Part shown: piece after piece, positions 1 through 64,000 of the stretch
How positions within the stretch are numbered: the stretch's first letter is position 1
Layout: every line of letters begins with the position of its first letter
Position numbers and translations under genes: made by a program
The notes under the pieces: model-generated
Told to the model about the DNA's origin: nothing
Databases searched by the model: none
What the model saw: only the letters and a program-made list of their open reading frames with translations
NCBI GenBank assembly: GCA_050124835.1
Contig: JASFEM010000004.1
Span: 3,588-67,587 of the forward strand
Direction of reading: 5' to 3'
Length of the DNA stretch: 64,000 nucleotides
DNA from: Syntrophobacterales bacterium
GTDB lineage: Bacteria; Desulfobacterota; Syntrophobacteria; BM002

Positions 1-32
1 GTAGACGCTTGGGGTTTATTGTGGAGTTCAGC

Positions 33-593
33 TCAGCCATTGTTCCTACTGGGTCGGCGTGTCTGGGTCCGTTCGTTACTTTTCTTTTCCCTCACCTGCC
101 TTTTTTGGCCTGTCAAGTTAAGCGTCAAGTAGATGTGTTGTTGTGGTTGGCCGAAGCCCATCTTCCGGAAAAAGTGAAGGGCCGCCAGGTTGTCTGCCTC
201 AGTGTCTGTCAGTAGCATCCGGACGCCGCTATCCAACATGAGTTCCTGAAAATGTTTGAACAGCTTCAGCGCAACACCTTGCCTTTGGAATTCGGGTTCT
301 ATGCCCAACCAGACGAGATGACCGTACTTCCAGGCGGAGTGGCTTTTCTCTATTGTGGTGCCAAGAAGGAAGCCCACTATCTGTTCATCAGACTCTGCCA
401 CTATGCAGAATTCAGGATCACTCTGGAATAAACTGACAACCTCGTACTCATCCCAGGTGCGGTAGAGGTTCGGCACCTCGCGGGCCGTAAAAATTTTCTC
501 GCCGAGATGAAACACATCGGCGATATCGTCAATCTCCATCTCCCGAATAACCAAATTGCTTCGTTTCTTTTTATTGGGATCATCTTCATTCAT
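33..593 (-). CDS. GNAT family N-acetyltransferase
   Basis: 186-aa ORF whose fold pattern (acetyl-CoA binding core RQGVALKL...) fits GNAT acetyltransferases. The start is at 593 and the stop at 33. Confidence 0.65.
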   Translation of the reverse strand: MNEDDPNKKKRSNLVIREMEIDDIADVFHLGEKIFTAREVPNLYRTWDEYEVVSLFQSDPEFCIVAESDEQIVGFLLGTTIEKSHSAWKYGHLVWLGIEPEFQRQGVALKLFKHFQELMLDSGVRMLLTDTEADNLAALHFFRKMGFGQPQQHIYLTLNLTGQKRQVREKKSNERTQTRRPSRNNG

Positions 594-951
594 AATGCTT
601 GAGCCCTCATCTGCGGGTCGACCGCAATCCTTTTTGCCTTTTTGGCCCGCCCCGGATTGCGAATGAGAATGGGTTCCACTGAATATTATTATGCCTATTT
701 GGAGTCATCGTCAAGAATTCCAGACGCGTTCCAATTCTTTTCCAATCTCCTGAAAGAAAGCGCCTCCCCCCGGCGGTCAGTGCGTCATCCCGGCGACCGC
801 TTCAGGGTGATTCTGTGATAGCAATTTTTCAATTACTTCTTCGCAGTCCTTTTTTACCATGAACAATACGGGCGGGATGTTCATTCTTACTGCACAAGTT
901 GTGCCCAAAATCATAGTAAAGGTGACGAGTGATCTCTACAGGGTGTCTCTT

Positions 952-1542
952 TCAGTGCCTAGTAGCAACAGCCGGCTTCCGGCAGACAATCTGCGCTATC
1001 GCGCGGGTGGGGTTTTCCCTGATGCCTTCGAAATAATGGTGCACCTCCCAATCTCCAAACATCTCATGCAACTCTCCTTGAGTAAGAAGGAAATTCGGAT
1101 TATGTGGCTTTCCATAGCGGGGCTGCTTAACCGTGAAGGTCTCGTATACCAGCAGCCCACCGTTTCTTAGTCCCTTTCTGATGCAGGGTATTAATGGCCG
1201 ATGCAAGTAACGAAAGACCAGGATTGCACCGTAATAGTCCTCGGCCAGTGGGTTGACTCCTTCACGTTCCAGGTCCACCTGCCATACCTCAATATTGGCA
1301 CCGCACTCCGTTGCATGTTTCTTGGCCTGCTCAAGCGCCTGTGGGGATCTGTCGCAACAGATTACTTTAAGCTGCTCCCGGGCGAGAAAAATTCCATTCC
1401 GTCCGTCGCCACAGGCGAGATCCAGTACTGGACCGGGCAGGCTCTCCTCTAAAAAGAGCCTCATGTGTTCCAACAGAAGCTGAGCTGGTTTCAGTGTGCT
1501 TTGACTGGGAGTCAAGGAAACACCTCTTGCACTTGTCGCCAA
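952..1542 (-). CDS. class I SAM-dependent methyltransferase (TehB-like)
   Basis: Motif I VLDLACGDGRNG and an acidic loop are typical of SAM methyltransferases. The ORF is 196 aa. Confidence 0.65.
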   Translation of the reverse strand: MATSARGVSLTPSQSTLKPAQLLLEHMRLFLEESLPGPVLDLACGDGRNGIFLAREQLKVICCDRSPQALEQAKKHATECGANIEVWQVDLEREGVNPLAEDYYGAILVFRYLHRPLIPCIRKGLRNGGLLVYETFTVKQPRYGKPHNPNFLLTQGELHEMFGDWEVHHYFEGIRENPTRAIAQIVCRKPAVATRH

Positions 1543-1808
1543 TAATCTGTTAAGCTCGATTATATAGAAGGAGTCCTACCAAATTTCAAGCTCCCTTGGT
1601 ATTGAGGCCATCTGGTACACACATTTTTGGTTGGAGGTATACGCTCCCTTACAGATATGGGCTGTATGATGAGCCAATTTAAGTGGTCATTTGGCGATTT
1701 TCTAACGGCATTCTCCCTCGAAAGTACACTATTGTTCCGACAACATCTGTTTTTGACATGGCGCTCCAGGATCCGTTCACATAAACGCTAAAAGAAAGGA
1801 GAACCATA

Positions 1809-3452
1809 ATGAAGAGTAAGATCGGCGCATTGCTATGTGTTTTCGCGTTGGTGTTTGGCGTGACCGCATGTGAGAAAAAAGAGCCCGAAAAAGCGGAAGC
1901 CCCGGCTCCGGCAGCAATAAAAGAGGGTGGCACATTGGTCTTCGGGCGTGGTGGCGACAGTGTGGGACTGGATCCGGCTTATGAAACCGACGGAAATTCT
2001 TTCATGATCTGTGACAACATCTATGAGGCCTTGGTGTTTTACCAAGACGAGTCCACAGCACTAGAGCCAGGTTTGGCAGAGTCGTGGGAGATTTCTCCAG
2101 ATGGTAAAACGTACACATTCCACCTGAGGAAAGGGGTCACTTTTCATGACGGGACTCCATTCAATGCTGACGCTGTAGTTTTCTCTATCGGTCGAATGAT
2201 GAAAGACAGGAAGCTTAAATTCCACAGTCAGGACAGGGATGTCCCGCCGCAGGAGCGTCCCCCCGAGTACTGGGTCTCCATGGAAATGGATGACACCATC
2301 GATGCCATTGAAGCGGTGGATGACCACACCGTTGTCTTCAAGCTTAAACGGGTCGAGGCTCCCTTCCTGGCCAACATGGGCATGGACTTTGCCGATATCA
2401 TCAGTCCCACTGCCTTCATGAAAAATCCCAAGGAGTTCCTCCGCAATCCTGTAGGGACCGGTCCATTTAAGTTTGTTGAGTGGATTAAAGACGACAGAAT
2501 CGTCCTGGAGAAAAACGAGAATTACTGGGATAAATCGGCCGGCCCTTACCTGGATAAGGTCATCTTTAGAGCCATTCCGGAGAACTCGGTACGTTTTCTA
2601 GAACTTAAGGCAGGGAACATCCACATCTGTCAGTTTCCCAACCCCGCAGATATTCCTCTGGCTGAAAAAGATCCCAATCTCAAGCTGGTATCCCAGCCCG
2701 GGATGAACATCGGTTACCTCTCTTTCAACCATACCAAGAAACTCTGGCAGAATATCCATATGCGAAATGCAATAGCCCATGCCATCAACCGCAAGGCCAT
2801 AGTGGATAACATCTACCAGGGTATGGGACAGGTGGCCAAGAACCCCATCCCACCCACCATGTGGGGCTATAACGACGAGATTGAGGATTTTCCGTACGAT
2901 CCAGAAAAGGCCAAATTGGAACTAGCCGAGGCCGGCTATCCGGGTGGTCAAGACTTACCGGAGATTACTTTATGGTCCATGCCGGTTCCAAGACCTTATA
3001 ATCCCGAAGGGTTAAAAGTAGGGGTCGCCATGATCTCAGATCTGGCCAAAGTAGGCATCAGAGCTAGAATCGTTAGTTACGACTGGGGAACCTATTTGAA
3101 AAGGCAGAGAGAGCAGCCCAAGGATATGGATCTGTTCCAGTTGGGTTGGACCGGTGACAACGGTGACCCGGACAACTTCCTTGCCGTGCTTTTTGATGGA
3201 CTTGCCTCACCCGCCATCAGAACTCAGTGGCAGAACAAAGAGTATCACAGGCTCATGCTGATGGGGAAGCAGACCATTGACCAGGCAAAAAGGGCCGAGA
3301 TCTACAAGCAAGCACTAAAGGTTTTCCATGATGAGGTGGCAGCGATCTGCGTGGCCCACTCCACCGTGATTTGGCCTATGAGAAACAACGTTATGAACTT
3401 CAAGCTCCATCCCACGGCTTCCGTGAGGATGAAGAATGTTCGACTTGAGTAG
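1809..3452 (+). CDS. peptide/nickel ABC transporter substrate-binding lipoprotein (family 5 SBP, DppA/OppA-like)
   Basis: 547 aa with a signal peptide and a lipobox (ALVFGVTAC). Length and conserved blocks match SBP_bac_5, and it is the first gene of an ABC operon. Confidence 0.8.
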   Translation: MKSKIGALLCVFALVFGVTACEKKEPEKAEAPAPAAIKEGGTLVFGRGGDSVGLDPAYETDGNSFMICDNIYEALVFYQDESTALEPGLAESWEISPDGKTYTFHLRKGVTFHDGTPFNADAVVFSIGRMMKDRKLKFHSQDRDVPPQERPPEYWVSMEMDDTIDAIEAVDDHTVVFKLKRVEAPFLANMGMDFADIISPTAFMKNPKEFLRNPVGTGPFKFVEWIKDDRIVLEKNENYWDKSAGPYLDKVIFRAIPENSVRFLELKAGNIHICQFPNPADIPLAEKDPNLKLVSQPGMNIGYLSFNHTKKLWQNIHMRNAIAHAINRKAIVDNIYQGMGQVAKNPIPPTMWGYNDEIEDFPYDPEKAKLELAEAGYPGGQDLPEITLWSMPVPRPYNPEGLKVGVAMISDLAKVGIRARIVSYDWGTYLKRQREQPKDMDLFQLGWTGDNGDPDNFLAVLFDGLASPAIRTQWQNKEYHRLMLMGKQTIDQAKRAEIYKQALKVFHDEVAAICVAHSTVIWPMRNNVMNFKLHPTASVRMKNVRLE

Positions 3453-3474
3453 GAAAACGCTCCACTAGCTGCAT

Positions 3475-3513
3475 AGTGAGGGGGAGCGGGGCAATCGCCC
3501 ACTCCCCCTCACT
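3475..3513 (+). terminator. strong stem-loop between the SBP and permease genes (possible intra-operon attenuator)
   Basis: Perfect 12-bp inverted repeat AGTGAGGGGGAG...CTCCCCCTCACT with a GC-rich loop, 23 nt after the stop at 3452. No clean T-run follows, so it is likely a partial terminator or mRNA stabiliser. Confidence 0.4.
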
Positions 3514-3619
3514 CATGTGTAAACTTGTCTGTTTCCCTGCGAAAGGTTATATCTTTCAACTCAAGGTCTCAACCTCTTTGTCATAACCTGCTACTTTCTT
3601 TAAGCAAGAATTACACTCC

Positions 3620-4624
3620 ATGCTTGCCTACATTATTAGACGAATACTATTGCTCATTCCCACCCTTTTAGGGATATCCATCATCATTTTTCTCATGATG
3701 CACATAACCCCCGGTGACCCAGCAGAACTTCTCCTCGGGGAGCGAGCCACCGAAAAGGCCCTGGAAGCACTGAGAGAGCACCTTGGCCTTAACGAACCGC
3801 TCCACGTTCAGTACGGCATGTTTTTGAAGAGGTTGGTGAAGGGGGATTTGGGAGAGACCATTTGGACGAGGCAGAAGGTCTGGATAGAGGTAAAACAGCG
3901 CTTCCCAGCCACCATAGAGTTGTCAATAGCCGCCATGCTCATCAGTAGTTTTTTGGGCATCATCCTTGGCATCATCTCCGCTACCAAGCAGTATTCCGTT
4001 TTCGACTACATAAGTATGCTCGGAGCCCTCGTGGGGGTCAGTATGCCCATATTTTGGCTAGGGCTGGTATTGATGCTGATCTTCTCCCTCCACCTGGGCT
4101 GGTTCCCCATGTCTGGAAGGCTCAGTGTGGGTATCGACTTGGATACTATCACCAATTTTTATATCTTGGATGCTTTGCTGACCAAGAACTGGGCAGCATT
4201 CAAAGACGTTCTCTGGCACCTCACCTTGCCCGCCATTACCTTGAGCACGATCCCCATGGCCATTGTCGCCCGCATGACTCGCTCAAGCATGCTGGAGGTT
4301 TTGCGCCAGGATTACATCAAGACTGCCAAGGCCAAGGGGCTCTCGCCTGGGATTGTTGTAATGAAACATGCCTTGCGTAACGCGCTCATCCCAGTGATCA
4401 CAGTCATTGGACTGATGTTCGGCATTCTCCTGGCAGGCGCCATCCTTACCGAGACCATCTTTGCCTGGCCTGGAGTAGGGAAATGGCTCTATGACGCCGT
4501 ACTGCAGAGGGACTATATGGTCATTCAGGGAGGAACGCTCTTCGTAGCCGGCATATTTGTAATTATCAACGTGGTTGTTGATGTCCTGTACGCCGTGATC
4601 AACCCGAAGATAAGCGTGCAATAG
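3620..4624 (+). CDS. ABC transporter permease (DppB/OppB family)
   Basis: 334 aa with multiple TM segments and the BPD_transp_1 signature region. It lies in operon position after the SBP. Confidence 0.8.
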   Translation: MLAYIIRRILLLIPTLLGISIIIFLMMHITPGDPAELLLGERATEKALEALREHLGLNEPLHVQYGMFLKRLVKGDLGETIWTRQKVWIEVKQRFPATIELSIAAMLISSFLGIILGIISATKQYSVFDYISMLGALVGVSMPIFWLGLVLMLIFSLHLGWFPMSGRLSVGIDLDTITNFYILDALLTKNWAAFKDVLWHLTLPAITLSTIPMAIVARMTRSSMLEVLRQDYIKTAKAKGLSPGIVVMKHALRNALIPVITVIGLMFGILLAGAILTETIFAWPGVGKWLYDAVLQRDYMVIQGGTLFVAGIFVIINVVVDVLYAVINPKISVQ

Positions 4625-4629
4625 TAAAC

Positions 4630-5526
4630 ATGGTCTCAAGGAAAAAACGGACAAAACATCCCGAAGATCGACACCCCTTCTTCGATCAGCTGGAACAGCT
4701 TTGGCGCAACAAGACTGCAGTGGCCGGGATGGTTGCCATAACTTTTTTCGCTTTGACTGGCATTCTGGCGCCGGTCATGAGTCCCCACAACCCCATTGAT
4801 GCTTCCTTGTATGATCAGATTAAACCGCCAATCTGGTCAGAGGGGGGAAGCCTGAAGAACATTCTCGGCACCGATGACCTGGGCCGGGACATCCTTTCCC
4901 GCCTTATTTATGGCGCACGGGTATCGCTGCTCGTTGCCGTCGCCACCGTCGGAATCGGTGTTGTGTTCGGATCTTTCCTTGGTGCAATTGCCGGCTATTA
5001 CAAGGGTTTTTTGGACAATGTCATCATGCGTTTCATGGACATACTCCTGGCCTTCCCCCACATCCTCTTGGCCATTGTCATCATGGCCTATCTCGGGCCC
5101 GGGTTAACAAACGCTATGATTGCAATCGGTATAATCTATATACCTCGCTTTGCCCGTATAGTTCGGGCCTCTGTTCTGGAGGAGTGTGAGAAAGATTACG
5201 TTACCGCATCCAGGGCCGTTGGTGCGAGGGACTGGAGAATAATTTTCGTGTCCATTTTCCCTAACTGCCTTGCCCCTCTCATTGTTCAGACTACCCTTGG
5301 TTTTGCATCTGCGATTCTAGATGCCGCAGCCCTAGGTTTTCTGGGGCTTGGCGCCCAACCACCCACACCCGAGTGGGGCGCTATGATTGCCATGGGACGG
5401 TCCCACATCCTTAGGGCCTGGTGGGTGATGACCTTCCCCGGCATAGCTATCCTGCTTGCGGTTCTGGGATTCAACCTCTTTGGCGATGGTCTCAGGGATG
5501 CTTTGGACCCGAGGCTTAGGGATTAA
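4630..5526 (+). CDS. ABC transporter permease (DppC/OppC family)
   Basis: 298 aa with an N-terminal OppC-type region and TM helices. It is adjacent to the first permease. Confidence 0.8.
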   Translation: MVSRKKRTKHPEDRHPFFDQLEQLWRNKTAVAGMVAITFFALTGILAPVMSPHNPIDASLYDQIKPPIWSEGGSLKNILGTDDLGRDILSRLIYGARVSLLVAVATVGIGVVFGSFLGAIAGYYKGFLDNVIMRFMDILLAFPHILLAIVIMAYLGPGLTNAMIAIGIIYIPRFARIVRASVLEECEKDYVTASRAVGARDWRIIFVSIFPNCLAPLIVQTTLGFASAILDAAALGFLGLGAQPPTPEWGAMIAMGRSHILRAWWVMTFPGIAILLAVLGFNLFGDGLRDALDPRLRD

Positions 5527-5558
5527 ATTGAGTGTAAACTGGCCTGGGGCTTTGCCCC

Positions 5559-5677
5559 GATTGGAATATTGGAACAATGGAATACTGGAATGATGGATCA
5601 CAAGGGAAAAACATTAATATGATTCTTTGTAGTTTTGTCACCCAAGATTCCATGATTCCAACATTCCACTATTCCAA
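5559..5677. repeat. inverted pair of 8-nt tandem arrays (NNNTGGAA)x4, spacer, (TTCCANNN)x4, inside the ABC operon between the second permease and the first ATPase
   Basis: Forward array TATTGGAA CAATGGAA TACTGGAA TGATGG at 5559-5596. Its reverse complement TTCCATGA TTCCAACA TTCCACTA TTCCAA lies at 5648-5677. A short GGGGC-TTT-GCCCC hairpin sits just upstream. Confidence 0.75.
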
Positions 5678-5811
5678 ACGCAGCGCAATTAGAAGCGTCG
5701 TAAAAAAGACTCAAACCTCATTAAATTGTCGTGTTTCAGATACGTTTACGATGAATAAACTATTATTAATAGCGTTCAATTGCGCATTATCGCGCAATTG
5801 AGGGTCTACAA

Positions 5812-6792
5812 ATGAGCGACAATCACAACTTACTGGAAATAGAAAATCTGCGTACCTATTTCTATGTCCGTGGTCACGTTGCTAAAGCCGTTGATGACGT
5901 CGATCTGACCATCGCATCAGGTCAGACCCTCGGATTGGTAGGTGAATCCGGTTGTGGTAAGAGTGTCACCGCCCATTCCATCATCGGTCTTATCCCCGAC
6001 CCACCTGGCAAGATAGTGGGCGGCAGGATCCTCTTTGAAGGTGCAGATCTGCTCGGACTACCTGAAACAAAAATGAGAAAGATACGGGGTAATCAAATTT
6101 CCATGATTTTCCAGGAACCCATGACCTCGCTAAACCCAGTCTATTCTGTAGGCGACCAGGTAGCAGAGGTTATAAGGCTTCACCAGAACTTGTCCCGAAG
6201 CGAAATTCGCAACCGAGTTATCGAGATTTTCCGATTGGTGGGTATCCCCGCAGCTGAAAAGCGTATCAAAAACTATCCTCACCAGATGAGTGGCGGTATG
6301 CGCCAGCGGGTGATGATCGCCATGGCCCTGGCATGCAACCCCAAACTGATGATCGCCGATGAGCCCACAACCGCTTTAGATGTGACCATTCAAGCGCAAA
6401 TCTTGGATCTGATGAACAAATTGAAACAAGAAACTGGGGCTGCTATCCTATTCATTACGCACGACCTTGGTGTGATCGCCGAAATGGCCCAGCATGTGGC
6501 AGTGATGTACGCCGGCAAGGTCATGGAGTACGCTGAAGTGAAAACCCTCTTTGCTGAGGCCAAACACCCTTACACAGTAGGACTGTTGCAGTCTATCCCG
6601 GTTGTCGGGCGGGGCCGTCCGGACCGAAGGCTCAATGCCATCGCCGGCGTGGTGCCCTCCCTGCTCAACCTCCCCCCAGGCTGTTTGTTTAGTGACCGGT
6701 GTCAGGATGTTTTTCCTGACTGCCGTACTAGTGAGCCTCAGATGTACCAGGTTGGTGACAACCACTTCGCCCGGTGTTTGAAATATGTTTGA
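5812..6792 (+). CDS. ABC transporter ATP-binding protein (DppD/OppD family)
   Basis: Walker A GESGCGKS, signature MSGGMRQR, Walker [13 protein letters not shown] and a C-terminal oligopeptide-transporter extension are present. Confidence 0.85.
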
Positions 6793-7786
6793 TGGGAACA
6801 TGATAGAAAAGAACCTGGTTCAAGTGAGGGATCTGGTCAAACATTTCCCCATCCGGGGTGGCGTTTTTTTTAAGGAGGTTGATTCAGTCAAGGCTGTTGA
6901 TGGGGTGAGCCTTGAAATACGTGAGGGTGAGACGCTGGGGTTGGTGGGCGAGTCAGGATGCGGCAAGACCACTCTTGGGCGACTTATTCTGCGTCTTGAG
7001 GAACCAACTTCAGGTGACATCTTTTTTCACGGAGAAAACATTCTTACATATGACAAGGAGAGGATGCGAAATCTGCGAAGAGATATGCAGATCATCTTCC
7101 AAGACCCTTTCTCGTCTCTGAACCCGCGGAAGACCGTCTCAAATATTGTCGGCGAACCTCTACTGGTTCACGGCATGCGCAGACGGCAGGAAAGGGAAGT
7201 CAGGGTACTGGAAATACTCAGGATTGTGGGCTTGCGACGGGAACACATGCGCCGTTACCCACACCAGTTCTCCGGCGGCCAGAGGCAAAGAATCTGTGTG
7301 GCCAGGGCCCTGGCGCTTCATCCCAAGCTGATTATTTGCGATGAGGCAGTGTCAGCCCTGGATGTCTCCATCCAAGCGCAAGTAATCAATTTGCTCAAGG
7401 AGCTGCAGGAGGAATTCCAGCTCACCTATCTCTTTATTTCCCATGACTTGGGCGTGGTGGAGCACGTCAGCAATCGGCTTGCGGTTATGTACCTCGGAAA
7501 AATAGTGGAACTAGCTGACAGCAAGATGATATACCAGGCGCCTCTTCATCCTTATACTCAAGCCTTACTTTCAGCCTCACCTATTCCCGATCCTACTCTT
7601 GAAAGGGACAGGGTAATCCTTAGAGGAGATGTCCCTAGCCCCATCGATCCTCCAAGTGGCTGCCGCTTCCACACTCGCTGCCTTTATGCAGAGGAGATTT
7701 GTAGTCGTAAAGAACCCCAACTCGAGGAAGTGAAGGAGAATCACTTAACTGCCTGTTTTTTTGCTGGTTCTGTGGGGTTGCACTGA
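6785..7786 (+). CDS. ABC transporter ATP-binding protein (DppF/OppF family)
   Basis: Walker [10 protein letters not shown], signature FSGGQRQR and Walker [11 protein letters not shown] are present. There is an 8-nt overlap with the upstream ATPase, suggesting translational coupling. Confidence 0.85.
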
Positions 7787-7834
7787 AGATCGGACTGGTG
7801 GAGTGATGGGAAAATCCTTCTGGAGAACTAATCT

Positions 7835-8977
7835 ATGAAACCAATTTACTTAGACTACAACGCCACAACCCCCATCGACCCGGAGGTTGCCGAGGCCATG
7901 CGTCCCTATCTCTTTGAGCACTTCGGCAATCCCTCAAGTTCTCACTGGTACGGTAGCCAGACCAAGAAGGCCGTTGATGAATCCCGCCGCCAAGTGGCAG
8001 ACCTCTTGAATTGCAAGCCGGATGAGATCGTCTTTACCAGTGGCGGCAGCGAATCCAACAATTACGCCATCAAGGGCACAACGTTTGCCAATCGTGAAAA
8101 GGGTAATCATATCATTACCTCAGCCATCGAACATCCTGCTGTAATCGAGGTATGCAAATTCCTGGCAGAACGAGGCCTCCAGGTAACCTACCTGGACGTT
8201 GATAAATTCGGCCTGGTGGATCCACTGAAACTGGAAGAGGCCATCACACCGCAGACCATATTGATCACCATCATGCACGCCAACAATGAAGTGGGCACCA
8301 TCCAGCCCATAGCCGAGATAGGCAAAATTACCAAGAAACACGGTATCGTTTTCCATACGGACGCCGCCCAGTCTGTAGGCAAAATACCCACAGAGGTTGA
8401 CGAGTTGGGTGTGGATCTTCTCACTATTGCCGGCCACAAGCTTTACGCGCCAAAAGGAATCGGAGCTCTTTACATTCGACGAGGGACGCGACTGGAGAAA
8501 TTAATTCACGGGGCCGATCACGAGCAAGGCTTGCGGGCGGGAACCGAGAATGTCCTCGAAATTGTTGGCTTGGGCAAGGCCTGCGAGATTGCCAAGCGTG
8601 ATCTAGAAAAAAATATGGAACACATGCAAAAAATGCGGGACCTTATTTTCGATGGGTTTCGGAAGCAGTGGGATGAGATTAGATTGAATGGCCATCCAGA
8701 AAGACGGCTGCCCAACACCCTGAGTGTGAGCTTCAGGGGAATCGAAGCCAACAAGCTCTTGTCAAAAATCAAGGATGTTGCCGCCTCTGCCGGTGCAGCC
8801 TGCCACGCCGATTCCGTGACTATCTCCTCGGTGCTAAAGGCGATGAAGGTACCGCTGGAGTATGGTATGGGCACCATTCGTTTCTCCACCGGCAAAATGA
8901 CCACCAAGGAAGAGGTCGATCGGGCTGTAGAAATCTTCCTTCAGACTGCTCAGCGCTTGCAGCTTCGCAAGGATTAG
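7835..8977 (+). CDS. cysteine desulfurase (NifS/IscS family, class V aminotransferase)
   Basis: 380 aa with the PLP-lysine region HKLYAPKGIGALYIRRG and the catalytic-loop region SAGAACHA, plus a NifS-like N-terminus. Confidence 0.8.
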   Translation: MKPIYLDYNATTPIDPEVAEAMRPYLFEHFGNPSSSHWYGSQTKKAVDESRRQVADLLNCKPDEIVFTSGGSESNNYAIKGTTFANREKGNHIITSAIEHPAVIEVCKFLAERGLQVTYLDVDKFGLVDPLKLEEAITPQTILITIMHANNEVGTIQPIAEIGKITKKHGIVFHTDAAQSVGKIPTEVDELGVDLLTIAGHKLYAPKGIGALYIRRGTRLEKLIHGADHEQGLRAGTENVLEIVGLGKACEIAKRDLEKNMEHMQKMRDLIFDGFRKQWDEIRLNGHPERRLPNTLSVSFRGIEANKLLSKIKDVAASAGAACHADSVTISSVLKAMKVPLEYGMGTIRFSTGKMTTKEEVDRAVEIFLQTAQRLQLRKD

Positions 8978-9362
8978 CAGTTAATGGAGAAGGCAAGTAG
9001 AAGGGCATGTGCTCAATTCGGTATGGACGAGCAGCCAAACGTGCCAAGATTTTAGGTTCGATAGCGCATTATTTTCAATTGAGATTTATTGGGCACCGGC
9101 CTGATTTCCGCTGCCCAGGTACCCACCAGATCGATGGAAGTCTCATCTCCGGTTCGGTCTTGCTTTTGATCAAATCCTCTTGCGAGTCCATTCCAGGCAT
9201 ATTTTCACCTACCTCCAGGCTAAAAATGGTAATTTTTTTCCTATTCTCTGGCAATAATTTCTCAATTCCCAAGATCCATTCTCCCATTCAGTACAGGATA
9301 AATATTTGAAATATCTACTATATATTATAATAATTCAATTTGGCATGATCTTTTAATAACAA

Positions 9363-9902
9363 ATGCCGTTGCCCCTTAAACTTTGCCCTGGCCGACCGCA
9401 CATAAACAAATCCAGGGGCAGTAACGCAGACCACTCCCATACGACGTGGTTTTTAACGGTAAAGTATATCTCTGGTGACCCTATGACAGACAAATCCGGC
9501 CCTTTCCATGACCGCAGAAAAAGGGGAGATAGGAGATCCGGTATAGACAGGCGATCCGGCAAAGACAGGCGAAGTGGCGCTGACCGAAGAAGTGGAGAAG
9601 ATAGAAGGGTCGGTTGGGAGCAGATAAAAGATCAAAGGTTTCAAGGCGTCTTGAGGACAACGGAAACCGTCTCTCACCTATTCAGCCAACCTTTAACGGT
9701 AATCATGGGATATGTTGATTTATTGAAGTCGAGCACCGGGGAAGAAGACACCAAAGAGAAATTGACAATTATCAAGAGCCAGCTGGAGTTAATCAGCAAA
9801 TACTTACAGAATCTCAGGAATGTCCAAGAGTACAAAACAGTGGATTTCGCCGGTGTAACTTTGCTGGATATCGAAAAAACAAAGAATGAGGAGGATAATT
9901 GA
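9363..9902 (+). CDS. small protein with a (DRRSGx)4-5 tandem repeat and an orphan HisKA-like dimerisation/phosphoacceptor helix
   Basis: Peptide GDRRSGIDRRSGKDRRSGADRRSGEDRR is encoded by an 18-nt DNA period. It is followed by HLFSQPLTVIMGYVDLL, which resembles the HisKA H-box, with no ATPase domain. The true start may be the internal Met at 9483. An AT-rich promoter-like stretch lies at 9290-9360. Confidence 0.45.
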   Translation: MPLPLKLCPGRPHINKSRGSNADHSHTTWFLTVKYISGDPMTDKSGPFHDRRKRGDRRSGIDRRSGKDRRSGADRRSGEDRRVGWEQIKDQRFQGVLRTTETVSHLFSQPLTVIMGYVDLLKSSTGEEDTKEKLTIIKSQLELISKYLQNLRNVQEYKTVDFAGVTLLDIEKTKNEEDN

Positions 9903-10070
9903 CCCTTGGCAAGAAAAATCCCACCCACATGGAACCATATTTGCCTTTCCACTTAAATTCCTGTTTGTTTTGAAACCTTGAGCGATTTGCCGCCACCTCC
10001 TTGGTCTGGTTCTTGCACCTGATGTTGGCTTGCCCGTCTTAACTCTTTTGCGAAACACGGGGGCACGAGA

Positions 10071-11225
10071 ATGACCCTACCCGTTACCGGGCCCATTCGC
10101 ATTCTTGTTGTGGATGATGACCTGCAAATCTTGATGCTATACAAGAAAACCCTCTGTCCTGAACCCAGTGCTAACAACTTCGATCTCACCCTTTGCCAGC
10201 AGGCAGAGGAGGCTGTTGAGGCTGTCCGAGCCGCTGTTGAGGGTGAAAACCCTTTCGCCGTGGCTTTCCTCGATGTAAGAATGCCTCCGGGTCCTGATGG
10301 TGTGTGGGTGGCAGAGCAAATCCGGGCGTTAGATCCCTACACAGAAATAGTGATGGTAACAGGCTATTCAGATACCACACCGGATGAAATCGCTGGCCGT
10401 GTTCCACCAGCTGATAAGTTGCTTTATTTACAAAAGCCCTTCCACAATCACGAAATCCACCACTTTGCCTCGGCACTGGGCTCCAAATGGCGTGGGGAGC
10501 GAGAGTTGCGAAAAATTTACAGCAATTTGGAAGGACTGTTTGAACAAAGAACAAGGGACTTGATTAAGCTCAACGAGCAATTAAAAACCGATATCACCAA
10601 GCGCGAAAATGCTGAAGAAGAGGTGCAAACTACTTTGGCAAAACTGCGAAGGGCCATGGGAGGGGTCATCCAAGCCATGGCATTGACAGTGGAGAGGAGG
10701 GATCCTTACACTGCAGGGCACCAACGTCGCGTGGCTGATCTCGCTCGCGGCGTGGCCGCCGAAATGGGGCTGCCAACCCACCAGATCGACGGCATTCGCA
10801 TGGCCGGCTTGATTCATGATCTTGGCAAGATCTGTGTCCCAGCCGAGATTCTGAGTAAGCCCGGCAGACTGACTGAAATCGAACACACTTTGATCAAGGA
10901 TCATCCCCAGGTCGGCTTCGACATATTGAAGGAAATAGAGTTTCCCTGGCCTGTTGCTCAAATCGTTCTTCAACATCACGAAAGGATTGATGGTTCAGGA
11001 TATCCGTCAGGTCTGACTGCAAATGACATTATACTGGAGGCAAAGACTTTAGCGGTAGCTGACGTGGTTGAGGCCATGGCTTCCCACAGACCCTACCGAC
11101 CGACTTTGGGACGAGAGATGGCCCTCAAGGAAATTTCAAAAAATAGAGGCGTGTTGTATGATCCAGATGTGGTAGATGCCTGCTTGAGACTATTGAAAGA
11201 GAAAGGTTTTCAGTTCAGGCAATAG
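10071..11225 (+). CDS. response regulator with HD-GYP phosphodiesterase output (REC, coiled coil, HD-GYP)
   Basis: Receiver aspartate context is AFLDVRMPP. The HD-GYP motifs HDLGKI and HHERIDGSGYP are present. Confidence 0.85.
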   Translation: MTLPVTGPIRILVVDDDLQILMLYKKTLCPEPSANNFDLTLCQQAEEAVEAVRAAVEGENPFAVAFLDVRMPPGPDGVWVAEQIRALDPYTEIVMVTGYSDTTPDEIAGRVPPADKLLYLQKPFHNHEIHHFASALGSKWRGERELRKIYSNLEGLFEQRTRDLIKLNEQLKTDITKRENAEEEVQTTLAKLRRAMGGVIQAMALTVERRDPYTAGHQRRVADLARGVAAEMGLPTHQIDGIRMAGLIHDLGKICVPAEILSKPGRLTEIEHTLIKDHPQVGFDILKEIEFPWPVAQIVLQHHERIDGSGYPSGLTANDIILEAKTLAVADVVEAMASHRPYRPTLGREMALKEISKNRGVLYDPDVVDACLRLLKEKGFQFRQ

Positions 11226-11519
11226 CAAAGCGGTTCCACCAGCCGCAACAGACAGCTGGCAGGGACCTTAGAGTAAAGCACCATACTATCTTTGCTTATG
11301 ATCATATTTTAGATTATTCTCTTTTACCCCAGAAATATTCGCGCTCGATTTCCGCCCACTCCCCACCGGTAGCAAGTTTTGTTTTGCTCAAGCAAACCTT
11401 TTTTGTATTAAGCAAACAAGAGTTGGTGTAAAATTAAGTGTGATGTTACCGTATAGGTAGGTTCGCCAATGGAGCTGGGAACCTTTGGCTCATAACCCCT
11501 TGTGATGTGAGGAGAAAAG

Positions 11520-12122
11520 ATGAGGCGGTCTCAAGATGACATTACTTTGGATGTCAAGGCTCTCAAACTGGGCACCAAGGTTCGAGAACTGCGGCAAAAA
11601 AAGCACTATACCCTGCAGGATGTTGCTGGCAAGACAGGCTTGTCCAAACCTTTTCTGTCACAGATCGAAAATGATCACGTGGTTCCTCCCGTGGCTACCC
11701 TGCTCAAGCTAGCCAGGGCCTTTAATGTGGGTCTGGCCCACTTCTTTCAAGATGAGGTGGGGATCGACAAAATATCTATCACCAGGCGCAAAGAAAGGGT
11801 CAGAGTGGAAAAGCGGCCTCACCACCGCAAAGGCGAAGTGAATTATGTGTATGAGGCCCTGGACACCAAAAAGACCAACAAACAGATGGAACCTTTCCTG
11901 GTGGAATTTCCTGTGCAGGACACCAGTGAAATGGTCTTCGTAAACCATGAGGGAGAGGAATTCCTGCACGTGCTCGATGGCACGCTAGAATTTCGCAGCG
12001 TAGATCGGGTGGAAGTACTCGAAGCTGGGGATAGTATCTACTTTGAATCGGAACTGAGTCACAGCTTTCGTTGCCTCGGGGAAAAACCAGCTAGAGCTAT
12101 CGTGGTGGTCTGGAACGGTTAG
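11520..12122 (+). CDS. XRE-family HTH transcriptional regulator with C-terminal cupin domain
   Basis: HTH region YTLQDVAGKTGLSKPFLSQIEN, with a cupin-like beta region in the C-terminal half. Confidence 0.7.
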   Translation: MRRSQDDITLDVKALKLGTKVRELRQKKHYTLQDVAGKTGLSKPFLSQIENDHVVPPVATLLKLARAFNVGLAHFFQDEVGIDKISITRRKERVRVEKRPHHRKGEVNYVYEALDTKKTNKQMEPFLVEFPVQDTSEMVFVNHEGEEFLHVLDGTLEFRSVDRVEVLEAGDSIYFESELSHSFRCLGEKPARAIVVVWNG

Positions 12123-12214
12123 GTATTGGGTATGCGTTTTGCAACCCATACTGGCTGAAGTCCAATGGCAATATCGACCGGTTTGTTTTTACCCATTAAC
12201 AGGACTAGACCTTC

Positions 12215-12778
12215 ATGATAGAAATCCGCTTCCATGGACGTGGCGGTCAGGGCACGGTCGTGGCCACAATTCTCCTGGCAAAAGCCTTTTTCCAGGACGG
12301 TTACTACGTGCAAAGTTTTCCTCTCTTTGGGGTTGAGAGGCGCGGGGCTCCGGTTGAGGCCTATCTGCGACTTGATCGCAAAGAGATCCTGATTAGGACC
12401 AACGTCTACACCCCAGACCATGTGGTTGTGCTCGATGATACCCTCCTTGAAGGTGTTGACGTCACCTTTGGGTTGAAACCAGGTGGTTGGATTTTGCTTA
12501 ACAAGCCATCTCCTCCGGCCGATCTGGAACCATTCGCCGGCTTTAAGCTCGCCTTTGTTGACGCCACTCAAATCGCCCTAAAAAATGTGCTGGGAACTCG
12601 TACCCATCCCATTGTCAATACAGCGATGATGGGTGGTCTTGCCCGCGTTTTGGGCATGCCCGCAATGACTGCCATAGCGGGGGCCATCCGTAATGAGGTG
12701 CCAAGTAAGCCGAAAGCAAACATAAAGGCAGCTGAGATGGCTTACAAGCGAGTCAGGGTGCTGGAGGCTAGCGAATAG
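12215..12778 (+). CDS. porG: pyruvate:ferredoxin oxidoreductase gamma subunit
   Basis: The N-terminus IEIRFHGRGGQGTVVATILLAKAFF is diagnostic for PorG. Confidence 0.8.
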   Translation: MIEIRFHGRGGQGTVVATILLAKAFFQDGYYVQSFPLFGVERRGAPVEAYLRLDRKEILIRTNVYTPDHVVVLDDTLLEGVDVTFGLKPGGWILLNKPSPPADLEPFAGFKLAFVDATQIALKNVLGTRTHPIVNTAMMGGLARVLGMPAMTAIAGAIRNEVPSKPKANIKAAEMAYKRVRVLEASE

Positions 12779-12792
12779 CGAGAATAAAAAAT

Positions 12793-14562
12793 ATGGCCAC
12801 ACAAAAAGCACAGACGAACACTGCTCCTTTGCTCATTCCATGTTCCTATCTCACTACTGAGAGCAACAAGACTGGAACCTGGCGGTTTCTCAGGCCGCAG
12901 TATGAAGAAAAAACCGCCCCCTGTAGCGCTGCGTGTCCGGCTGGCGTGGATATCCCTCGCGTTGAGATGCTGACAGCACAGGGCTTATTTAAAGAGGCTT
13001 GGGAGACTATTTTGGCCGAAAACCCGTTTCCCGGTATTTGCGGGCGTGTCTGTTACCACCCGTGTGAACAATACTGCAACAGAAAAGAATTTGACGAACC
13101 TGTTGCAATTCATACTCTGGAACGTTTTCTCGCAGATACAGCACATCGCTACGAACTGAAGCCTACTCTGGAGAAGCTTCCGGAAAAAAGACAAAAGCTC
13201 GCTATCATAGGTTCTGGCCCCAGTGGTCTTGCAGCTGCCTATTTCCTGGCTCGGCTGGGTTACCAAGCTGACATATTTGAGGCCTTGACCGAGCCGGGCG
13301 GTGTTCTCCGCTGGGGTATCCCCGTCTACCGACTGCCAGTTGACATCTTGGAGAAGGAGATCGTGCAAATCCAGGAACTCGGAGTCCGCATCCGCTGCGG
13401 CAAATTTGTCTCTCAACAATTTATCGAAGAATTAAAGGATGACTACGACGGCATTTTTCTGGGATGTGGTCATGCCCAAAGTCTTCCTCTCAGCATTCCC
13501 GGCGATGATTTGCATGGGGTGGAAGACGGCCTCCAATTCCTCGGGAAGATCCGCCGGGGTCAGGTTCCGCAGTTGCACGGTACCGCAGCCGTCATTGGCG
13601 GAGGTAATACCGCCATAGATACCGCCCGTTCGGCGGCCCGACTGGGTGTTAAGGTCCTTCTGATCTACCGGAGGAGGCGCCAGGACATGCCTGCCTTCCA
13701 TGAAGAGGTGGAAATGGCCCAGGAAGAGGGTGTCGAAATCTGGGAATTGCAGACACCTGTTGAGATAGAACCCAAGGACGGGGATCTTCTCGTCACTTTA
13801 CAAAGGATGCGGACCATCGAAGAGGACTCCCAGGGGAGAGCCCGAATTCAACCTGACTCCAACAAGAGGCAAGAGATTCGTGTCCAGCATCTCTTCAAAG
13901 CGATCGGCGCGTCAGCCGCGGAACGCTGGTACGACCCTCCAAAAAAAGGGCGTGGCGTGCTGCGGTTGAGCAATTGCGTCCTGGTTCCCCAATCCAAGTC
14001 CGCCGTTCTTGTCTATGGGGGTGATCTGGTGGCGAATATCAAGAGCGTGGTGCACGCGGTCGCTTCAGGTAAACAGGCTGCCGTGGCTTTCGACACCCTT
14101 TTCAAGGACGGTGTGGCTAGTATTGAATCCACGCTTCAGGCAGGGTTTGTGGGTGAGGGGCCAGCAATTTCCATGGAGATCCACCTGGGTGGACCTCGCT
14201 CCCAACGCAACCATCGTACCGTCCACTACGAGGACCTAAACAGCGACTACTTCAGATTCTCTCCCAGAATTATCGAGCCCCGCCTGTTGCGTGAGGAACG
14301 TCTTCAGTCCTTCGGAGAAATCAATCTCAAGATTGGCGCCAGTCTGGCTATTCGTGAAGCAGAACGTTGCTTCAATTGCGGCATCTGCAACCAGTGCGAT
14401 AACTGTAGACTCTTCTGTCCGGACATCGCCGTAATGCGCGATGACAATCCCAAAGGTCGTCATATCAACTATGACTATTGCAAGGGGTGTGGTCTTTGTG
14501 TAGTGGAATGTCCTCGCAATGCCATGACGTTAGGGGAGGAACGGCTATGCAACAAGTCCTAG
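12793..14562 (+). CDS. fusion protein: GltD-like NAD(P)H/FAD oxidoreductase plus PorD-type 2x[4Fe-4S] ferredoxin (delta subunit)
   Basis: The N-terminal Cys-rich region (CSAACPAGVD..., CGRVCYHPCEQYC) and the dinucleotide fold LAIIGSGPSGLAAAYFL plus a second GGGNTAID match the glutamate-synthase small-chain family. The C-terminal CFNCGICNQCDNCRLFCP...CKGCGLCVVECP gives two ferredoxin CxxCxxCxxxCP motifs as in PorD. Confidence 0.7.
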   Translation: MATQKAQTNTAPLLIPCSYLTTESNKTGTWRFLRPQYEEKTAPCSAACPAGVDIPRVEMLTAQGLFKEAWETILAENPFPGICGRVCYHPCEQYCNRKEFDEPVAIHTLERFLADTAHRYELKPTLEKLPEKRQKLAIIGSGPSGLAAAYFLARLGYQADIFEALTEPGGVLRWGIPVYRLPVDILEKEIVQIQELGVRIRCGKFVSQQFIEELKDDYDGIFLGCGHAQSLPLSIPGDDLHGVEDGLQFLGKIRRGQVPQLHGTAAVIGGGNTAIDTARSAARLGVKVLLIYRRRRQDMPAFHEEVEMAQEEGVEIWELQTPVEIEPKDGDLLVTLQRMRTIEEDSQGRARIQPDSNKRQEIRVQHLFKAIGASAAERWYDPPKKGRGVLRLSNCVLVPQSKSAVLVYGGDLVANIKSVVHAVASGKQAAVAFDTLFKDGVASIESTLQAGFVGEGPAISMEIHLGGPRSQRNHRTVHYEDLNSDYFRFSPRIIEPRLLREERLQSFGEINLKIGASLAIREAERCFNCGICNQCDNCRLFCPDIAVMRDDNPKGRHINYDYCKGCGLCVVECPRNAMTLGEERLCNKS

Positions 14563-15728
14563 AGGGAAGCCACGCCGTCGCAGAAGCGGTGCGCTTGGCC
14601 AGAGCTCAGGTGATATCCGCTTACCCCATAACCCCACAGACCCATATTGTGGAGCGGCTCTCAGAATACTGTGCTGACGGCACCTTGGATGCGAGGTACT
14701 TGCGGGTGGAGAGTGAACATTCAGCCTTGGCTGCTCTAATAGGTGCCGCCAGCAGTGGGGTGAGGACCTTTACCGCCACTTCATCCCAGGGGTTGGCCTT
14801 GATGCATGAACTTCTCCACTGGGCCTCGGGAGCAAGACTTCCCATTGTCATGGCGGAAGTGAACCGAGCCATGGCCCCAGGCTGGAATATTTGGGCCGAC
14901 CAGACCGATAGTCTGGCCCAGCGCGACACAGGCTGGATCCAGCTATACTGTGAAGACGGCCAGGAGGTTCTGGACACCACCATCCAGGCTTATCGCCTGG
15001 CCGAATGGGTTAACTTGCCAGTCATGGTAGTCCTGGATGCCTTCTTCCTCTCCCACACCTATGAACCTGTGGATGTCCCTGATCAAGAAGCCGCCGACCG
15101 GTTCCTACCGCCCTATCAACCCAGGTTTATGCTGGATCTTGAAAATCCCTGCGCTTTCAGCCAGCTGGCTCCTCCCAACATTTATATGGAAATGCGCTAC
15201 AACATTCAAACAGCCATGGATGAATCCTTGGCCTACTTCGACCAGATGGAAACTGAATTCGAGGGGATTTTCGGCCGGCGTCACGGTGCGGTTGAGGCAA
15301 TCCAGTGCGAGGACGCAGAGGTCATTCTGATTACCTCCGGAACGGTGACCAGTACCAGTCGGCAGGTCGTCGCTGATCTACGCCACAAAGGTGAAAAGGT
15401 TGGACTCTTGAAAATCAAACTTTTCCGCCCTTTTCCACTGAGTCGAATCAGGGAGCTTACTGGGACCGCCAGTAAACTTGCGGTCATCGACCGCAATTTT
15501 TCCTTCGGTGCCAGCGGCATCTTTGCCCAGGAAATACGGGCGGCTCTTTGTAATCTTCCCGCACACCCCCCAGTCTATGGTTACATTGCAGGACTTGGTG
15601 GTCGTGATGTTACCACAGAGGTCATAGAGAATATTTATTACCTCACGAAGAACAGTACGGCTCCCCAACAGGAGAGCGTCTGGGTGGGGCTCCACGAGGT
15701 AAATCATGCAATTGGACACCCTAGATAG
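14547..15728 (+). CDS. porA: pyruvate:ferredoxin oxidoreductase alpha subunit
   Basis: MQQVLEGSHAVAEAVRLARAQVISAYPITPQT is the canonical PorA start. GGGGAGGA at 14532-14539 is a good RBS for the ATG at 14547, 16 nt inside the upstream gene. The ORF track extends further upstream in frame. Confidence 0.8.
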   Translation: MQQVLEGSHAVAEAVRLARAQVISAYPITPQTHIVERLSEYCADGTLDARYLRVESEHSALAALIGAASSGVRTFTATSSQGLALMHELLHWASGARLPIVMAEVNRAMAPGWNIWADQTDSLAQRDTGWIQLYCEDGQEVLDTTIQAYRLAEWVNLPVMVVLDAFFLSHTYEPVDVPDQEAADRFLPPYQPRFMLDLENPCAFSQLAPPNIYMEMRYNIQTAMDESLAYFDQMETEFEGIFGRRHGAVEAIQCEDAEVILITSGTVTSTSRQVVADLRHKGEKVGLLKIKLFRPFPLSRIRELTGTASKLAVIDRNFSFGASGIFAQEIRAALCNLPAHPPVYGYIAGLGGRDVTTEVIENIYYLTKNSTAPQQESVWVGLHEVNHAIGHPR

Positions 15729-16596
15729 AGAATACATGTATTCGGGACATGTCGGCTGCCCAGGCTGCGGTGCCGCCATCGCCATGCGCTTCCTTCTTAA
15801 AGCTCTCGGTGATAAGACAATCATGATCATTCCAGCCTGCTGCTGGTCCATCATTGCCGGGCCCTACCCCCAGTCGACTCTAAAAATTCCGGTGCTCCAC
15901 ACCGCCTTTGAAACCGGGGGTGCCGTAGCCAGCGGCGTTCGGGCTGCCCAGGATGTTAAAGGGGACACTGAGACCACCGTGGTCACTTGGGCAGGAGATG
16001 GCGGCACCTTCGATATCGGGTTCCAAGCACTGAGTGGCGCCGTTGAACGCAACGAGAACTTCATCTACGTCTGCTATGACAACGAAGCCTATATGAATAC
16101 GGGCGTGCAACGCAGCTCCTCTACCCCCTACGGCGCCTGGACCACCACTACACCGGGCCAGCACTGGAAAAGATTGCGCAAGAAAAATATCGTCGAAGCC
16201 CTGGGGGCTCACCGTATTCCTTACGCCGCCACGGCTTCCATCGCCTTCCCGGAAGATCTGGTTCGCAAGACCCAGAAGGCAAAGGGTATGACCGGGTCCA
16301 GATTCATTCATATCTTTTCCAGCTGCCCCACCGGCTGGGGTATGCCATCGGAGATGTCAGTCAAGATTGCACGAATGGCGGTTCAGACGAACATCTTTCC
16401 CCTCTATGAGGTTGAGAAAGGCACTCGCTATACCATAAATTACACCCCAAAAGGTTATCTGGTGAACGAATACTTCCGTCTCCAGGGCCGCTTCAAACAT
16501 TTGACCGAGGAGGATCTTGAAGAGATTCAGCAGATGGTCGATGAGGACTGGAAGCTGCTGCTCCGAAAGGCGGGGGTTTCACCAGAGATGATTTGA
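15706..16596 (+). CDS. porB: pyruvate:ferredoxin oxidoreductase beta subunit (TPP-binding)
   Basis: The cluster-ligand cysteines GHVGCPGCGAA and the TPP-binding GDG motif (WAGDGGTFDIGF) are present. Confidence 0.8.
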   Translation: MQLDTLDREYMYSGHVGCPGCGAAIAMRFLLKALGDKTIMIIPACCWSIIAGPYPQSTLKIPVLHTAFETGGAVASGVRAAQDVKGDTETTVVTWAGDGGTFDIGFQALSGAVERNENFIYVCYDNEAYMNTGVQRSSSTPYGAWTTTTPGQHWKRLRKKNIVEALGAHRIPYAATASIAFPEDLVRKTQKAKGMTGSRFIHIFSSCPTGWGMPSEMSVKIARMAVQTNIFPLYEVEKGTRYTINYTPKGYLVNEYFRLQGRFKHLTEEDLEEIQQMVDEDWKLLLRKAGVSPEMI

Positions 16597-16727
16597 TTTA
16601 CGCTGGTCTTGGCTGTCGCATACTATGCCAAGTGTTTTGGAAGTGATTTGCTCACTTAGAGAAAATAATTTATGATTGATCTCTCTGGCTATCACGTTTT
16701 AGATCTGCTTTGGTGAATGGACGTGAC

Positions 16728-17174
16728 ATGAAACGAACGCGTATTTCCACTTTCTTGTTTTTTCCCCTCGTGATGCTACCCCTTTTATTGCCAACAAGCT
16801 CGGGTGCAGAGGATCCCATGAGGGGGCCCTGGGATTGGCCAACAAAAAGGCCAGCCGCCGAAAGAAAACAAGTAAAACCGACTGCAGCTGCAAGCTTTTT
16901 CACATCCATGCTCACCTTTTTTCAGACGGTGATTTCCCCAGTGGACGGGGATCGCTGCCCGAGCTATCCCACCTGCGCTGCCTATAGCAAGGAAGCTTAC
17001 GAAAAGCATGGGGCACTTATCGGCACGTTTATGACCGTGGACCGACTTTTCCATGAGGCCTCTGAGGCTGAGTTCTCACCGACGGTGGAGGTCTACGGCG
17101 TACCCCGTATCTATGATCCGGTATCAGCCAATGAATACTGGAAAAAGGACCGCAAGGAACAACCGGCTAAATAG
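16728..17174 (+). CDS. YidD-like (DUF37) membrane protein insertion efficiency factor homolog with N-terminal signal/TM segment
   Basis: FFQTVISPVDGDRCPSYPTCAAYSKEAYEKHGALIG parallels the YidD core (FYQ..ISP..CRFTPTCSEYA..HG). The start is taken at MKRTRIS. Confidence 0.5.
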   Translation: MKRTRISTFLFFPLVMLPLLLPTSSGAEDPMRGPWDWPTKRPAAERKQVKPTAAASFFTSMLTFFQTVISPVDGDRCPSYPTCAAYSKEAYEKHGALIGTFMTVDRLFHEASEAEFSPTVEVYGVPRIYDPVSANEYWKKDRKEQPAK

Positions 17175-17260
17175 ACTCACTCCAGAAACCCGTTGCTCTA
17201 TTCTCCCCAACCATCAATCAGCTTTTCTTTGCCCAAATAAATACTTTCCTCTGTGTTTAG

Positions 17261-17289
17261 TTGACATTGATGCAATTCAGTTGCATAAT
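17261..17289 (+). promoter_or_regulatory. sigma-70-type promoter TTGACA-N17-CATAAT with overlapping palindrome TGCAA-N5-TTGCA (candidate Zur operator) upstream of znuA
   Basis: TTGACA at 17261-17266, a 17-nt spacer, then CATAAT at 17284-17289. The inverted repeat TGCAATTCAGTTGCA at 17271-17285 spans the spacer and the -10 element. Confidence 0.45.
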
Positions 17290-17388
17290 TTAATCTAACT
17301 CAGTTGCTTCCTTTAAATCGCGGATCTTCTAGAACTCTAGCCCATTTGGACTTTGTCAACTATTGGCAGCATCAAATCTCTACACTCT

Positions 17389-18273
17389 ATGAAAAAGCTT
17401 CTTTCTTTAGGACTAATATCTCTGCTTCTCTTTGTTGCACAGTTAGCTTCCGCTGAACCAATAGAGGTATATGTGTCTATTCTGCCCCAGAAATACTTCG
17501 TAAATAAGATTGGCGCAGATCTGGTTGAAGTTTCCGTCATGGTTGAGCCCGGTGCCAGCCCGGCAACCTATGAGCCAAAACCTAAACAAATGGTCACACT
17601 AACAAAAGCCAAGATCTATTATGCTGTCGGGGTTCCATTCGAGAATGTTTGGTTGGCCAAAATTGCTGCCGCCAATCCTGAAATGATCATTGTTCACACC
17701 GAGACTGGCATCGAAAAAATGGTCATGAAATCACCTGGTCGTCATCTAGAAGGAGAGCACCAACAAGGGAATCACCACCATGGAATCAAGGATCCGCATG
17801 TGTGGCTTTCTCCTCCGCTCGTTATGCAGCAAGCAAGAAACATCCTTGACGGGCTGGTGGCGATAGATCCGGTTCACCAATCCATCTACGAAACCAATTA
17901 CAAAAAATTCATAATGGAGCTCGTTGACCTTGATTTAGAGCTTAAAAAAATATTTGCGGGTAGGGATAAGCAGATAGAATTCATGGTGTTCCACCCCTCC
18001 TGGGGCTATTTTGCTCGCGCTTATGGACTTGAGCAGATTCCAATTGAAGTGGAAGGGAAAGAACCCAAGCCTGCGGAACTTAAGGATCTCATCGATTACG
18101 CCAAAAAACGAGACATTAAGGTGATCTTTGTCCAACCTCAGTTCTCGCGGCAAGCTGCCCAAACAATCGCTCGATCGATAGGTGGACAGATTGCTTTTTT
18201 GGACCCGCTTGCTCCCGACTGGCCCCGTAACCTGCGTGAAGCAGCAAATAAGTTCAAAGCCGATTTGAGGTGA
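17389..18273 (+). CDS. znuA: zinc ABC transporter substrate-binding protein
   Basis: Signal peptide MKKLLSLGLISLLLFVAQLASA and a His-rich metal loop EGEHQQGNHHHGIKDPHVW, with the cluster-9 SBP fold pattern. Confidence 0.8.
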   Translation: MKKLLSLGLISLLLFVAQLASAEPIEVYVSILPQKYFVNKIGADLVEVSVMVEPGASPATYEPKPKQMVTLTKAKIYYAVGVPFENVWLAKIAAANPEMIIVHTETGIEKMVMKSPGRHLEGEHQQGNHHHGIKDPHVWLSPPLVMQQARNILDGLVAIDPVHQSIYETNYKKFIMELVDLDLELKKIFAGRDKQIEFMVFHPSWGYFARAYGLEQIPIEVEGKEPKPAELKDLIDYAKKRDIKVIFVQPQFSRQAAQTIARSIGGQIAFLDPLAPDWPRNLREAANKFKADLR

Positions 18274-18281
18274 GGTGTTCC

Positions 18282-19046
18282 ATGAGTGACCCAGTAATTG
18301 AGATCAAAGATCTCTGGTTTTCTTTCAACGCAATTCCAGTCCTGAAAGAGGTTAACCTCAGGGTGAATAGAGGGGATTTTGTGGCCCTTCTCGGGCCCAA
18401 TGGTGGTGGCAAGACCACCCTTCTCAAACTGATGCTTGGTCTCTTGAAGCCTGACCGGGGGAGCATACTTGTTTTTGGTGAGCCTCCGGGGGAAACTTCC
18501 CATCGCATCGGCTATACGCCCCAGCACGTCCATTTCAACCAGAGCTTTCCCATATCGGTCCTGGATGCGGTTCTCATGGGAAGGCTGCGGCCAGGAAGGG
18601 GCTGGTCCCGGTATACCCGGAAAGACAAAATGGCAGCTCAAAAGGCCCTAGAGCGGGTGGAAATGTGGGAATACCGAAATCGACGGATCGGGGAGCTTTC
18701 TGGAGGGCAGGCTCAGCGGATATTTATCGCCAGGGCGCTGGTGGATGAGCCAGAGGCTCTCTTCTTGGACGAACCAACCGCCAGTGTGGACACGAAGCAT
18801 CAGACCGATCTTTTTGATATTCTCAAAGAACTCAACGAGACCGTAACCATTCTTGTGGTCAGCCACGACGTCGGGATTGTTTCCACCCACGTCAAATCTG
18901 TTGCTTGTGTCAACCAGCAGGTCTTTAGTCACGACGACTCGGAAATCACCAAGGAGATGCTCGAGATGGCATATCAGTGCTGTCCAGTGGAACTGGTGGC
19001 GCACGGGCTACCCCATCGGGTCCTGCAAAAACATGAAGAAGAGTGA
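18282..19046 (+). CDS. znuC: zinc ABC transporter ATP-binding protein
   Basis: Walker A GPNGGGKTT, signature LSGGQAQR and Walker B LFLDEPTASVD. A GAGGTG RBS precedes it, and it abuts the znuA stop. Confidence 0.8.
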   Translation: MSDPVIEIKDLWFSFNAIPVLKEVNLRVNRGDFVALLGPNGGGKTTLLKLMLGLLKPDRGSILVFGEPPGETSHRIGYTPQHVHFNQSFPISVLDAVLMGRLRPGRGWSRYTRKDKMAAQKALERVEMWEYRNRRIGELSGGQAQRIFIARALVDEPEALFLDEPTASVDTKHQTDLFDILKELNETVTILVVSHDVGIVSTHVKSVACVNQQVFSHDDSEITKEMLEMAYQCCPVELVAHGLPHRVLQKHEEE

Positions 19047-19050
19047 GAGA

Positions 19051-19083
19051 GATTTGAGATTGCAGATTGCAGATTGCGGAGTT
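19051..19083. repeat. heptamer tandem array (AGATTGC)x4 in the znuC-znuB intergenic spacer
   Basis: The sequence reads AGATTTG AGATTGC AGATTGC AGATTGC GG. Confidence 0.8.
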
Positions 19084-19099
19084 TAAAGGATTTTATCAT

Positions 19100-19921
19100 A
19101 TGCTGGAACTGCTTCAGTTTGAGTTCATGAGAAATGCTCTTTTAGCCGGTCTTCTGGCAAGCATCGCTTGTGGGATCATCGGCACCTTCGTTGTCGTGAA
19201 TCGTATAGTATTCCTTTCTGGCGGCATCGCCCATGCTGCCTATGGCGGCATCGGTCTCGCATTCTTTTTTGGACTGCCCTACGTGGTGGGGACCATGGGT
19301 TTTGCCCTTCTCGTCGCCGTGGTGATGGCAACTGTCACCCTAAAAGCGAGACATCGCTCTGACACGATTATCGGGGTGCTCTGGGCTGTGGGGATGGCAC
19401 TTGGAGTCATTCTGCTCGATCTAGCGCCTGGATACAATGTGGATTTGATGAGCTTTCTCTTCGGCAGCATACTCACCGTACCCACGGTTGATCTTTGGTT
19501 CATGCTAGCCTTGGACAGTGTGATTCTCTTTGCGGTAGGTTACTTCTACAATGATTTTCTAGCCCTCTCCTACGACGAGGATTTTGCACAAGTTAGGGGT
19601 GTCCGCGTCAGGCTGCTATATTTTCTCCTCCTGGCCATGGTCGCTCTTTCCGTGGTAATGCTCATTCGGATCGTCGGGCTAATTCTAGTTATAGCGCTGC
19701 TGACAATTCCACCTTACATCGCAGAGAAGTACTGTGGATCGCTGAAAATTATGATGTCCATCTCTTTCATCCTGAGCGCCTCTTTTACCCTGGTCGGGCT
19801 GTACCTTTCTTACAAGTTCAATCTGACCTCGGGAGCGACCATCATCATCGTGGCAGGGGCGTGTTTTTTTATTTCCTTACTGGTGGAGTTTTTGAAGTCA
19901 AAAAGGCCGTTTTCCGCATGA
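19100..19921 (+). CDS. znuB: zinc ABC transporter permease
   Basis: Hydrophobic multi-TM protein of about 270 aa in the ABC-3 family, in operon context with znuAC. The start is taken at MLELLQFEF. Confidence 0.75.
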   Translation: MLELLQFEFMRNALLAGLLASIACGIIGTFVVVNRIVFLSGGIAHAAYGGIGLAFFFGLPYVVGTMGFALLVAVVMATVTLKARHRSDTIIGVLWAVGMALGVILLDLAPGYNVDLMSFLFGSILTVPTVDLWFMLALDSVILFAVGYFYNDFLALSYDEDFAQVRGVRVRLLYFLLLAMVALSVVMLIRIVGLILVIALLTIPPYIAEKYCGSLKIMMSISFILSASFTLVGLYLSYKFNLTSGATIIIVAGACFFISLLVEFLKSKRPFSA

Positions 19922-19994
19922 GAAGTGGCGCGAAATTCAGTAGCATTAAGTATAAACAGTAAGTCGTTAGGAGGCACCTACCACAAACGTACAT

Positions 19995-20023
19995 GGCGCA
20001 AGGCACAAGGCACAAGGAGTCAG
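19995..20023. repeat. heptamer tandem array (AAGGCAC)x3-4
   Basis: The sequence reads GGCGCAA GGCACAA GGCACAA GGAGTCA. Confidence 0.7.
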
Positions 20024-20132
20024 AATTTAGAAGATAAGAGCTGAAACGAGTCTCTCCCCTGGCTACTGACTACTTGCCTTGATCTGGTCGACAGGTCTCG
20101 TCGCAGGGCCGACTACTGGATTCTTTGAAATA

Positions 20133-20164
20133 GCCTTACGCCCTGGGCCTTGAGCCTTATGCCC
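20133..20164. repeat. heptamer tandem array (GCCTTAN/CCTTRNG)x4, the same family as 56767-56801
   Basis: GCCTTACG CCCTGGG CCTTGAG CCTTATG CCC, near-identical in pattern to the array upstream of the gene at 56881. Confidence 0.7.
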
Positions 20165-20234
20165 AAGTTACAAAATATCTACCGTTTGGAACTCGAATTT
20201 CGCGCTCAACGATAGTGGCTAATAGGAGAATATT

Positions 20235-20666
20235 ATGTGCGATCAGTGTGACTACCTTGGTCTCCTTGAAAATAGTGGTTTGGGCCATACTGCCAATCGA
20301 CTCAGTGTCCTGGAAATCATCGGAAACAGTCCCCACCCGCTGAGTGCCCAAGAAATTATTGAAAGATTGAACCGAACCCAAGGGATAAACAGAGTTACCG
20401 TTTACCGTAACCTCGACCTTTTGGTGGAGAATAGACTGGTTGAGCGCATTAGCGCCGGTGACCGCTCCTTCCGTTACGGTCTGGCTCCAAATATTAATCA
20501 TGAACCTCATTCCCACTTTTATTGTACAGAATGTGGCGAAATGGAATGCATCAAACCCGAATTTGTTTATCTGAACATGGAATCGCTCGAGCGCACTTTT
20601 CTTGGATTGATTGAAAGAGTGGAAGTCCGCTTTGATGGCATCTGCGAGGATTGTCGAAGGGGGTAA
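20235..20666 (+). CDS. zur: Fur-family metalloregulator, likely zinc uptake regulator
   Basis: 143 aa with a winged-helix N-terminus, HxH/CxxC metal sites (HEPHSHFYCTECG ... CEDC), and a position immediately after znuACB. Confidence 0.7.
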   Translation: MCDQCDYLGLLENSGLGHTANRLSVLEIIGNSPHPLSAQEIIERLNRTQGINRVTVYRNLDLLVENRLVERISAGDRSFRYGLAPNINHEPHSHFYCTECGEMECIKPEFVYLNMESLERTFLGLIERVEVRFDGICEDCRRG

Positions 20667-20670
20667 CTTT

Positions 20671-20746
20671 AGATTGTGGATTGTAGATTGCGGATTGCAG
20701 ATTGTAGATTGTGGATTGCAGATTGTAGATTGTGGATTGCAGATGC
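20671..20746. repeat. long heptamer tandem array (RGATTGY)x about 11 between the convergent zur and GAF-HD-GYP genes
   Basis: AGATTGT GGATTGT AGATTGC GGATTGC AGATTGT AGATTGT GGATTGC ... Its translation on the minus strand produces the artefactual ICNPQSTICNPQST ORF. Confidence 0.85.
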
Positions 20747-20770
20747 GAAAGATAAAGGAAATTGTGCAGG

Positions 20771-22069
20771 TCAAATTAAAATTGGTGGGAAAGAAGGATC
20801 TTCATCGCAACCTGCATACTCTTCGTTATCAGGATAGCGATGCTGAATAGAGCGGAAAACATCCAAAGAGGAAAAGAAGACCTCGATGAGGTTGGGATCG
20901 AACTGTTGCCCTGCCCCTTGCTCCATGGTCGTAAGGATATCAGCCTCGGCCCAGGCTTCCTTATACGCCCTCTTGGTGGAGAGGGCGTCGTAAACGTCCG
21001 CAATAGCGACAATCCTACCGAAAAGAGGGATCTCATCGGCCCTTTTTCCGCGTGGCTCGAGTTGTTGCACAGAGAAACTTAACCCCGGTCCTGTGGCCGC
21101 CAGATCCACGTGGCCGGGATAACCTTTGCCATTCCACCACTCATGATGGTTAAGGGCAACTTCTGCTGCGGCCTCGTCAAAATCTGATTTCCGGTCAATG
21201 AAGAGTCTTGCCCCAAAAAAGGTGTGATGTTTCATAATCTCATATTCTTCTTCAGTGAGCCGTCCAGGTTTCTTCAATATTTGATCTGATATTGCAATCT
21301 TGCCCACATCGTGGAGCATGGCTGCCATACGCAGCACATCTCGCTTCGACCGGATCTCTTCCGCGGGAATGGAATTCTCTTCTGCCCAGCGCTCGTATAT
21401 CTCCACAGAATATGATGCAACCCGGTTGACGTGAGCGCCCGTCTCCTTGGGATCCCGCAACTCAGCCATTTTGATCATCCGTAGGATGAGGGTTCGGGTC
21501 ATCTGTGCTCTTTCCAGGGCCATGGTGGCCATGCTCGCAAAGTGATCCATCATCCTTTCGTCTTCTTTTGAAAATGGTATGATACCGCCCTGTTCATCTT
21601 GGGAGTTGATCACCTGGAGCACACCGATGACCTCCTCCCTCAGGGTTTTGAGTGGGATAGCCAATACCGAGTGCGTCTTATAGCCAGAAGTCTCATCAAA
21701 TTGTCGACTGAAGCTGTATGGGACTGCGTTGTCAAGGTTGTAGACATCGGGGATATTCAACGTCTTACCGGTGATGGCCGAATAACCTGCTATACTGCTC
21801 TCATCCGCTGGAATGGCAAAAGTGTTGTAGATGAGTTTTACTCCCCTGGGCAGCCTCTTTTGGAGGGTGGCATTCTGGGTGTAGGTGAAGTGCAGTTGAC
21901 TCTTGTCTCGGATATATATTGATCCCGCATCGGCGTTCACAACTCGGCGGGCCTCCGTAAGAATGTGCTCCATGAGGATATCGAGGTCTTTGACCTGATT
22001 CAGCTCCGTTCCCAGGTTGGTCAAAACCTCGAGTTTTTGTTTCTCAGTAAGCATCCTGCCACTCAACAA
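20771..22069 (-). CDS. GAF domain / HD-GYP domain c-di-GMP phosphodiesterase
   Basis: An N-terminal GAF-like region is followed by HD-GYP motifs HDVGKIAISD and HHEWWNGKGYPG. Confidence 0.8.
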   Translation of the reverse strand: MLSGRMLTEKQKLEVLTNLGTELNQVKDLDILMEHILTEARRVVNADAGSIYIRDKSQLHFTYTQNATLQKRLPRGVKLIYNTFAIPADESSIAGYSAITGKTLNIPDVYNLDNAVPYSFSRQFDETSGYKTHSVLAIPLKTLREEVIGVLQVINSQDEQGGIIPFSKEDERMMDHFASMATMALERAQMTRTLILRMIKMAELRDPKETGAHVNRVASYSVEIYERWAEENSIPAEEIRSKRDVLRMAAMLHDVGKIAISDQILKKPGRLTEEEYEIMKHHTFFGARLFIDRKSDFDEAAAEVALNHHEWWNGKGYPGHVDLAATGPGLSFSVQQLEPRGKRADEIPLFGRIVAIADVYDALSTKRAYKEAWAEADILTTMEQGAGQQFDPNLIEVFFSSLDVFRSIQHRYPDNEEYAGCDEDPSFPPILI

Positions 22070-22441
22070 AGAAAATAGATCAGTCCCCCAAGAAGACCCC
22101 TATGATGACCCCAAAGTGAAACCAGGCCATTGAGGCAGAAGTCTTCTCCAGTATATGATATGGCCTGTTTCCGAGCCACAATTAAACCCCAAGACTCAGC
22201 AGTATGATGCGGATTTGGGGCCAAAGATCTCCAATTTCCGCCTACATACGTGCAAGAATCATTCCCCGCCCTGAAGTGGAAAGAGAGTGTCCAAACAAAC
22301 ATGGTGCTAGCCATTTGCACTTCGCCCGCCAACGATATTGGTCGCTTTCAAAAAGGTAGCGAACTTACCAATCGTTCAGCGAAAAATTGATGGCGTCAAA
22401 ACAAGTTATCAGTCTGCTTGTGGTATGGCAGGTATGCAACA

Positions 22442-22831
22442 CTAGGGTTGAGATTTCTTTCTCGTCCACTTAATTTGTGGCCGGTTCTTGAACCTAAAGG
22501 TGCCACCCTTTTCTGAAGAATAGTAGATGGGGAACTCGTATTTTAGCCCCTCGGGGATGACGTAATAGAGGACGTACAAAGTGTTTCCCGTATCGTCCAC
22601 GGTTCTGTCTATCCCCACGATGGGGTATGTGACAAAGTCAAAGTATCCTTCTCCCTGTTCAAAGACGATCGTATCCTTGGTAATTTGAATATCCCGGTTG
22701 GTATACCCTGGATATGTTGTCTCCCAAATCCCAACCAACTCATCCGGAACAATTACCTCTTTCTTACACTGCGTGGATAAAAGCAATGCTATGACAACGA
22801 ACAGTAATATGGTCTTTGATCTCATACGCAT
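22442..22831 (-). CDS. small lipoprotein, hypothetical
   Basis: Signal peptide with lipobox LLSTQC and a beta-rich mature part. No recognisable family. Confidence 0.45.
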   Translation of the reverse strand: MRMRSKTILLFVVIALLLSTQCKKEVIVPDELVGIWETTYPGYTNRDIQITKDTIVFEQGEGYFDFVTYPIVGIDRTVDDTGNTLYVLYYVIPEGLKYEFPIYYSSEKGGTFRFKNRPQIKWTRKKSQP

Positions 22832-22885
22832 TTTACAACTGGTGCCGTGGGAGTTTCATTTATCGCAAAAACATCACGCCTATTA

Positions 22886-25051
22886 TCACGAGGCAGTATG
22901 CATGCCAGCTTCTTTCACCTCTTCTTCGAGCTCACTGTCTTCCTTAGCCATGACTTCAAGAAAGGCATCCACCACCTTGGGGTCGAACTTGCTGCCAATC
23001 CCTTCCTTGATGAATTCAATGACCGTGTCACGGGCCAGCCCTTCACGGTAGGGACGATCTGAGATCAGGGCATCGTAGTGGTCGGATACAGTAAATATGC
23101 GGGCTCCAAGACTGATATCTTCACCACCGACTCCGTCCGGATACCCACTGCCGTCAAAATACTCGTGGTGTTGCAATACGATGGGTATGACGCCAGCATA
23201 GGCATCAATTGGTTCCAGTATACGCGCACCTATACGCACATGTTCGCGCATGAACTGATATTCATCATCAGTCAACTTGCCAGGCTTATCGAGAATTTCT
23301 GGAGGAATGCCTATCTTGCCAATGTCGTGAAGCAGGCCCCCTCTATGGAGGTCATCCAGTTCTTTTTGATTGAGTCCCATAACCTGGCCGATCCTCAAGG
23401 CGAGCTGGGTTACCCGCTCGGAGTGACCCGCCGTCCAGGCAGATTTGGCATCTATAGCCCTGGCCAAAGCGTAGAGGGTACCCCAGTTTAGTTCGTCCAA
23501 CTCCTCAATCAACCGGGCATTTGACATTGCCACCGCCACCTGATCCGCCAACTGACGAGCCTGGACCGCATCCTCCTCGTTGTACATCTCTGGGTCAAGG
23601 TAGCCCACGGCGATCAAACCTGAAAGCCTCTCACTAACAAACATGGGAAGAGCGAAAAATAACTCTATCCCCATCCCCGCCAGAGAGGCAAGATAGTGGG
23701 GATATTCCTCTGTCGCCTCTATCAGTAATTGTTCAGGATTATCGTTGAGCTTTTGCACCTCTTCAACCGTCAGGGTAACGGGAACCAGCCAGTTTTCACT
23801 CTCCGCGTCGCCGTACTGGATATGCATTAGCCCGGCATTAGGAGATTCAGAGTCGAGCAGGGCCACACCCACACAATCACAGGGTAGCAACTCGCGCATT
23901 CGCGTAAGCACCGTGTCTACGATTTTTCGCGTGTCCAAAGCAGAAAGGATGGCCCGATCTATTTCATTCATGGTAGTAAGGGCGTTGAACTGTCTGTCCA
24001 ATCTATTGGCCATGATATTGAACGACGCCGCCAATTCCTGAAACTCATCACCGCTGGTGACTGTCACCTGAGTCGTAAAATCCCTCTCGGCGATCCTCCT
24101 TGTCCCCTCTTGCAGTTTTTCTAGCGGGATCAGACTCCTCCTAATCTGGCTGATGCTGAGTAGCAGCACCACCCATAAAGACAGAAGGATGACGAGGGGA
24201 AAGATTTTCTTGAATCTGGCCATGGGTGCGAGCACATGCGCTTTGGATTCGCTCAGTACCAGGGTCCAACTCGGCGAAAAAAATCTGAATTTAAGAAATA
24301 TCGACCGGTAGCTCGCTGTATATGTTTTGTCCTCATGTTGCCACTCGAATTGTCCCGCCTTGGCCCCGGTCATCTGGGAGACCACCTCCTCCGTGAACGA
24401 CACCGGGTGGGAGAGGGTTGAAAAGATCATCTGATTATCAGGGTCTAGAACACAAAGCTCGGTCATCGGGGGCAGCGTACTTTCGTCGGGAGTACCCCAC
24501 AGGTAGGTTGGCTTGACCTCTGCCAACAGAATTCCCCGAGTCGGCAACTGCGGATCAAACATTCTTTGCATCAGAATGCGAGCGGGGCTATGCGGGCGAC
24601 TCTCAGTAAAAAGGAGGGTTCTGCCGGAACGTATGTGCTCCTGTTGTGCGGGGCTCAATTGCGGCGGCACCTCCTCTTGGCCCAGAAGAACCGTGGTGCT
24701 TCCCGAATCTTTGATCAGGACAAAGGTCCTGAATCGCTGGTCCAAGCGATCGCGCAGCTCTTGGAAGCCGTGGTTGGTGGTACTGACCGGGCCGCTTAAC
24801 AGCGTCGAAGCGACCATCCGCATTTCGGCATCCAGAAATAGCAGCCGTTCGGAGATGGTGTAGTTCATGGCCTTGGCCGCCTGATGCAGCCGTCTCTGGC
24901 TTTGCTCGGTAAGTTGTTTGGTCACGTGGGTAAAAGAGAGGATGGCGAGAGCGGTGATGGGAAGGAGGGCACAGGTGACGAAAAGCAGAAAAATCCTGCG
25001 CGCCACCTTGCTCCGAAGGAATGTCGAGTCAATTTTCATGATCCGCACCAA
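22886..25051 (-). CDS. membrane sensor protein: periplasmic sensing domain, HAMP, GAF, HD-GYP
   Basis: Two TM segments flank an extracytoplasmic region of about 270 aa, followed by a HAMP-like helix after TM2. The HD-GYP motifs HDIGKIGIPPEIL and HHEYFDGSGYPDG are present. Confidence 0.8.
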   Translation of the reverse strand: MVRIMKIDSTFLRSKVARRIFLLFVTCALLPITALAILSFTHVTKQLTEQSQRRLHQAAKAMNYTISERLLFLDAEMRMVASTLLSGPVSTTNHGFQELRDRLDQRFRTFVLIKDSGSTTVLLGQEEVPPQLSPAQQEHIRSGRTLLFTESRPHSPARILMQRMFDPQLPTRGILLAEVKPTYLWGTPDESTLPPMTELCVLDPDNQMIFSTLSHPVSFTEEVVSQMTGAKAGQFEWQHEDKTYTASYRSIFLKFRFFSPSWTLVLSESKAHVLAPMARFKKIFPLVILLSLWVVLLLSISQIRRSLIPLEKLQEGTRRIAERDFTTQVTVTSGDEFQELAASFNIMANRLDRQFNALTTMNEIDRAILSALDTRKIVDTVLTRMRELLPCDCVGVALLDSESPNAGLMHIQYGDAESENWLVPVTLTVEEVQKLNDNPEQLLIEATEEYPHYLASLAGMGIELFFALPMFVSERLSGLIAVGYLDPEMYNEEDAVQARQLADQVAVAMSNARLIEELDELNWGTLYALARAIDAKSAWTAGHSERVTQLALRIGQVMGLNQKELDDLHRGGLLHDIGKIGIPPEILDKPGKLTDDEYQFMREHVRIGARILEPIDAYAGVIPIVLQHHEYFDGSGYPDGVGGEDISLGARIFTVSDHYDALISDRPYREGLARDTVIEFIKEGIGSKFDPKVVDAFLEVMAKEDSELEEEVKEAGMHTAS

Positions 25052-25054
25052 TAG

Positions 25055-25558
25055 TCAAAATTTATAAGCGAGCCCAATGTATCTGCCATCATTGGCCCGG
25101 ATAATGTCATCATAACTTTGCTCGTTTAAGAGCCCCAATTTGGTTTGCCCGTCTTTTCCCCTGCTGTAGAGATCGTAGTCTGTGTTTATCGGATGATCAC
25201 TCCCGTCCTTGCGCGCGTTTGCTGGCTTTCGATCCGTGGGCGGTCCAGTCATGGTATCTGTGGCGAAATCGAGGTACTCATATGGCCTTCCCCAGGGGTC
25301 GTTAATATAGATCCAGGGGGTCTCCGACGGGACATTATTATCAGGTTCCCTGCCGTTCTCTGCTGCAAACGCAGCGATCTCCGATTGGATGGTATGAATA
25401 TCCCCTATGGCATGGGTAACGTTTGCCCGGTACTTATATTCCTCCAGCATCGGTAACGCAATAGCGAACAGGGTCGCCACTATGGCAACGCTGACCAACA
25501 CCTCCACCAATGTGAAGCCTTGGCAAGATCCTTTCCTCCTTGGATTGAAGGATATCAT
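25055..25558 (-). CDS. prepilin-type N-terminal cleavage/methylation domain protein (type IV pilin or T2SS pseudopilin-like)
   Basis: G|FTLVEVLVSVAIVATLFAIALP is a classic class III signal with Glu at +5. The start is taken at MISFNPRRKGSCQG, while the ORF track extends to 25624. Confidence 0.6.
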   Translation of the reverse strand: MISFNPRRKGSCQGFTLVEVLVSVAIVATLFAIALPMLEEYKYRANVTHAIGDIHTIQSEIAAFAAENGREPDNNVPSETPWIYINDPWGRPYEYLDFATDTMTGPPTDRKPANARKDGSDHPINTDYDLYSRGKDGQTKLGLLNEQSYDDIIRANDGRYIGLAYKF

Positions 25559-25954
25559 CGCATCAATGTGCGATTGCAGCACAGGTGAACATACAGACGA
25601 GCGCTTTAATCCGTGTTTGTCCATACGTTTTCACATGGTGCCGCAGGCTTCTACAATTAGGTTGTCGGTTAGCCTCTGATATCCGACTAATGAATGCTAG
25701 CCGGTGCCGACCTGCCCTGACCGGTAGCGGCACAATATGGGCGGCCGAGAACTTTAATGAACGTCTCAGCCTGGCAGCGCTATTTGAGCAGCCCATCCTC
25801 TCCGTCTAAAAGTACCTTTTATTCCTCTCCGATACGCTATGCCGGTTTTCAGCTCTTAGGGTTAAAAACAGCAAGAACCATACCATTCCATCCATCGCCT
25901 GTCTACCCCGGCAGCGGTAACCTATCCTCCCCCAAAGGGGTGATGCTAAATTCA

Positions 25955-26098
25955 ATTGGAATGGTGGAATAATGGAACAAAGGAATGATGGGAAAAGAGC
26001 GAAAAACTTCACAACTCATGATGCTCAACCGCTCCGTACATTCGATCTACGTACTTAAACCCATTATTCCAACATTCCAGCATTCCAGCATTCCAATA
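25955..26098. repeat. inverted pair of 8-nt tandem arrays (NNNTGGAA)x4-5, about 70-nt spacer, (NNNTTCCA)x4, same family as 5559-5677
   Basis: Forward array ATTGGAA TGGTGGAA TAATGGAA CAAAGGAA TGATGGG at 25955-25992. Reverse array TTATTCCA ACATTCCA GCATTCCA GCATTCCA at 26063-26094. Confidence 0.75.
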
Positions 26099-26396
26099 GC
26101 CCTAGGCTTGTGTTTGCAGCCAAGCCCACAACCTGCGGGACCGACCGGCTCAGAGTGACCAGGTTCTCCATGACTGATTAACTCCAAGAGATTCCGAATA
26201 TTTCGTGGAGTACCCAGACCAAATATCACTTTTTCTCTTGCCAGTTTTTCCGCCTTCTTGTAGCCTGAAATTAGCCCATTTTTTGCTCGCCAGCGCGAAT
26301 TTCATCCTGATTTTCTTTTGCTCTGATGGGCCTGCAATCCAGCATCTTGGACATTTTGGGCAACAAGTTTTAGTGTCCCTTTATGAGGACAACGAA

Positions 26397-28082
26397 ATGA
26401 AAGGCGAAGACAGGAAAAAGGAGCAACTCGAGGGGAAATCGGTGGAGTTGGTCCAGCATCCTGTGAAATCGGAGCACCCGAAAAGTGGATCCATGCAGGC
26501 TAATGAGCCGATTGCCAGCGCCAAAGACGAGTGGGAGCGAACCTTTAACATTATACCGGATCCAATAGCAATCATAGACCGGGACTATCGGATTACATGG
26601 GTAAACAGGGCAATGGCCGAGAGGTTGGGCATTGTTCCCCACGAGGCCGTAGGAATGACCTGTTACCAAAACATCCATGGAATGGAAAAACCGCCATCAT
26701 TCTGTCCCCACACCAAGTTGCTGGCCGACGGTAAGGAGCATACGGCTGAGATTCATGAAACGCGTTTGGGCGGTGATTTCCGCGTTAGTGTCTCGCCTCT
26801 CCGCACCCCTGATGGAAGCATTATCGGGAGTATCCATCTTGCCCGCGATATCACCGAAAGCAAGCAGGTGGAGGAGGAGTTGCGGAGGAGGAGTCACGAT
26901 CTTGGCGAGCGCCTAAAGGAATTGCATTGCCTTTTTGACGTTTCTAGACTGATCGAAAGGCAAGAAATAGCCCGGAGCGAGATATTTCAGGGGATCGTCA
27001 ACCTGATTCCCCCTGCCTGGCAATATCCGGAGATTACTTGTGCTCGTGTCATCCTGGGGGAACAGGAATTCAGAACTGCAAATTTCAGAGAAACCAATTG
27101 GAAACAAGTCAGAGACATTACTGTGCACGGTGAAGTACAGGGATCCTTGGAGGTCTGTTATCTGGATGAGAAACCAGAATGCGAAGAAGGGCCCTTCATG
27201 AAGGAGGAAAGGAGCCTGCTAAATGCCATTGCCGAGCGATTCGGAAGACTCATTGAGCGCGAGGAAGCAGAGGAGGCGCTCCAAGAAGCTTATGATCATT
27301 TAGAGATGCAGGTTGAACGACGTACCGCAGAGCTAGCAAAGGCTAATGAAGAGTTGCAGGTCGAAATAAATGAGCGCAAGCGAGTGGAAGAGGCTTTAAG
27401 AAAGAGTTCGGAAAAACTGGAATCTTTCGCTTACTCGGTTATGCACGACCTCAAGAGTCCCTCTGTTGGAATATATGGGCTTACAGAGCTTCTTAATAAA
27501 CACTACAAGGATGTTTTGGACGAAAGGGGCAGGAACTATTGCGAGCAAATCTTAAAGTCTGCGGTGCACCTTGCCGCTCTCATCGAAAAAATCAATGTTT
27601 ACATCACAACGAAAGAAGCTCCCTTAAATCTTGTGAAAAACAATGTAAAAGAGATTCTTGAGATCGTTAGAGACGAATTCTCACCGCGGCTGGCTGTTCG
27701 TCAAATTGAGTGGCATGAACCTGAAATTGTCCCGGAGGTCAAGGTAGACAAATTGTCGATGATAAGGGTTTTTAGAAATTTTGTGGACAATGCCCTGAAA
27801 TATGGTGGAGAAGATCTAAGCGAGATCAGAATTGGTCATCAAGAATTCGAAGATTTCCACGTTTTTTCTGTGAGCGATAACGGAGCTGGGCTCAAAGGGA
27901 CAGATTATGAAAGGCTTTTTGCACCTTTTCGCAGAGACGACGCCTCTAAAGTGATCGATGGGGCTGGCCTTGGGTTAGCCATTGTAAGTGAGATAGCGGA
28001 GCGCCATAGAGGCAGCGTCTGGGCGGAGCCTGGTGAGGTTAAGGGAACGACATTTCACATATCAGTGTCTAAGGATCTTTAA
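26397..28082 (+). CDS. PAS-domain sensor histidine kinase
   Basis: A PAS region (IAIIDRDYRITWVNRAMAERLG...) is followed by a middle sensory/coiled-coil region. HisKA H-box MHDLKSPSVGIYGLTELL and HATPase_c G-boxes ([15 protein letters not shown]) are present. The start is taken at MKGEDRKK with a GAGGA RBS. Confidence 0.75.
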   Translation: MKGEDRKKEQLEGKSVELVQHPVKSEHPKSGSMQANEPIASAKDEWERTFNIIPDPIAIIDRDYRITWVNRAMAERLGIVPHEAVGMTCYQNIHGMEKPPSFCPHTKLLADGKEHTAEIHETRLGGDFRVSVSPLRTPDGSIIGSIHLARDITESKQVEEELRRRSHDLGERLKELHCLFDVSRLIERQEIARSEIFQGIVNLIPPAWQYPEITCARVILGEQEFRTANFRETNWKQVRDITVHGEVQGSLEVCYLDEKPECEEGPFMKEERSLLNAIAERFGRLIEREEAEEALQEAYDHLEMQVERRTAELAKANEELQVEINERKRVEEALRKSSEKLESFAYSVMHDLKSPSVGIYGLTELLNKHYKDVLDERGRNYCEQILKSAVHLAALIEKINVYITTKEAPLNLVKNNVKEILEIVRDEFSPRLAVRQIEWHEPEIVPEVKVDKLSMIRVFRNFVDNALKYGGEDLSEIRIGHQEFEDFHVFSVSDNGAGLKGTDYERLFAPFRRDDASKVIDGAGLGLAIVSEIAERHRGSVWAEPGEVKGTTFHISVSKDL

Positions 28083-28110
28083 ATATTCTTAACCCCAACC
28101 CCTATCACAT

Positions 28111-28767
28111 CTATCTAGTGATCAATCCCCTTTCCATGGCGTAGGCTGTGAGAGCTGATGCGCTATGGAGATCAAGTTTTTTCATGAGGTTGGCTCGGTG
28201 TTTTTCTACTGTTTTTACACTGATATACAGATAGTCCGCGATCTCCTTGTTCTTATGTCCCTCGGCAATGAGTTTGAGGATTTCGCGCTCACGTTTGGTA
28301 AGGGTATCCCATGGTGAGCCAGACTCAAATCCCTTCTTCCCATCCAAATATCCCTCTATCACCATTTGGCTAACCGAAGGACTTATATAACGCTTTCCCC
28401 CAAGTATACTTCTTATGGCCATCATCAGTTCAACTGAGGAGGCATCCTTCAAAAGGTAACCATCTGCCCCAGCCTGCAGGACCTCGAGAATGAACTCCTC
28501 CGTCTTGTGAACGGTCAGTGCCAATATCCTTGTTTCGGGGCTTCGCTTTTTGATCTCTCTGATGGCCTCAATACCGTTCATCTTTGGCATAGAGAGATCC
28601 ATCAGAATGAGGTCAGGCCCAAGTTGCTCAACACATTGCACGGCCTCGCGGCCGTCTTCCGCTTCTCCCACCACGGTACAGTCCGGATCGGAAGATAACA
28701 AGGCCCGCAGTCCCTCTCTTAATATAGTGTGGTCTTCGGCGATAACAATTTTGTGTTTTTCTCGCAC
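28111..28767 (-). CDS. LuxR/NarL-family response regulator (REC plus HTH_LuxR)
   Basis: Receiver ILMDLSMPKMNG and a C-terminal LuxR HTH (LTKREREILKLIAEGHKNKEIADYLYISVKTVEKH). Confidence 0.85.
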   Translation of the reverse strand: MREKHKIVIAEDHTILREGLRALLSSDPDCTVVGEAEDGREAVQCVEQLGPDLILMDLSMPKMNGIEAIREIKKRSPETRILALTVHKTEEFILEVLQAGADGYLLKDASSVELMMAIRSILGGKRYISPSVSQMVIEGYLDGKKGFESGSPWDTLTKREREILKLIAEGHKNKEIADYLYISVKTVEKHRANLMKKLDLHSASALTAYAMERGLITR

Positions 28768-29009
28768 GGCATCACCAACTATGGTCTGACCATTTCCGTC
28801 TAGAATACAGTCAGAAGTCGCAACTGTAAAGCGCTTCGCCTCAGTTTCGGCTCACCCCCCGACCCGTCGCCTTTTTAAAATACCGTGCAATATGAAAGTG
28901 TCTACCACATTCACCCCATTCTTGCGCGTGAGTCGATGCTTTAAAATGTTTTATCCCCTATAGGGTTATTGACCATGGCATTAGACAATACGGGAACGGG
29001 AAAAATCGC

Positions 29010-29408
29010 ATGCTCCATACCTTAATCGTTGAGGACAACGCTACATTTAGAGAATCGCTCAAGGAGATATTGTGCGACCGATTCCCCTCTCTGGTTGTGG
29101 AAGAAGCTGGGGACGGTAAGGAGGCGCTAGAGAAAATTGAGACCTTTGTGCCGCACCTCGTCTTTATGGACATAAGACTGCCTGGAGCAAGCGGCCTTGA
29201 AATAACCGGCAAAATAAAGGCACGCCACACTCAGATTGTCGTCATAATTCTTACTAGCTATGATCTTCCAGAGTATCGACAGGCAGCAGAACAATTCGGA
29301 GCCGATTACTTCCTTTCAAAAGGGGCAACGAGTGCTAAGGAGATTTTGGCGTTGGTGGGTGATATCTCCACTCGAATAGGTTTCGATTTAAATGGTCCGA
29401 ACCGCTAA
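29010..29408 (+). CDS. single-domain response regulator (CheY-like)
   Basis: 132 aa with receiver fold only. The phospho-aspartate context is VFMDIRLPGASG. Confidence 0.75.
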   Translation: MLHTLIVEDNATFRESLKEILCDRFPSLVVEEAGDGKEALEKIETFVPHLVFMDIRLPGASGLEITGKIKARHTQIVVIILTSYDLPEYRQAAEQFGADYFLSKGATSAKEILALVGDISTRIGFDLNGPNR

Positions 29409-29649
29409 CCCATACGGAAAAGACGCGAGCTCTAATGATTCACCCGGAAGTCTACACTCCATTATTTGCAGAAATACAGTATTTCTCCGCACGATCTACT
29501 CAATTCACCTGATTTACATCTAATTCATCATCAGTAACCTAGGGGTCATATTTACATTCCTACACCCCGAAACCTCAGATAAGAGTCCGTTTCAAGAGAA
29601 TATACGAATGCGGCTCAAGCCGCCGCTCACTCTTTTTAGGAGTACAACC

Positions 29650-30918
29650 ATGCCAGTATCTCTCGATCATGAGTCCTTTAGCTTGACTATTCAAGATTTG
29701 GGCTTTGAGTATGTTTTGGACGGTGCGGAATCCTTTTCTGGGATAGAGCTCAACCCCACTGCAGCAGACCCAGCATTGGATGAGTTCAACAAAAACCAGG
29801 GTCATGCGGGGAAGATTGATCTGCCGAAATCCCACACACCTCCGCAAGCTGAGGAAGAAGAACAGTTTCAAAAAAATCTTATCAGTTTCTATCTGAGAGA
29901 TGTCTCTCAATTTTCTCTGCTAACTCCTGAGCGCGAGATTGAATTGGCCAAGACCATAAAAGAAAGCCAAGAACTGCTCGTGAACCTTGTTGTCCACAAT
30001 TGTGCTGCTGAAAACCACTTCCCCCATCTTCGTCAGAAGATCCTTAATTGGCAAAGCGACGTAGAATCTTATCCAGGATTGCGCGAGAAGATGGTGGTCT
30101 ATATTGTATCCACCCTGGAAAAAGCTGCGGCTCAAGAGGGAGCTTCTGAAATATGCCAAGAATTGAACGCTCGGGTTCGAGACATTGTTGCCAGAATCAA
30201 CTCAGCTAAGGATGAAATGGTTAAAGCTAACCTCCGACTGGTTTTAAGCATTGCCAAGCGGTATCGCGGCCGAGGCCTGAGCTTTCTCGATCTTGTCCAG
30301 GAGGGCAACATGGGGCTGCTCAAAGCGGTTGTTCGATATGACTATACCAAGGGGAACCGTTTCAGCACTTATGCTACTTGGTGGGTACGGCAGTCCATTA
30401 TCCGAGCCATCTATGAGAAGACCAACACCATTAGGCTCCCGGTGCATGTTGTTGAGATGAAAACTTTCTTTTCTAAGATCACTTCAGAACTTACAGAGGA
30501 ACTGGACCGCGCGCCCAGTCCCTTGGAGATTGCCGAACGCTGTGGATACCCTCTTGAAAAAGTCACGATGCTCGCCCAGCTCTCTAATCGACCAGCCTCT
30601 CTCGAAGCGCCGGTTGGACAGATGGAGCAGCGGCTTACTGACGTCATAGAAGACAAGACTATTCCCTCGCCTCTTGAAGGGATCAGCCAACAGGAGCTTG
30701 TGGATGTCATCCGCAAGGTTCTGGCCTCGCTATCTCCCCGGGAGGAGGGAGTGCTCAAGTCACGTTTCGGTATCGATGGCAAGCCCTCACAGACACTCAA
30801 GACTATTGGTGGGCGGTTAGGTGTATCAAAGGAACGCATCCGCCAGATAGAGAAAAGGGCCATCAATAAACTGCGACAAAACTCGCGCTCCGAGCAACTC
30901 AGGTGTTTTGTTGAATAG
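29650..30918 (+). CDS. RNA polymerase sigma-70 family factor, group 2-like (RpoD/RpoS-related) with an N-terminal extension of about 190 aa
   Basis: Region 2 DLVQEGNMGLLKAVVRYDYTKGNRFSTYATWWVRQSIIRAI is near-identical to the RpoD consensus. Regions 3 and 4.2 (LGVSKERIRQIEKRAINKL) are present. At 423 aa it is too short for a primary sigma. An AGGAG RBS precedes the ATG at 29650. Confidence 0.75.
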   Translation: MPVSLDHESFSLTIQDLGFEYVLDGAESFSGIELNPTAADPALDEFNKNQGHAGKIDLPKSHTPPQAEEEEQFQKNLISFYLRDVSQFSLLTPEREIELAKTIKESQELLVNLVVHNCAAENHFPHLRQKILNWQSDVESYPGLREKMVVYIVSTLEKAAAQEGASEICQELNARVRDIVARINSAKDEMVKANLRLVLSIAKRYRGRGLSFLDLVQEGNMGLLKAVVRYDYTKGNRFSTYATWWVRQSIIRAIYEKTNTIRLPVHVVEMKTFFSKITSELTEELDRAPSPLEIAERCGYPLEKVTMLAQLSNRPASLEAPVGQMEQRLTDVIEDKTIPSPLEGISQQELVDVIRKVLASLSPREEGVLKSRFGIDGKPSQTLKTIGGRLGVSKERIRQIEKRAINKLRQNSRSEQLRCFVE

Positions 30919-31020
30919 GGTTATACCGGCCCAATGAATGGATCGGCTTATAGAACCTGATAAATTTAGGCAATTTCAGAGAAGGTGTTTCGCATGTTTT
31001 GGAAAACGGTTATAAACTTT

Positions 31021-31222
31021 GCTCCGCAACTGCTATTGAGGGCTGAGTCATTCCCTCCGCTTACGCTCAGTCTGCTACCTCGCGGGGGGAAGTCCTTCGG
31101 AGCGGAGGCAGAGGCAGCCTGAGCTGCGGATGTGCCAGCCTTTGCTGTTTTGCTTGGGTAGAGTTGTCTCCTTTAAAAGACAAAGGCTGGCCACATACGC
31201 CGCTTCGGGAATATGCCAGCCC
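31021..31222 (-). repeat. copy C (reverse orientation) of an approximately 200-bp dispersed element with terminal inverted repeats
   Basis: Reverse complement aligns to 44346-44552 over both ends (CTCCGC..TTGAGGGCTGAG.CATTCCC ... GGGAATATGCCAGCCC). This copy carries an internal 11-bp-stem hairpin GCCAGCCTTTG...CAAAGGCTGGC. Confidence 0.7.
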
Positions 31223-31330
31223 ACATCTATACGGAGTTAAGTACATAGGCGTTTTCTAAATATACGGCCCCGCTATTATCTTAGCGGTGTGGAATGAAGT
31301 GGCTGCAACATTGGGGTAAGGAGGAAAACC

Positions 31331-31531
31331 ATGCATATTTGTAATCAGTGTGAGAGAAGATTCGCTGAGAGTAAACCTAATATGATCGTTTGTAGCGGTA
31401 AGGAGATCTGTTTTTTCTGCAGTGCAAGCTGTAGGGATGAATGGATGTTCCCTAAGTTATTGCTTGAATGGGTGCGCACCACTGTTCCAAATAGCGAGTT
31501 GGATCGAGCGCTGCAACCATTAAAATCGTGA
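31331..31531 (+). CDS. small TRASH-domain (C-X2-C-X22-C-X3-C) metal-binding protein
   Basis: 66 aa with Cys4, Cys7, Cys30 and Cys34 in TRASH/YHS spacing. A strong AAGGAGG RBS lies 7 nt upstream. Confidence 0.55.
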   Translation: MHICNQCERRFAESKPNMIVCSGKEICFFCSASCRDEWMFPKLLLEWVRTTVPNSELDRALQPLKS

Positions 31532-31544
31532 AGAATAAAGGGAC

Positions 31545-31583
31545 ACGCCTTGGGCTGCCCCCCCAAGGGGGCTTTAGGCGTCT
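31545..31583 (+). terminator. rho-independent terminator-like nested hairpin after the TRASH gene
   Basis: ACGCCTTGGGCTGCCCCCCCAAGGGGGCTTTAGGCGT followed by CTTT. Confidence 0.45.
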
Positions 31584-31630
31584 TTCCTGCACACGGTAGT
31601 CAGTTGGAGTAATGGAGCCCAACGACTTTA

Positions 31631-31738
31631 GATTTTAGAATGCAGATTTAAGATTTAAGAGCTTAGGACCTCATAGTAAGGAAAGCATGTAACCTCAATC
31701 TGGAATCTGCAATCTGAAGTCTGCAATCTGCAATCCTT
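31631..31738. repeat. composite element: forward heptamer array (AGATTNN)x4-5, 34-nt spacer, reverse array (CAATCTG)x6
   Basis: Forward AGATTTT AGAATGC AGATTTA AGATTTA at 31631-31663. Reverse CAATCTG GAATCTG CAATCTG AAGTCTG CAATCTG CAATCC at 31698-31738. It shares the left flank GTTGGAGTAATGGAG with the copy at 32684. Confidence 0.8.
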
Positions 31739-32248
31739 TAGGTCATCACTAGGGCGGTAATCGTTGACTTGTTTGAGCTCTAGTCATGACCCTTCCGCAT
31801 TACCAAGTCTCCGCCTTCCGCAGTGCCTCTTCTATCTCCTCGATCATCTTAAATCCATGGATCAATCCGTTCTCCGTTCACTTAAACGCCCTGCGCATTG
31901 CTGAAAATAGGAAAACCCCACCTCTGCGGCTCCATGCAGAGGTGGGGCGAATCCAGGGAGGTTTCAATAGGATAGAGTGTAAACGGGGAAAATTTATACC
32001 CTACCCGTCTGATAGTATAACCTGAAAATAAGGCAGAGGGAATATGGTGGTCCCGGAGTAAGCAAAAATGGAAGATTGATGCCCCATGAGTCCAAGTAGG
32101 TTAGCCTTTTCGGATAAAAACGGATCCCAAAAGAATCGCCACTAGTAAAAACTATCAAACGGAGTGAGAACAGGAGAATGAGGCTTCTTTACCTACTATT
32201 CTATGTAGTATATGGTTGTAAGAAAACGAAAGAGAGGAGGATACCGTT

Positions 32249-32584
32249 TTGGCATGGACCATCGACGATGCAGTTTCAGATAAGAATCTTAGAGATGCCA
32301 AGATTCATCTTCAAGAGGTGTCTTTTCGCCTCGGCGACCTTACTCCCAAAATTCGGATAAGACTTTTTAGATACCCAGGAGACAAAGAAGTCTACTTTGA
32401 GCAAAGCCACTTCATTCAAACACCCGGTCAAGAAAGTGTATTTTTTCCGGCGATGAAATCTGATAATAGTGAAGCCTATGCGTTGACCCATGCTGTTGAG
32501 GGTCTGACTCACACTTACGAAGCTGCCGTGGAACTGGGGCACGAGCCCTCTGACGTTTGGTTGGTGACTAATCCAGACTTCTGA
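32249..32584 (+). CDS. hypothetical protein
   Basis: 111-aa ORF with reasonable codon usage and no recognisable motifs. It lies between two repeat composites. Confidence 0.3.
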   Translation: MAWTIDDAVSDKNLRDAKIHLQEVSFRLGDLTPKIRIRLFRYPGDKEVYFEQSHFIQTPGQESVFFPAMKSDNSEAYALTHAVEGLTHTYEAAVELGHEPSDVWLVTNPDF

Positions 32585-32683
32585 GCAAAGAATCCAGAAC
32601 AGGGACCTTTCTTTGAGCTGCGTCCAGAGCTAGTCTTTCCTTGGGGCGAGAGTCTGTTGGTGTAATGGAGTAAGGATCATTTC

Positions 32684-32763
32684 AGATTTTAGAATGCAGA
32701 TTGCAGATTTTTTTAACGAATTAAAAACAGCAACTTTAAAACAAAATCTGAAATCTACAATCC
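32684..32763. repeat. second copy of the composite element: forward (AGATTNN)x4, AT-rich spacer, reverse (AAATCTR)x3
   Basis: AGATTTT AGAATGC AGATTGC AGATTTT ... AAATCTG AAATCTA CAATCC. The flanks GTAATGGAG upstream and CAATCCT downstream are shared with 31631-31738. Confidence 0.8.
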
Positions 32764-32775
32764 TCTGAGCTTTGG

Positions 32776-32811
32776 CCTGGCCCAAAGGACCAGGTTACCG
32801 GGACGCTAATG
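32776..32811 (+). promoter_or_regulatory. conserved leader motif CCTGGCCCAAAGGACCAGGTTACCGGGAC..AATGAG, shared with 56833-56880
   Basis: About 29 of 32 nt are identical between the two loci. It contains the imperfect palindrome TGGCCC-AAA-GGACCA. Here the AATGAG includes the annotated start codon of the radical SAM gene. Confidence 0.5.
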
Positions 32812-33816
32812 AGCTCTGAGAATGACCTAAAAGAGTGCACGCTTTGTGAGCACAGGTGCGGCGTGGACCGTGTGGCTGGCGAACTGGGCGTGTGCCGCAT
32901 CGCCGGTCCCATTGTCGCATCGAGAACCCTTCATCCAGCCCCTCCGGAAAGCTATACCATCTTCGTTGCGGGATGCAACTTCAAGTGCGTAGGCTGTCAA
33001 AATTGGACCATATCCCAGTTTCCTGATAATCGGATGCCCATAGAGGGTTATGTGGATCCCAAATCCCTCGCCCAGGAATCCGTAAAAATGCTGGAATCGA
33101 CCGCTGGAATTCTTATGGGCGCCGACAGGATATTCTTCTCTGGGGGTGAACCCACAATCCATCTTCCTTTCATAGAAGAGGTTGTAAAAGAGGCCAGACG
33201 GCTCAGGCCCTCTTTGAAGGTTAATTTTGATACCAATGGCTTTATGACGGAAGAATCTCTCAAAAGAATCTTGAATTTCACCACCTCCATGACTTTTGAC
33301 ATCAAAGCCTTCTATAACGACACCATGAGGGCTATTACCGGGGCCCCGGTTGAACCTGTCCTGAGAAATGCAGAAATAGTAGCTAGAACTGCCAGTGAAA
33401 AGCTGTGGGAATATAGAATAGTCGCAATACCCGAGGTAAACGAGGATGATATTGAACCTCTCTGCCGTTTCCTCGCCTCCATATCTAAAAATCTTCCTGT
33501 CTGTTTTCTCTCTTTCAGACCAAACTATGTTATGGATGAACACCCCGGGGCCACGCGGGAACTCATGAGGCAGTGCGTTGAGCAGGCCAGGCTTGCTGGT
33601 TTAAGAAATGTTACCTATGCCGGTACAACGAATATTCCGGGAAAGGTAGGAGTCCTCCAGAGAAAGGTGGAGGGGGATTATAGCAGAAGAGGGGCCAAGA
33701 TGGCCGCGTCTTACGCTCTTTCAAAAGGCTGTAATACACACCCCAGAGATTGCTCTAATTGTCCGTCTATGAGTACGTGCCCACTCAAGAAGTATTTACC
33801 CCTCAGGAGTTCCTAA
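32809..33816 (+). CDS. radical SAM enzyme (PFL-activase / AmmeMemoRadiSam-like)
   Basis: N-terminal Cys cluster CTLCEHRCGV...GVC, followed by the canonical CNFKCVGCQNW (CxxxCxxC) motif and a GGEPT glycine-rich SAM motif. Confidence 0.65.
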   Translation: MSSENDLKECTLCEHRCGVDRVAGELGVCRIAGPIVASRTLHPAPPESYTIFVAGCNFKCVGCQNWTISQFPDNRMPIEGYVDPKSLAQESVKMLESTAGILMGADRIFFSGGEPTIHLPFIEEVVKEARRLRPSLKVNFDTNGFMTEESLKRILNFTTSMTFDIKAFYNDTMRAITGAPVEPVLRNAEIVARTASEKLWEYRIVAIPEVNEDDIEPLCRFLASISKNLPVCFLSFRPNYVMDEHPGATRELMRQCVEQARLAGLRNVTYAGTTNIPGKVGVLQRKVEGDYSRRGAKMAASYALSKGCNTHPRDCSNCPSMSTCPLKKYLPLRSS

Positions 33817-33894
33817 CCGTCCGGATTCGCAAGTCAAGATTAGAAGGCGGCGCTGAGGCCGGTGGACTTTGGATCACGCGATGCAACTCTTGCC

Positions 33895-33927
33895 AAATGA
33901 CCATTGACTAATGACCAATGACTATCC
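33895..33927. repeat. heptamer tandem array (NAATGAC)x4 between the convergent radical SAM and glycoside hydrolase genes
   Basis: The sequence reads AAATGAC CATTGAC TAATGAC CAATGAC TATCC. Confidence 0.7.
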
Positions 33928-33946
33928 ACAAGCTGTAAGCTTCGGC

Positions 33947-36622
33947 CTAGCTCCGGCCTCCTGATTGCTGGATGAGCTTGGCCACCAGCCCGGTCCAACC
34001 CGTCTGATGGCTGGCCCCTAAGCCGGCACCATTGTCACCGTGAAAATATTCGTTGAACAAGATCAGATCGCGCCATAAGGGATCTCGCTGGAATTTTTCC
34101 AGTCCACCGTAAATCGGACGATCACCCTCGCCATTTATAAGAAAGAGACTCATCAGACGCCGGGACAACTCGGTGGCCACCTCCCACAGAGTCATCCACT
34201 GACCAGACCCGGTGGGACATTCGATTTTCAGGTCATCACCATAGTAGTGATGGAATTTCTGCAAAGACTCAATAATTAGGTAATTCATGGGAAACCAGAT
34301 GGGACCCCTCCAGTTGGAGTTGCCTCCGAACAGACCGCTCTCAGACTCGGCTGGTTGGTAATTGATCGTGTGGGGTTGCCCGTCAACGTGGAAGCTGTAA
34401 GGATGCGTCCAGTGATACTTCGAAACAGAGCGAATGCCATAATCGGAGAGAAACTCATTTTCATCCAGCATTTTCCCCAAAACCCGCACGAGCCGGTCCT
34501 GGGTCAAGATGGCTAGCAGCCGACGCTCGCCAATACCTGGCGTTTCGATACAGGCCAGATTTCCGCTCAAGTGAGGGCGATTGCTGTAGAACCACTGCAT
34601 TCGCCTCTCAAAAACCGGCATGGTTTCCAGGATTTCCGGTTCGATGGTGTCCACTGCAAACAAGGGAAGCAGTCCCACCATGGAGCGCACCTTCAAAGCA
34701 ACGACCCGATCGTCGGGCAGATGAAGCGCGTCGTAGAAGAAGCCGTCCTCCTCATCCCAGAGACTGTGCCCATGACCACCACAGTCGGTCATTGCATGAG
34801 CTATACGCAGAAAGTGCTCGAAAAATTTTGTGGCCACATCCTGATAAACAGGGTTCTCCTTGGCCAATTCTAGAGCTATTTTCAGCATGGACAAGCAGAA
34901 CGCGCCCATCCAGGCAGTGCCATCTGCTTGGTCTATGTGTCCACCTGTGGGTAGCGCTTGGCTGCGATCAAAAACACTGACGTTATCCATGCCAAGAAAA
35001 CCGCCCTGGAAAACGTTTCTGCCGTCTTCATCTTTGCGGTTGACCCACCAGGTGAAATTCAAAAGCAATTTGTGAAAAACTGATTCCAAGAAGTCACGGT
35101 CCGGTCGTCCCCATTGCTTCCCGTCAATTTTGTACACTCTCCAGGCAGCCCAGGCCGGAACCGGCGGATTAACGTCGCCAAAGGACCATTCATAGGCCGG
35201 CAACTGCCCGTTGGGATGCATGTACCACTCTCGGGTAATCAACTCCAGCTGCCGCTTGGCGAAATCGGGATCAACCAGGGTCAGAGGGATGCAGTGAAAG
35301 GCCAGATCCCAAGTGGCGTACCAGGGGTACTCCCATTTGTCCGGCATGGAGATGATGTCGAAGTTAACGAGATGATCCCAATCATGGTTACGCCCGTGCA
35401 TGCGAGATCGTGGTGGTGTCGGTTCGCCAGGATCGCCCTTTAACCATTGTTCTATGTCGTAGTAATAAAGTTGCTTGGACCAGAGCATTCCGGCCAGGGC
35501 TTGGCGCTGCACCCGTTTCTCATCTTCACTTAGATTGTGGGGTTGCACGGCCGCGTAAAACTCATCCGCTTCAGCCAGTCGCTGCCCGAAGATTGCATCG
35601 AAGTTCTGAAATGGCTCTTTGTGCGCCATCTTTGACAATCGTAGTCGGAGAGCGACTGATCCCTCAGGAGTGATGGTTTCCTTAAAGAGCGCGGCCGTTT
35701 TCGTACCCGTCCGCTCAGGGTTGACTGCAGTGGTTTCAGCGTCGATCACATACCGATGAAATGCGTCTTTGACATAGGGATTAGGGTTGGGAAGACCGTA
35801 GAGCCGTTCTGCGTTGGTCTCATTTTCCGTGAAGATCAGCTCCTCCGCCCCTTCGGCATAGAGAAAGTAGGTCCCGGCTGCCGGGTGGTCAACCTCCACC
35901 GTGGATACACCCGCAGTCCTTTCCAGCAGGTGCAGCTGGGGTTTACCCGGTGTGTCGGCCATGGGGCCGTCCTCGTAGCCCCAACTCCAGGTGTTCCTGA
36001 ACCAGAATGTCGGCAAAATATGACACTCGGCCGGTTCAGGCCCACGATTAACCACGGTAATTTTTACCAAAATATCTTCTCGGTCCGCTTTGGCGTACTC
36101 AACAAACACATCAAAGTAGCGATTATCTCCAAAAATTCCAGTATCGAGGAGCTCGTATTCTAAATCGTGGTATCCGCGCCGCCCATTTTCGGCGACCAGT
36201 TCTGCATAAGGAAACTCGCCCTGCGGGTACTTGTAGAGCATTTTCATGTAGCTGTGGGTAGGGGTGCTGTCGAGATAGAAGTAATACTCTTTCACGTCCT
36301 CACCGTGATTGCCTTGCGAGCCAGTGAGCCCAAACAGTCGTTCTTTTAAGATCGGGTCGCGACCATTCCAGAGAGCCAGCCCGAAGCAAAGATGCTGATT
36401 TCGGTCACTGATCCCTGCCAGGCCGTCCTCACCCCAACGGTAGGCTTTGCTGTGGGCATGATCGTGCGGGAAAAAGTCCCAGGCTTCTCCGTCCTCACTG
36501 TAATCCTCTCGTACCGTTCCCCAGGAGCGCTCACTGATATATGGCCCCCATTTTTTCCAATTCGACTTGCGCTCGCGGTATTCGGTCAACCGCTTATGTT
36601 CATCTGTTTGCTTCATGGACAT
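33947..36622 (-). CDS. large (alpha/alpha)6-barrel glycoside hydrolase (clan GH-G, GH63 / glucosidase or mannosylglycerate-hydrolase-like)
   Basis: 891 aa with aromatic/acidic blocks ([46 protein letters not shown]) typical of GH63/GH37-type six-hairpin enzymes. Glucokinase is adjacent. Confidence 0.55.
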
Positions 36623-36705
36623 TCCCCTGCGACCCTGAACTGCCAGGAGACTTGCTTAAGAAATCGCAAATCATTTCGAAAAACACATTTATTAACCTCA
36701 TCACA

Positions 36706-36840
36706 GGTTGGGCTTGAGGGCTGAGGTATTCCCGACGCGGCGTATGTTGCCAGCCTATGCAAACTTGAATGGTTAGGCCGTCCTGCATGTTGCTGCAGAG
36801 GATGGCAATCCCGCGTCTCGCGGGACTCGGGCTGCCAGCT
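36706..36840 (+). repeat. copy B (truncated) of the approximately 200-bp dispersed element
   Basis: GGTTGGGCTTGAGGGCTGAGGTATTCCCGACGCGGCGTATGTTGCCAGCCTATGCAAACTTGAATGGTTAGGCCGT matches copy A over its first 130 nt or so. It lies in the 270-bp gap between the glycoside hydrolase start and the glucokinase stop. Confidence 0.7.
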
Positions 36841-36891
36841 GTCTGCTGTCTGCTTAGAAGTGCTCTATGCTCTCTGCCCCATGCCCTATGC

Positions 36892-37899
36892 TTATTTCGA
36901 CAAGCGGCTAAGGGCACAATGTGCCGCCCCCAACAGGGCCGCCTGCTCGTTGAGAATCACCCGGACAGGTATTTTCTCTAACAATTCACTGAACCTGCCT
37001 TTGTTTGTAAATGCCTGCATAAACATAGATTCCTTCAGTTTAGGCAGGATTTTAGGTGGGATCCCACCACCCAGGTAAACACCTCCCGTCGTCATCGCGA
37101 TTAAGGCCAGGTTACCGGCAACTGCTCCAAATATGGAGACAAACATATTCAATGCCGCCACGCACACGGGATGTTTACCATCCAGTGCGGCTTCGGTAAT
37201 CGCCCTTGCCGGATCCATCTCTTCCATGTTCCTGGCTAACCAGGTAGGTATCCGATGGCGGCCGGTGTCTTTGAGCCATAGATAAATATTTACCAATCCG
37301 GGACCAGACAAGACCCTTTCTACGCTGACGTGCCCAAATCGTTTATGAAGGTAACGCCACAATTTGATTTCCGCTTCGGTGTTTGGAGAAAAATCGATGT
37401 GCCCCCCCTCAGAAGGTACAGGGACGTACTCCCCGTCTCGAAAAATAAGCAATGCCTTCCCCAGACCCGTGCCTGGAGCGACCAACGCAAGGTTTTGCCC
37501 TTTGCGACTTTTTGCCTTGTTCAAGCGAAAGAGCTCTCGACTGTTCAGAAGAGGAATGGCATGCGCCGTGGCTGTCAAGTCATTTATAAGAGAGACATGG
37601 GCCCACTCGAAGCGTTTTTTAATCTTATCTTCGGCGACGTACCACGGCAAATTGGTTGTTTGGCATCGCCCATTTATCACCGGACCCGCAATACCAAAGC
37701 ATGCACTCTGAACCGGCACCTGATGTTTGTCCAAAAATCGTGCGATGATCCACTCCAGATTCGGCGCCTCCCTGCTGGAATAAGTCTCAATTACCTTTGC
37801 AGCAGGACGGGTCCTTCCTTGACGGAAAAAGCCGAGGTTCGTCTTTGTCCCCCCAATATCACCGGCTAAAACAAAAAGATCACTCTCAGGATTTTTCAT
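36892..37899 (-). CDS. glk: glucokinase (Glk family)
   Basis: N-terminal ATP motif LAGDIGGTKTNLGFF, with length and downstream blocks consistent with bacterial Glk. Confidence 0.7.
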   Translation of the reverse strand: MKNPESDLFVLAGDIGGTKTNLGFFRQGRTRPAAKVIETYSSREAPNLEWIIARFLDKHQVPVQSACFGIAGPVINGRCQTTNLPWYVAEDKIKKRFEWAHVSLINDLTATAHAIPLLNSRELFRLNKAKSRKGQNLALVAPGTGLGKALLIFRDGEYVPVPSEGGHIDFSPNTEAEIKLWRYLHKRFGHVSVERVLSGPGLVNIYLWLKDTGRHRIPTWLARNMEEMDPARAITEAALDGKHPVCVAALNMFVSIFGAVAGNLALIAMTTGGVYLGGGIPPKILPKLKESMFMQAFTNKGRFSELLEKIPVRVILNEQAALLGAAHCALSRLSK

Positions 37900-38433
37900 T
37901 GGCTATCTCTCCTCAGAACGTTTGAGCCCAGTTTATCTTGATAATTCTCTCTTCTGAGCTTCATACAAATTAATATAAGACACTTGCTCACAATTTAAAG
38001 GAGGCTGACTCCATAATATTTTACCTTCGCACTTTGCCTGGTCGCCACTTTAAACAAGAAAACCCTGACCGCTTACTCAGAAGCTTGATCAGGGTATAAC
38101 AGTATTACGATGAGAATCGGAGTGTAAAAGTACTCTCGTATTTATACTTTTTGAATTCTTATATAGATCCTTTAAAAGAATATTAAACTGTCATATAAAG
38201 AGCTTTGAAAATGTATTTATGTTTCAAAAATTGTAGATAAAATATTATTGTTCTATTAGTACATTACATATTCTTAATTGATTATGGCATTTCTTATTAT
38301 TTATCCTGATATTTTGGTCAAATTGTGTATAAGATTTTTCAAAAATAAAGAATTTTGTATTTTTTTCTTGACAGATAAAAATTTTTTAGCTAAACACCTA
38401 TGCTAGATATAGTGTAATTTGAGCAAATTTTTG

Positions 38434-38907
38434 CTAAATATTAGCACATTTTTTCACACTAGCGGTTTTTATAAACATTATTGCTAGCTCTTGCTTCTCT
38501 TTTGTTAATCTTTTGATTCGACCACTTAGTTTAATTACATTAGTTCTTACTGGATCAGAAACCTTATCATCCGAGTATAGCTGTAAATCAACCTTTTCAT
38601 CTTGGGCGAAGTTCACCCAATCGTCTAGCTTGACAAGGGCACCGTTGATACTCACATCGACAATGGTGCCCTCAATGGCTTTTTTCGGTTTTTTGTTGGT
38701 GACTACAACCCTGAAAGGCCTGGTTATCCGCTTATACTTTCTTTTTTCATCATCGCATTTTTCGCAATGCTCACAGATTCTTTTTGCGGTTTCGATCTCG
38801 GAGGGTTCAAGTAGCTGGGGAATCAAATAGGCCTTGTCAATGGCTTGATTTTTTGGGCAATGCCCGCTACTGTAATACTGGCACTTTTCCCAGGCTGGCT
38901 CTTTCAT
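38434..38907 (-). CDS. PilZ-domain c-di-GMP receptor with N-terminal Cys-rich (C..C..CxxCxxC) module
   Basis: PilZ motifs RITRPFR (RxxxR) and DVSINGALV (D/NxSxxG). Cysteines at positions 9, 17, 45, 48 and 51. The gene sits in a low-GC islet. Confidence 0.65.
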   Translation of the reverse strand: MKEPAWEKCQYYSSGHCPKNQAIDKAYLIPQLLEPSEIETAKRICEHCEKCDDEKRKYKRITRPFRVVVTNKKPKKAIEGTIVDVSINGALVKLDDWVNFAQDEKVDLQLYSDDKVSDPVRTNVIKLSGRIKRLTKEKQELAIMFIKTASVKKCANI

Positions 38908-39173
38908 AGGACCACCTCCACATGGAGACTCTGGGTCCGGAGCTTAGGGGATCAGGCTGCTTGGTAAATATCAATGCTTGGAGAATAGCTAGGACCGAAA
39001 ATTTTGGATAAATACGTAACTCTTATATTTTGCTATTAAATTATGTTTCTTGTTGATTGTAAATACGAAAAATTCGTAGATTGTGAATTTTTTGTCAGTT
39101 TTTTGTTAATTATTTGTGAAGAATTGGTCATGGTGCATATAATAAGAAAGTAGCGATTTATTTTTTCTTCGAC

Positions 39174-39512
39174 TTGAAGGGCCACAAGATGGAGTCTTTC
39201 GAAAGACGGAAGTACACGAGAACCCTTAGAAGTTTCAGAATAAAGATCAAGCTCGCTCGTACTTCCAAAGAGGTAGACGGGGTCACCCAGGACTTGTCCC
39301 AAGGTGGTGCCTTTATCTCGAGCCCATCCTGGCCTACCTTCCATCAGAATGATCAAGCGGAAATGCGAGTTTATTTACCTCCTGAATTTACCGGACAAAA
39401 CAACACTTTAGTTCTCACTGGCCCGGCGTTAGTCAAGAGGATAGAGAAGGAAAGACAAGGGGTAGCCGTTGAGTTCTTAAGAGAATTAAGAACCTTCCAG
39501 CCTTCGTTGTAG
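39174..39512 (+). CDS. PilZ-domain protein
   Basis: Motifs RRKYTRTLR and DLSQGGAFIS. It is divergent from the other PilZ gene across an AT-rich 266-bp spacer. The start may be the Met at 39189. Confidence 0.6.
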   Translation: MKGHKMESFERRKYTRTLRSFRIKIKLARTSKEVDGVTQDLSQGGAFISSPSWPTFHQNDQAEMRVYLPPEFTGQNNTLVLTGPALVKRIEKERQGVAVEFLRELRTFQPSL

Positions 39513-39593
39513 ATGGGTCACAGTTGTTGGCTCTTTCACCCTCGATGGTATGTCAGAAAACTTTTCCTGGTTTTGGTTCGGTTTACATCAAAC

Positions 39594-40022
39594 CTACTGC
39601 CGACTCTTCTCAAGTTCCTTTATATAAGCCACAGCTCTTTCCAGTTCATCGGTTAGGTAGCGTGTACGGAGAATCGACTTCACCCGGATTGCCAGCTCCA
39701 CCAAGTCAATGGGTTTGTTGACGAAATCATCGGCTCCCACTTCAATCGCAGCTATCTTGTTTTCATCGTATCCCGTTATCATTATGATGGGTATGTACTG
39801 CGTTTTCGGATCAGTCTTTAATCTCTTGCAGACTTCTATCCCATCAATACCGGGCATCCTAACATCCAGCAAGATTACATGTGGAGTCTCTCCTTTTGCC
39901 AACTCTATGGCCTCTTCTCCGGCTGAAGCCAGAAGCACGTCGTAGCCTTCTTGCTGTAGAACCTCGCTGAGCAAATCCCTTATTTCAAGTTCATCATCCA
40001 CCACCAAAACCTTCTCCTCCAT
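39594..40022 (-). CDS. single-domain response regulator with short C-terminal helix
   Basis: Receiver motifs VLVVDDE, ILLDVRMPGIDG and a conserved K in NKP. Confidence 0.8.
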   Translation of the reverse strand: MEEKVLVVDDELEIRDLLSEVLQQEGYDVLLASAGEEAIELAKGETPHVILLDVRMPGIDGIEVCKRLKTDPKTQYIPIIMITGYDENKIAAIEVGADDFVNKPIDLVELAIRVKSILRTRYLTDELERAVAYIKELEKSRQ

Positions 40023-40628
40023 GGTACCCCTCCCTTCCTGGATGTCAAAATTATCGGATAAATGATTTTTCCGCTTTCAGGCGCCTGAGATTGGACAAAG
40101 TAGACCCTCCAAGACTTCAGTGATGAGCCTCCCGTATCGGACCGCCCAATTTCTCATCATTAATCCAGTTTGGGCTTACGATGACTTGGTTGAATCTGGA
40201 TGTTTGTATGCTAACGCATAGCTTCGTGTGAACTTACCTATCGAGGTCATGCGCCTTTGGTAGGTTCAACGCTTACAGTCTCAGAGGGCTTGCGGTTTGT
40301 CAAGGAGTTAGTTAAAGGGCCACCGCAATGCTGCCAGCGTCAAGAGTTACATTCCCATAGTTAATCGTTTTCTTGGGGGAGATAGAAAGCGGATTTAAGT
40401 AGGGACGTGGTGGATGTGATGCCGTCCTGCCACGGTAGGTAGATTTCTGCCATTTCCGAAAAAATAGCAGTTTCCTATTCTTGATTAGACTCAAGATATC
40501 GTGGCAGAATCTTAAAGGGCAAAGTTTAGATTAAAATATGAAATGCAAACTCCCAGGAAAAAGGTAGGAGAGCTTACATGCTGGCGATTTCACTTCTGTC
40601 TGCCCGTACTAGCAGATAAATCGGTGAC

Positions 40629-41249
40629 CTACTTTTCTAGGTTTTTGATCTTGCCCCTCAGAATCTTTTTGTATTTTCTACAAGCCACAGGAATGGTTAT
40701 AGCGCCAAAAGGATACTTCGAATAGTCTTTCTCGGGATCGAAACATTCGGGTTTGCCACCATCTAATCCCCATTTATTTGGATTATAAGTATTTGAAATA
40801 TATGCTCCCCCACCATGCGTTTTGACAAGCCCAAAGTGGAGATGTTGATAACCATTATGTGACTCACCAGAAAGACCGATTAATTGTCCCCTTTGTACTG
40901 TTTGAAAGTAGGAAACAAAGACCTCAGACAGGTGTGCATATACAGAATAATATGGTTTGGAGACTTCATCGTAATGTTCAAGAAACACATAGAATCCGCC
41001 CTTACCAGGGTCAGTCGGATCATTACGTTCTCTGATCGATACAACCTTTCCGTCAGAACACGCAATAATGGGAGTCCCTTTAGGAATGGAGTAGTCAAGC
41101 CCTGGATGTCTACCTTCTCCGTATTTAACAGGTGCGCCATACCCAACGCCAATGCGAGGTCTACCTTCTTTGATGGCACTACACGACAAATTCAAGGAGG
41201 CAACGAGGGCCAAAAGGATGAGCACCGAGAAGCGTTTAGTTTTTGCCAT
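40629..41249 (-). CDS. M23-family (LytM) metallopeptidase lipoprotein
   Basis: Signal peptide plus lipobox NLSCSA. Catalytic motifs HPGLDYSIP (HxxxD) and HLHFGL (HxH). Confidence 0.7.
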   Translation of the reverse strand: MAKTKRFSVLILLALVASLNLSCSAIKEGRPRIGVGYGAPVKYGEGRHPGLDYSIPKGTPIIACSDGKVVSIRERNDPTDPGKGGFYVFLEHYDEVSKPYYSVYAHLSEVFVSYFQTVQRGQLIGLSGESHNGYQHLHFGLVKTHGGGAYISNTYNPNKWGLDGGKPECFDPEKDYSKYPFGAITIPVACRKYKKILRGKIKNLEK

Positions 41250-41739
41250 TTTTCCCTCCTTTGCCTGTCGGCAGGTGGGAAGCCTTTGACTCCAGTGGTT
41301 AGTGTTTGTCCTCGGTGAAACTCAGGAGAGCAGGAAGGTCTCTCGATGTTCAACTAGCGAGGGAACGTGAGCTACTTTCAGAATAGGACGTTCAGGTAAT
41401 TCACGTCAATACGCAATGTCAGGCTTTCGGGATTCCTCGGTTGGCTCGAAAAGGCAAGCGCGCACTGTGCCTTCCATCCCTTAATTAACACTCGTGTGGA
41501 GATTACTCTGGTCCAATATGTTGAGAAATGAGGTTACTCGTTACCAATAAAGAACGGTAATCTTCTCCAGCTCAGGCAGATAGGGAGCCCCTCCGAGAGG
41601 TGGCAGCCTCATATTCTCACATTCAGATCGAAATATATCGCTGCCAGTAAATAGAAACAGTAGCTAGATCTGATCGAGACACATCCTCATACAGACGATG
41701 CTTTGTCACAATGGAAGAGGGCAGACCGAAGCGGTTACA

Positions 41740-42132
41740 CTAGTCTTTCACAAGAAGCTTCACATTATGGATGAGTTCTTCTGGCTCGATGGGCTTTTCC
41801 ATGAAGATATCCGCATGAATCCAGTCCAAATCCTCATCTAACGTTCGGCCATATCCCTTTTCCACCGGCGGCCTGGCAGAAACGATGAGTATGGGCACTC
41901 CGAAAACGCCATCGTTCTTTTTGACTTCGGTGGCAAAGTTTAACCCCTCATCCATGGTTTCCATCATGATGTCGAGGATGAGTAGATCCGGACGAGTGTC
42001 AGAAAAGAGCTGGAAACCTTTGCGTGTATCCAGGGCAGTAAAAACCTGATAGCCATACTGGGAGAGAATTTGGCTCAGCGCATCACAAATTTCCGGATCA
42101 TCATCGATGATTACAATTCTCTTTGCACTCAT
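41740..42132 (-). CDS. single-domain response regulator
   Basis: Receiver motifs IVIIDDD, LLILDIMM and SARPP. It is 130 aa. Confidence 0.75.
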   Translation of the reverse strand: MSAKRIVIIDDDPEICDALSQILSQYGYQVFTALDTRKGFQLFSDTRPDLLILDIMMETMDEGLNFATEVKKNDGVFGVPILIVSARPPVEKGYGRTLDEDLDWIHADIFMEKPIEPEELIHNVKLLVKD

Positions 42133-42506
42133 AGATGAATCCCTCCTTGCCCAAGTCCAGGGCCTATTAATGTTACGCTTCCAAAAATTTTCTCTGGATT
42201 AAAACTACTATGGTAATGAAGATGGGCTATACAGATGGTGGCAATGTTGAGGCAAGAGATATCCCCAAGGATAAAAAATCCGAACAGCGCAGTACTTGCA
42301 CCTTAACACAAACAAGGTTCCCAATGTCAAGCTAAAAAACCACGAACTTGATAGGGAATAGCGAGGTCAGGAGGAGAATGCGGATCTAGATAATGATGAG
42401 GTATACCATAACTGATCTCGAGCACCGTGACAGTTCAGTTGTTAAGCCAGTGGGGGCATCCCTGATTGAGGGGCACTAAAAGGCAAGGCGCAGAAGAGGA
42501 GAATTT

Positions 42507-43268
42507 TCAGGCTTCGTGCTTAATCCTCTTTATAATCTTCGGAATAAGAAATGAAAATATGAAGAGGCCTATTGAAAAAAAGACCTTGAAAGAAATCAAC
42601 TCGCCCCAGTTGCCAGAAACCCAGACATCCTTCAGGGTCCCTATGAAAAAGGTGAAGATAAAAGTCCCCACGATAATGCCCAGGCCAGTGCCGAAAAAGT
42701 AGTCCCAAAATCGCACCTTGGTAAGGCCCATGCCGAAATTCATCGGTGTGAAAGGAAAATACACAAGACGCAAGTAGAGAACGGTTGCAAAACCATTTCG
42801 CTCAATGGCATCATCGTACTTCTTGAGTTTGTCTCCAATCAGTGAAGCCGCGAACTCTCTGCCAAGGGTGCGCCCGATCCAAAAGGCTGCACTTGCACCA
42901 GCCATTGCGCCAATCCACACGTATAGAAAGCCCCAGTAGGCTCCAAAAATGGCGGCGCCAAGACCCGTTAGCAAAGTCCCGGGCAGGAATAAGCATATCC
43001 CTGCAGTATAAACAACAATAAAAACCAGGGGTGCCCAAAACCCTGCACTGTCTAGAAAACTCCCGAGTGCTTCAGCTGTGAGATACCCTTTTACTGGTGT
43101 AAACCGAAAAATGTAAATGGCTATAGCAACAAAAGCCAGAAGCATCGACGCCTTTATCACGGCTTTTTTCCGATTTGCTGTTGGCGCCTGTATGACATCT
43201 CCCATGCTTTCCCCCCCGACCTTGGTGTCAGTTTCCAGCGATTTGTTGTCCGTTGAAGAATTTGTCAT
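42507..43268 (-). CDS. TVP38/TMEM64 (DedA-like) family membrane protein
   Basis: A multi-TM protein with the family core FLPGTLLTGLGAAIFG...GRTLGR. Confidence 0.6.
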   Translation of the reverse strand: MTNSSTDNKSLETDTKVGGESMGDVIQAPTANRKKAVIKASMLLAFVAIAIYIFRFTPVKGYLTAEALGSFLDSAGFWAPLVFIVVYTAGICLFLPGTLLTGLGAAIFGAYWGFLYVWIGAMAGASAAFWIGRTLGREFAASLIGDKLKKYDDAIERNGFATVLYLRLVYFPFTPMNFGMGLTKVRFWDYFFGTGLGIIVGTFIFTFFIGTLKDVWVSGNWGELISFKVFFSIGLFIFSFLIPKIIKRIKHEA

Positions 43269-43292
43269 TGGTCATTCGCTATTGGTGATGAG
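43265..43292. repeat. heptamer tandem array (TCATTSG)x3-4 immediately upstream of the DedA-like gene start
   Basis: TCATTGG TCATTCG CTATTGG TGATGAG. It is related to the array at 33895 (CATTGAC). Confidence 0.6.
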
Positions 43293-43369
43293 TCGGAGGA
43301 ACGGCAAATAAATTACAATCTGTCGATAATAGACATCGAATGTCTAGAAAATAACCGGCTTAACCGGCT

Positions 43370-44281
43370 CTATTCATCCTTGGCTGTCTTAACCGCGTGA
43401 CCGCCAAATTCCCTCCGCAGGGCCGCAAGAACCCTGTCCTCGAAAGCATTCTCTTGCCTGGATCTGAATCTTCTAAAAAGCGACAAGGCTATAACTGGAG
43501 CGGATACGCCACTTTCAACTGCCTGTTGCACAGTCCAGCGCCCTTCCCCCGAGTCTTCCACATATCCGCGAATTTCTGTGAGCCTTTCATCCTTGGCAAA
43601 GGCTGTCTCCAAGAGCTCCAGAAGCCACGAACGTACCACACTTCCCTGATTCCACAGGTGCGCCACTTTGGAGTAATCAAGGGATTCTGCGTAAGGAGAG
43701 CCCTCCAAAATGGCAAACCCTTCCCCGTAGGCCTGCATCATTCCATACTCGATACCGTTATGAACCATTTTGACAAAGTGACCAGCGCCAATGGGACCGC
43801 AATGGAGATAGCCATCCTCGGGTGCCAGTGTCTTGAAAATTGGCTCGAGATATTCATAGATCTGGCGGTCTCCGCCCATCATCATGCAATACCCTACCTG
43901 GAGTCCCCAGATGCCCCCGCTCACACCAACATCCATAAACTTAATTCCGGCCTCAGCCAGCATCTCGGAGCGGCGGATGTCATCTTTATAGTAGGTGTTA
44001 CCTCCATCAATGATGATGTCGTCAACAGACAGCAAGTCTTTAAGCTGCTCGAGGTGATCATCGACGGGCTTGCCAGCAGGAAGCATAAGCCAGACGACTC
44101 GTGGCGGTTCCAACTTCTCAACCAGTTCGGTTAAAGAAAAGCTCCCTATTGCGCCCTCCTTGACAATTTCCTCTGTCTTGTTGGGCGTTCGATTGAAGGC
44201 TACCACCTCATGCCCCCCCTGAAGCAGCCGCTTCGCCATATTCATTCCCATGCGGCCCAAGCCAATCATAGCCAATTTCAT
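43370..44281 (-). CDS. 6-phosphogluconate dehydrogenase (decarboxylating)-like, short YqeC-type
   Basis: N-terminal Rossmann motif MIGLGRMGMNMAKRL, a length of about 300 aa and a Gnd-family C-terminal domain. Confidence 0.7.
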   Translation of the reverse strand: MKLAMIGLGRMGMNMAKRLLQGGHEVVAFNRTPNKTEEIVKEGAIGSFSLTELVEKLEPPRVVWLMLPAGKPVDDHLEQLKDLLSVDDIIIDGGNTYYKDDIRRSEMLAEAGIKFMDVGVSGGIWGLQVGYCMMMGGDRQIYEYLEPIFKTLAPEDGYLHCGPIGAGHFVKMVHNGIEYGMMQAYGEGFAILEGSPYAESLDYSKVAHLWNQGSVVRSWLLELLETAFAKDERLTEIRGYVEDSGEGRWTVQQAVESGVSAPVIALSLFRRFRSRQENAFEDRVLAALRREFGGHAVKTAKDE

Positions 44282-44345
44282 TTCATAACCTCCAAATTGC
44301 CAATTAGAGAATTTCGCAATACGTACATAAATTTAACCTAGCATA

Positions 44346-44552
44346 GGTTGGGCTTGAGGGCTGAGTTATTCCCAAAGCGGCGTATGTTGTAAGCCTATGC
44401 AAGCTTCAATGGTTAGGCCGTGCTGCCTTTAGCTGCAGAGGCTGGCGACATCCGCAGCTCGGGCTGCCATTGCCTCCGGTCCGAAGCACTTCCCCCCGCA
44501 AGTGTAGCAGACCGAGCGTAAGCGGAGGGAATGGCTTAGCGCTCAAGCCTTT
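44346..44552 (+). repeat. copy A (full length) of the approximately 200-bp dispersed element with terminal inverted repeats
   Basis: 5-prime end GGTTGGGCTTGAGGGCTGAGTTATTCCC. 3-prime end GGGAATGGCTTAGCGCTCAAGCC. These are imperfect reverse complements of each other. Confidence 0.7.
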
Positions 44553-44587
44553 GAGCGGAGCTAAGACAAGAGGCATATTTTCGAATT

Positions 44588-46045
44588 CTAGCTCTCTTCG
44601 CCGCAGGCCCTTCCTTTCAGATTGAAAAAGAGTTTTAATCCCTTCTTTACTCTATCGGAGAATATCTTGGGAGAAAAGAATGTCCCTGCGACCCTTTTGT
44701 TGATTTCACCCAGGGTCGGATATGGATGCACCGCCGAGGCAAGCGTGGAGAGTTTCACCTTTCCATTTAACACAGCTACCCATTCACCCAGTAATTCTCC
44801 TGCTTGTGGACCCAATATCTGAACCCCAATTGGCTTTTCTTTTTCATCAAGGATCATTTTGATCTTTCCGACTTTTTCACCCTCTGCCAGACTTCTGTCG
44901 TTATCTTTAAACTCTTCAGTCCACACAGCATACTGGATTCCGGCAGCCTCGGCTGCTTTTTCATTCATACCAATGCTAGCGAGTTCAGGGTCAGTATAGG
45001 TGCACCACGGCAAGAAGGTGTAGTCTACCTTTCTCGGGAGATGAAAAATCGCATTGGTGAACACGACACCGCCCTCGTAACCGGCAGCATGAGTGAACTG
45101 ATACTCACCGGTGACATCTCCTGCTGCATATATGTGCTTTTGTTTTGTTCTCAAGCGCTTGTCTACCTGTATGCCTTTCCCACTAAACTCTATGCCCAAC
45201 TCTTCCAGCCCTAAACCTTCCACGTTGGCTTCTCGACCCATGGCAACCAGGATTTTTTCGCCCCTAAGCTGGATCGTTTTGTTCGCGCCATTCTTAAGAA
45301 CCACCTCTCTCTCGTTCCCCAGGTCCCGAACAGCCACCACAGAGGAGTTGAGATAAAATGTGACCCCCTCAGCTTGCAAAACCTCCTTGACTGCGTCGGC
45401 CATATCTTTGTCTTCTTTGCTCAAGATCTGATTACTCCGCTGAACCACAGAGACCTTCGCACCAAGGCGGCAGAATGCCTGTGCCATCTCTATGGCTATG
45501 GGTCCAGCTCCAAGAATTATCAAGGATTTTGGCAGATGATCGAGGGAAAAGATTTCCTTGTTGGTGATATAAGGGGTTTTATCCAACCCCTCTATTTGAG
45601 GTATGGCAGGAGAGGAACCTGTAGAAAGTACCCAGGCTTTGGCTGAGAAGGTCGCTCCATTCAGACGGATGGTGTGCTCATCGGTAAAGGTTGGATCACC
45701 AAATTCCACCCTGGCGCCGAGCTTGCAGAATCTTTCCACTGAATCGTGCTCTTGAATGGTATTGATAACCGATTGAATTCTATTTGCCACCTCACGATAA
45801 TCAACAGGTGGAAGCTCAACCCCCGGAAGTCCGTATTCTCTTGAGCTTTTCATCAGATGGTAGACGTGAGCTGTTCTGATCAGGGTTTTGCTCGGCACGC
45901 ACCCGTAGTGCAGGCAGTCGCCCCCAAGTTCTTTTTCCTTTTCAACCAGCAGAGTCTTGGCACCAGCTTGGGCAGCTCCAGCCGTCACGGTTAAACCTGC
46001 TGCGCCACCGCCAATTACACCTATGTCAAAATCATAATCAGCCAT
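44588..46045 (-). CDS. class I pyridine nucleotide-disulfide oxidoreductase (dihydrolipoyl dehydrogenase / mercuric reductase-like core)
   Basis: FAD motif GVIGGGAAG. Redox-active disulfide GGDCLHYGCVPSK, a second Rossmann fold and the interface domain. No HMA domain and no C-terminal Cys pair. Confidence 0.7.
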   Translation of the reverse strand: MADYDFDIGVIGGGAAGLTVTAGAAQAGAKTLLVEKEKELGGDCLHYGCVPSKTLIRTAHVYHLMKSSREYGLPGVELPPVDYREVANRIQSVINTIQEHDSVERFCKLGARVEFGDPTFTDEHTIRLNGATFSAKAWVLSTGSSPAIPQIEGLDKTPYITNKEIFSLDHLPKSLIILGAGPIAIEMAQAFCRLGAKVSVVQRSNQILSKEDKDMADAVKEVLQAEGVTFYLNSSVVAVRDLGNEREVVLKNGANKTIQLRGEKILVAMGREANVEGLGLEELGIEFSGKGIQVDKRLRTKQKHIYAAGDVTGEYQFTHAAGYEGGVVFTNAIFHLPRKVDYTFLPWCTYTDPELASIGMNEKAAEAAGIQYAVWTEEFKDNDRSLAEGEKVGKIKMILDEKEKPIGVQILGPQAGELLGEWVAVLNGKVKLSTLASAVHPYPTLGEINKRVAGTFFSPKIFSDRVKKGLKLFFNLKGRACGEES

Positions 46046-46447
46046 AGCCCTCTCCTTGTCTTTTCTCTGTACTTAGTTCCCCTGCGAGCGCCAGCGATAG
46101 GACGCTTAAGCTTATGTGAACAAACTGCACCAAGTTTTGTCGTCTCCCTTTTTTGGATCGGAAGGCAATAAGAAGCTCATGCGGAACTCTACCCTGCTTG
46201 TTATCTAAGCAAACTAAGACATCTAACGGGAATATCAAGAGAGAATTCCTCCAAGAGTTTCCCCAATAGTCGTGATTAGCCCGACTATCTTACCGCTGGA
46301 TTCGGGTTTTTGCATTGGAATATTTGCGGATTTTCTTTGTTACAGTCGGAAACTGCTTGACACCACTAAGAATAATTCAGAAATTGAGAATTAGAGATCA
46401 GTTCTGGAGTATTGAAATAATGTAATTAAGAGACGCAAGAAACTGCC

Positions 46448-48109
46448 GTGAGTTCAATGACTGTAAAAAACTCGGAGAAACTCAAGTGGTGGGGCTGGGG
46501 ACCAGAAGGCCAGAGTTACGCTCTGCCCGATCCGCAGGGTTTCTGGTCATTTCTTGAAAACAGCCTGGGCCCACTTCAAAAGAGCTCGCGGGTTGCTTCC
46601 CCGAATGACATCCATTTGCCGCCTTCTCGTCTGGCCTCCGCGGACCTTGAAGAACTCACAAAGTTACTCGGTGACAACGGGGTGACCACTGGACCATCGG
46701 ACCGGTTAGTTCACGCTCTGGGGAAATCCTACGTTGATCTTCTCCAGATACGTCAAGGGCATGTATCCGCTGCACCAGATGGAGTTATTTTCCCAGAGAA
46801 AGAGGAACATGTTCAGGCTGTATTGGAACTAGCCCACCAAAAGAACTGGGCTATTATCCCCTTCGGCGGGGGGACTTCGGTAGTGGGTGGCGTGGAACCC
46901 ATGCCTGATAGTCAGGTAGTGCTCACGCTTGATCTGGAACGCATGAACCGCGTCCTTGAAATAGATCCCGTCTCCAACACCGCAAGAATCCAGAGTGGTA
47001 TCCGGGGACCAGAACTGGAGGCACAGCTTTATGCTAATGGCTTTACCTTGGGACATTTCCCCCAATCTTTTGAATTCTCGACACTAGGTGGCTGGATTGC
47101 GACGCGCTCGGCAGGGCAGAATTCCACCAAGTATGGGAAGATCGAGCACATGGTGGTCAGCCTGAGGATAATCACACCAACCGGTATTTTGGATTCCCCA
47201 GTGGTACCGGCAGATGCAGTGGGGCCTTCCCTGCTTCAATGTCTGATTGGTTCAGAGGGCACTTTAGGGGTAATCACCCAAGCTGTAGTCCGTCTTCATC
47301 CTATCCCCCAGCACAGGGTTTTCGCTACATACCTTTTTCCGGATTTCGCTGAAGGCGTCTCTGCTGTGCGTCAAATGTTGCAAGCAGATCTGCGGCCAGC
47401 GGTGCTCAGGCTTTCTGACCCTGACGAGACCGCAATGGCTGTGTTGCTTGGTAAATCGCCGCGCTCATCTTTCAAGGAATTCCTAGGCCATTGGTATATC
47501 CGCTTTCGGGGATTTGACCTCCAGCGGTCCGCTCTCCTTATCTTGATTTTCGAGGGAACTCGCAATCTGGTTTCGGCGGCGAGACGCGAAACGCACCGCT
47601 TCTTGCGATCGGGACTTTATCTGGGGGGCCACCCTGCCAGGGAGTGGATGAAATCTCGCTTTCACCATCCGTATCTCCGGGATGACCTGCTGGATCGCTC
47701 GGTAATGGTGGACACTTTGGAGACTGCCGCACCCTGGGAGAGACTGCCAACGCTTTATGCAGCGGTACGCCAGACACTCTCCGAATCGATCCTTAGCACT
47801 GCCCCGGGCGCGTTGGTGTTCAGCCATCTATCCCACGCCTATCCGGATGGTGCCTCCCTGTATTTTACCTTTATGGCCCGGCAGCAAGCCGGACGTGAGT
47901 TGGAGCAATGGCAGTTGATTAAAGAAGCGGCCACCGAAGCGATAATCAAGCATGGCGGTGCCCTTAGCCATCACCATGGTATCGGTAGCATGCACAAACC
48001 CTGGGTTCAGTCTTATCTGGGGCCTGGAGCTCTGGCATTTCTCGAGCAGCTGAAAAGAAAAATAGACCCAGAGAACATCATGAATCCCGGAAAACTATTG
48101 GGAACTTAA
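46448..48109 (+). CDS. FAD-linked oxidase, alkyl-dihydroxyacetonephosphate synthase (AGPS)-like
   Basis: N-terminal KWWGWG tryptophan/glycine motif as in AGPS. PCMH-type FAD-binding region (VIFPEKEEHVQAVLELAHQKNWAIIPFGGGTSVVGG). The C-terminal HHHGIG motif is typical of the FAD-oxidase_C family. Confidence 0.6.
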   Translation: MSSMTVKNSEKLKWWGWGPEGQSYALPDPQGFWSFLENSLGPLQKSSRVASPNDIHLPPSRLASADLEELTKLLGDNGVTTGPSDRLVHALGKSYVDLLQIRQGHVSAAPDGVIFPEKEEHVQAVLELAHQKNWAIIPFGGGTSVVGGVEPMPDSQVVLTLDLERMNRVLEIDPVSNTARIQSGIRGPELEAQLYANGFTLGHFPQSFEFSTLGGWIATRSAGQNSTKYGKIEHMVVSLRIITPTGILDSPVVPADAVGPSLLQCLIGSEGTLGVITQAVVRLHPIPQHRVFATYLFPDFAEGVSAVRQMLQADLRPAVLRLSDPDETAMAVLLGKSPRSSFKEFLGHWYIRFRGFDLQRSALLILIFEGTRNLVSAARRETHRFLRSGLYLGGHPAREWMKSRFHHPYLRDDLLDRSVMVDTLETAAPWERLPTLYAAVRQTLSESILSTAPGALVFSHLSHAYPDGASLYFTFMARQQAGRELEQWQLIKEAATEAIIKHGGALSHHHGIGSMHKPWVQSYLGPGALAFLEQLKRKIDPENIMNPGKLLGT

Positions 48110-49786
48110 ATGTTTCGTCCACAACCCAAATCGTACGGTGGAACCTTCTCTTACAGAACCCGGATCGCCAACCTTAAAAGGATGCAGGAGGAGGAGTTTG
48201 ACCTCGTCGTGATTGGCGGGGGTGTTACAGGTGCTGCTATCGCAAGGGACGCGGCCATGCGCGGCATGAAAGTGGCACTCATTGAAAAGATAGATTTTGC
48301 CAGTGGTACCAGCAGCAAGTCTTCAAGGATGATCCACGGGGGACTGCGCTACCTGAAACAGCTAGATATCGGTCTGGTGAAGGAATCGCTGTCTGAACGG
48401 GAGAAACTTCTTCATCTGGCACCCCACCTGGTTCACCCGGCCCCTTACTTAATCCCCATCTATTCAGGCTGGCTAGGGCGTCTTGAGCTGCACATAGGGA
48501 TGCACGGCTACGATTTATTGGCCCGCGACAGTTCTCTGGGACGCCACCGCAACCTGTCGCCCCAGGAAGTCTTGCACGAAGAACCCCTGCTTCGTGAGGA
48601 AAACCTCTCTGGGGGCTTCATTTATTATGACTGCCTGGTAAACGATTCTCGGCTCACCCTTGCTATTGTGAAATCCGCACACGAAAACGGCGCGGTGGTG
48701 GCCAATTACACCCAGGCTATTGGTTTCGGCCTGGATAAAAAACCCCTTCGCGAGGTGAGATTTCGCGAGATCTTGAAGGGTAAGGAGGGGGTAATTCGCA
48801 CCCGAGTGGTGGTGGTTGCGGCAGGGCACTGGACCGATGAACTCCTTCAACGTCATGACCACCCAGGACCCACCCTCCGCCCCACCAAGGGTGTCCACCT
48901 GGTCTTTCCCAAAAATCGACTTAAGGTGAACAAGATTGTCGTGGTGCCCACTGCGGACAAACGCATGATCTTCGTAGTTCCCCTGGGTGAATACGCCTAT
49001 GTTGGAACGACCGACACCGACTATACAGGCTCACTCGATACTGTGCTTGTGGATGATACTGATGTAACTTACCTTCTAGACGCGATAAATCAATGTTTTC
49101 CATCGCTGAATTTGCGCCCCACCGACATCGTCTCTTCCTGGGCCGGACTCCGGCCCCTCACTAAAGAGGAAGGTGCCCCCTCTAAGGTGAGCCGCGACTA
49201 TCACGTTGACTTATACGACGATGGGCTTGCACTCATCACCGGGGGCAAACTGACCACCCATCGCACCATGGCCAAAAGTCTCGTTGACCAGGTACTGAAG
49301 CGCTACGACGACCTCCTAGAGGGTGACTTCAGCCCGTGCAGTACGGCAGAGACTCCCCTCGTGGGCGGGGAGATGGCCGATTTTCCCTCTTATCTCAAAG
49401 CGCAATCCCTAGGTCTAAAGGACCGGTGGGGTCTCTCTCAAATCAATGTGGAGCATCTGATTCATAGCTACGGCCGAAATCATATGGATATTCTTGCCCT
49501 GGGACTCAGAAATCGAAAGCTGCTGGAACCATTGGGTCCGGGCTGCCGGGTGATTAGAGCACAGGTAATCTATGCCGTTGAAGACGAAATGGCCCTCACC
49601 CTAGAGGATTTTATGAGCAGGAGAACAAGCCTCATCTATTTCAATGGTCAGCAAGATCTTGCTTCGACCGCAGCCAAACTCATGGGCAGAGTGCTGGGTT
49701 GGAACCGCACCCGCCGGTTAGCTGAAATTCGCAAATACCGAGAAACAGTTCAACAGATGTTCAACTTCAGATCAGCGTTAGCATAA
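48110..49786 (+). CDS. FAD-dependent glycerol-3-phosphate dehydrogenase (GlpA/GlpD family)
   Basis: DLVVIGGGVTGAAIARDAAMRGMKVALIEKIDFASGTSSKSSRMIHGGLRYL is the GlpD signature N-terminus. The start codon abuts the stop of the upstream gene. Confidence 0.8.
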   Translation: MFRPQPKSYGGTFSYRTRIANLKRMQEEEFDLVVIGGGVTGAAIARDAAMRGMKVALIEKIDFASGTSSKSSRMIHGGLRYLKQLDIGLVKESLSEREKLLHLAPHLVHPAPYLIPIYSGWLGRLELHIGMHGYDLLARDSSLGRHRNLSPQEVLHEEPLLREENLSGGFIYYDCLVNDSRLTLAIVKSAHENGAVVANYTQAIGFGLDKKPLREVRFREILKGKEGVIRTRVVVVAAGHWTDELLQRHDHPGPTLRPTKGVHLVFPKNRLKVNKIVVVPTADKRMIFVVPLGEYAYVGTTDTDYTGSLDTVLVDDTDVTYLLDAINQCFPSLNLRPTDIVSSWAGLRPLTKEEGAPSKVSRDYHVDLYDDGLALITGGKLTTHRTMAKSLVDQVLKRYDDLLEGDFSPCSTAETPLVGGEMADFPSYLKAQSLGLKDRWGLSQINVEHLIHSYGRNHMDILALGLRNRKLLEPLGPGCRVIRAQVIYAVEDEMALTLEDFMSRRTSLIYFNGQQDLASTAAKLMGRVLGWNRTRRLAEIRKYRETVQQMFNFRSALA

Positions 49787-49982
49787 CTTGTATCACAAAA
49801 ATATCTATGTCTTTTATCTCTCACAGAGATCACAACCGGCTTATAATCCATTGTTTACCAATAACTAGGCAGTAGGCACATAAAACTTGCCTCTTAGAGC
49901 TAGTCTGTTACTCTAGAGCTTTCGGCATTTGCGCCTGACAATTTCTTTCAAACAGTAAACAAATAGTTGTTTGTATTTTTTT

Positions 49983-50014
49983 GTGCTTAGTGCTTAGTGT
50001 TTAGTGGTTAGTTA
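49983..50014. repeat. heptamer tandem array (GCTTAGT/TTAGTGN)x4
   Basis: The sequence reads GTGCTTA GTGCTTA GTGTTTA GTGGTTA GTTA. Confidence 0.75.
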
Positions 50015-50099
50015 TCGAGCGACCCGGAGATCGCCGAAGCAAAGAGTGGGCGAGAGGATAGATAATAATAACAGAACATAGGTCTTGTGATCTGGTGGT

Positions 50100-51074
50100 A
50101 TGAATAGTCGACAGAGATTCTTAGAAACGATGCGTTATGGCAAGCCCGACCGGGTGCCCTACTTCGAGGAGGGCATACGGAAAGATGTCCTCAAAGCATG
50201 GCGGCGCCAGGGCTTACCGGCTCAGGCTGATCTTGCTCAAATGTTTCCTTCCGACAGGCGTGAGGTGATAGAGGCAGACTTGGATCCCCGTCCCAAGCTT
50301 AAGAAGTGGCCCACCTCACGGTCCGAAATCAACACACTGCGGAAACACCTCGATCCATACACTCGAGGCCGTTTGCCCTGGGGCTGGTCCAAGCGGGTTC
50401 GCGGTTGGCAGAATCGTGAGCATGTACTGATGCTGCGGGTTCACCGTGGCTTTTTCCTTTCCATGGGTGTGTATGACTGGCGCAGATTCGACGAGTTGAT
50501 GGACCTGCTCATAGATGATCCTGAATTTGTGCGTGAAGCCATGGCCGTCCAGGGTGAATTCGCCGCTGGTCTCACGGAACGGGTGCTGCGGGACGTTGAA
50601 ATCGATGCGGCTTTGTTCAGTGAACCCATCGGAGGAAATGACCAACCCTTGATCGGGCCCCAGATGTATGAAGAGCTCGTGCTGACCAGCTATGAGCCGG
50701 TTCTGGCGGTATTGAAGAAATATGGGGTGGAAAACATAGTCTTTGTGACTTACGCCAATGCCCGAATATTGCTGCCGAGCATTCTAAAGTGGGGGTTTAA
50801 CTGCCTCTGGGCCTGCGAGGTGAATATAGAGGCAATGGACTATCGCGATCTGCGCCGGGAGTTCGGTGGTGATCTCCGGTTGATCGGGGGTATAGATCTG
50901 GACGCACTTCGGCGTGATAAGGATGCAATCAAACGTGAAGTCGAGCAGAAAGTACCCCCCCTCCTTGCCGACGGTGGCTACGTGCCTCTGGCAGATGGCA
51001 GGGTTCGGGCGGATGTGCCTTATGAAAATTACGTCTACTATCGGCAGTTATTGGAGCAGGTGACAAGGGCGTAA
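50100..51074 (+). CDS. uroporphyrinogen decarboxylase (URO-D) family protein
   Basis: The N-terminus RFLETMRYGKPDRVPYF and overall length match the URO-D/MtaA-like superfamily. The specific substrate is not inferable. Confidence 0.55.
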   Translation: MNSRQRFLETMRYGKPDRVPYFEEGIRKDVLKAWRRQGLPAQADLAQMFPSDRREVIEADLDPRPKLKKWPTSRSEINTLRKHLDPYTRGRLPWGWSKRVRGWQNREHVLMLRVHRGFFLSMGVYDWRRFDELMDLLIDDPEFVREAMAVQGEFAAGLTERVLRDVEIDAALFSEPIGGNDQPLIGPQMYEELVLTSYEPVLAVLKKYGVENIVFVTYANARILLPSILKWGFNCLWACEVNIEAMDYRDLRREFGGDLRLIGGIDLDALRRDKDAIKREVEQKVPPLLADGGYVPLADGRVRADVPYENYVYYRQLLEQVTRA

Positions 51075-51263
51075 TCCCGGTCGCAGCGAGAGGATCACCA
51101 GGCACTGGGGGGCAACGCGGTGAAACGGCGAGACGGAGACGCGGCGAAAATGCCAGCAAATTGAGAGGGATTCAGTTTTGATGGCTTTTCCCCTGACTAC
51201 TGGATTCTGACTCCTGGCTCCTTCCGCTATGAAACTCTACCGACTGAATAAGACTGATTAAGA

Positions 51264-52085
51264 ATGTGGACACCTATGAACACCACAGATGGTTTATTGA
51301 CAGAGGAATATTATATTAAAGCGGCCGGACATCGGCTTCGTGTGCGAAAGCTTTTGCACCCCAACAGTGATAAAAAGAATGCAGGCCCAACTTTGGTGTT
51401 TCTCCACGAGGCATTGGGTTCTATTGAACAGTGGCGAGACTTTCCCTCTATCCTGGTGGAGGCAACAGGCTTCGATGCATTGTTATATGACCGCTGGGGC
51501 CATGGAAAATCTGATCCGCTCGATGCAAAAAGAACGCTCCGCTATGTCCATGATGAAGCCTTGGACAGTCTGCCTGAAGTTCTGAAAAAATCCAACGTCC
51601 ATGATGCGATCCTCATCGGTCACAGCGATGGTGGCTCCATTGCCCTGATATTCGCGGCAGATTATCCACAGCTAGCCCGCGGTGTCGTTTCTGAGGCCGC
51701 ACATGTTTTTGTGGAAGAGATTACCTTGGAAGGAATTAAAGACGTCGTCAACAAATACGAAACGACGAACTTGGTTGAAAGGCTGTCACGTTATCACGGT
51801 GATAATACAGAAAAGATTTTTAGAGCTTGGCATGAGACCTGGCTCTCTGCTGAATTCAAACGTTGGAATATTGAGAATTGTCTTCCCCGAATCAAGTGTC
51901 CAGTATTGGTAATACAAGGTGAAGACGACCAATATGGCACTGAAGCTCAGGTTGAAGCCATCGCATCACAGGTATCCGGACCGTCCAAGTCTTTGCTAAT
52001 TCCAAATTGTTCTCACATACCTCACAAACAAGCCAAAGACATAGTTGTTCAAGAAATGACAGATTTCATTCTCAAGATCCTTTAG
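51264..52085 (+). CDS. alpha/beta-fold hydrolase
   Basis: Nucleophile elbow GHSDGG, with the acid in GEDDQYG and the His in SHIP. Confidence 0.7.
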   Translation: MWTPMNTTDGLLTEEYYIKAAGHRLRVRKLLHPNSDKKNAGPTLVFLHEALGSIEQWRDFPSILVEATGFDALLYDRWGHGKSDPLDAKRTLRYVHDEALDSLPEVLKKSNVHDAILIGHSDGGSIALIFAADYPQLARGVVSEAAHVFVEEITLEGIKDVVNKYETTNLVERLSRYHGDNTEKIFRAWHETWLSAEFKRWNIENCLPRIKCPVLVIQGEDDQYGTEAQVEAIASQVSGPSKSLLIPNCSHIPHKQAKDIVVQEMTDFILKIL

Positions 52086-52092
52086 GAACCAT

Positions 52093-52153
52093 TAAGGAAT
52101 TGAGGGATTGGGGGATTACGGAATTAATCAGTCAAGACTCTAATTCCTTAATT
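52093..52153. repeat. degenerate 8-nt array (NNGGRATT)x4 plus short inverted partner
   Basis: AAGGAATT GAGGGATT GGGGGATT ACGGAATT, then AATTCCTTAATT. It lies between the hydrolase and fabH. Confidence 0.55.
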
Positions 52154-52170
52154 AGAGTGGAAGGAAAGCT

Positions 52171-53175
52171 ATGAGACGGGCAAGAATTTTGGGTGTAGGC
52201 ATGTACCTGCCGGAACGGCAGGTCCCCAACATGGAACTTGAAAACATCAAAGAACTCGAGACCTCCGATGAATGGATTCGACAACGCACCGGCATCAACT
52301 TTCGGCACTTCGTCTCTGAGGGTGAATCTGGCACTGACCTTGCCGTACACGCCTCAAAGCAAGCCATTATAGAAGCTGCACTGACCCCGGAGGACATTGA
52401 CTTCATTATCTATGCCACTCTAAGCCCGGACTACTTTTTCCCCGGCAACGGCTGTTTTTTGCAGGACAGGCTTTTTCCCGATAGAACCATCGGTGCCATG
52501 GACGTCCGCACCCAGTGTTGCGGCTTCATTTATAGCCTTGCCATGGCAGACAGCTTAATCAAGAGTGGCCATTATGATCACATTCTTGTGGTTGGTACGG
52601 AGGTCCACTCCACAGCCTTGGACTTTACTTCTAGAGGTCGGGATGTAACTGTACTTTTCGGCGATGGGGCGGGAGCAGTGGTGGTTGGCCCGGCCCCGGA
52701 TGGCCATCCAGGCATACTCACCACCGCCATGCACTCGGAGGGGAAATATGCCAGAGAACTCTGGACAGAGTATCCGGCCAGCGCACACAATCCGAGGCTC
52801 AGCCATGAAGCGCTGGAACAAGGCAGGCATTACCCTAAAATGAACGGACGCATGGTCTTTAAGCATGCGGTCACCAGGATGGTAGAAGTCAGTCATGAGG
52901 TCTTAGCAAAAGCGGGTCGAACGGTGGATGATATCGACCTGTTTCTGCCCCACCAGGCGAACCTCCGTATCAACCAGATGGTAGCTTCTCAGCTGGGCAT
53001 TCAGGAGGAGAAGATGGTAAACACCATCTCCTGGACCGGCAACACCACAGCTGCCACCATTCCCATTTGTATGCATGAAGCACTAAGGCAGGATAAATTG
53101 GCAGAAAACAATCTTGTCCTACTCACAGCCTTCGGGGCTGGCTTTACGTGGGCAGCCTCGCTATTGCACTGGTAA
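52171..53175 (+). CDS. fabH: 3-oxoacyl-ACP synthase III
   Basis: The N-terminus RILGVGMYLPERQV, an active-site Cys region (MDVRTQCCGF) and an H/N catalytic region (HQANLRIN ... WTGNTTAATIP). Confidence 0.8.
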   Translation: MRRARILGVGMYLPERQVPNMELENIKELETSDEWIRQRTGINFRHFVSEGESGTDLAVHASKQAIIEAALTPEDIDFIIYATLSPDYFFPGNGCFLQDRLFPDRTIGAMDVRTQCCGFIYSLAMADSLIKSGHYDHILVVGTEVHSTALDFTSRGRDVTVLFGDGAGAVVVGPAPDGHPGILTTAMHSEGKYARELWTEYPASAHNPRLSHEALEQGRHYPKMNGRMVFKHAVTRMVEVSHEVLAKAGRTVDDIDLFLPHQANLRINQMVASQLGIQEEKMVNTISWTGNTTAATIPICMHEALRQDKLAENNLVLLTAFGAGFTWAASLLHW

Positions 53176-53250
53176 TAAACTCGCTCGCTTATCACGAAGC
53201 GGTTTATTCCTTATACCTTGTGCCTTGCACCTTATATCTAGTACCGTACT

Positions 53251-55404
53251 TTGCACCGAAGTTGGAGACGCTCGATGAGCATCCGGTGGAAATTTTTGAT
53301 TATTCTCCTGGTTTTCAGTCTTACGCCTTTACTCTTGGTCACTGCCGTGAGTCAGAAGGTCACAATCAACCTGGGTGAGACCATCTCCAATTTGGCGAAG
53401 CGTACCCGCACCGAAATCGTCAGTAAAGAGCTGCAGCAGACCGCCAGAGACCATGCCAAGATACTGGGTCGCGAAAAGGAAATCTTGGAGCTTACCCTGA
53501 GGATTATAGCCAGAGATGCCAAACGTGTTTTGTCCGAGAAACCAAAAGCCACTCCCAGAGTCTATTTCGCCGATGACTATGACAATTCTCGTAGGGCCCC
53601 CGGTGATCTGAGCCGCTCGCCACAACATCTTAGGGAAGCGTCAGGTGGTGGCACCGAACCCATGCCCGTAAGCATGGGGCATCAGGTCTTCTGGCTTCCC
53701 TCCAACCTCGATAGAAGGGTCGTGGCAAAAGACATTGCCAGACTGGCACAGTTGCTTCCTCTGCACCAAGAATTCGAACGTCGGTATGGAGACATTCTCT
53801 ATTGGCAATACGTTAGCCTCAATAGCGGTGTTCACGCCGCTTTCCCTGGTCATGGGGGTTATTCGCCGGACTATACCCCACAGAGGCGACCGTGGTTCAT
53901 TCTCGCCAAGGAAAGAAAAGAGTTGGCTTGGTCCACCCCTTACATCGACGCCACTTCCCACCAGGTTATTATGACCGCTTCAATACCCGTTCATCACCCA
54001 GACGGCACCTTTGCCGGAGTTGCCGCCATTGACGTGCTCGTTTCTAAAATTTTGCAAGTCCATGAGCTCTCTTCCCAGTGGTCGCCGGCCATGCGCTCTT
54101 TTCTCGTCTGGTCGGGCATAAACAGCAAAACCGGCGAATCCGGCCTTTGGGTTCTCGCCCAGAAAGATTACGTTGAGCATGCAGCTGCTTGGACCGGCGT
54201 TACCCAGCTGGAGCGGTTGGCCTCTTCAGACGCTCAAAAGATGAGTCGACTCTCTAGTGGGATTGAAACCAGGACATCTGGCTATCTGGACATGCCGTAT
54301 TATGGGGTGGACTCCATCTGGGCATACGCTCACGCGGTCGAGGATGTAAGTCTAGTACTCATCGTTCCACACAAGATAATCCTGGAACAGGTTAAACAAA
54401 TTCGAGAAGCCGTGCTGTCCTTGGCCAAAAGACACTGGCTGATTACGGGGATAACCGCCACCGCTGTAATTCTCTTTCTGATCCTAGCGGCTTTTTGGTT
54501 TTCCCGAGCAATGATCAGGCCTATGTTCGTCATGGTTGAGGCGGTCAGAAAACTTGCTGTGGGCGACTTTTCCGCACGGATGCATATAGCCACCGGAGAT
54601 GAGCGAGACCTGGTAGCCGATACCTTCAACGAAATGGTCCCTAAGCTCGAAGATAGAATGCATATCCGCAAAGCCCTCGAAGTCGCCCAGGAGGTGCAAC
54701 AGAACCTCCTGCCCGAAGAAATTCCCAAAGTGCCAGGCTTTGACATCTCGGCGAAAAGTGTTTATTGCGACGAAACGGGCGGAGATTACTTTGACTTCTT
54801 CCCTAGTGGAGATGAGGACTCTGCTCGCACCGGCGTTTTGGTGGGTGACGTAACCGGCCACGGTATTGGGGCGGCTTTACTCATGGCTACAGCCCGAGCG
54901 CTCATAAGAGGTCTTGCCAGCAAGCAACAAAATCTAGCCGAGTGTGTCAGCCAGGTCAACAGGCTCCTAACTGCTGACGTCCGTCAGAGTGGCAATTTCA
55001 TGACCCTGTTTTTTCTCGAGCTTGAGGTGGGATCACGCCTTGTCAGGTGGGTTAGGGCAGGACACGACCCTGCTATCTTATACGATCCAGCAACCGAGTC
55101 CTTCGAAGAGCTCAAGGGATCCGGTCTGGTCTTGGGAGTTGACGAAGACTATTCATACCAACAGATCGAAAAGACCATCGAGACCGCCGGAACCATCATA
55201 CTCGTCGGCACGGACGGCATCTGGGAGGCTCATAACGGAGATGGAGAGATGTTCGGTAAAGCCCGCCTTTATGAAATAATCCGGATAAATGCTCGCAAGA
55301 CCGCTGAGGAAATTCAAGACGCGGTGTTGGAAGCACTCAGCGATTTTCGTGGGGATGTCGCCCAGGAAGATGATGTTACCATTGTGGTGATCAAGGTACT
55401 TTAG
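53251..55404 (+). CDS. membrane sensor with extracytoplasmic Cache-like domain, HAMP and PP2C/SpoIIE-type Ser/Thr phosphatase domain
   Basis: Two TM segments bracket a region of about 330 aa. HAMP-like AVRKLAVGDFSARM. The C-terminal PP2C motifs GGDYFDFF and GDVTGHGIGAAL...GTDGIWEA. Confidence 0.7.
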   Translation: MHRSWRRSMSIRWKFLIILLVFSLTPLLLVTAVSQKVTINLGETISNLAKRTRTEIVSKELQQTARDHAKILGREKEILELTLRIIARDAKRVLSEKPKATPRVYFADDYDNSRRAPGDLSRSPQHLREASGGGTEPMPVSMGHQVFWLPSNLDRRVVAKDIARLAQLLPLHQEFERRYGDILYWQYVSLNSGVHAAFPGHGGYSPDYTPQRRPWFILAKERKELAWSTPYIDATSHQVIMTASIPVHHPDGTFAGVAAIDVLVSKILQVHELSSQWSPAMRSFLVWSGINSKTGESGLWVLAQKDYVEHAAAWTGVTQLERLASSDAQKMSRLSSGIETRTSGYLDMPYYGVDSIWAYAHAVEDVSLVLIVPHKIILEQVKQIREAVLSLAKRHWLITGITATAVILFLILAAFWFSRAMIRPMFVMVEAVRKLAVGDFSARMHIATGDERDLVADTFNEMVPKLEDRMHIRKALEVAQEVQQNLLPEEIPKVPGFDISAKSVYCDETGGDYFDFFPSGDEDSARTGVLVGDVTGHGIGAALLMATARALIRGLASKQQNLAECVSQVNRLLTADVRQSGNFMTLFFLELEVGSRLVRWVRAGHDPAILYDPATESFEELKGSGLVLGVDEDYSYQQIEKTIETAGTIILVGTDGIWEAHNGDGEMFGKARLYEIIRINARKTAEEIQDAVLEALSDFRGDVAQEDDVTIVVIKVL

Positions 55405-55420
55405 ACGAGGCATAAAGTTG

Positions 55421-55445
55421 GTAGTCAGTAGCCAGTAGCCAGCAG
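55421..55445. repeat. heptamer tandem array (GTAGYCA)x3
   Basis: GTAGTCA GTAGCCA GTAGCCA GCAG. A second GCTGCCT-type 7-nt periodicity follows at 55534-55570, overlapping the 3-prime end of the next ORF. Confidence 0.6.
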
Positions 55446-55533
55446 AAAAAACTTCTTACTGATCCCTTATCACTGATCCTAGTGACCATTTCTTTCTCTT
55501 TTCGCCGGGTCCCCGTGTCGCTGGGTCACCGCG

Positions 55534-56151
55534 TCACTGCCTTGGCTGCCTGCTGCTGGCTGCCATCTGCCTGCTCATAATTCCCTTCTCCGTCTGCTGA
55601 AATGCTTCGCTGCTCCTTTCTCGCAGCCGACTCAATCTTCTCTGGTATTCACCCTTCCTGGAATAATCGGCCATCACCAGCAGATTTGCCTGGGCAATCC
55701 GATAAGCCCCAAGATTTGCGGCCTGGAGGAGATCGCAGACAACCAGTAGGTCCGAAAGTAGGTGGCCCTTGCAATGTTTCCCCACCTGGGAGACCGAGCT
55801 CAGACAGTGTTGGGCCGCCTCCATGATCTTCATGGGGCATTCGATTGCCTCCTCCAGGGCAGCAATGACCTCCCTTTCTCCGTCTCCAGAGTTTCGTGCT
55901 TCAGCGAAACGCAAGTAGGCGGCTCCGTCTTCCTCACGAAGTTGGAGGAAAACTTTTGCCGAGGTCCTTACCTCCTCGAGCAAATCACCCCATTTTGCGT
56001 TAGCCTCAGAACCGTCTCGTTGACGCTGACCCTCCACCCGAACTATTTTCTCGAGAAGCGCAAGCCCCAAGACGGCACCATGGGCCGCTGCGGCGCCGCC
56101 TCCTGGCACAACCTCAGGTTTCGCAAGAGCTTCTAGGAACGTGTCTTCCAT
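55534..56151 (-). CDS. formiminotransferase-cyclodeaminase C-terminal domain (cyclodeaminase / methenyl-THF cyclohydrolase-like) protein
   Basis: The PGGGAAAAHGAVLGLALLEKIV glycine-rich motif is the hallmark of FTCD_C. The C-terminal 20 aa or so are encoded by a heptamer-periodic stretch and may be artefactual. Confidence 0.6.
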   Translation of the reverse strand: MEDTFLEALAKPEVVPGGGAAAAHGAVLGLALLEKIVRVEGQRQRDGSEANAKWGDLLEEVRTSAKVFLQLREEDGAAYLRFAEARNSGDGEREVIAALEEAIECPMKIMEAAQHCLSSVSQVGKHCKGHLLSDLLVVCDLLQAANLGAYRIAQANLLVMADYSRKGEYQRRLSRLRERSSEAFQQTEKGIMSRQMAASSRQPRQ

Positions 56152-56766
56152 AAACGGTGCCTCGGGGGGAAAACCCCACCTTGCTTTTTAAAGGATTCGG
56201 TTTGCGGTTCCCCTTGGGAACCATACTAACAGTTAATTCTTAGTGATGTAACTCCCGGCAAAACTTTTGACTCCGTGTTGCATTCTTCCAACACCTGAGG
56301 TGATTACCCAACATTTTTTCACCCGGCCTTGAGTGCAAGCTAGACGGCACCAAGTAGACTAAGTCATTAAAAAATCTCAATAATTTTCCAAAAACAGTAA
56401 TTGGCATGTTTCTTGTTTTAGGAGCAGGGTCGTTTATTGGCTTCTACCAGTATGGGTTTGGATTGAAACGAAAGGAAATGCAGATGAAGACTGACCTGCA
56501 ACATATATTGAATCCTTTGAAACTATGGAGCCGATTTGGTGGCAATTTCACCCAAGTCTTTAAGCTATACGAAACCTACTGCTGGAAACCTTTCTTGAGG
56601 AGATGGCTCAGCAAAGACTTGAAGGCTTAGGGTCAATTTGTGAATAACGTCCATAACATAGGAGTAGAGAATCCAGGTCCAGATAACTTGACTTTGAGCT
56701 GCCCCAAGGGGAAGGCACAGGGCTCAAGGTACCTGCTAAAATGAATCTTGAATACTCTTTTCTTCC

Positions 56767-56801
56767 CTGCGCCTTACGCCTTCAGCCTTATGCCTTGAAT
56801 C
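56767..56801. repeat. heptamer tandem array (GCCTTAN)x5
   Basis: CTGCGCC TTACGCC TTCAGCC TTATGCC TTGAATC. Same family as 20133-20164. Confidence 0.7.
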
Positions 56802-56832
56802 TCTTCTACCGGCAAAGCCATTGAAACTTGAC

Positions 56833-56880
56833 CTGGCCCAAAGGACCAGGTTTCCAGGACTACAATGAGGTGAGAGTATC
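56833..56880 (+). promoter_or_regulatory. second copy of the conserved leader motif CCTGGCCCAAAGGACCAGGTTTCCAGGAC..AATGAG
   Basis: Near-identical to 32776-32811. Here the AATGAG opens a 2-codon uORF (ATG AGG TGA) 16 nt upstream of the main ATG at 56881. Confidence 0.5.
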
Positions 56881-59259
56881 ATGGCAGACTTTAGTCCGTT
56901 CGCCATTTCTTTAGGCAGGCTGGGAATAAAGGCTCTGGAGAGGCTTTCCAAGGCTTCAGTACATATCCACGGCACAGAAAACATTCCGGATGGGGTGACC
57001 ATTTTTGCGGTGAACCACTTCACCCGATTGGAAACACTGTTACTTTTCTCCGAATTCCATCGACTTACCGGTAAGCCGGTGATGTCCCTCGCCTATCACG
57101 GGTTGTTTACCGGCGTGCTCGGCGCCGTTCTTGAGAAGGTGGGTGCGGTATCCACTAAAGACCCTAATCGTTACAAGATCATCATCCGTTCCCTACTCAC
57201 TGGTGATCACTCCTGGTTGATTTTCCCGGAAGGCGTCATGGTCAAAGACAAAAAAATTATTGAGAACGGTGAATTACTCATCAATGGTGCTGAGGGCACT
57301 CTACGGCCGCCACACACTGGCGCTGCGGCCCTGGCCTTGCGCGCCGAGTTCTATCGTCAGCGAATTCTTCACTTACAACGCACCGACGCCGCGTTACTCC
57401 GACAGCAACTAGATTTTTTTGATCTCACCTCCATTGAGCAGGTGAGCGAGCAGGAGACGTTCCTGGTACCGGTCAACGTGAGCTATTATCCCATTCGTTC
57501 TCAGCAAAACGGCTTTGAAAAACTTGCCTCCTACTTGGTGAAGGATATTCCCGAACGCGCACTGGAGGAACTGCGAACCGAGGGAACCATGCTCTTGTCA
57601 GGTGTGGACATGGATATTAGTTTCGGCAAACCCTTAGACGTTAAACAATGGCTCAAGAAACCCAGTATTCAAGAAGATATCGTCACCCCAAACCGCATCT
57701 CACCCAAGCAGGTGCTCCCCTCCAGACCTCTGATGCGACGGATTGCTAAAGACTTGACCGAGGAGGTTATGACCTCCATTTACCGCAATACCATGGTCAA
57801 TTACGACCACCTGGCCGGTTACATCTTGAAGTATTATCCCGGCCAATGTCTGAGCTTTTCTGATTTGGCCGAGCGAGTTTACCTTGCTGCGGAGATGGCA
57901 TCCCAAATGAAGTCAATTCGGTTCCACCCTGCCCTGCATCAAGATCAGAATGGCCACTTTTGGGGCCAATTCCAACACAAATTGGCTGATTTTCTCCAGA
58001 TGGCACAGAAAAGCGGCGTGGTGGAGATAGTAGGAGATACCATACACCAGAAAAAACTGAAGACAATAAAACCTTTCAATTTCCACACTATCCGGAGTGA
58101 AAACCCCTTTCAGGTTATTCTAAATGAGGTGGAATTTCTCCGTCCCCTCACCAGGCGGTTACGTCGCATCGCCTGGTATCCCAGACGGCTTAATCAGCTA
58201 CGGTTGAAAGGTCATTCCAGCCGTTTGTCTCAATTGAAATTCGCCACCGACAACAACGGTTCGAAGCGCGTTCAGTCAAGCGGCGCTCCACGTTTTCGGG
58301 TTTTGCCCAAGCTCTCGGCTCTAAACGGGACGTTCAAGCTTGCTCATCTCTCTGACCTGCATTTGACATCCCCCAACGACTTCAGGACGCAGGAATTGCT
58401 AAATAAGCGGGCGTACGGGTATCTGAGTTGGCGGTTGCGGCGGCGTGCTGAGCACAGTGGCGAGGTGCTTGAGGCTCTGCTCCGTGACCTCAAATTTACC
58501 AAACCCGATCACATCGTCATCACGGGCGACCTGACTCATCTAAGTTTGCCCAGTGAGTTTCAAGAAGTTGAACAATGGCTGCAATCAATGGGGGCGCCCT
58601 CCCAGGTTACCATAATACCAGGAAACCACGACGCTTATGTCAATACCGCCTGGGACCAGACCTTTGTCCTCTGGAAAGACTACATGACATCTGATGCAGC
58701 CTACCTTGATAACGGGTCGGACGCAAATTTGCAGACCACCTTTCCCAGCTTGCGGGTACGGGGTAAAACCGCCCTAATCGGAGTCTCCTCGGCCCGACCC
58801 ACCGCACCATTTCTTGCCGTCGGCACTATTGGGCAAGCACAGCTGCACAAGCTGGAAAAGATTCTGGAGGAGACGGGGCGGCAGGGTTTATTCAGGGTGG
58901 TTCTCATTCACCATCCACCCGGACCGAACACCGTTAGCTGGCGCAAGAGGCTTACGGATGGCAAGGCTTTCCGTTCGGTGTTGGCGCGATACGGTGCAGA
59001 GTTGGTCCTACACGGCCACGCGCATCGCAGTGCCATGTCAGAACTTGAGACGTCGGCGGGCTCGGTTCCTTCCATCGGCGTCCCTTCCGCATCATCCCTA
59101 GGTCGGAACCCCTGGCGCCGGGCTCGATACCATATCTACGAATTATCTCGAAACGGCAATGACTGGAGGGTGCAACTCTCAGAGCGCGGCTATTCGGTGT
59201 CGGAAGATCGTTTTATTGCAGATGGTGAAAAACAGCTGACCCTGCCACGCACTGTATGA
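56881..59259 (+). CDS. bifunctional-looking protein: N-terminal PlsC-type acyltransferase domain plus C-terminal calcineurin-like metallophosphoesterase domain
   Basis: N-terminal block NHFTRLET (HX4D/E-like) with FPEG. C-terminal GDLTH, GNHD and GHAHR metallophosphoesterase motifs. The ORF is 792 aa. Confidence 0.55.
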   Translation: MADFSPFAISLGRLGIKALERLSKASVHIHGTENIPDGVTIFAVNHFTRLETLLLFSEFHRLTGKPVMSLAYHGLFTGVLGAVLEKVGAVSTKDPNRYKIIIRSLLTGDHSWLIFPEGVMVKDKKIIENGELLINGAEGTLRPPHTGAAALALRAEFYRQRILHLQRTDAALLRQQLDFFDLTSIEQVSEQETFLVPVNVSYYPIRSQQNGFEKLASYLVKDIPERALEELRTEGTMLLSGVDMDISFGKPLDVKQWLKKPSIQEDIVTPNRISPKQVLPSRPLMRRIAKDLTEEVMTSIYRNTMVNYDHLAGYILKYYPGQCLSFSDLAERVYLAAEMASQMKSIRFHPALHQDQNGHFWGQFQHKLADFLQMAQKSGVVEIVGDTIHQKKLKTIKPFNFHTIRSENPFQVILNEVEFLRPLTRRLRRIAWYPRRLNQLRLKGHSSRLSQLKFATDNNGSKRVQSSGAPRFRVLPKLSALNGTFKLAHLSDLHLTSPNDFRTQELLNKRAYGYLSWRLRRRAEHSGEVLEALLRDLKFTKPDHIVITGDLTHLSLPSEFQEVEQWLQSMGAPSQVTIIPGNHDAYVNTAWDQTFVLWKDYMTSDAAYLDNGSDANLQTTFPSLRVRGKTALIGVSSARPTAPFLAVGTIGQAQLHKLEKILEETGRQGLFRVVLIHHPPGPNTVSWRKRLTDGKAFRSVLARYGAELVLHGHAHRSAMSELETSAGSVPSIGVPSASSLGRNPWRRARYHIYELSRNGNDWRVQLSERGYSVSEDRFIADGEKQLTLPRTV

Positions 59260-59759
59260 GAAAGGAGTCAGATCGGTAAAAAATAAACGGTGAACGGATC
59301 AGTCCATGGATTTAATACTGCTCGCTGCTCACCGTTTACCCCGTTTGATGCTTTAGATTATTTTTTGCTTATCTTTGTGCGCTTTGTGGTGAAACACTAG
59401 CGCATAGAGACAAAGCCGGTCTGGGCAACAGCCCCTCAAGACCTGACCCCGTTTTGTTGCTCGGCCTTCTCTTCTCTCCTTATTATCTGTATATCCTTCT
59501 GCGTCTCTTCTTGACCAAACGTTTTATAGCTTTTTCGTGTTTCAGCCTGCTTCTCTCGCCTTTACTCAAATAGTAACGATGTCTTTTTATGGAGGGTCCG
59601 ACATTCCTCTGAAAGTCTTTCTTGAGTCGCTTTAGCCTCTTTTCAAAAGTATGCAAGTCGTGCCACCTTTCGTTAATGCAAATCTAGGCAAAGGAATTAT
59701 GCTGGGACTGGTTTCTTCCGTCTGACTGAAAGATGCCCATAATAATGGTGTCGTCGCCT

Positions 59760-59960
59760 CTAAATCTTCGTCACGTTCTGTGCTGCGGGGCCCTTTTTGC
59801 CCTCTCCCACATCAAAGCTCACCCGCTCACCTTCAGAAAGAGTCTTAAAACCTTCCATGTTGATCTCCGAGTGGTGTACAAATATATCCCCACCCTCATC
59901 TTGCTCGATAAAGCCATAGCCTTTCTGTTCACTGAACCATTTAACCGTTCCTTCTGCCAT
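59760..59960 (-). CDS. cspA: cold-shock protein (CspA family)
   Basis: [31 protein letters not shown] carries the RNP1 and RNP2 motifs. An AGGAGG RBS is present. The ORF track extends 16 codons upstream, but the RBS supports the shorter start. Confidence 0.85.
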
Positions 59961-60565
59961 ACTCCTAACCTCCTTGAATGATGTCCTATTGTGATCTAAA
60001 TCGTCCATTTGCTGGACTTGCGAAACAAAACCAACCCTCGAATATAAACGGGGCCTCCATTAAAAACCGTTTTTGTTACAGGGGTACATTTCGCCACATG
60101 GGTGCGGAAATGAGAACCTCCAATCATCCAGCATCCGGGTTTCTAGTGGTGCAGCAGCAAAGGTGGGTTAGATCGCTGAAGTATTCCTTAAAAGTGGTGA
60201 ACAAAAGCAAAGAAATGTCGAGAATGACAAACCGCTCAATTTACTGCAGTAGCTAAAATCTTAGGGTATTAAAAATTCCCCGTCGATCATTTCCTCTGTA
60301 GTGACCGAATCGCACTTTTTGGGGCACTTCTTCCCACAATCTATAACTGCCTCAACCTCATCTTTTCACGGAGCCTAACAACAATCAGCCCAACAATCAA
60401 TACTAAATCGCATCTTGAGGATTGGGGACGTCCATTGATTTATTGATAGTTATCATCATCTCAACAGACGTCCCCCTTTTTCTCAGGAGAATCTGATTTG
60501 CGGTTGTGATATAAGTACAGTTGCTTTACTTCAGGCGAAAACTCAACAATTGAAGGGGAATCAAT

Positions 60566-61786
60566 ATGGATCTAGACCTCCTTTCTTCGTTAGCCGTTCA
60601 GAACGATACGAAAGTCTTATTACTGGTTTTAGACGGTGTGGGTGGTTTGGCTGGGCCGCAGGGAAAAACTTCACTGGAGGCTGCCCACACCCCGAACCTG
60701 GATGACCTGGCCAAATCCGGTGTCTGTGGGTTTCACGATCCAGTGGCCCCGGGGATCACACCAGGATCGGGACCGGCGCATATCGGACTATTCGGCTACG
60801 ACCCGTTCCGGTATCTCATCGGGCGGGGCGTGCTGGATACGGCTGGCACACCGTTCGTTTTCGCGAAGGGTGATCTGGCCAGTCGGCTGAACTTTGCTAC
60901 CCTTGCAGCCGATGGCACAATTTCCGACCGACGCGCGGGACGCATCCCCGATGAAGAGGGCCAGCGGGTGACCGATTTACTTGCCAAAGAGATAAAGGAA
61001 ATTGAAGGAGTGCAGGTGCTTCTTCAGCATGTCAAGGAGTATCGGGCGGCGGCTATTTTCCGGGGGAAGCGGCTGGATGGAGACCTCTGCGACAGCGATC
61101 CCCAAAAAGTCGGTTTGAAGCCGCTGGATGTAGCACCCACGCAGAAAAACCCGACGGTTGAGGCCAAGGAAGCTGCACGCCTCGCCAATACTTTTATCGG
61201 AAGGGCAAAAGAGATACTGGCAGGAGAAGCGAAGGCCAATTTCGTCATGATGCGTGGCTTCGATGTCTACGAACCCCTGCCGGATTTTTGTGAGCTTTAC
61301 AAGTGGCAGGCATGCGCGGTGGCTGGTTACCCAATGTACAAGGGCGTGGCCAAGTTGGCCGGTATGCGGGTGATCGAGGAGGGACAATCCTCGGTTGAGG
61401 AGGAGATCGATTTGGTTATACGCGAGCTACCAAACACTGACTTTCTTTTCCTCCATGTCAAGAAAACCGATTCCAAGGGTGAAGACGGAGACTTCGAGGG
61501 AAAGGTGGAGGTGATCGAGCATTTCGATCGGTTGTTGCCCCGCCTTGTGGATCTGAAACCGGATGTCTTTTGTGTCACCGGCGACCACTCTACGCCGTGC
61601 AGCCTTCGCAGCCACTCATGGCACCCGGTCCCCATCTGCATTGCTGCTGAGACTGCACGGGTGGACGCGTGCCAGACGTTTAGCGAGACCTCTTTTCTCA
61701 CCGGGGGACTGGGCCGCATTCACAGTACCGATGTGGTTCCGCTGCTATTAGCTCATGCAGAGCGACTGCAAAAATACGGAGCTTAA
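60566..61786 (+). CDS. apgM: cofactor-independent phosphoglycerate mutase, archaeal type
   Basis: The N-terminus KVLLLVLDGVGG matches the metalloenzyme superfamily. Length and internal blocks (GDHSTP) match ApgM. Confidence 0.7.
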   Translation: MDLDLLSSLAVQNDTKVLLLVLDGVGGLAGPQGKTSLEAAHTPNLDDLAKSGVCGFHDPVAPGITPGSGPAHIGLFGYDPFRYLIGRGVLDTAGTPFVFAKGDLASRLNFATLAADGTISDRRAGRIPDEEGQRVTDLLAKEIKEIEGVQVLLQHVKEYRAAAIFRGKRLDGDLCDSDPQKVGLKPLDVAPTQKNPTVEAKEAARLANTFIGRAKEILAGEAKANFVMMRGFDVYEPLPDFCELYKWQACAVAGYPMYKGVAKLAGMRVIEEGQSSVEEEIDLVIRELPNTDFLFLHVKKTDSKGEDGDFEGKVEVIEHFDRLLPRLVDLKPDVFCVTGDHSTPCSLRSHSWHPVPICIAAETARVDACQTFSETSFLTGGLGRIHSTDVVPLLLAHAERLQKYGA

Positions 61787-61825
61787 AGTAAAGATTAGAG
61801 GACTTATCTGTCCCCATAGGGGTTT

Positions 61826-61850
61826 CGGATTTTAGATTGCAGATTTTTCT
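61826..61850. repeat. heptamer array (AGATTNN)x3, same family as 19051 and 20671
   Basis: GGATTTT AGATTGC AGATTTT, 20 nt upstream of the next gene. Confidence 0.65.
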
Positions 61851-61869
61851 GAAGAAAGAAAGAGACTGA

Positions 61870-62724
61870 TTGACAATGAGACCAGTTTGCGATGTTTCCG
61901 CGCTGGACAGGCCAGAGGTACTGGAGCGTCTTTTTCATCCTCGGCAAGATGACGCCGAGAGCAAACCCGAGGGTGCCATAGATCTGTTTTTTGCGGTGGA
62001 AGAAACCGTGCATCTCGGTGCCCGATTTTTCCCGAGCGATCCGTCCGGATCCCATATTCTGTTTTTTCACGGAAACGGCGAGATTGCCAGCGATTACAAT
62101 ACCATTGCTCCAGCCTACAACAGCTACGGTATGAGCTTTCTTGTTGCTGATTATCGGGGTTACGGGCACAGTGGCGGCAATCCCACCGCCACTTCCTTGC
62201 TATCCGACGCCCACACTGTTTTCACCGAAACGAGAGGTTGGTTGGAGAGCCAGAATCGAACCGGACTCCTTATCGTAATGGGCAGGTCTCTGGGTAGCGT
62301 TTCTGCTATCGAGATAGCATCCAGCTATCAAGATGAAATCGATGCTCTTATTATCGACAGTGGGTTCGCCAGGACCATGCCCCTTCTCAATCGCCTCGGC
62401 GTGCCAACGGACAGCTTGGGCATTTCGGAAACGGATGGTTTTGCCAACTTTGGCAAGATGAGGGCTGTGGGCAAGCCCACCCTGATTATTCACGGCCAGA
62501 GGGACGAGATCATCCCCCCCGAAGAAGCTGACATTCTAATGGCAAATTCAGCAACCATGAGAAAGCAGCTTATGCTCGCGGCAGGTTGTGGCCACAACAA
62601 CATCTTGCTCCGTTGTAGAGATGCGTATTTTCAGACAATTAGCAATTTCGTCGAGATGGTTGAACGAATCAAAAAGAGAAACGCTATGAGCCGAGGCTTC
62701 GACAGGAGATATCCGAGAAGATAG
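61870..62724 (+). CDS. alpha/beta-fold hydrolase (S9/S33-like)
   Basis: Nucleophile elbow GRSLGS, HGxxD, and a His in GCGHNN. Confidence 0.6.
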   Translation: MTMRPVCDVSALDRPEVLERLFHPRQDDAESKPEGAIDLFFAVEETVHLGARFFPSDPSGSHILFFHGNGEIASDYNTIAPAYNSYGMSFLVADYRGYGHSGGNPTATSLLSDAHTVFTETRGWLESQNRTGLLIVMGRSLGSVSAIEIASSYQDEIDALIIDSGFARTMPLLNRLGVPTDSLGISETDGFANFGKMRAVGKPTLIIHGQRDEIIPPEEADILMANSATMRKQLMLAAGCGHNNILLRCRDAYFQTISNFVEMVERIKKRNAMSRGFDRRYPRR

Positions 62725-62899
62725 CAGGCAGCGGACAGCGGGCACTAGGCACTCTGGTAATTGCGGATTTTGAAATTATCAGGCGTGATATCCGATCTCT
62801 GTTATCTGTCCTCTAGTCTCCGTCTCGCCGTTTCTCCGCGCCTGCCCGCCATCGGCTTCGCCTTCAGGCGAGGCGGGCGGGTCCCCGCGTCGTCCTCCT

Positions 62900-62930
62900 G
62901 TGCCTAGTCCCTAGTGTTTAGTGCTAGTAA
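62900..62930. repeat. heptamer array (YCTAGTN)x4
   Basis: GTGCCTA GTCCCTA GTGTTTA GTGCTAG. A related 2-unit GCACTAG GCACTCT lies at 62737-62752. A GC-rich hairpin at about 62825-62885 precedes it. Confidence 0.6.
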
Positions 62931-62946
62931 AAATGCTGCCTGCTGG

Positions 62947-64000
62947 TTAGGCGGTTGGTGCTTCCTGCTTTGTGAATTTAGCTTTCAGTTCTCCAAACAG
63001 ATTTGTCAGATCTTCCAGAATCATGTAGCCGCAAGGAACCAAGAGCAGCGTAATGCCGGTGGCAAACAGAACGCCGAAACCAAGGCTAATGGCCATGGGG
63101 ATAAGAAATTGAGCCTGAAGGCTCCGTTCCAAGAGCATGGGTGTGAGACCAGCAAAGGTGGTCAAAGAGGTGAGAATGATGGCTCTGAATCGTAAGGCCC
63201 CAGCGGTACTGATGGCGTCATGAGCGTTCAGCCCCTGCCGACGGAACCGATTGGTGGCGTGCACCAATACCAGCGAGTCATTGACCACCACACCGGCCAG
63301 GCCGACAACCCCGAACATGCTCAAAAGGCTGAGGTTGTGACCCATGATAAGATGCCCAACTACTGCCCCGACTATACCAAATGGAATGGCCGCCATCACC
63401 ACAAAGGGTTGGAAAAATGATCTGAAAGGAATGGCCAATAGGGCATAAATGGCGAACAGGGCAATGATGAAACCTCTGATGACATCGGCCATGGACTCCT
63501 TCTGCTCTTTTCCTTCCCCTTCCATGGTGTATCTCAAACCGGGGTAGCGCAGCTGAAGTTGCGGCAGAAACCTGCTCTCCAGATCAACACGCACCTCGTT
63601 GGCGTTTGTGACTGTCTCATCCACATCGGCTGTGACTTTGATCACCCTGAAACGTTGAGCCCGCTCGATCGCGGCGTAGCCTTGCTCCATTCTTATCTTA
63701 GCCACCTCACTGAACGGAACCTCAGAGCCGTCCGGCGTCCGAATGCGCATATCTTCCACATGACCCAGGGACTTTCTCTCTGATTCCGGATAGCGAACCA
63801 TAACCTTGACTTCATCTTGATCACGCTGCAAGCGCAGTGCCTCGGCCCCGTAGAAGGCATGCCGCACCTGCTGGGCCAAATCGTCCAAAGTCAATCCCAA
63901 ACTGCGGGCAGCCAGCTTGAGCTTGAGCTGCATTTCCTCTTTGCCCGGAAAGAAACTGTCGCTCACATCGAATACCCCGGGATAGCCTTTCAGTTCCTCC
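62947..64000 (-). CDS. RND efflux transporter (AcrB/HAE1 family), C-terminal portion; the gene continues beyond the window end
   Basis: A periplasmic loop and the TM7-12 bundle are present (LLAIPFRSFFQPFVVMAAIPFGIVGAVVGHLIMG). The reading frame stays open to nt 64000. Confidence 0.75.
   Translation of the reverse strand, partial: EELKGYPGVFDVSDSFFPGKEEMQLKLKLAARSLGLTLDDLAQQVRHAFYGAEALRLQRDQDEVKVMVRYPESERKSLGHVEDMRIRTPDGSEVPFSEVAKIRMEQGYAAIERAQRFRVIKVTADVDETVTNANEVRVDLESRFLPQLQLRYPGLRYTMEGEGKEQKESMADVIRGFIIALFAIYALLAIPFRSFFQPFVVMAAIPFGIVGAVVGHLIMGHNLSLLSMFGVVGLAGVVVNDSLVLVHATNRFRRQGLNAHDAISTAGALRFRAIILTSLTTFAGLTPMLLERSLQAQFLIPMAISLGFGVLFATGITLLLVPCGYMILEDLTNLFGELKAKFTKQEAPTA

What the first reader, a model, noticed from the sequence alone, without database searches (positions are those of the whole stretch)
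32655..32770. Second copy of the composite inverted-array element, directly upstream of the conserved leader motif
It has the same architecture: GTAATGGAG flank, forward AGATTTT AGAATGC AGATTGC AGATTTT, AT-rich spacer, reverse AAATCTG AAATCTA CAATCC. It sits 10 nt before the conserved CCTGGCCCAAAGGACCAGG motif of the radical SAM gene. The element may therefore deliver or modulate a promoter.
Basis: seen in the sequence. Interest (0 to 1): 0.55.

Follow-up and report, generated by a model that had tools for sequence, protein, structure and literature searches.

The report
Decayed copy of hairpin-capped intergenic repeat
The inverted heptamer arrays upstream of the radical SAM gene, together with the "conserved leader motif" next to them, are one worn-out copy of a non-coding repeat family that fills gene spacers in sediment sulfate-reducer-type bacteria; I found no evidence that it is a promoter or a leader specific to this gene.

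Summary
Window 32662-32763 holds GTAATGGAG, four forward AGATTnn heptamers, an AT-rich centre and three reverse heptamers. The hairpin CCTGGCCCAAAGGACCAGG starts 12 nt further on. The interpretation changes.

- **The hairpin belongs to the element.** There it caps both ends of a 250-345 nt composite element: AGTAAAGAAT + hairpin + CTTTGG + CCCC/GGGG hairpin, forward 7-10-mer array, AT-rich centre, reverse array, GGCAGAGCC..CTCTGA, hairpin + TTTTTCAGGGCAAAATAAA.
- **The family is dispersed and polymorphic.** Subfamilies have near-identical copies in different flanks, and canonical copies fold strongly (median z -5.2). One genome carries three copies where two 90-93% relatives have none.
- **The window copy is decayed.** The whole spacer 32585-32806 aligns to this plan, folds weakly (z -1.5) and has lost the T-run. 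The sister genome (about 93% nt) lacks it: 44 nt separate the upstream ORF from the radical SAM ATG.
- **No promoter evidence.** No sigma-70-like match was found, and family orientation relative to downstream genes is unbiased (34 same, 26 opposite).

Best reading: a non-autonomous mobile repeat of the MITE/BIME/BOX kind, with no match in Rfam or in the papers searched. The mobilising enzyme is unknown.

The parts
32585..32595 (+). Left-end outer flank remnant GCAAAGAATCC (family consensus AGTAAAGAAT-CC), directly after the TGA stop of ORF 32249-32584
   Evidence: Alignment A1 to canonical copies. By eye and alignment only; the left-end profile did not reach significance here.
32596..32655 (+). 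Decayed left cap: remnant of the 19-nt hairpin (AGAACAGGGACCTTT), CTTTGAGCTGC (consensus CTTTGGTTTGC) and a degenerate CCCC/GGGG hairpin region
   Evidence: Alignment A1. Inferred homology.
32656..32670 (+). Two 8-mer units GTTGGTG TAATGGAG, the start of the left array. The same TGGAG 8-mers build the arrays of canonical copies L141 and L081, and of L006.
32684..32711 (+). Forward heptamer array AGATTTT AGAATGC AGATTGC AGATTTT
32712..32743 (+). AT-rich centre (loop of the array hairpin)
32744..32763 (+). Reverse heptamer array AAATCTG AAATCTA CAATCC, complementary to the forward array
   Evidence: arms 23 nt, 83% complementary
32764..32775 (+). TCTGAGCTTTGG, remnant of the family's CTCTGA box that precedes the right cap
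32776..32794 (+). Right-end cap hairpin CCTGGCCCAAAGGACCAGG (7 bp with a bulged A).
   Evidence: (profile E = 8e-8)
32795..32806 (+). Decayed right tail TTACCGGGACGC (consensus TTTTTCAGGGCAAAATAAA); the T-run is lost
   Evidence: The element boundary agrees with the end of non-alignment to L004 (32583-32804).
31531..31790 (+). First copy (element 1): GTGAAGAAT, CCCCCCCAAGGGGG hairpin, GTTGGAGTAATGGAG, forward AGATTnn array 31629-31660, reverse array 31696-31736. The right cap is no longer recognisable.
   Evidence: The sister genome has a different inverted array (AAGGTAC/GTACCTT) at this site.
56663..56869 (+). Third copy (element 3), nearly full plan: AGTAGAGAAT, decayed cap, CTTTGAGCTG, CCCCAAGGGG, forward AAGGCAC-type array, reverse GCCTTAC-type array 56770-56796, GGCAAAGCC..CTTGA, exact cap 56832-56850, tail TTTCCAGGACTACAATGAG
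   Evidence: (right end E = 6e-13, left end E = 1.3e-3). Absent in the sister genome (233 nt against 38 nt).
5530..5690 (+). Related inverted 8-mer array (TGGAATAA / TTATTCCA) with a shortened left end GTAAACTGGCC..CTTTGCCCC
   Evidence: (z -3.9). The same 8-mers occur in canonical copy L085.
25929..26182 (+). Related inverted 8-mer array element with a CCCCAAAGGGG hairpin and a weak right-end remnant at 26157-26182
   Evidence: z -7.6; E = 0.15
32249..32584 (+). Context: conserved 111-aa ORF of unknown family that precedes the element
32809..33816 (+). Context: radical SAM gene (PF04055; glycyl-radical-activase / AmmeMemoRadiSam-like, below all NCBIfam cut-offs)

Best explanation
Window 32585-32806 is one decayed copy of a non-coding, non-autonomous dispersed repeat family, which I call the hairpin-capped inverted-array element.

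**Intact plan (250-345 nt).**
- Left cap: AGTAAAGAAT, the 19-nt imperfect palindrome CCTGGCCC-ARA-GGACCAGG, CTTTGGTT, then a CCCC-loop-GGGG hairpin.
- A forward array of 7-10-nt units, an AT-rich centre, and the reverse-complement array.
- GGCAGAGCC-N6-7-CTCTGA.
- Right cap: the same palindrome followed by TTTTTCAGGGCAAAATAAA.

**Shown.**
- The caps and the outer boundaries are shared between subfamilies, while each subfamily has its own array units.
- Copies lie at many different genomic sites, in either orientation relative to neighbouring genes.
- Copies are present or absent at orthologous sites of close relatives.
- Intact copies fold into a long hairpin flanked by the cap hairpins.
- The window copies fold poorly and have degenerate ends.

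**Inferred.**
- The element moves as DNA through an enzyme encoded elsewhere that recognises the palindromic caps.
- It lands in AT-rich spacer DNA or in short-period arrays, with little or no target duplication.
- Afterwards it decays by point mutation, array slippage and internal deletion.

**At this locus.** The copy sits in the spacer of what is otherwise a tight ORF111-radical SAM gene pair, so it is most likely co-transcribed as part of that mRNA. Its terminator-like cap has lost the T-run. Any effect would come from RNA hairpins acting on read-through, stability or translation, not from a promoter.
For: **Family and architecture.**
- Position-wise consensus: gGCAgAgCC..TCTGA-cap-TTTT..Agg.CaAAATAAA, with a sharp right boundary.
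- Full copies run from cap to cap. Hairpin spacing clusters at 200-310 nt, giving whole elements of about 250-345 nt.
- The loci hold 31 left ends, 66 right ends and 17 solo caps.

**Dispersed and multi-copy.**
- Three subfamilies have 8-9 near-identical copies each, in different flanks.
- At least 100 distinct flanks were seen, and 52 of 122 motifs lie within 300 nt of a locus end against 24 expected.
- Neighbouring genes are ordinary housekeeping genes, with no recurrent protein among them.

**Structure.**
- Eighteen canonical copies fold with z from -3.6 to -12.4, median -5.2.
- The cap shows the compensatory variant CCGGG..CCCGG at 9 sites, against 1 half-changed site.

**Insertion polymorphism.**
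- L085 carries three elements in 7 kb. The syntenic stretches L161 (93% aa) and L164 (90% aa) have no cap in 13 kb each.
- In the SDR-SLT spacer the extra DNA is exactly AGTAAAGAT...AAAATAAA, inside an 8-mer array, and both flanks align.

**Window copies.**
- Right-end profile hits: 32761-32796 (E = 8e-8) and 56794-56862 (E = 6e-13). Left-end hit: 56663-56710 (E = 1.3e-3).
- Alignment A1 maps the whole spacer onto the plan.
- The sister genome bin40 lacks element 2 (222 nt against 44 nt) and element 3 (233 nt against 38 nt).
- L006, a more distant relative, has a family member with a canonical left cap (E = 1e-9) at the same ORF111-radical SAM spacer.

**Decay.** The fold z-score is -1.5 for element 2 and +0.06 for element 3.
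Against: - No transposase or other mobilising gene was found next to any copy.
- No consistent target-site duplication or target sequence was seen.
- The indels against the sister genome are replacements, not clean insertions. For the window copies, deletion in the relative is as likely as insertion here.
- Invariance of the 19-mer among the metagenome copies is partly by construction, because the scan asked for exact matches.
- Gene calls in the loci are crude longest-ORF calls.
- Twenty-two right-end or solo copies lie 40 nt or less upstream of a co-directional start codon with an intact T-run. That is odd for a neutral terminator-like insertion and leaves room for a function.
- The taxonomy of most metagenome contigs is unknown. 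One was placed near Desulfobacteraceae.
Confidence: 0.65

Rival explanations
1. Cis-regulatory leader or promoter for the radical SAM gene. The element supplies a promoter, and the CCTGG..CCAGG hairpin is a 5' leader or attenuator of that transcript.
For: - The cap lies 14 nt before the ATG at 32809. A second copy lies 30 nt before the start of the 792-aa gene at 56881.
- In the family, 22 right-end or solo copies lie 40 nt or less upstream of a co-directional start, with hairpin and T-run intact. That is the shape of an attenuator.
- The reverse heptamers contain a TACAAT hexamer at 32756-32761.
Against: - No sigma-70-like -35/-10 pair was found.
- The motif is absent from all 36 loci that encode relatives of this protein in other genomes.
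- The sister genome has a 44-nt spacer and no element.
- The downstream gene has the same orientation 34 times and the opposite orientation 26 times.
- Downstream genes are unrelated housekeeping genes.
Confidence: 0.07
2. Host-selected structural element. The caps act as terminators or insulators, and the long hairpin acts as an mRNA stabiliser or RNase target (REP/BIME-like domestication). Copies would be kept for that role rather than as selfish DNA.
For: - The canonical caps are GC-rich hairpins flanked by an A-tract and a T-run: AAAGAAT-cap-CTTTGGTT on the left and cap-TTTTT on the right. The second hairpin is GCCCC..GGGGC followed by TGTTTT.
- Left ends often start 0-20 nt after a co-directional stop codon.
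- The exact 19-mer survives in otherwise decayed window copies.
- A right-end remnant is conserved among L006-L010.
Against: - Copies are dispensable at orthologous sites in relatives that are 90-95% identical.
- Orientation relative to neighbours is close to random.
- T-runs are equally intact directly upstream of co-directional genes, where termination would be harmful.
- The window copy has lost its T-run and most of its pairing.
Confidence: 0.15
3. The arrays arose in place by replication slippage and hairpin-templated copying in non-coding DNA (simple-sequence-repeat behaviour, as in cyanobacterial STRR or Xanthomonas GGGAATC arrays). No mobility is involved, and the shared flanks are coincidental or locally duplicated.
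For: - Period-7 and period-8 arrays are about ten times and six times over-represented and occur in many spacers, some without recognisable caps.
- Array units differ between orthologous sites of genomes with 91-96% identical genes.
- Over-representation of heptamer repeats in bacteria is known and has been attributed to slippage (PMC4692102).
Against: - Slippage does not explain about 60-nt conserved caps with sharp boundaries shared by copies with unrelated arrays.
- It does not explain near-identical 300-nt copies in different flanks.
- It does not explain the clean filled/empty site whose extra DNA is exactly cap to cap.
- Slippage probably does act on the arrays after insertion.
Confidence: 0.05
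4. A multi-copy structured non-coding RNA gene of about 300 nt that ends at the right-cap terminator, with the arrays serving as a platform for an RNA-binding protein (for example cold-shock-domain proteins, which bind heptamers).
For: - Canonical copies fold strongly and end in a hairpin plus T-run.
- CspB is reported to bind heptamer repeats, one protein per heptamer (PMC4679880).
Against: - Conservation continues 14 nt past the T-run (CAGGGCAAAATAAA), which an RNA 3' end would not need.
- No conserved promoter was seen upstream of the left cap, because the flanks are unrelated.
- No Rfam family matches.
- The arrays are base-paired to each other, so they are not single-stranded platforms.
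Confidence: 0.05

Closest known systems
MITEs with internal structure, e.g. Neisseria Correia elements
   Same: Short, non-coding, multi-copy and intergenic. The ends are conserved across subfamilies. Copies show presence/absence polymorphism between relatives and form a long hairpin when transcribed. Elements of this kind can carry terminator-like or promoter-like pieces (my own knowledge of Correia elements).
   Different: The ends are two copies of one 19-nt imperfect palindrome with asymmetric flanks (10 nt outside on the left, 19 nt outside on the right), not classical terminal inverted repeats. No consistent target duplication was seen. The interior is built of inverted short-period arrays. 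No parent insertion sequence is known.
REP / BIME elements of Enterobacteria and Pseudomonas, with RAYT transposases
   Same: Imperfect palindromes of about 20 nt, highly repeated in spacers between housekeeping genes, combined into larger mosaics, terminator-like, and found in either orientation.
   Different: There is no GTAG or CGTC head next to the palindrome (sequence; criterion from PMC3733652). No RAYT-like gene was seen in the DNA held. The mosaic includes 100-200 nt of inverted heptamer or octamer arrays.
BOX elements of Streptococcus pneumoniae (boxA-boxB(n)-boxC)
   Same: Modular design: conserved end modules that enclose a variable number of internal short repeats. BOX elements are also intergenic and hairpin-forming (my own knowledge).
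   Different: The internal units here are 7-10 nt, arranged as two inverted arrays, and differ in sequence between subfamilies. There is no sequence similarity, and the host phylum is different.
Intergenic heptamer arrays: cyanobacterial STRR, Xanthomonas GGGAATC arrays, Beggiatoaceae TAACTGA repeats
   Same: Tandem heptamers confined to spacers. In Xanthomonas, 70-75 cases of two convergent arrays that could form stem-loops are reported (PMC4692102). Arrays vary in length and sequence between close relatives. TAACTGA sets lie just upstream of start codons (PMC4679880).
   Different: Those reports describe one dominant unit per genome and do not mention conserved capping hairpins. Here many unit families coexist, and the arrays are the interior of a bounded element with conserved caps.
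IS200/IS605-derived non-autonomous elements (PATEs)
   Same: Subterminal imperfect palindromes at both ends on the same strand, with little or no target duplication. The asymmetric distances from hairpin to end (10-12 nt and 19 nt) recall the 19/10 geometry of IS608 (my own knowledge; a lead only).
   Different: No fixed tetra- or pentanucleotide lies next to the insertion point. No TnpA gene was found. The two caps have the same sequence.

Membership tests
Hairpin-capped inverted-array element (family defined here) | Right cap: CTCTGA box + CCTGGCCCAAAGGACCAGG + T-rich tail | tested here: met
   nhmmer profile built from 65 metagenome right ends: window 32761-32796, E = 8e-8. The tail is degenerate (TTACCGGGACGC).
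Hairpin-capped inverted-array element (family defined here) | Left cap: AGTAAAGAAT + 19-nt palindrome + CTTTGGTT + CCCC/GGGG hairpin | tested here: inconclusive
   GCAAAGAATCC and CTTTGAGCTGC align to the consensus in A1, but the left-end profile gives no significant hit at 32585-32655.
Hairpin-capped inverted-array element (family defined here) | Interior of two inverted arrays of 7-10-nt units around an AT-rich centre | tested here: met
   The TGGAG 8-mers are shared with canonical copies L141 and L081 and with L006.
Hairpin-capped inverted-array element (family defined here) | Presence/absence at orthologous sites of close relatives | tested here: met
   Absent in L004 and L005; a family member occupies the same spacer in L006.
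MITE | Terminal inverted repeats | tested here: inconclusive
   The caps are palindromes, so they read as both direct and inverted repeats. In one subfamily the left cap is the reverse complement of the right cap stems. The flanks outside the caps are not inverted copies of each other.
MITE | Target-site duplication of fixed length | tested here: inconclusive
   No consistent duplication in 17 full copies. One clean filled/empty site allows at most 2 bp (CT), and another shows a 10-nt CTGAKTTTAT on both sides.
MITE | An autonomous element with the same ends that encodes a transposase | not testable with these tools
   None was found in about 1 Mb of held loci.
REP/BIME with RAYT | GTAG or CGTC tetranucleotide at the head of the palindrome | tested here: not met
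   The consensus flanks are AGTAAAGAAT and CTCTGA.
IS200/IS605-derived element | Insertion 3' of a fixed tetra- or pentanucleotide | tested here: not met
   The nucleotides flanking both ends vary between copies.
Intrinsic terminator | GC-rich hairpin followed directly by a T-run | tested here: not met
   The window copy has CCAGG-TTACCGGG, and the scan found no terminator there. Canonical right caps do have 4-5 T.
Sigma-70 promoter | -35 and -10 hexamers with 16-18 nt spacing | tested here: not met
   0 sites in 31400-33000, against 1.9 expected by chance.
Any Rfam RNA family | Covariance-model match at the gathering score | tested here: not met
   0 hits in the window. Only chance microRNA-like hairpin hits at E >= 0.46 in 30900-32900. 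0 hits in seven loci with canonical copies.
Integron attC site | RYYYAAC ... GTTRRRY core sites, with cassette genes between sites | tested here: not met
   The consensus ends lack both cores. Flanking genes are syntenic housekeeping genes.

The most novel reading that the evidence does not exclude
The caps mark a mobile-DNA system of a kind not yet described. A host- or element-encoded enzyme would recognise a 19-nt imperfect palindrome, possibly as a single-strand hairpin, and insert or exchange array cassettes between capped sites. This would account for three observations:
- solo caps coexist with filled elements that have a cap at each end;
- array interiors are replaced wholesale between genomes whose genes are 91-96% identical;
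- the two arms of each element evolve in concert.

The arrays would then be an active product or substrate of the system, not passive slippage.
Probability: 0.15. Interest if true: 0.75.

Novelty: new variant of a known kind. Interest (0 to 1): 0.5.

Why it matters
**For this locus.** The result removes a false lead. The "conserved leader" is not a regulatory signal of the radical SAM gene. The gene most likely forms an operon with the 111-aa ORF upstream.

**More broadly.**
- The work defines an apparently undescribed interspersed repeat family. It has a simple 19-nt search handle and occurs exactly in at least 119 metagenome contigs, many from sediment samples, at least one of them Desulfobacteraceae-like. 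The window genome is a Syntrophobacteria-like MAG.
- The family breaks assemblies. It accounts for many of the non-alignable spacers between genomes that are 91-96% identical in their genes. It also puts terminator-like hairpins next to many genes.
- It links intergenic heptamer arrays, a long-noticed and unexplained feature of several phyla, to a bounded element that shows insertion polymorphism. That makes the origin of such arrays testable.

Tried and rejected
- **Literature search with 'STRR'** returned only unrelated papers. The Genome Research paper on small dispersed repeats in Nostoc is not held.
- **Rfam.** Gathering and E-value modes on the window and on canonical loci gave nothing real.
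- **Sequence search of the papers** for the 19-mer and two variants gave 0 papers.
- **Target-site duplication.** Inspection of 17 full copies gave no consistent result.
- **Unbiased hairpin sampling by flank-only patterns.** The patterns were too loose and gave mostly random 19-mers, so I dropped the approach. Covariation therefore rests on the 3/17 pair only.
- **All-against-all BLAST of 659 neighbouring ORFs,** run to find a recurrent transposase, found none. Pfam scans of ORFs lying between caps gave housekeeping proteins.
- **Test for selection against the T-run** upstream of co-directional genes showed no difference.
- **Viral contigs.** One match in 2.9 million contigs, so the family is not phage-borne in general.
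- **MAFFT alignment of the M20-SDR spacer** misplaced the left flank. I read those junctions from the raw sequences instead.
- **Considered and rejected:** integron attC sites, CRISPR-like arrays, CsrA-type GGA sponges (the GGA units are base-paired), and sigma-54 promoter boxes in the GGCAGAGCC region (wrong order and spacing).
Full report
**1. Observation.**
- The sequence at 32655-32770 is as described. It holds GTAATGGAG (32662-32670), four forward heptamers AGATTTT AGAATGC AGATTGC AGATTTT (32684-32711), an AT-rich centre (32712-32743) and three reverse units AAATCTG AAATCTA CAATCC (32744-32763).
- The arms pair over 23 nt at 83%.
- The hairpin motif CCTGGCCCAAAGGACCAGG lies at 32776-32794, 12 nt after the last reverse unit and 14 nt before the ATG of a 335-aa radical SAM gene.
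It shares GTTGGNGTAATGGAG and the first heptamers.
- Alone, this copy is weak statistically. The fold z-score is -1.7 on the + strand and -3.35 on the - strand. The 9-mer flank occurs twice, and 5 of 100 shuffles also reach two matches.

**2. It is one of many.**
- The window is full of short-period arrays: 13 of period 7 and 6 of period 8, against 1.3 and 1.0 in dinucleotide shuffles.
- Where I checked, the arrays lie in spacers between genes.
- The design of forward array, spacer and reverse array recurs with other units:
  - TGGAATAA at 5558-5680 and at 25955-26097 (fold z -3.9 and -7.6);
  - AAGGCAC at 19997-20165 and at 56706-56796;
  - further cases at 52091-52152, 55417-55480 and 62740-62925.
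- The genome is an uncultured Desulfobacterota (Syntrophobacteria-like) MAG. The same sequence is in GCA_050115135.1, and the closest other genome is CP070735.1 'bin40'.

**3. The 'leader motif' is the end of the element.**
- In motif orientation the flanks give a consensus gGCAgAgCC-N-TCTGA, cap, TTTT..Agg.CaAAATAAA. Similarity between copies ends abruptly after it.
- Upstream lie reverse arrays of 7-10-mers.
- A second class of hits has AGTAAAGAAT before the cap and CTTTGGTT plus a CCCC-loop-GGGG hairpin after it.
- Following the copies upstream shows that these two classes are the left and right ends of one element. Hairpin spacing clusters at 200-310 nt, giving whole elements of about 250-345 nt.
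- The loci hold 31 left ends, 66 right ends and 17 solo caps, which have the left flank, the cap and the right tail in about 48 nt.
- Eighteen full copies fold with z from -3.6 to -12.4, median -5.2. The centroid of one copy shows the modules as separate hairpins around one long array hairpin.
- The cap itself is 7 bp with a bulged A. The variant CCGGG..CCCGG, changed on both sides, occurs at 9 sites against one half-changed site.

**4. The window copies fit this plan.**
- Profiles built from the metagenome ends find right ends at 56794-56862 (E = 6e-13) and 32761-32796 (E = 8e-8), and a left end at 56663-56710 (E = 1.3e-3).
- In alignment A1, the whole spacer 32585-32806 lines up with canonical copies:
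  - GCAAAGAATCC directly after the stop codon;
  - a decayed cap, then CTTTGAGCTGC;
  - the heptamers and a CTCTGA remnant;
  - the exact cap and a decayed tail.
- Element 3 (56663-56869) is a nearly complete copy. Element 1 (31531-31790) has a recognisable left part and no right cap.
- These copies fold no better than shuffles, or barely so (z -1.5 and +0.06). They are old and decaying.

**5. Evidence that the family is dispersed and polymorphic.**
- Three subfamilies have 8-9 almost identical copies each, with unrelated flanks.
- At least 100 distinct flanks were seen. Motifs lie near locus ends about twice as often as expected, as repeats that break assemblies do.
- The 659 neighbouring ORFs are almost all unrelated. 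Those I checked are housekeeping genes.
- L085 is from a Desulfobacteraceae-like organism: the best named hit is Desulfobacula sp. at 75%. It carries three elements in 7 kb. The syntenic stretches of two relatives (93% and 90% protein identity) have no cap in 13 kb each.
- In the SDR-SLT spacer of L085, both flanks align to the relatives. The extra DNA is exactly AGTAAAGAT...AAAATAAA, inserted between two units of an 8-mer array, with at most a 2-bp duplication.
- In the window, comparison with 23.6 kb of bin40 synteny (genes 83-96% identical) shows 9 non-alignable stretches, all in spacers that hold arrays or elements. I counted about 13 spacers in this stretch by hand.
- Elements 2 and 3 are missing in bin40 (222 nt against 44 nt, and 233 nt against 38 nt). 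Element 1 is replaced there by a different inverted array.
- These window differences are replacements, not clean insertions. L006, a more distant relative, has a family member with a canonical left cap (E = 1e-9) and the same TGGAG 8-mers in the same ORF111-radical SAM spacer. For element 2, an old insertion followed by deletion in bin40 and L005 is therefore at least as likely as a recent gain.

**6. Tests of function.**
- Promoter: no sigma-70-like pair was found in 31400-33000.
- Gene specificity: among 36 loci encoding relatives of the radical SAM protein, none has the motif; it occurs only in the three same-species contigs L001-L003.
- Orientation: with neighbours of at least 150 aa within 300 nt, the right end faces a co-directional gene 34 times and a convergent gene 26 times. 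Left ends follow a co-directional gene 16 times and a divergent one 9 times.
- Terminator: canonical caps look like intrinsic terminators, and the left cap has an A-tract before it and a T-tract after it.
  - However, T-runs are just as intact in the 22 copies that lie 40 nt or less before a co-directional start codon.
  - Copies are also dispensable in relatives.
  - The window copy has TTACC in place of the T-run.
- Where the element is absent, the radical SAM ATG follows the upstream ORF by 20-44 nt. The two genes are therefore probably one transcription unit, and the element is probably transcribed within it.

**7. Mechanism, with status.**
- *Shown:* the architecture, the conserved caps with sharp boundaries, multi-copy dispersal, subfamilies with private arrays, strong folding of intact copies, presence/absence between relatives, and decay of the window copies.
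- *Inferred:* movement as DNA by a trans-acting enzyme that recognises the palindromic caps; insertion into AT-rich spacers or arrays with little or no duplication; later slippage, arm-to-arm correction and deletion. Exchange of interiors between capped sites by recombination at the caps is a possible explanation for the wholesale replacement of arrays.
- *Not known:* the enzyme, the strand or form that is mobilised, and any host benefit.

**8. Comparison with what is known.**
- No Rfam family matches, and no held paper contains the 19-mer.
- Intergenic heptamer arrays are known in several groups:
  - cyanobacteria and Xanthomonas, including 70-75 convergent pairs in Xanthomonas (PMC4692102);
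  - Beggiatoaceae, cyanobacteria and Bacteroidetes, as TAACTGA repeats (PMC4679880).
- Neither report mentions conserved caps.
- In kind, the element is closest to MITE, BIME and BOX-type interspersed repeats. It fails the REP head criterion (GTAG or CGTC) and the fixed-target criterion of IS200/IS605. The TIR and target-duplication criteria of MITEs are inconclusive.

**9. Caveats.**
- Gene calls in the loci are longest-ORF heuristics.
- The metagenome sample was ascertained on the exact 19-mer, so invariance of the cap there is not evidence of constraint.
- Most contigs have no taxonomy.
- No whole genome could be scanned, so copy number per genome is unknown.

**10. Verdict.** The promoter and leader interpretation is not supported. 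The feature is a decayed member of an apparently undescribed but ordinary-in-kind interspersed repeat family. The family itself, rather than this copy, is what deserves follow-up.

Noticed in passing
window 31915-32031, minus strand: A conserved small-RNA-like element lies between element 1 and the 111-aa ORF. It is 81-83% identical in nucleotides in L006, L007, L008, L010, L011 and L014 (93% in L004), which is more conserved than the neighbouring protein genes (72-75%). It has a conserved TATACT box, a stem with compensatory changes, an invariant UUGAAACCUCCCUGG stretch (anti-Shine-Dalgarno-like CCUCC) and an intrinsic terminator with compensatory changes plus a U-run. The RNAalifold energy is -46.8. 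There is no Rfam match beyond a chance PsrR1 hit (E = 0.86).
   Followed up: partly
window 31036-31225, 36685-36806, 44325-44546: A second, unrelated repeat family of about 200 nt has three copies in 64 kb (direct and inverted, 80-91% identical), all in spacers. The two copies whose sites could be compared are absent from the orthologous sites of the sister genome (323 nt against 133 nt, and 183 nt against 9 nt). It is probably another small mobile element.
   Followed up: partly
window 29306-36983 and 46749-62720, compared with L004 and L159 (CP070735.1): Genes are 83-96% identical in nucleotides. About 9 of 13 spacers (hand count) cannot be aligned at all, because arrays of one unit are replaced by arrays of a different unit. 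Examples are AGTAGCC-type against GCATAGC / ACTAATAAC-type at 55413-55560, and CCTTATA-type against AATGACC-type at 53175-53247. Spacer turnover is far faster than point substitution.
   Followed up: partly
window 20670-20744: The longest array in the window: 10.7 copies of TAGATTG (a 21-nt superunit GATTGCAGATTGTAGATTGTG x 3.5, 94% matches). It starts 4 nt after the stop of a Fur-family gene (20235-20666), in a convergent spacer, and has no inverted partner nearby.
   Followed up: no
L085 (7.2 kb) compared with L161 and L164: One Desulfobacteraceae-like lineage has five caps (three elements) in 7 kb, where two relatives at 90-93% protein identity have none in 13 kb. This suggests a recent burst of the family in that lineage. 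It would be the best place to look for the mobilising enzyme.
   Followed up: partly
L074, oriented positions 407-448: A right cap is followed directly by ATTCTTTACT, the reverse complement of the left-end flank AGTAAAGAAT. Two elements on opposite strands appear to share one palindromic cap.
   Followed up: no
L159 2951-3268 compared with window 49810-50020: The sister genome has a 105-aa PDDEXK_3 (nuclease-fold) ORF in a spacer where the window instead has about 210 nt of unrelated sequence ending in a GTGCTTA heptamer array.
   Followed up: no
window 32809-33816: The radical SAM protein scores far below every NCBIfam cut-off. The best hits are YjjW-type glycyl-radical activase at 85.7 bits (cut-off 250) and the AmmeMemoRadiSam enzyme at 71.9 bits (cut-off 220). 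It is nevertheless conserved (43-92% identity) in Desulfobacterota, Latescibacterota, Nitrospirota, Armatimonadota and several archaeal MAGs. In close relatives it is preceded by the same unannotated 111-aa ORF.
   Followed up: no

Follow-up and report, generated by a model that had tools for sequence, protein, structure and literature searches.

A sequence shared by two unrelated genes in a Syntrophobacterales genome is the end of a small gene-less repeat dispersed in Desulfobacterota

The cyanobacterial STRRs are intergenic tandem arrays of 7-nt units, with a unit that varies by lineage, and Correia, ERIC, Nezha and Chunjie are examples of MITEs. Among the palindromic repeats, GTAG-tagged sequences occur as singletons and as head-to-tail dimers, and a GTAG family of REPs has been listed for Desulfatibacillum alkenivorans (PMC3733652). 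For IS608 it is known that TnpA binds hairpins on one strand and that four guide nucleotides at the 5' foot of the hairpin base-pair with the cleavage sites; of these sites, TTAC lies outside the element at a distance of 19 nt 5' of its left hairpin, and TCAA follows the right hairpin at a distance of 10 nt (PMC3201880, PMC5934647). Here we compare with these systems a repeat whose end lies in front of two unrelated genes.

The window, i.e. the whole stretch of 64,000 nt that was analysed, contains the 21-mer CCTGGCCCAAAGGACCAGGTT exactly twice, at 32776-32796 and at 56832-56852, both times on the + strand. Two matches were found in none of 100 dinucleotide-preserving shuffles. The preliminary description had pointed out a nearly identical sequence at these two sites, and it is real. 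The similarity spans 38 nt, of which 33 are identical, and ends with AATGAG (32808-32813 in copy 1, 56864-56869 in copy 2). The leader was thus described too long at 50 nt, as positions 56870-56880 are not common to both copies, and the second copy starts at 56832 instead of 56833. The 6-3-6 palindrome noticed within it exists as well and is better given as a hairpin whose 8-bp stem encloses a 3-nt loop and has a C.A mismatch between positions 6 and 14. Heptamer arrays ahead of both copies were likewise recovered by Tandem Repeats Finder (ATTGCAG x4.4 at 32679-32709, CGCCTTA x3.9 at 56770-56796). Pfam agreed that the downstream genes are unrelated, assigning Radical_SAM to the gene behind copy 1 and a fusion of Acyltransferase and Metallophos to the gene behind copy 2. 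About 190 nt upstream of each motif copy there is a second common block, AGAATCCAG...CTTTGAGCTGC, at 32589-32621 and 56668-56702, respectively.

The motif is by no means restricted to the two sites of the window, nor do its occurrences go back to one duplicated block. Species-representative genomes were scanned for the exact 19-mer, which gives a lower bound, and it was found in at least 119 contigs, nearly all of them from Desulfobacterales or Thermodesulfobacteriota MAGs and often several per genome. The genomes are of the sulfate-reducer type, and the MAG labels of almost all listed matches are Desulfobacterales, Desulfobacteraceae, Desulfococcaceae and Thermodesulfobacteriota. In 48 of the 119 listed loci (40%) the 19-mer is situated at most 350 nt from a contig end, a pattern typical for repeats at which assemblies break. 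For the ends of REPs or insertion sequences, which normally diverge together with their enzyme, it is unusual that a 19-mer stays unchanged in many species.

The anatomy of the family was derived from about 70 left ends and 88 right ends. A full element measures about 210-420 bp, and where both ends are present on one contig its two hairpins are 167-364 nt apart. It starts with the 10-nt tag A-GTAAAGAAT, which is followed by an imperfect hairpin (8-bp stem, 3-nt loop, a C.A or T.G wobble), by CTTTGG and by a GC hairpin with a T-run. The middle is formed by a long imperfect palindrome, the arms of which are complementary tandem heptamers (7-9-mers) with a unit differing by lineage. After this come GGCAGAGCC, about 10 nt and CTCTGA, then the hairpin of the left end repeated in direct orientation, and finally a 19-nt tail, TTTT-N8-AAATAAA. 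The flanks of the hairpin accordingly fall into two classes: left ends read A-GTAAAGAAT, hairpin, CTTTGGTTTGCCCCTGAAAGGGGC and T-run, and right ends read GGCAGAGCC, about 10 nt, CTCTGA, hairpin and TTTTTCAGGGCAAAATAAA. The canonical right hairpin is followed by TTTTT. A tag GTAA or GTAG stands 3-5 nt 5' of the stem, and not contiguous with it, in 71 left or solo ends; the 12 solo units among the listed loci consist of tag, one hairpin and tail.

Conservation sets in and breaks off abruptly: information content rises above zero only within an interval that opens 10 nt ahead of the left hairpin and closes 19 nt past the right one. When copies from the same genome are compared (four genomes), the inner 60 nt of the right end are 86-96% identical, and the 60-nt outside flanks of same-genome copies show background similarity (about 0.55). 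Between genomes the inside of the element is 63-82% identical. Subfamilies with unrelated interiors still have conserved ends in common. The two copies in the window belong to different subfamilies that share only their ends; therefore the ends are the constrained part. What had been taken for a leader is the right hairpin and tail of a small repeat without genes, whose interior is formed by the heptamer arrays. With high confidence the motif can be called a terminal module of a repeat that is dispersed and non-autonomous.

In our limited literature collection we found no description of the family, neither for the sequence itself nor among repeats of Desulfobacterales. In Rfam there was no match in the window at gathering thresholds, and an intact element gave only chance-level matches far below the family thresholds, by which a known RNA family was ruled out. 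A plasmid or phage origin was also ruled out, as no plasmid matched the element and one viral contig only carried it. Leaving aside the GTAG family of D. alkenivorans, the Desulfobacterota family is apparently undescribed.

The closest parallels are found in IS200/IS605 elements with their gene-less derivatives, the PATEs (palindrome-associated transposable elements), and in REP/RAYT repeats. As in the former, imperfect hairpins are located subterminally at both ends, in direct orientation and on one strand, short conserved motifs lie at unequal distances outside the hairpins, and terminal inverted repeats and target duplications are missing. The nucleotides at the hairpin foot co-vary with the terminal motifs, in a manner that may recall the guides and cleavage sites of IS608. 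On the other hand, no tnpA/tnpB partner with the ends of the element was found, the interior is a heptamer palindrome and not the remnant of an insertion sequence, and the 19-mer is identical across many species. The distances differ too, as the conserved outer stretches comprise at most 10 nt on the left and at most 19 nt on the right, whereas IS608 cleaves 19 nt 5' and 10 nt 3'.

With REPs, BIMEs and REPINs and their RAYTs the family has in common a short GC-rich imperfect palindrome with a 5' GTAA or GTAG tag that is extragenic, multi-copy and present as singletons and pairs. In contrast to the REPs of E. coli there are 3-5 nt between tag and stem; pairs are arranged head-to-tail and not inverted as in REPINs and most BIMEs; and the 170-360 nt of the spacer form a structured palindrome of their own. 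A RAYT-like pseudogene is present near one copy (locus L005), but its relatives are not flanked by the hairpin of the element. The likeness to MITEs and STRRs is one of description and not of compared sequences. Classical MITEs are also gene-less intergenic sequences of about 200-400 bp with strong secondary structure that donate stop codons, start codons and terminators; however, they are defined by terminal inverted repeats and target-site duplications, and the element has neither. Unlike in STRRs, the heptamer arrays form two complementary palindrome arms boxed by conserved hairpin ends. The element represents a new family within a known kind of small bacterial repeats; the regulatory reading of the motif is wrong.

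The window contains five copies or fragments of the element, all on the + strand, and a small heptamer patch at 19050-19080 (Table 1). Among neighbouring copies at the listed loci orientation is shared 7:2, a ratio from draft contigs that carry no replication information, and the GC skew of the window is about zero and uninformative on the replication strand.

Table 1. Copies and remnants of the repeat in the window
Feature	Position	Strand	Description
Copy 1, ATTGCAG-heptamer subfamily	32585..32813	+	From tag GCAAAGAAT to AATGAG; fits the family anatomy
Copy 1, left end	32585..32621	+	Tag GCAAAGAAT (32585-32593), decayed hairpin CCAGAACAGGGACC, CTTTGAGCTGC (32611-32621)
Copy 1, interior palindrome	32679..32765	+	ATTGCAG array (32679-32709) and complementary arm ...AAAATCTGAAATCTACAATCC
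Copy 1, right hairpin	32776..32794	+	CCTGGCCCAAAGGACCAGG, core of the shared motif
Copy 1, 19-nt tail	32795..32813	+	TTACCGGGACGCTAATGAG; ATG 32809-32811 is the predicted start of the radical SAM gene 32809-33816
Copy 2, CGCCTTA-heptamer subfamily	56663..56869	+	From tag AGTAGAGAAT to AATGAG; intact relative of the same subfamily in locus L017
Copy 2, setting			Between a conserved 74-aa ORF (56406-56630) and the acyltransferase-phosphoesterase gene (56881-59259)
Copy 2, left end	56663..56712	+	Tag AGTAGAGAAT, half-decayed hairpin CCAGGTCCAGATAACTTGA, CTTTGAGCTGC, short GC hairpin CCCCAAGGGG
Copy 2, array and inner motif	56770..56819	+	CGCCTTA array (56770-56796), conserved inner motif GGCAAAGCC (56811-56819)
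Copy 2, right hairpin	56832..56850	+	CCTGGCCCAAAGGACCAGG
Copy 2, 19-nt tail	56851..56869	+	TTTCCAGGACTACAATGAG; ATG AGG TGA (56865-56873) is a 2-codon ORF
Third copy, decayed, subfamily of copy 1	31528..31745	+	GC hairpin, CAGATTT/CAATCTG heptamer arms; without right hairpin
Remnant of a CGCCTTA-type copy	31868..31912	+	About 45 nt; intact at the orthologous site of locus L122 (255-463)
Fourth copy, truncated	61787..61849	+	Left part only: AGTAAAGATT, GC hairpin CCCCATAGGGG, start of the CAGATT arm

The left end of copy 1 can be aligned with the canonical AGTAAAGAAT-hairpin-CTTTGG..., though its left hairpin no longer pairs; its interior arms contain a perfect complement of 12 bp, atttcagatttt/aaaatctgaaat. 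For copy 2 the intact left end in L017, AGTAAAGAAT-CCAGGCCCAAAGGACCTGG-CTTTGAGCTGCCC, served as comparison, and its complementary arm GGCACAGGGCTCAAGG is located at about 56713-56729. The tag of the third copy, GTGAAGAAT, overlaps the TGA stop codon of a 66-aa ORF, and AGTAAAGATT of the fourth copy lies directly 3' of a TAA stop codon. The window copies are old, partly decayed and placed exactly between genes. Of the two hairpins resembling those of IS200/IS605, only the right one survives in them: in all three hairpin-bearing copies examined in this lineage (the two of the window and a second copy in L122) the left hairpin is decayed and the right one intact. The surviving right hairpin could have a role at the level of the host.

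Orthologous loci of relatives allow the history of both copies to be followed. L122 carries copy 1 at the orthologous position, 96% identical and longer by a single 14-nt repeat unit. The radical SAM protein of L122 is 86% identical to that of the window, and on the DNA level the radical SAM gene and the sequence further upstream are also about 86% identical. In contrast, the neighbouring 111-aa gene is 96% identical, and 92% at third codon positions. The hairpin and tail are conserved no better than the rest of copy 1. This pattern looks like a recombination tract comprising copy 1 and the 111-aa gene and not like selection on the element. In a more distant relative (L120/L121, 79% protein identity) there is an unrelated 124-nt spacer, and the radical SAM protein is three residues longer at the N-terminus.

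The terminal AATGAG had been proposed to provide the start codon of one gene and a 2-codon upstream ORF in front of the other, and both proposals hold. By alignment with orthologous proteins, the ATG at 32809 is the only start in the window lineage that preserves the conserved CxxCxxxC region in the Cys-rich N-terminus of the radical SAM protein; since no other start does so, the repeat terminus is now the predicted source of its start codon. In copy 2 the 2-codon ORF is out of frame with the gene at 56881, and its GAGGTGA overlaps the likely ribosome-binding site of that gene.

The allele of copy 2 is also found in L127 and L128. In L124, L129 and L130 (94% protein identity) the copy is reduced to 38 nt; the hairpin is gone and AATGAGGTGAGAGTATCATG, which is the ribosome-binding region and start of the acyltransferase-phosphoesterase gene, is kept unchanged. 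A reading of L124 as an empty site, with AATGAG as host target DNA, was rejected, as the 38-nt spacer derives from the inner right part of the element by alignment; L124, L129 and L130 are therefore deletion remnants. Likewise, positions 31868-31912 of the window, considered as an empty site in comparison with L122, proved by alignment to be a deletion remnant. A clean pair of filled and empty sites was thus not obtained, both apparent empty sites being remnants. Judged from these alignments, the element decays by deletion, and the start region of the acyltransferase-phosphoesterase gene appears to work without the hairpin. In L125 and L126 the 74-aa ORF and the acyltransferase-phosphoesterase gene are only 4 nt apart, and from this it follows that copy 2 sits inside a formerly tightly coupled pair.

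The preliminary description had proposed a mobile promoter or leader module or a shared regulon. The neighbours of the copies are diverse and stand in both orientations. Among the listed loci the next downstream gene is co-oriented in 56 cases and opposed in 41 (n = 97). All-against-all clustering of 1,549 ORFs from these loci yielded no family that tracks the element but housekeeping families only, the largest clusters including ABC transporters, aminotransferases, aldehyde:ferredoxin oxidoreductases, response regulators and acyl-CoA dehydrogenases. A shared regulon does not agree with co-orientation in only 56 of 97 cases and with unrelated housekeeping neighbours. Prediction of sigma-70-like promoters likewise gave nothing, either for the window copies or for an intact copy, which speaks against a promoter or leader; a sigma-54 or sigma-70 promoter within the motif was rejected by eye, the GG/GC spacing being a misfit, and no promoter-like site was found.

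Two further findings are at odds with a leader. At its other end the element has this hairpin too, adjoining the stop codons of upstream genes, and L124, L129 and L130 have no hairpin upstream of the acyltransferase-phosphoesterase gene and still an unchanged AATGAGGTGAGAGTATCATG. What stands of the proposal is the mobile module, in the form of a dispersed multi-copy repeat of many genomes. Upstream genes are co-oriented 46:22 (p = 0.005), and of 64 upstream ORFs 16 terminate precisely with the TAA of the tag, compared with 3-4 in the other frames. We regard the donation of stop and start codons as a by-product of where copies are tolerated and not as a common control signal: what the radical SAM and acyltransferase-phosphoesterase genes have in common is a resident repeat and not a regulatory signal.

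The stem of the hairpin was analysed on 39 distinct left-end hairpins, which had not been selected by the search pattern. Stem pair 3-17 is U-A in 25, G-C in 10 and A-U in one of them. Pair 6-14 is C.A in 23 and U.G in 12 hairpins, and Watson-Crick (C-G or U-A) in four. C.A and U.G have the same wobble geometry, with the pyrimidine at position 6 and the purine at position 14, and in hairpins with C-G at 6-14 the mismatch shifts to the neighbouring pair. The covariation score of the stem exceeded that of 499 of 500 shuffles and collapsed in slid registers. The palindrome had been taken as a candidate site for a dimeric regulator; the one wobble-type mismatch (C.A or T.G) that is always present in the stem favours a folded single strand instead. 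As the stem is required to be imperfect and has the same polarity at both ends, the comparison of hairpins points to recognition of a folded single strand and not of a symmetric duplex operator.

The intact element folds better than shuffled sequences (z = -3.75), and the window copies do not (z = -0.4 and -1.5). Fold energies favour the - strand, in large part because C.A becomes G.U in both hairpins. The orientation and stop-codon statistics conflict with this and favour the + strand as the active one, and the choice of a strand from fold energy was set aside on account of this clash. A CsrA-type GGA loop was ruled out, as a common variant of the left hairpin has GGG, and base pairing between the right tail and the left GC hairpin (TTTTGCCCCTG with CAGGGCAAAA) was dropped, since by eye it was apparent in one subfamily only.

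How could such a repeat have spread? The element may be a gene-less passenger, similar to PATEs or REPs, that was multiplied in Desulfobacterota by an enzyme acting in trans. Such an enzyme would recognise the folded hairpins on one DNA strand, and candidates are HUH/Y1 transposases of the IS200/IS605-TnpA or RAYT type. We consider it the best explanation overall, and a somewhat probable one, that the motif is the end of a repeat moved in trans, most likely by a Y1-type enzyme; the Y1 single-strand mechanism as such is a tentative step, to which we would give slightly less than even credence.

The nucleotides flanking the hairpins are of interest here. The conserved terminal motifs are GTAA or GTAG on the left and AATAAA or AATGAG on the right. 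In 85 copies TTTT after the right hairpin is accompanied by AATA; TTTC is accompanied by AATG in three copies and in copy 1 of the window, the ortholog of which also has TTTC. At the left hairpin GTAA is combined with T in 64 copies and GTAG with C in nine, with eight exceptions. By analogy these covariations between hairpin foot and terminus are suggestive of the guide and cleavage logic of IS608, though each may reflect one or two subfamily events only and can be read on either strand. The statistics of upstream orientation and stop codons speak for GTAA on the + strand as target.

Matching 3-6-mers at the boundaries, as expected for a target duplication, were found in 0-1 of 32 units compared with 0-0.7 expected by chance. 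TAAA as target-site duplication was rejected, since the left and right motifs do not co-vary (GTAG tags still occur with AATAAA tails) and the flanks mismatch. Conventional terminal inverted repeats are absent, the polarity of loop and wobble showing that the ends are direct.

Neither a transposase beside the copies nor a cognate tnpA/tnpB element was found in the 119 listed loci (764 kb) or in the window. A tblastn search with approximate Y1 transposase queries returned only two pseudogene fragments, both in L005. In the flanks of 80 metagenome relatives of this RAYT-like gene (244 kb) the hairpin of the element did not occur, and the L005 pseudogene was discarded as a lead to a Y1 partner and its neighbourhood treated as a coincidence. 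A much more far-reaching picture would be that of hairpin-guided single-strand DNA elements with programmable guide-like ends, in which the palindrome is kept for a single-stranded intermediate, the termini are recruited again and again as gene punctuation, on one side through a stop codon and a bidirectional terminator and on the other, in this lineage, through a start codon, and the right hairpin is kept by the host after the death of the element; as a whole this is speculative and improbable.

We considered next that the same repeat is moved by other machinery, namely by a DDE transposase acting on duplex ends or by recombination between copies. Owing to the outermost 5 nt of the hairpin (CCTGG...CCAGG), the ends are also 14/19 identical when inverted, a Y1 partner did not turn up at the listed loci or via the L005 relatives, and the solo units and deletion remnants speak for frequent recombination or deletion between copies and within units. 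For the DDE route, however, one would expect a target-site duplication, which is missing, and a DDE transposase recurring near the listed copies, which was not seen; loop and wobble position have the same polarity at both ends, making these direct and not inverted, and the always imperfect stem suggests a folded strand. We judge this alternative to be unlikely.

Alternatively, the element could be a functional RNA or transcription module under selection, either a portable gene punctuation, with a stop codon and a bidirectional terminator on the left and a hairpin followed by a U-run on the right, or a processed small RNA; in a variant of this reading the right hairpin in front of the window genes is retained for stability, processing or translation. 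It would fit that terminator-like sites are predicted in an intact copy, consisting of the GC hairpin with TGTTTTAC on the + strand and the left hairpin with ATTCTTTACT on the - strand, and that the canonical right hairpin precedes a run of five T. The excess of co-oriented upstream genes, the ORFs ending at the TAA of the tag and the perfect right hairpins next to decayed left ones in the window copies would be in line with it, as would C.A and U.G, which are isosteric wobble pairs frequent in RNA. Yet no Rfam family matches, and in the window copies, which fold like shuffled sequences, no terminator-like site is predicted and only 2-3 T follow the hairpin. The interior is free to differ completely between subfamilies. 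In comparison with L122 the hairpin and tail stand out in no way, the 111-aa gene being equally conserved even at third positions, and close relatives do without the hairpin upstream of the acyltransferase-phosphoesterase gene. Taken together this makes selection on an RNA module quite improbable.

Direct hairpins at both ends could also represent paired recombination sites, i.e. recombinase cores of the res/dif or integron attC type that excise or invert the interior. The solo units resemble deletion products, and the unit is often found just 3' of a stop codon, as attC sites are. However, homologous recombination across 19-21 identical bases explains the solo units equally well, the copies are scattered one by one rather than lined up as cassettes, integrases and recombinases do not recur near the listed copies, and the consensus lacks attC-type RYYYAAC/GTTRRRY cores. 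Typical tyrosine-recombinase cores are longer than a 19-nt site with 7-8-nt arms. We regard this possibility as very improbable. Finally, that both genes belong to one regulon under a dimeric DNA-binding regulator, for which the near-palindrome 14 and 30 nt upstream of the two start codons and in the same orientation would be the operator, deserves hardly any credence, given that copies are present in at least 119 contigs in all contexts, in both orientations and also at gene 3' ends, that their neighbours are diverse, that stem positions 6 and 14 consistently break the symmetry, and that the site is lost in relatives with no change to the start region.

For the two genes of the window it follows that a common upstream sequence of 38 nt is no ground for calling them co-regulated. 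Beyond this locus, the repeat accounts for contig breaks in many Desulfobacterota MAGs. The family is widespread, lies outside Rfam and has an unusual build, with two direct hairpins around a palindrome of tandem heptamers. If the cognate enzyme of a hairpin-bearing passenger such as we propose is found, the family could extend the small set of studied single-strand transposition systems. The radical SAM gene, with its predicted start at 32809, is a concrete example of a start codon that comes from the end of a repeat; stop codons are often supplied by termini of the family, and the acyltransferase-phosphoesterase gene shows the element placed inside a two-gene unit that is tightly coupled in relatives.

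The 111-aa hypothetical gene and element copy 1 are together 96% identical to a locus in another genome, L122 (positions 803-1376), and at the third codon positions of this gene the identity is 92%. For the radical SAM gene, and likewise for the 400 nt further upstream, identity to the same locus is about 86%. From sequence comparison, the block of approximately 570 bp formed by the 111-aa gene and copy 1 looks like a recent recombination tract. The strong GC hairpin directly adjoining the repeat remnant is also conserved in L122 (469-500).

After the sigma-70 gene lies a GC-rich and apparently noncoding region of about 400 nt. It contains self-complementary stretches, e.g., gctcagtctgctacctcgcgggggg...cagcctgagctgcgg, and had no Rfam match at gathering thresholds. 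Next comes a 66-aa ORF, whose TGA stop shares bases with the tag of the third, decayed copy of the repeat. Elsewhere in the window, a lone patch of CAGATTG heptamers (gagatttgagattgcagattgcagattgcgg) was seen in a short intergenic space; it has neither hairpins nor tags.

Positions of the features in the window
Feature	Position	Description	Pfam
CAGATTG patch	19050-19080	Isolated heptamers
GC-rich region	30919-31330	Apparently noncoding
66-aa ORF	31331-31531	Cys-rich, CNQC...CFFCSASC, zinc-ribbon-like	No match
GC hairpin	31916-31950	ccccacctctgc-ggctccat-gcagaggtgggg
111-aa gene + copy 1	32249-32813	Block shared with L122	No match (111-aa gene)
74-aa ORF	56406-56630	Upstream of acyltransferase-phosphoesterase gene; conserved in all relatives	No match

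At another locus, L005, a solo repeat unit and two neighbouring Y1-transposase pseudogene fragments (5084-5868) are separated by 440 nt. One of the fragments corresponds to a RAYT-like N-terminus with in-frame stops, the other to an IS200-like C-terminus. The hairpin was not found associated with relatives of the RAYT-like fragment.

Some element copies (L020, L045, L050, L070, and L078) carry extra GC-rich palindromic inserts, such as cgcggcgcaagcgcctgcgctgcgcg and ggcttgtccgccatagctttagcggcg, within the heptamer palindrome, which suggests that a second small repeat family is nested by insertion in these element interiors.

The small ORF preceding the acyltransferase-phosphoesterase gene is shorter (50 aa) in the related loci L125 and L126, and its end is located 4 nt from the start of the large gene. 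This short distance suggests that both genes would constitute a coupled two-gene unit, which in the window is now split by the repeat. L125, a relative with 77% identity, also harbours a decayed CGCCTTA-type copy (about 1985-2110). It precedes the small ORF by roughly 350 nt, a position different from that of copy 2 in the window.

What the first reader, a model, noticed from the sequence alone, without database searches (positions are those of the whole stretch)
37900..39530. AT-rich islet with two divergent PilZ genes, one bearing an N-terminal Cys module
The 530 bp upstream of 38434 and the 266-bp divergent spacer are strongly AT-rich, and the two PilZ ORFs are of clearly lower GC than the flanking glucokinase and response-regulator genes. 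This suggests horizontal acquisition or a curved or H-NS-like silenced regulatory region. The 157-aa PilZ protein has an unusual N-terminal C-X7-C...C-X2-C-X2-C cluster fused to the c-di-GMP binding domain. The islet is flanked by three single-domain response regulators and an M23 peptidase.
Basis: partly seen in the sequence, partly recalled or inferred. Interest (0 to 1): 0.5.

Follow-up and report, generated by a model that had tools for sequence, protein, structure and literature searches.

The report
Conserved AT-rich PilZ pair with Cys module
The AT-rich patch is not foreign DNA: it is an old, vertically inherited pair of c-di-GMP receptor genes found only in one group of uncultured sediment Desulfobacterota, with an almost invariant control region between the genes and an undescribed four-cysteine module on one of the proteins.

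Summary
The AT-richness is real. The lowest 300-bp GC in the window is 0.20, against a mean of 0.50 (about 6 SD), and it lies just 3' of the 157-aa PilZ gene. That gene has the lowest GC of 55 ORFs (0.41). The second PilZ gene (107 aa) has ordinary GC.

Horizontal acquisition is refuted. The divergent pair sits at the same syntenic place, with the same GC dips, in every relative down to about 57% protein identity.

The spacer is a constrained control region. It contains a perfect palindrome, TACGAA-N3-TTCGTA, that abuts a -35/-10-like pair, four ACAA repeats exactly 11 bp apart, and a TTGTGA-18-TATAAT promoter-like site for the 107-aa gene. Pairwise identity here is 85-99%, against 58% at third codon positions.

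The 3' trailer carries two conserved promoter-like blocks that face back into the gene. In this genome it ends at a hairpin plus T-run.

Both proteins keep the c-di-GMP motifs RxxxR and DxSxxG. The N-terminal module (C-X7-CP...C-X2-C; the fifth Cys is not conserved) has no hit in Pfam, NCBIfam or the PDB. It has only 109 representatives among 1.84 billion proteins, either fused to PilZ or stand-alone. Metal binding, the protein that binds the operator and antisense transcription are all inferred, not shown.

The parts
38434..38907 (-). Cys-PilZ gene (157 aa): an N-terminal four-Cys module followed by a canonical PilZ domain.
   Evidence: ORF. Pfam PilZ covers residues 54-144. The exact protein occurs on 13 metagenome contigs. 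152 homologue clusters were found; the 120 listed are 148-165 aa, mostly 157 aa. GC is 0.407, the lowest of 55 ORFs.
38740..38907 (-). N-terminal Cys module, residues 1-56: W-E-x-C9-x7-C17-P...D-K-A-Y-L-I-P-Q-L-L...C45-x2-C48 (the window protein also has C51).
38476..38748 (-). PilZ beta-barrel with the c-di-GMP motifs R56-K-Y-K-R60 (RxxxR) and D84-V-S86-I-N-G89 ([D/N]hSxxG).
   Evidence: R56, R60, D84, S86 and G89 are invariant. In the AF2 model the barrel is the higher-confidence part (10-residue pLDDT block means 59-91 for residues 61-150). The model's best PDB matches are Alg44, 4xrn, YcgR, MotI and MrkH PilZ domains.
39189..39512 (+). Divergent partner gene PilZ107: a single-domain PilZ of 107 aa, with an alternative TTG start at 39174.
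   Evidence: Pfam PilZ, E=9.5e-11. It is 29% identical to the Cys-PilZ barrel over 94 aa (E=4e-17) and keeps RRKYTR and DLSQGG. It is present divergently in all loci examined.
39064..39078 (.). Perfect palindrome TACGAA-N3-TTCGTA, a putative operator for a dimeric DNA-binding protein.
   Evidence: It occurs once in the 64-kb window. It occurs exactly once per locus in 27 of 35 loci, in every one I checked about 157-175 bp upstream of the Cys-PilZ start, including the paralogue locus L029. The 20-column block that contains it has 0.99 mean pairwise identity.
39035..39063 (-). Candidate Cys-PilZ promoter TTTACA-N17-TTTAAT, directly abutting the palindrome. The palindrome centre would lie near -43.5 and the predicted TSS near 39028.
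   Evidence: TTTACA is invariant and TAATTTAAT nearly invariant in 15 genomes. The paralogue locus L029 has TTGACA-N17-TTTAAT in the same position. No transcript data; the -10 lacks the usual A at position 2.
39081..39117 (.). Four ACAA/A-tract direct repeats with exact 11-bp spacing (minus strand: TCACAAATAA / TTAACAAAAAA / CTGACAAAAAA / TTCACAATC), lying between the two divergent promoters.
   Evidence: Read from the sequence and alignment A2. Pairwise identity is 0.85-0.91. AAA/TTT periodicity at 10.5 bp in 39030-39130 exceeded all 500 shuffles.
39114..39143 (+). Promoter-like site for PilZ107: TTGTGA-18-TATAAT.
   Evidence: Scan hit with 10 of 12 matches. The -10 (ATTATA on the aligned strand) is conserved in 11 of 12 genomes.
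38100..38433 (-). Extremely AT-rich trailer 3' of the Cys-PilZ stop codon (GC 0.23): a probable long 3' UTR that holds two conserved blocks.
   Evidence: It is 95% identical to the complete-genome relative L009 over 566 nt. Two blocks are conserved across 12 genomes at 0.67-0.89 identity, against 0.32-0.50 for the sequence around them. No conserved small ORF and no Rfam hit.
38369..38397 (+). Block 1 ('as1'): promoter-like TTGACA-N17-TAAACA facing into the 3' end of Cys-PilZ, the same direction as PilZ107.
   Evidence: TTGACA is invariant and sits 57 nt after the stop codon in 14 of 17 genomes (60 nt in the window and L009; 77 nt in L021, whose ORF ends early). The -10 is TA[GCA][AG]GT in 15 of 17. 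In the window and L009 the -10 is degenerate (TAAACA).
38222..38248 (+). Block 2 ('as2'): promoter-like TTTCAA-15-TATTAT, in the same orientation as block 1. Relatives have [TC]TGT[TC]A-N16-[TG]A[GAC]AAT.
   Evidence: Found about 199 nt after the stop codon in 14 of 17 genomes; L013 (160 nt, poor -35) and the window/L009 versions are weaker. The central GTTATCTACAAATTA block has 0.89 identity.
38051..38095 (-). Intrinsic-terminator-like hairpin followed by UUUUCUUGUUU, about 340-385 nt after the Cys-PilZ stop codon.
   Evidence: RNA fold energy is -17.9 kcal/mol (z=-2.2). L009 keeps the hairpin through a two-sided change, GCUU/AAGC to GCUC/GAGC. I read a GAGAG...CUCUC hairpin plus T-run at a comparable distance in another subclade by eye from alignment A4; it was not scored.
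37972..37999 (-). Promoter-like site TTTAAA-16-TATATT ahead of glucokinase, downstream of the terminator.
   Evidence: Scan hit. It suggests glucokinase has its own promoter, so the AT-rich trailer would belong to the Cys-PilZ transcription unit.

Best explanation
The islet is a vertically inherited, lineage-specific two-gene c-di-GMP receptor cassette of uncultured sediment Desulfobacterota. NCBI labels these genomes Syntrophobacterales, Deltaproteobacteria or Desulfobacteraceae MAGs.

The AT-richness is a maintained property of the locus and has three sources:
1. A dense bidirectional control region between the two genes. It holds a PilZ107 promoter (TTGTGA-18-TATAAT), four A-tract/ACAA repeats phased at 11 bp that probably bend the DNA or act as an UP element or tandem binding sites, and an invariant palindrome TACGAA-N3-TTCGTA that abuts the -35 of a TTTACA-17-TTTAAT promoter for Cys-PilZ. 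The palindrome is most likely the operator of a dimeric regulator that sits at a class-II-activator or -35-occluding position.
2. A long AT-rich trailer of about 350-385 nt 3' of Cys-PilZ. It contains two conserved promoter-like blocks that face back toward the gene, and in this genome it ends in an intrinsic terminator.
3. A Lys/Asn/Ile-rich coding sequence.

The two proteins are old paralogues (29% identity), and both keep the residues that bind c-di-GMP. Cys-PilZ has in addition a roughly 55-residue helical module with four invariant cysteines. Its last Cys ligand lies only 8 residues before the RxxxR arginines.

Proposed mechanism (inferred). The cysteines hold a metal centre, either Zn or an Fe-S cluster. 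In YcgR, PlzD and MrkH, c-di-GMP binding to the RxxxR linker and the barrel re-orients the N-terminal domain, and the same would happen here. Cys-PilZ output, meaning the binding of a partner, would then depend on both c-di-GMP and the state of the metal site. PilZ107 would be the plain c-di-GMP-only counterpart.

Shown: composition, synteny, motif conservation, domain identity, rarity of the module.
Inferred: metal binding, promoter activity, operator function, terminator use, downstream target.
For: Composition is exceptional and is conserved in 14 orthologous loci.

Synteny and pairing hold from 92% down to about 57% protein identity and in 13 orthologous genome loci. 31 of 59 metagenome loci that carry the operator have Cys-PilZ 163-174 nt downstream, and most of those with enough upstream sequence also have the PilZ107 partner.

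The spacer core is 0.85-0.99 identical between genomes, against 0.58 at third codon positions and 0.66 at the amino-acid level. The palindrome occurs once per locus at a fixed distance, and the paralogue cassette L029 keeps it together with TTGACA-17-TTTAAT. A-tract phasing exceeded all 500 shuffles.

Both proteins are PilZ by Pfam, and the Cys-PilZ model matches solved PilZ barrels. The RxxxR and DxSxxG residues are invariant in Cys-PilZ, and PilZ107 carries the same motifs.

The four cysteines are invariant. Three stay invariant and a fourth is kept at a shifted position in the stand-alone homologues. PilZ is the only Pfam domain ever found with the module (23 of 99 representatives). One stand-alone module gene lies between two PilZ genes.

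The terminator hairpin keeps its pairing through a compensatory change.
Against: No transcript, binding or metal data exist for any member, and all the organisms are uncultured.

The -10 of the proposed Cys-PilZ promoter (TTTAAT) lacks the canonical A at position 2.

AF2 gives only low to moderate confidence for the module: block-mean pLDDT 42-59 in the full-length model and 65 overall when modelled alone. Its fold and the geometry of the four cysteines are therefore unknown.

One paralogue (L029) has Ser in place of C17, so the metal site is not obligatory in every copy.

Two of the three stand-alone module genes examined are not next to a PilZ gene.

The phasing statistic came from several regions and periods tested without correction for multiple tests, and it is weak for the 3' trailer.

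The SD-sequestering hairpin folds no better than shuffled sequence (z=-0.1).
Confidence: 0.65

Rival explanations
1. Recently acquired foreign DNA: an AT-rich genomic islet, possibly silenced by a xenogeneic silencer such as an H-NS-like protein.
For: The Cys-PilZ gene has the lowest GC of 55 ORFs, and the flanking intergenic DNA is about 6 SD below the window mean.
Against: The gene pair, gene order and GC profile are the same in all relatives down to about 57% protein identity. Non-coding identity exceeds synonymous-site identity, which indicates purifying selection rather than recent arrival. There are no tRNA genes, no flanking direct repeats and no mobility genes. The truly variable slot lies next door at about 39.5-42.4 kb (response regulator, M23, response regulator), not at the PilZ pair.
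Confidence: 0.04
2. Cys-PilZ is itself the DNA-binding protein. It would be a c-di-GMP-dependent, metal-stabilised autoregulator, functionally like MrkH or PlzA, that binds the TACGAA-N3-TTCGTA palindrome in its own bidirectional promoter.
For: The operator travels with the cassette. It is found once per locus, only at this spacer, and is retained unchanged in the duplicated paralogue cassette. In the metagenome scan, 31 of 59 matching loci were next to Cys-PilZ, 5 were too short to judge, and the other 23 were in unrelated contexts, about the number I estimate chance would give. No DNA-binding regulator is conserved next to the pair. There are precedents for PilZ proteins that bind nucleic acid: MrkH structures appear among the fold hits, and PlzA binds DNA and RNA in a c-di-GMP-dependent way (PMC9915621, abstract seen). 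A basic stretch, EKRKYRRIxRP, follows the module.
Against: No known DNA-binding fold was detected in the module. The basic stretch is simply the c-di-GMP-binding RxxxR loop. Co-inheritance of an operator with its target genes is also expected for a regulator encoded elsewhere. Stand-alone module genes have no such palindrome nearby: L033-L035 are among the loci with no match.
Confidence: 0.12
3. Excludon-like antisense control. The two conserved promoter-like blocks in the 3' trailer would drive a plus-strand RNA that runs antisense through Cys-PilZ and on into PilZ107. Expression of the two paralogous receptors would then be mutually exclusive. This can coexist with the best explanation.
For: Block 1 has an invariant TTGACA 57 nt from the stop codon in 14 of 17 genomes (60 nt in the window and L009, 77 nt in L021) and a -10 of TAnnGT in 15 of 17. 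Block 2 is [TC]TGT[TC]A-N16-nAnAAT about 199 nt from the stop in 14 of 17. Both blocks are clearly more conserved than their surroundings. Both point in the direction of PilZ107. The only terminator-like site the scan found on the plus strand lies inside the Cys-PilZ ORF, over codons that vary between relatives, so no conserved terminator is evident before PilZ107. No conserved small ORF explains the blocks.
Against: These are sequence motifs only. In this window and in L009 both -10/-35 pairs are degenerate (TAAACA; a 15-nt spacer). AT-rich DNA produces promoter-like hexamers easily: the scan found 6 sites against 4.3 expected in shuffles. The blocks could instead be protein-binding sites or 3'-UTR RNA elements; they share ATCTAC and AATTAACAA words with the upstream core.
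Confidence: 0.2
4. Nothing special. This would be an unusually long, AT-biased intergenic region next to a Lys-rich small gene, with ordinary promoters and no dedicated regulatory design.
For: Intergenic DNA is generally AT-richer than coding DNA. The Cys-PilZ protein is rich in Lys, Asn and Ile (GC1 0.46, GC2 0.33). Rfam found nothing. The 5' UTR shows no convincing conserved structure.
Against: No other 300-bp window in the 64 kb falls below 0.36 GC, against 0.20 here. A core of about 60 nt at 85-99% identity across genomes whose proteins are 66% identical, with a perfect palindrome and repeats spaced exactly 11 bp apart, is not what neutral spacer DNA looks like.
Confidence: 0.08

Closest known systems
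Stand-alone and two-domain PilZ c-di-GMP receptors (MapZ/PA4608, PA0012, Alg44 PilZ, YcgR/PlzD/MotI)
   Same: Same domain: PF07238 above its cut-off, RxxxR and [D/N]hSxxG present, and a six-stranded barrel in the model that matches these solved structures. As in YcgR and PlzD, the RxxxR loop lies in the linker between an N-terminal domain and the barrel, so c-di-GMP-driven re-orientation of the domains is the expected mode of action. That mechanism is from my knowledge of those structures, not tested here.
   Different: The N-terminal domain is not a PilZN, PilZNR or xPilZ beta-barrel. It is a roughly 55-residue helical four-Cys module with no Pfam or NCBIfam model. The text search of the Galperin & Chou survey of PilZ-associated domains found no zinc- or Cys-rich N-domain (10.1101/814665). 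The 'YcgR' label that JGI gives some members is nominal.
MrkH (Klebsiella) and PlzA (Borrelia): PilZ proteins that bind nucleic acid when loaded with c-di-GMP
   Same: Small PilZ proteins with an extra N-terminal domain. MrkH autoregulates through a palindromic box in its own promoter (from my knowledge). Here an invariant palindrome is inherited together with the gene.
   Different: There is no sequence or fold similarity outside the PilZ barrel. DNA binding by Cys-PilZ is entirely untested.
ComFB/CdgR family (small helical c-di-NMP receptors; B. subtilis ComFB binds Zn through cysteines)
   Same: A small helical Cys-containing module in c-di-GMP signalling. In ComFB the Zn-binding cysteines are not conserved across the whole family (PMC12448109).
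   Different: The module did not match PF10719 even at E<=10. The Cys spacing is different. Here the nucleotide-binding role is already covered by the fused PilZ domain.
Ferredoxin-type [4Fe-4S] motif CxxCxxCxxxCP and Zn(Cys)4 knuckles or ribbons
   Same: The window protein has C45-x2-C48-x2-C51 plus a distant C17-P18, which resembles a three-plus-one set of cluster ligands. The family as a whole keeps four cysteines.
   Different: C51 is not conserved, so the CxxCxxC triad is specific to a subclade. No Fer4 or Zn-ribbon Pfam model matches. The predicted secondary structure is helical rather than a ribbon.
Excludons (long antisense RNAs that span divergent genes, described in Listeria)
   Same: Divergent genes of related function, with conserved promoter-like elements placed so that a transcript would be antisense to one gene and sense for the other. 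The excludon concept is from my own knowledge.
   Different: No RNA evidence exists here, and the promoters are degenerate in this particular genome.

Membership tests
PilZ domain c-di-GMP receptors (PF07238) | Match to the family HMM above the curated cut-off | tested here: met
   Cys-PilZ scores 37.6 bits and PilZ107 42.4 bits, against a cut-off of 22.5.
PilZ domain c-di-GMP receptors (PF07238) | RxxxR motif in the N-terminal loop of the domain | tested here: met
   R56-K-Y-K-R60, with R56 and R60 invariant in 31 sequences. PilZ107 has R-K-Y-T-R.
PilZ domain c-di-GMP receptors (PF07238) | [D/N]hSxxG motif | tested here: met
   D84-V-S86-I-N-G89, with D84, S86 and G89 invariant. PilZ107 has D-L-S-Q-G-G.
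PilZ domain c-di-GMP receptors (PF07238) | Six-stranded beta-barrel fold | tested here: met
   The AF2 model has six strands between residues 66 and 145, with 10-residue pLDDT block means of 59-91 over residues 61-150. Foldseek probability is 1.00 to the Alg44, 4xrn, YcgR and BcsA PilZ domains.
PilZ domain c-di-GMP receptors (PF07238) | Binds c-di-GMP | not testable with these tools
   Needs DRaCALA, ITC or MST on purified protein.
YcgR-type flagellar brake (PilZN-PilZ) | N-terminal PilZN/YcgR domain (PF07317 or PF12945) | tested here: not met
   There is no such Pfam hit on the full protein at E<=0.01 or on residues 1-56 at E<=10. The JGI name 'YcgR' for some members is not supported.
Horizontally acquired genomic island | Atypical base composition | tested here: met
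   Gene GC is -2.6 SD and intergenic GC about -6 SD.
Horizontally acquired genomic island | Patchy presence or non-syntenic location in relatives | tested here: not met
   The pair is present and syntenic in all relatives examined.
Horizontally acquired genomic island | Mobility hallmarks (tRNA target, integrase, flanking direct repeats) | tested here: not met
   No tRNA in 25-50 kb, only short chance-level repeats, and no mobility genes among the neighbours.
Known Cys-rich metal-binding domains (Zn ribbons, Fer4, ComFB, CxxCxxCC/YkgJ) | Match to a curated family model or a solved fold | tested here: not met
Known Cys-rich metal-binding domains (Zn ribbons, Fer4, ComFB, CxxCxxCC/YkgJ) | Four conserved metal-ligand residues | tested here: met
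   C9, C17, C45 and C48 are invariant in the family. C9, C17 and C48 are invariant, with a fourth Cys at a shifted position, in stand-alone homologues. Metal content itself is not testable here.
c-di-GMP riboswitch or other known RNA element in the AT-rich DNA | Match to an Rfam covariance model | tested here: not met
   No match at E<=1 in 36500-41800 on either strand. RNAalifold on the 5' UTR found only two short helices with essentially no covariation.
Excludon / cis-antisense regulation | A long antisense transcript that overlaps one gene and extends into its divergent neighbour | not testable with these tools
   Only conserved promoter-like motifs in the right orientation are available.

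The most novel reading that the evidence does not exclude
The cassette would be a self-contained switch with three linked parts:
- Cys-PilZ is a new kind of c-di-GMP effector whose Cys4 (Fe-S or Zn) module makes it a redox- or metal-gated, c-di-GMP-dependent DNA-binding autoregulator of the invariant TACGAA-N3-TTCGTA operator.
- Conserved antisense promoters in its 3' trailer form an excludon that makes expression of Cys-PilZ and its paralogue PilZ107 mutually exclusive.
- The roughly 55-residue module is a new, portable sensory or output domain that also exists as a stand-alone small protein.
Probability: 0.1. Interest if true: 0.7.

Novelty: new variant of a known kind. Interest (0 to 1): 0.4.

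Why it matters
PilZ proteins are the most widespread c-di-GMP receptors, but for most of them both the output and the way other signals are integrated remain unknown. This locus offers three things that can be tested:
1. An undescribed, very rare four-Cys domain attached directly to the c-di-GMP-binding loop. It is a candidate link between redox or metal status and c-di-GMP signalling in anaerobic sediment Desulfobacterota.
2. An unusually well conserved cis-regulatory region (palindrome plus phased A-tracts) whose binding protein is unknown.
3. A possible antisense arrangement between two paralogous receptors.

It is also a caution for genome scans. Strong local AT-richness and low gene GC can be an ancient, selected feature of a core locus and need not be a sign of horizontal transfer.

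The limits are real. The clade is narrow and uncultured, and every functional statement is inferred. The finding is therefore of moderate rather than high interest.

Tried and rejected
- Rfam scan of 36500-41800 at E<=1: nothing, so no c-di-GMP riboswitch or known sRNA.
- tRNA scan of 25-50 kb: none.
- Repeat scan of 37500-40200: only short two-copy matches. One is a 22-nt, 77% complementary inverted pair flanking the gene (38298-38319 and 38993-39014). I saw only a 6-nt match at the corresponding positions in one relative (L025), so I treat it as chance in AT-rich DNA.
- Small ORFs in the 3' trailer. A 42-aa plus-strand ORF (38278-38406) and a recurring 'LLKKIxVISxNSxSYLQINK' reading frame both turned out to be by-products of conserved nucleotide blocks. 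Frames, starts and lengths are not conserved.
- SD-sequestering hairpin CUCCA/UGGAG before the start codon: invariant but no more stable than shuffles (z=-0.1), with no covariation. Not claimed.
- ComFB, Zn-ribbon and ferredoxin ideas: no model match.
- Replication origin, terminus, dif or DnaA-box idea. This came from the TTATCTACA word in block 2, which is one mismatch from a DnaA box. I rejected it because it is a single box, the left arm of the apparent inverted repeat is not conserved and there is no GC-skew turn at 38 kb.
- MerR-type reading (TTAACA-20-TACAAT with the dyad centred in the spacer). I dropped it because the last T of that -10 is not conserved, and because the paralogue locus supports TT(T/G)ACA-17-TTTAAT instead.
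- Apparent PilZ107 pseudogene in some JGI contigs, where genes of 49 and 36 aa were called. The DNA of L001 is identical to the window, so this is a gene-calling difference.
- Literature searches for the genome accessions and for Cys- or zinc-containing PilZ architectures: nothing relevant.
- Metagenome scan for further operator copies. The 23 loci not next to Cys-PilZ (and long enough to judge) are in unrelated contexts, about the number I estimate chance would give for 18 specified bases.
Full report
**1. The observation**

The window has GC 0.498. The 300-bp sliding GC has sd 0.048, and the minimum of 0.203 (38141-38440) is the lowest in the 64 kb by a wide margin. The other low-GC regions reach only 0.36-0.37. 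GC is 0.29 for 37900-38433, 0.23 for 38100-38433 and 0.29 for 38950-39173.

The minus-strand ORF 38434-38907 (157 aa) and the plus-strand ORF 39174/39189-39512 (112 or 107 aa) both match Pfam PilZ above its cut-off. The 157-aa gene has the lowest GC of the 55 long ORFs in the window (0.407, -2.6 SD; GC3 0.43, -2.1 SD). The second PilZ is ordinary (0.472; GC3 0.54) and equals the neighbouring response regulator.

The very AT-rich 534 bp lie 3' of the 157-aa gene, between its stop codon and the start of glucokinase (36892-37899, minus strand). They are not that gene's upstream region. A third single-domain response regulator lies about 9 kb away at 29010-29408.

**2. The islet is not foreign DNA**

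The exact 157-aa protein occurs on 13 metagenome contigs with the same neighbours. A homology search found 152 clusters. The 120 listed are 148-165 aa, mostly 157 aa, at 57-92% identity.

I fetched loci for relatives at 92%, 65%, 63% and 59% identity. One of them is a complete 3.22-Mb MAG chromosome (CP070735.1). All carry the same divergent pair, PilZ107 facing Cys-PilZ across a spacer of 273-294 bp. Glucokinase, GH63 and radical SAM usually lie on one side, and VTT, a 6PGD-like gene and an Lpd-like gene on the other.

A scan of one genome for each of 185,579 species found 17 loci. All are uncultured Desulfobacterota MAGs; 13 are orthologous and 4 are paralogous or more distant.

The composition is inherited with the locus. 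In 14 orthologous loci the gene GC is 0.36-0.42 against a locus GC of 0.45-0.50. Each has a 100-bp dip to 18-29% GC in the spacer and a stretch of about 200-300 bp at 17-38% GC across and after the stop codon. There are no tRNA genes, mobility genes or meaningful flanking repeats.

The part of the neighbourhood that really varies is the slot between VTT and PilZ107. In this window it holds a response regulator, the M23 peptidase and another response regulator. Relatives have other genes there.

**3. The divergent spacer**

I aligned the spacer from 12 genomes (A2). In Cys-PilZ sense it shows a core of this form:

...TTACAAGAAATTAACAAAAAATTGACAAAAAATTAACAATC-TACGAATTTTTCGTA-TTTACAATC...AAAACGTAATTTAATA...

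Mean pairwise identity is 0.85-0.91 across the repeats and 0.99 across the palindrome. The adjacent CDS gives 0.58 at third codon positions, 0.73 over all nucleotides and 0.66 at the amino-acid level.

- **Palindrome.** TACGAA-N3-TTCGTA (window 39064-39078) is perfect. It occurs once in the window. It occurs exactly once per locus in 27 of 35 loci then held, in every locus I checked about 157-175 bp before the Cys-PilZ start, including the paralogous cassette L029.
- **Sense promoter candidate.** Immediately 3' of the palindrome lies TTTACA, then 17 bp, then TTTAAT (39035-39063, minus strand). L029 has TTGACA-17-TTTAAT at the same place. This makes it the best candidate for the Cys-PilZ promoter, with the palindrome centred near -43.5. 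The weakness is a T at position 2 of the -10.
- **Phased repeats.** On the other side of the palindrome are four ACAA/A-tract repeats spaced exactly 11 bp apart (39081-39117). AAA/TTT periodicity at 10.5 bp in 39030-39130 exceeded all 500 shuffles.
- **PilZ107 promoter.** Next comes TTGTGA-18-TATAAT on the plus strand (39114-39143). Its -10 is conserved in 11 of 12 genomes.

A metagenome scan with the palindrome plus TTTACA returned 59 loci. In 31 of them Cys-PilZ starts 163-174 nt downstream, most with the PilZ107 partner on the other side, and 5 were too short to judge. The remaining 23 are in unrelated contexts, about the number I estimate chance would give.

The 5' UTR has no Rfam match and no convincing conserved structure. 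The small hairpin over the Shine-Dalgarno sequence folds no better than shuffled sequence.

**4. The 3' trailer**

The window and CP070735.1 are 95% identical across 566 nt of this non-coding DNA. Across 12 genomes two blocks stand out at 0.67-0.89 identity, against 0.32-0.50 for the sequence around them. Read on the strand opposite to Cys-PilZ, both look like sigma-70 promoters:

- **Block 1.** TTGACA is invariant. It lies 57 nt after the stop codon in 14 of 17 genomes, 60 nt in this window and L009, and 77 nt in L021, whose ORF ends early. It is followed by N17 and then TA[GCA][AG]GT in 15 of 17 genomes.
- **Block 2.** [TC]TGT[TC]A-N16-[TG]A[GAC]AAT lies about 199 nt after the stop codon in 14 of 17 genomes.

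In this window both blocks are weaker: TTGACA-17-TAAACA at 38369-38397 and TTTCAA-15-TATTAT at 38222-38248. Both point into the 3' end of Cys-PilZ, which is the direction of PilZ107. An antisense, excludon-like transcript is therefore conceivable but unproven. The only terminator-like site the scan found on the plus strand lies inside the Cys-PilZ ORF.

No small ORF is conserved in the trailer.

On the sense strand the trailer ends in a 13-bp interrupted hairpin followed by UUUUCUUGUUU (38051-38095; -17.9 kcal/mol, z=-2.2). It is kept in CP070735.1 through a two-sided change. A separate promoter-like site precedes glucokinase. The AT-rich 350-385 nt are thus most simply a long 3' UTR of Cys-PilZ.

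**5. The proteins**

The two PilZ domains are paralogues: 29% identity over 94 residues, E=4e-17. Both carry the c-di-GMP-contacting motifs. In Cys-PilZ these are R56xxxR60 and D84-x-S86-x-x-G89, all invariant in 31 sequences. In the AF2 model the barrel is the higher-confidence part, and the model's best PDB matches are c-di-GMP-bound PilZ domains of Alg44, 4xrn, YcgR, BcsA, MotI and MrkH.

PilZ107 homologues form an equally tight family of 75 clusters.

Residues 1-56 of Cys-PilZ form a separate module: W-E-x-C9-x7-C17-P-x5-D-K-A-Y-L-I-P-Q-L-L-x11-C45-x2-C48. The four cysteines are invariant.

The module matches nothing in Pfam (E<=10), NCBIfam or PDB sequences. AF2 predicts three or four helices at only moderate confidence, and structure searches give nothing significant.

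A profile search of 1.84 billion representative proteins found only 109 members. They are either 140-170 aa or 57-95 aa and stand-alone. PilZ is the only Pfam domain among them, in 23 of 99 scanned. The stand-alone forms keep C9, C17 and C48 and have a fourth Cys at a shifted position.

Three stand-alone module genes were examined in context. One (P0143) lies between two PilZ genes, which is a split version of the fusion. The other two do not lie next to PilZ genes. In one soil MAG the module is in frame with a 670-aa radical-SAM ORF. This could be a true fusion or simply a missing stop codon.

A text search of the survey of PilZ-associated N-domains (10.1101/814665) found no mention of zinc or of a Cys-rich domain.

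**6. How it most likely works**

Shown: this is an ancient, clade-specific cassette of two c-di-GMP receptor paralogues, with strongly constrained AT-rich cis-DNA on both sides of the Cys-PilZ gene.

Inferred:
- A dimeric regulator binds the palindrome next to the -35 of the Cys-PilZ promoter.
- The phased A-tracts bend the DNA or serve as an UP element or tandem binding sites for the back-to-back promoters.
- The four cysteines hold Zn or an Fe-S cluster.
- The RxxxR loop begins 8 residues after the last Cys ligand. Ligand binding would therefore re-orient the module relative to the barrel, as c-di-GMP does with the N-domains of YcgR, PlzD and MrkH (from my knowledge of those structures). Output would then depend on both c-di-GMP and the state of the metal site.

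The target of the output is unknown. The two more adventurous readings cannot be excluded and are each given low probability: Cys-PilZ binding its own operator, and an antisense or excludon circuit.

**7. Comparison and novelty**

Membership in the PilZ family is met on every criterion that could be tested. Membership in the YcgR type, in known Cys-rich domain families, in riboswitch families and in the class of genomic islands is not met.

The finding is a new variant of a known kind: a PilZ receptor with an undescribed N-terminal domain, plus a previously undescribed conserved operator region.

Interest is moderate. The compositional signal that drew attention is explained as a conserved property of the locus. 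The module and the operator are new but narrowly distributed, and nothing about them has been tested by experiment.

Noticed in passing
window 38434-38457 (last 7 codons of Cys-PilZ): The C-terminus ...VKKCANI is conserved in nearly all 157-aa members. It adds one more conserved Cys (C154) in a CaaX-like position. The nucleotides here are also unusually conserved (0.85 identity around the stop codon), so the constraint could act on the protein or on the DNA/RNA next to antisense block 1. Paralogues lack it.
   Followed up: partly
window about 39088-39093 (T-run inside the 11-bp repeat array): Two metagenome contigs that are otherwise identical to the window (L004, L005) are 1 nt shorter in this homopolymer. 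That would shift the phasing between the PilZ107 promoter and the palindrome by 1 bp. It could be a real polymorphism or an assembly error.
   Followed up: no
window 39594-42132: The block made up of a response regulator, the M23 peptidase and another response regulator occupies a slot that differs between relatives. L014 has a Big_5/PD40 protein there and L013 has a TPR protein plus an extra PilZ. L011 has MtrB/PioB next to PilZ107, and in L009 the flank beyond the response regulator is rearranged. The M23 gene has the lowest GC3 in the window (0.38). This slot, and not the PilZ pair, is the better candidate for recent gene turnover.
   Followed up: partly
L031 1135-3147: The Cys module (MDLQERINSC...AYLIPQLL...) is in frame, with no stop codon, with a 670-aa radical-SAM protein in a soil Deltaproteobacteria MAG. 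Elsewhere the same module type is a stand-alone gene of about 72 aa. It is unclear whether this is a true fusion or read-through of a lost stop codon.
   Followed up: partly
L059, L064, L082 (metagenome contigs at about 66% GC): A longer perfect palindrome, TGTAAATACGAA-N3-TTCGTATTTACA, occurs in unrelated high-GC genomes. It shares the same 6-3-6 core and presumably is the operator of some other regulator family. It might hint at what type of protein recognises the TACGAA half-site.
   Followed up: no
window 32249-32584 and 32809-33816: A 111-aa ORF with no Pfam or NCBIfam match sits next to a radical-SAM/Fer4_12 gene. The two are kept together, close to the PilZ cassette, in all relatives examined.
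   Followed up: no
window 33947-37899: A GH63/MGH1-like glycoside hydrolase (891 aa) lies directly next to glucokinase. This pairing would fit hydrolysis of a glucosyl compatible solute followed by phosphorylation of the glucose. It is conserved downstream of the PilZ pair in most relatives.
   Followed up: no
window 38298-38319 and 38993-39014: A 22-nt inverted repeat, 77% complementary, brackets the Cys-PilZ gene, with one arm in the 5' UTR and one in the 3' trailer. At the corresponding positions in one relative (L025) I saw only a 6-nt match, so it is probably chance in AT-rich DNA.
   Followed up: partly
L029 2366-4613: One MAG carries a second, diverged copy of the whole cassette: a divergent PilZ, the palindrome, and a Cys-PilZ-like gene with C17 replaced by Ser. 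Next to it is a convergent third paralogue of another subtype (CRLFKKQKCPYQREMERAYLIPQLL...). The family therefore diversifies by duplicating the whole cassette.
   Followed up: partly
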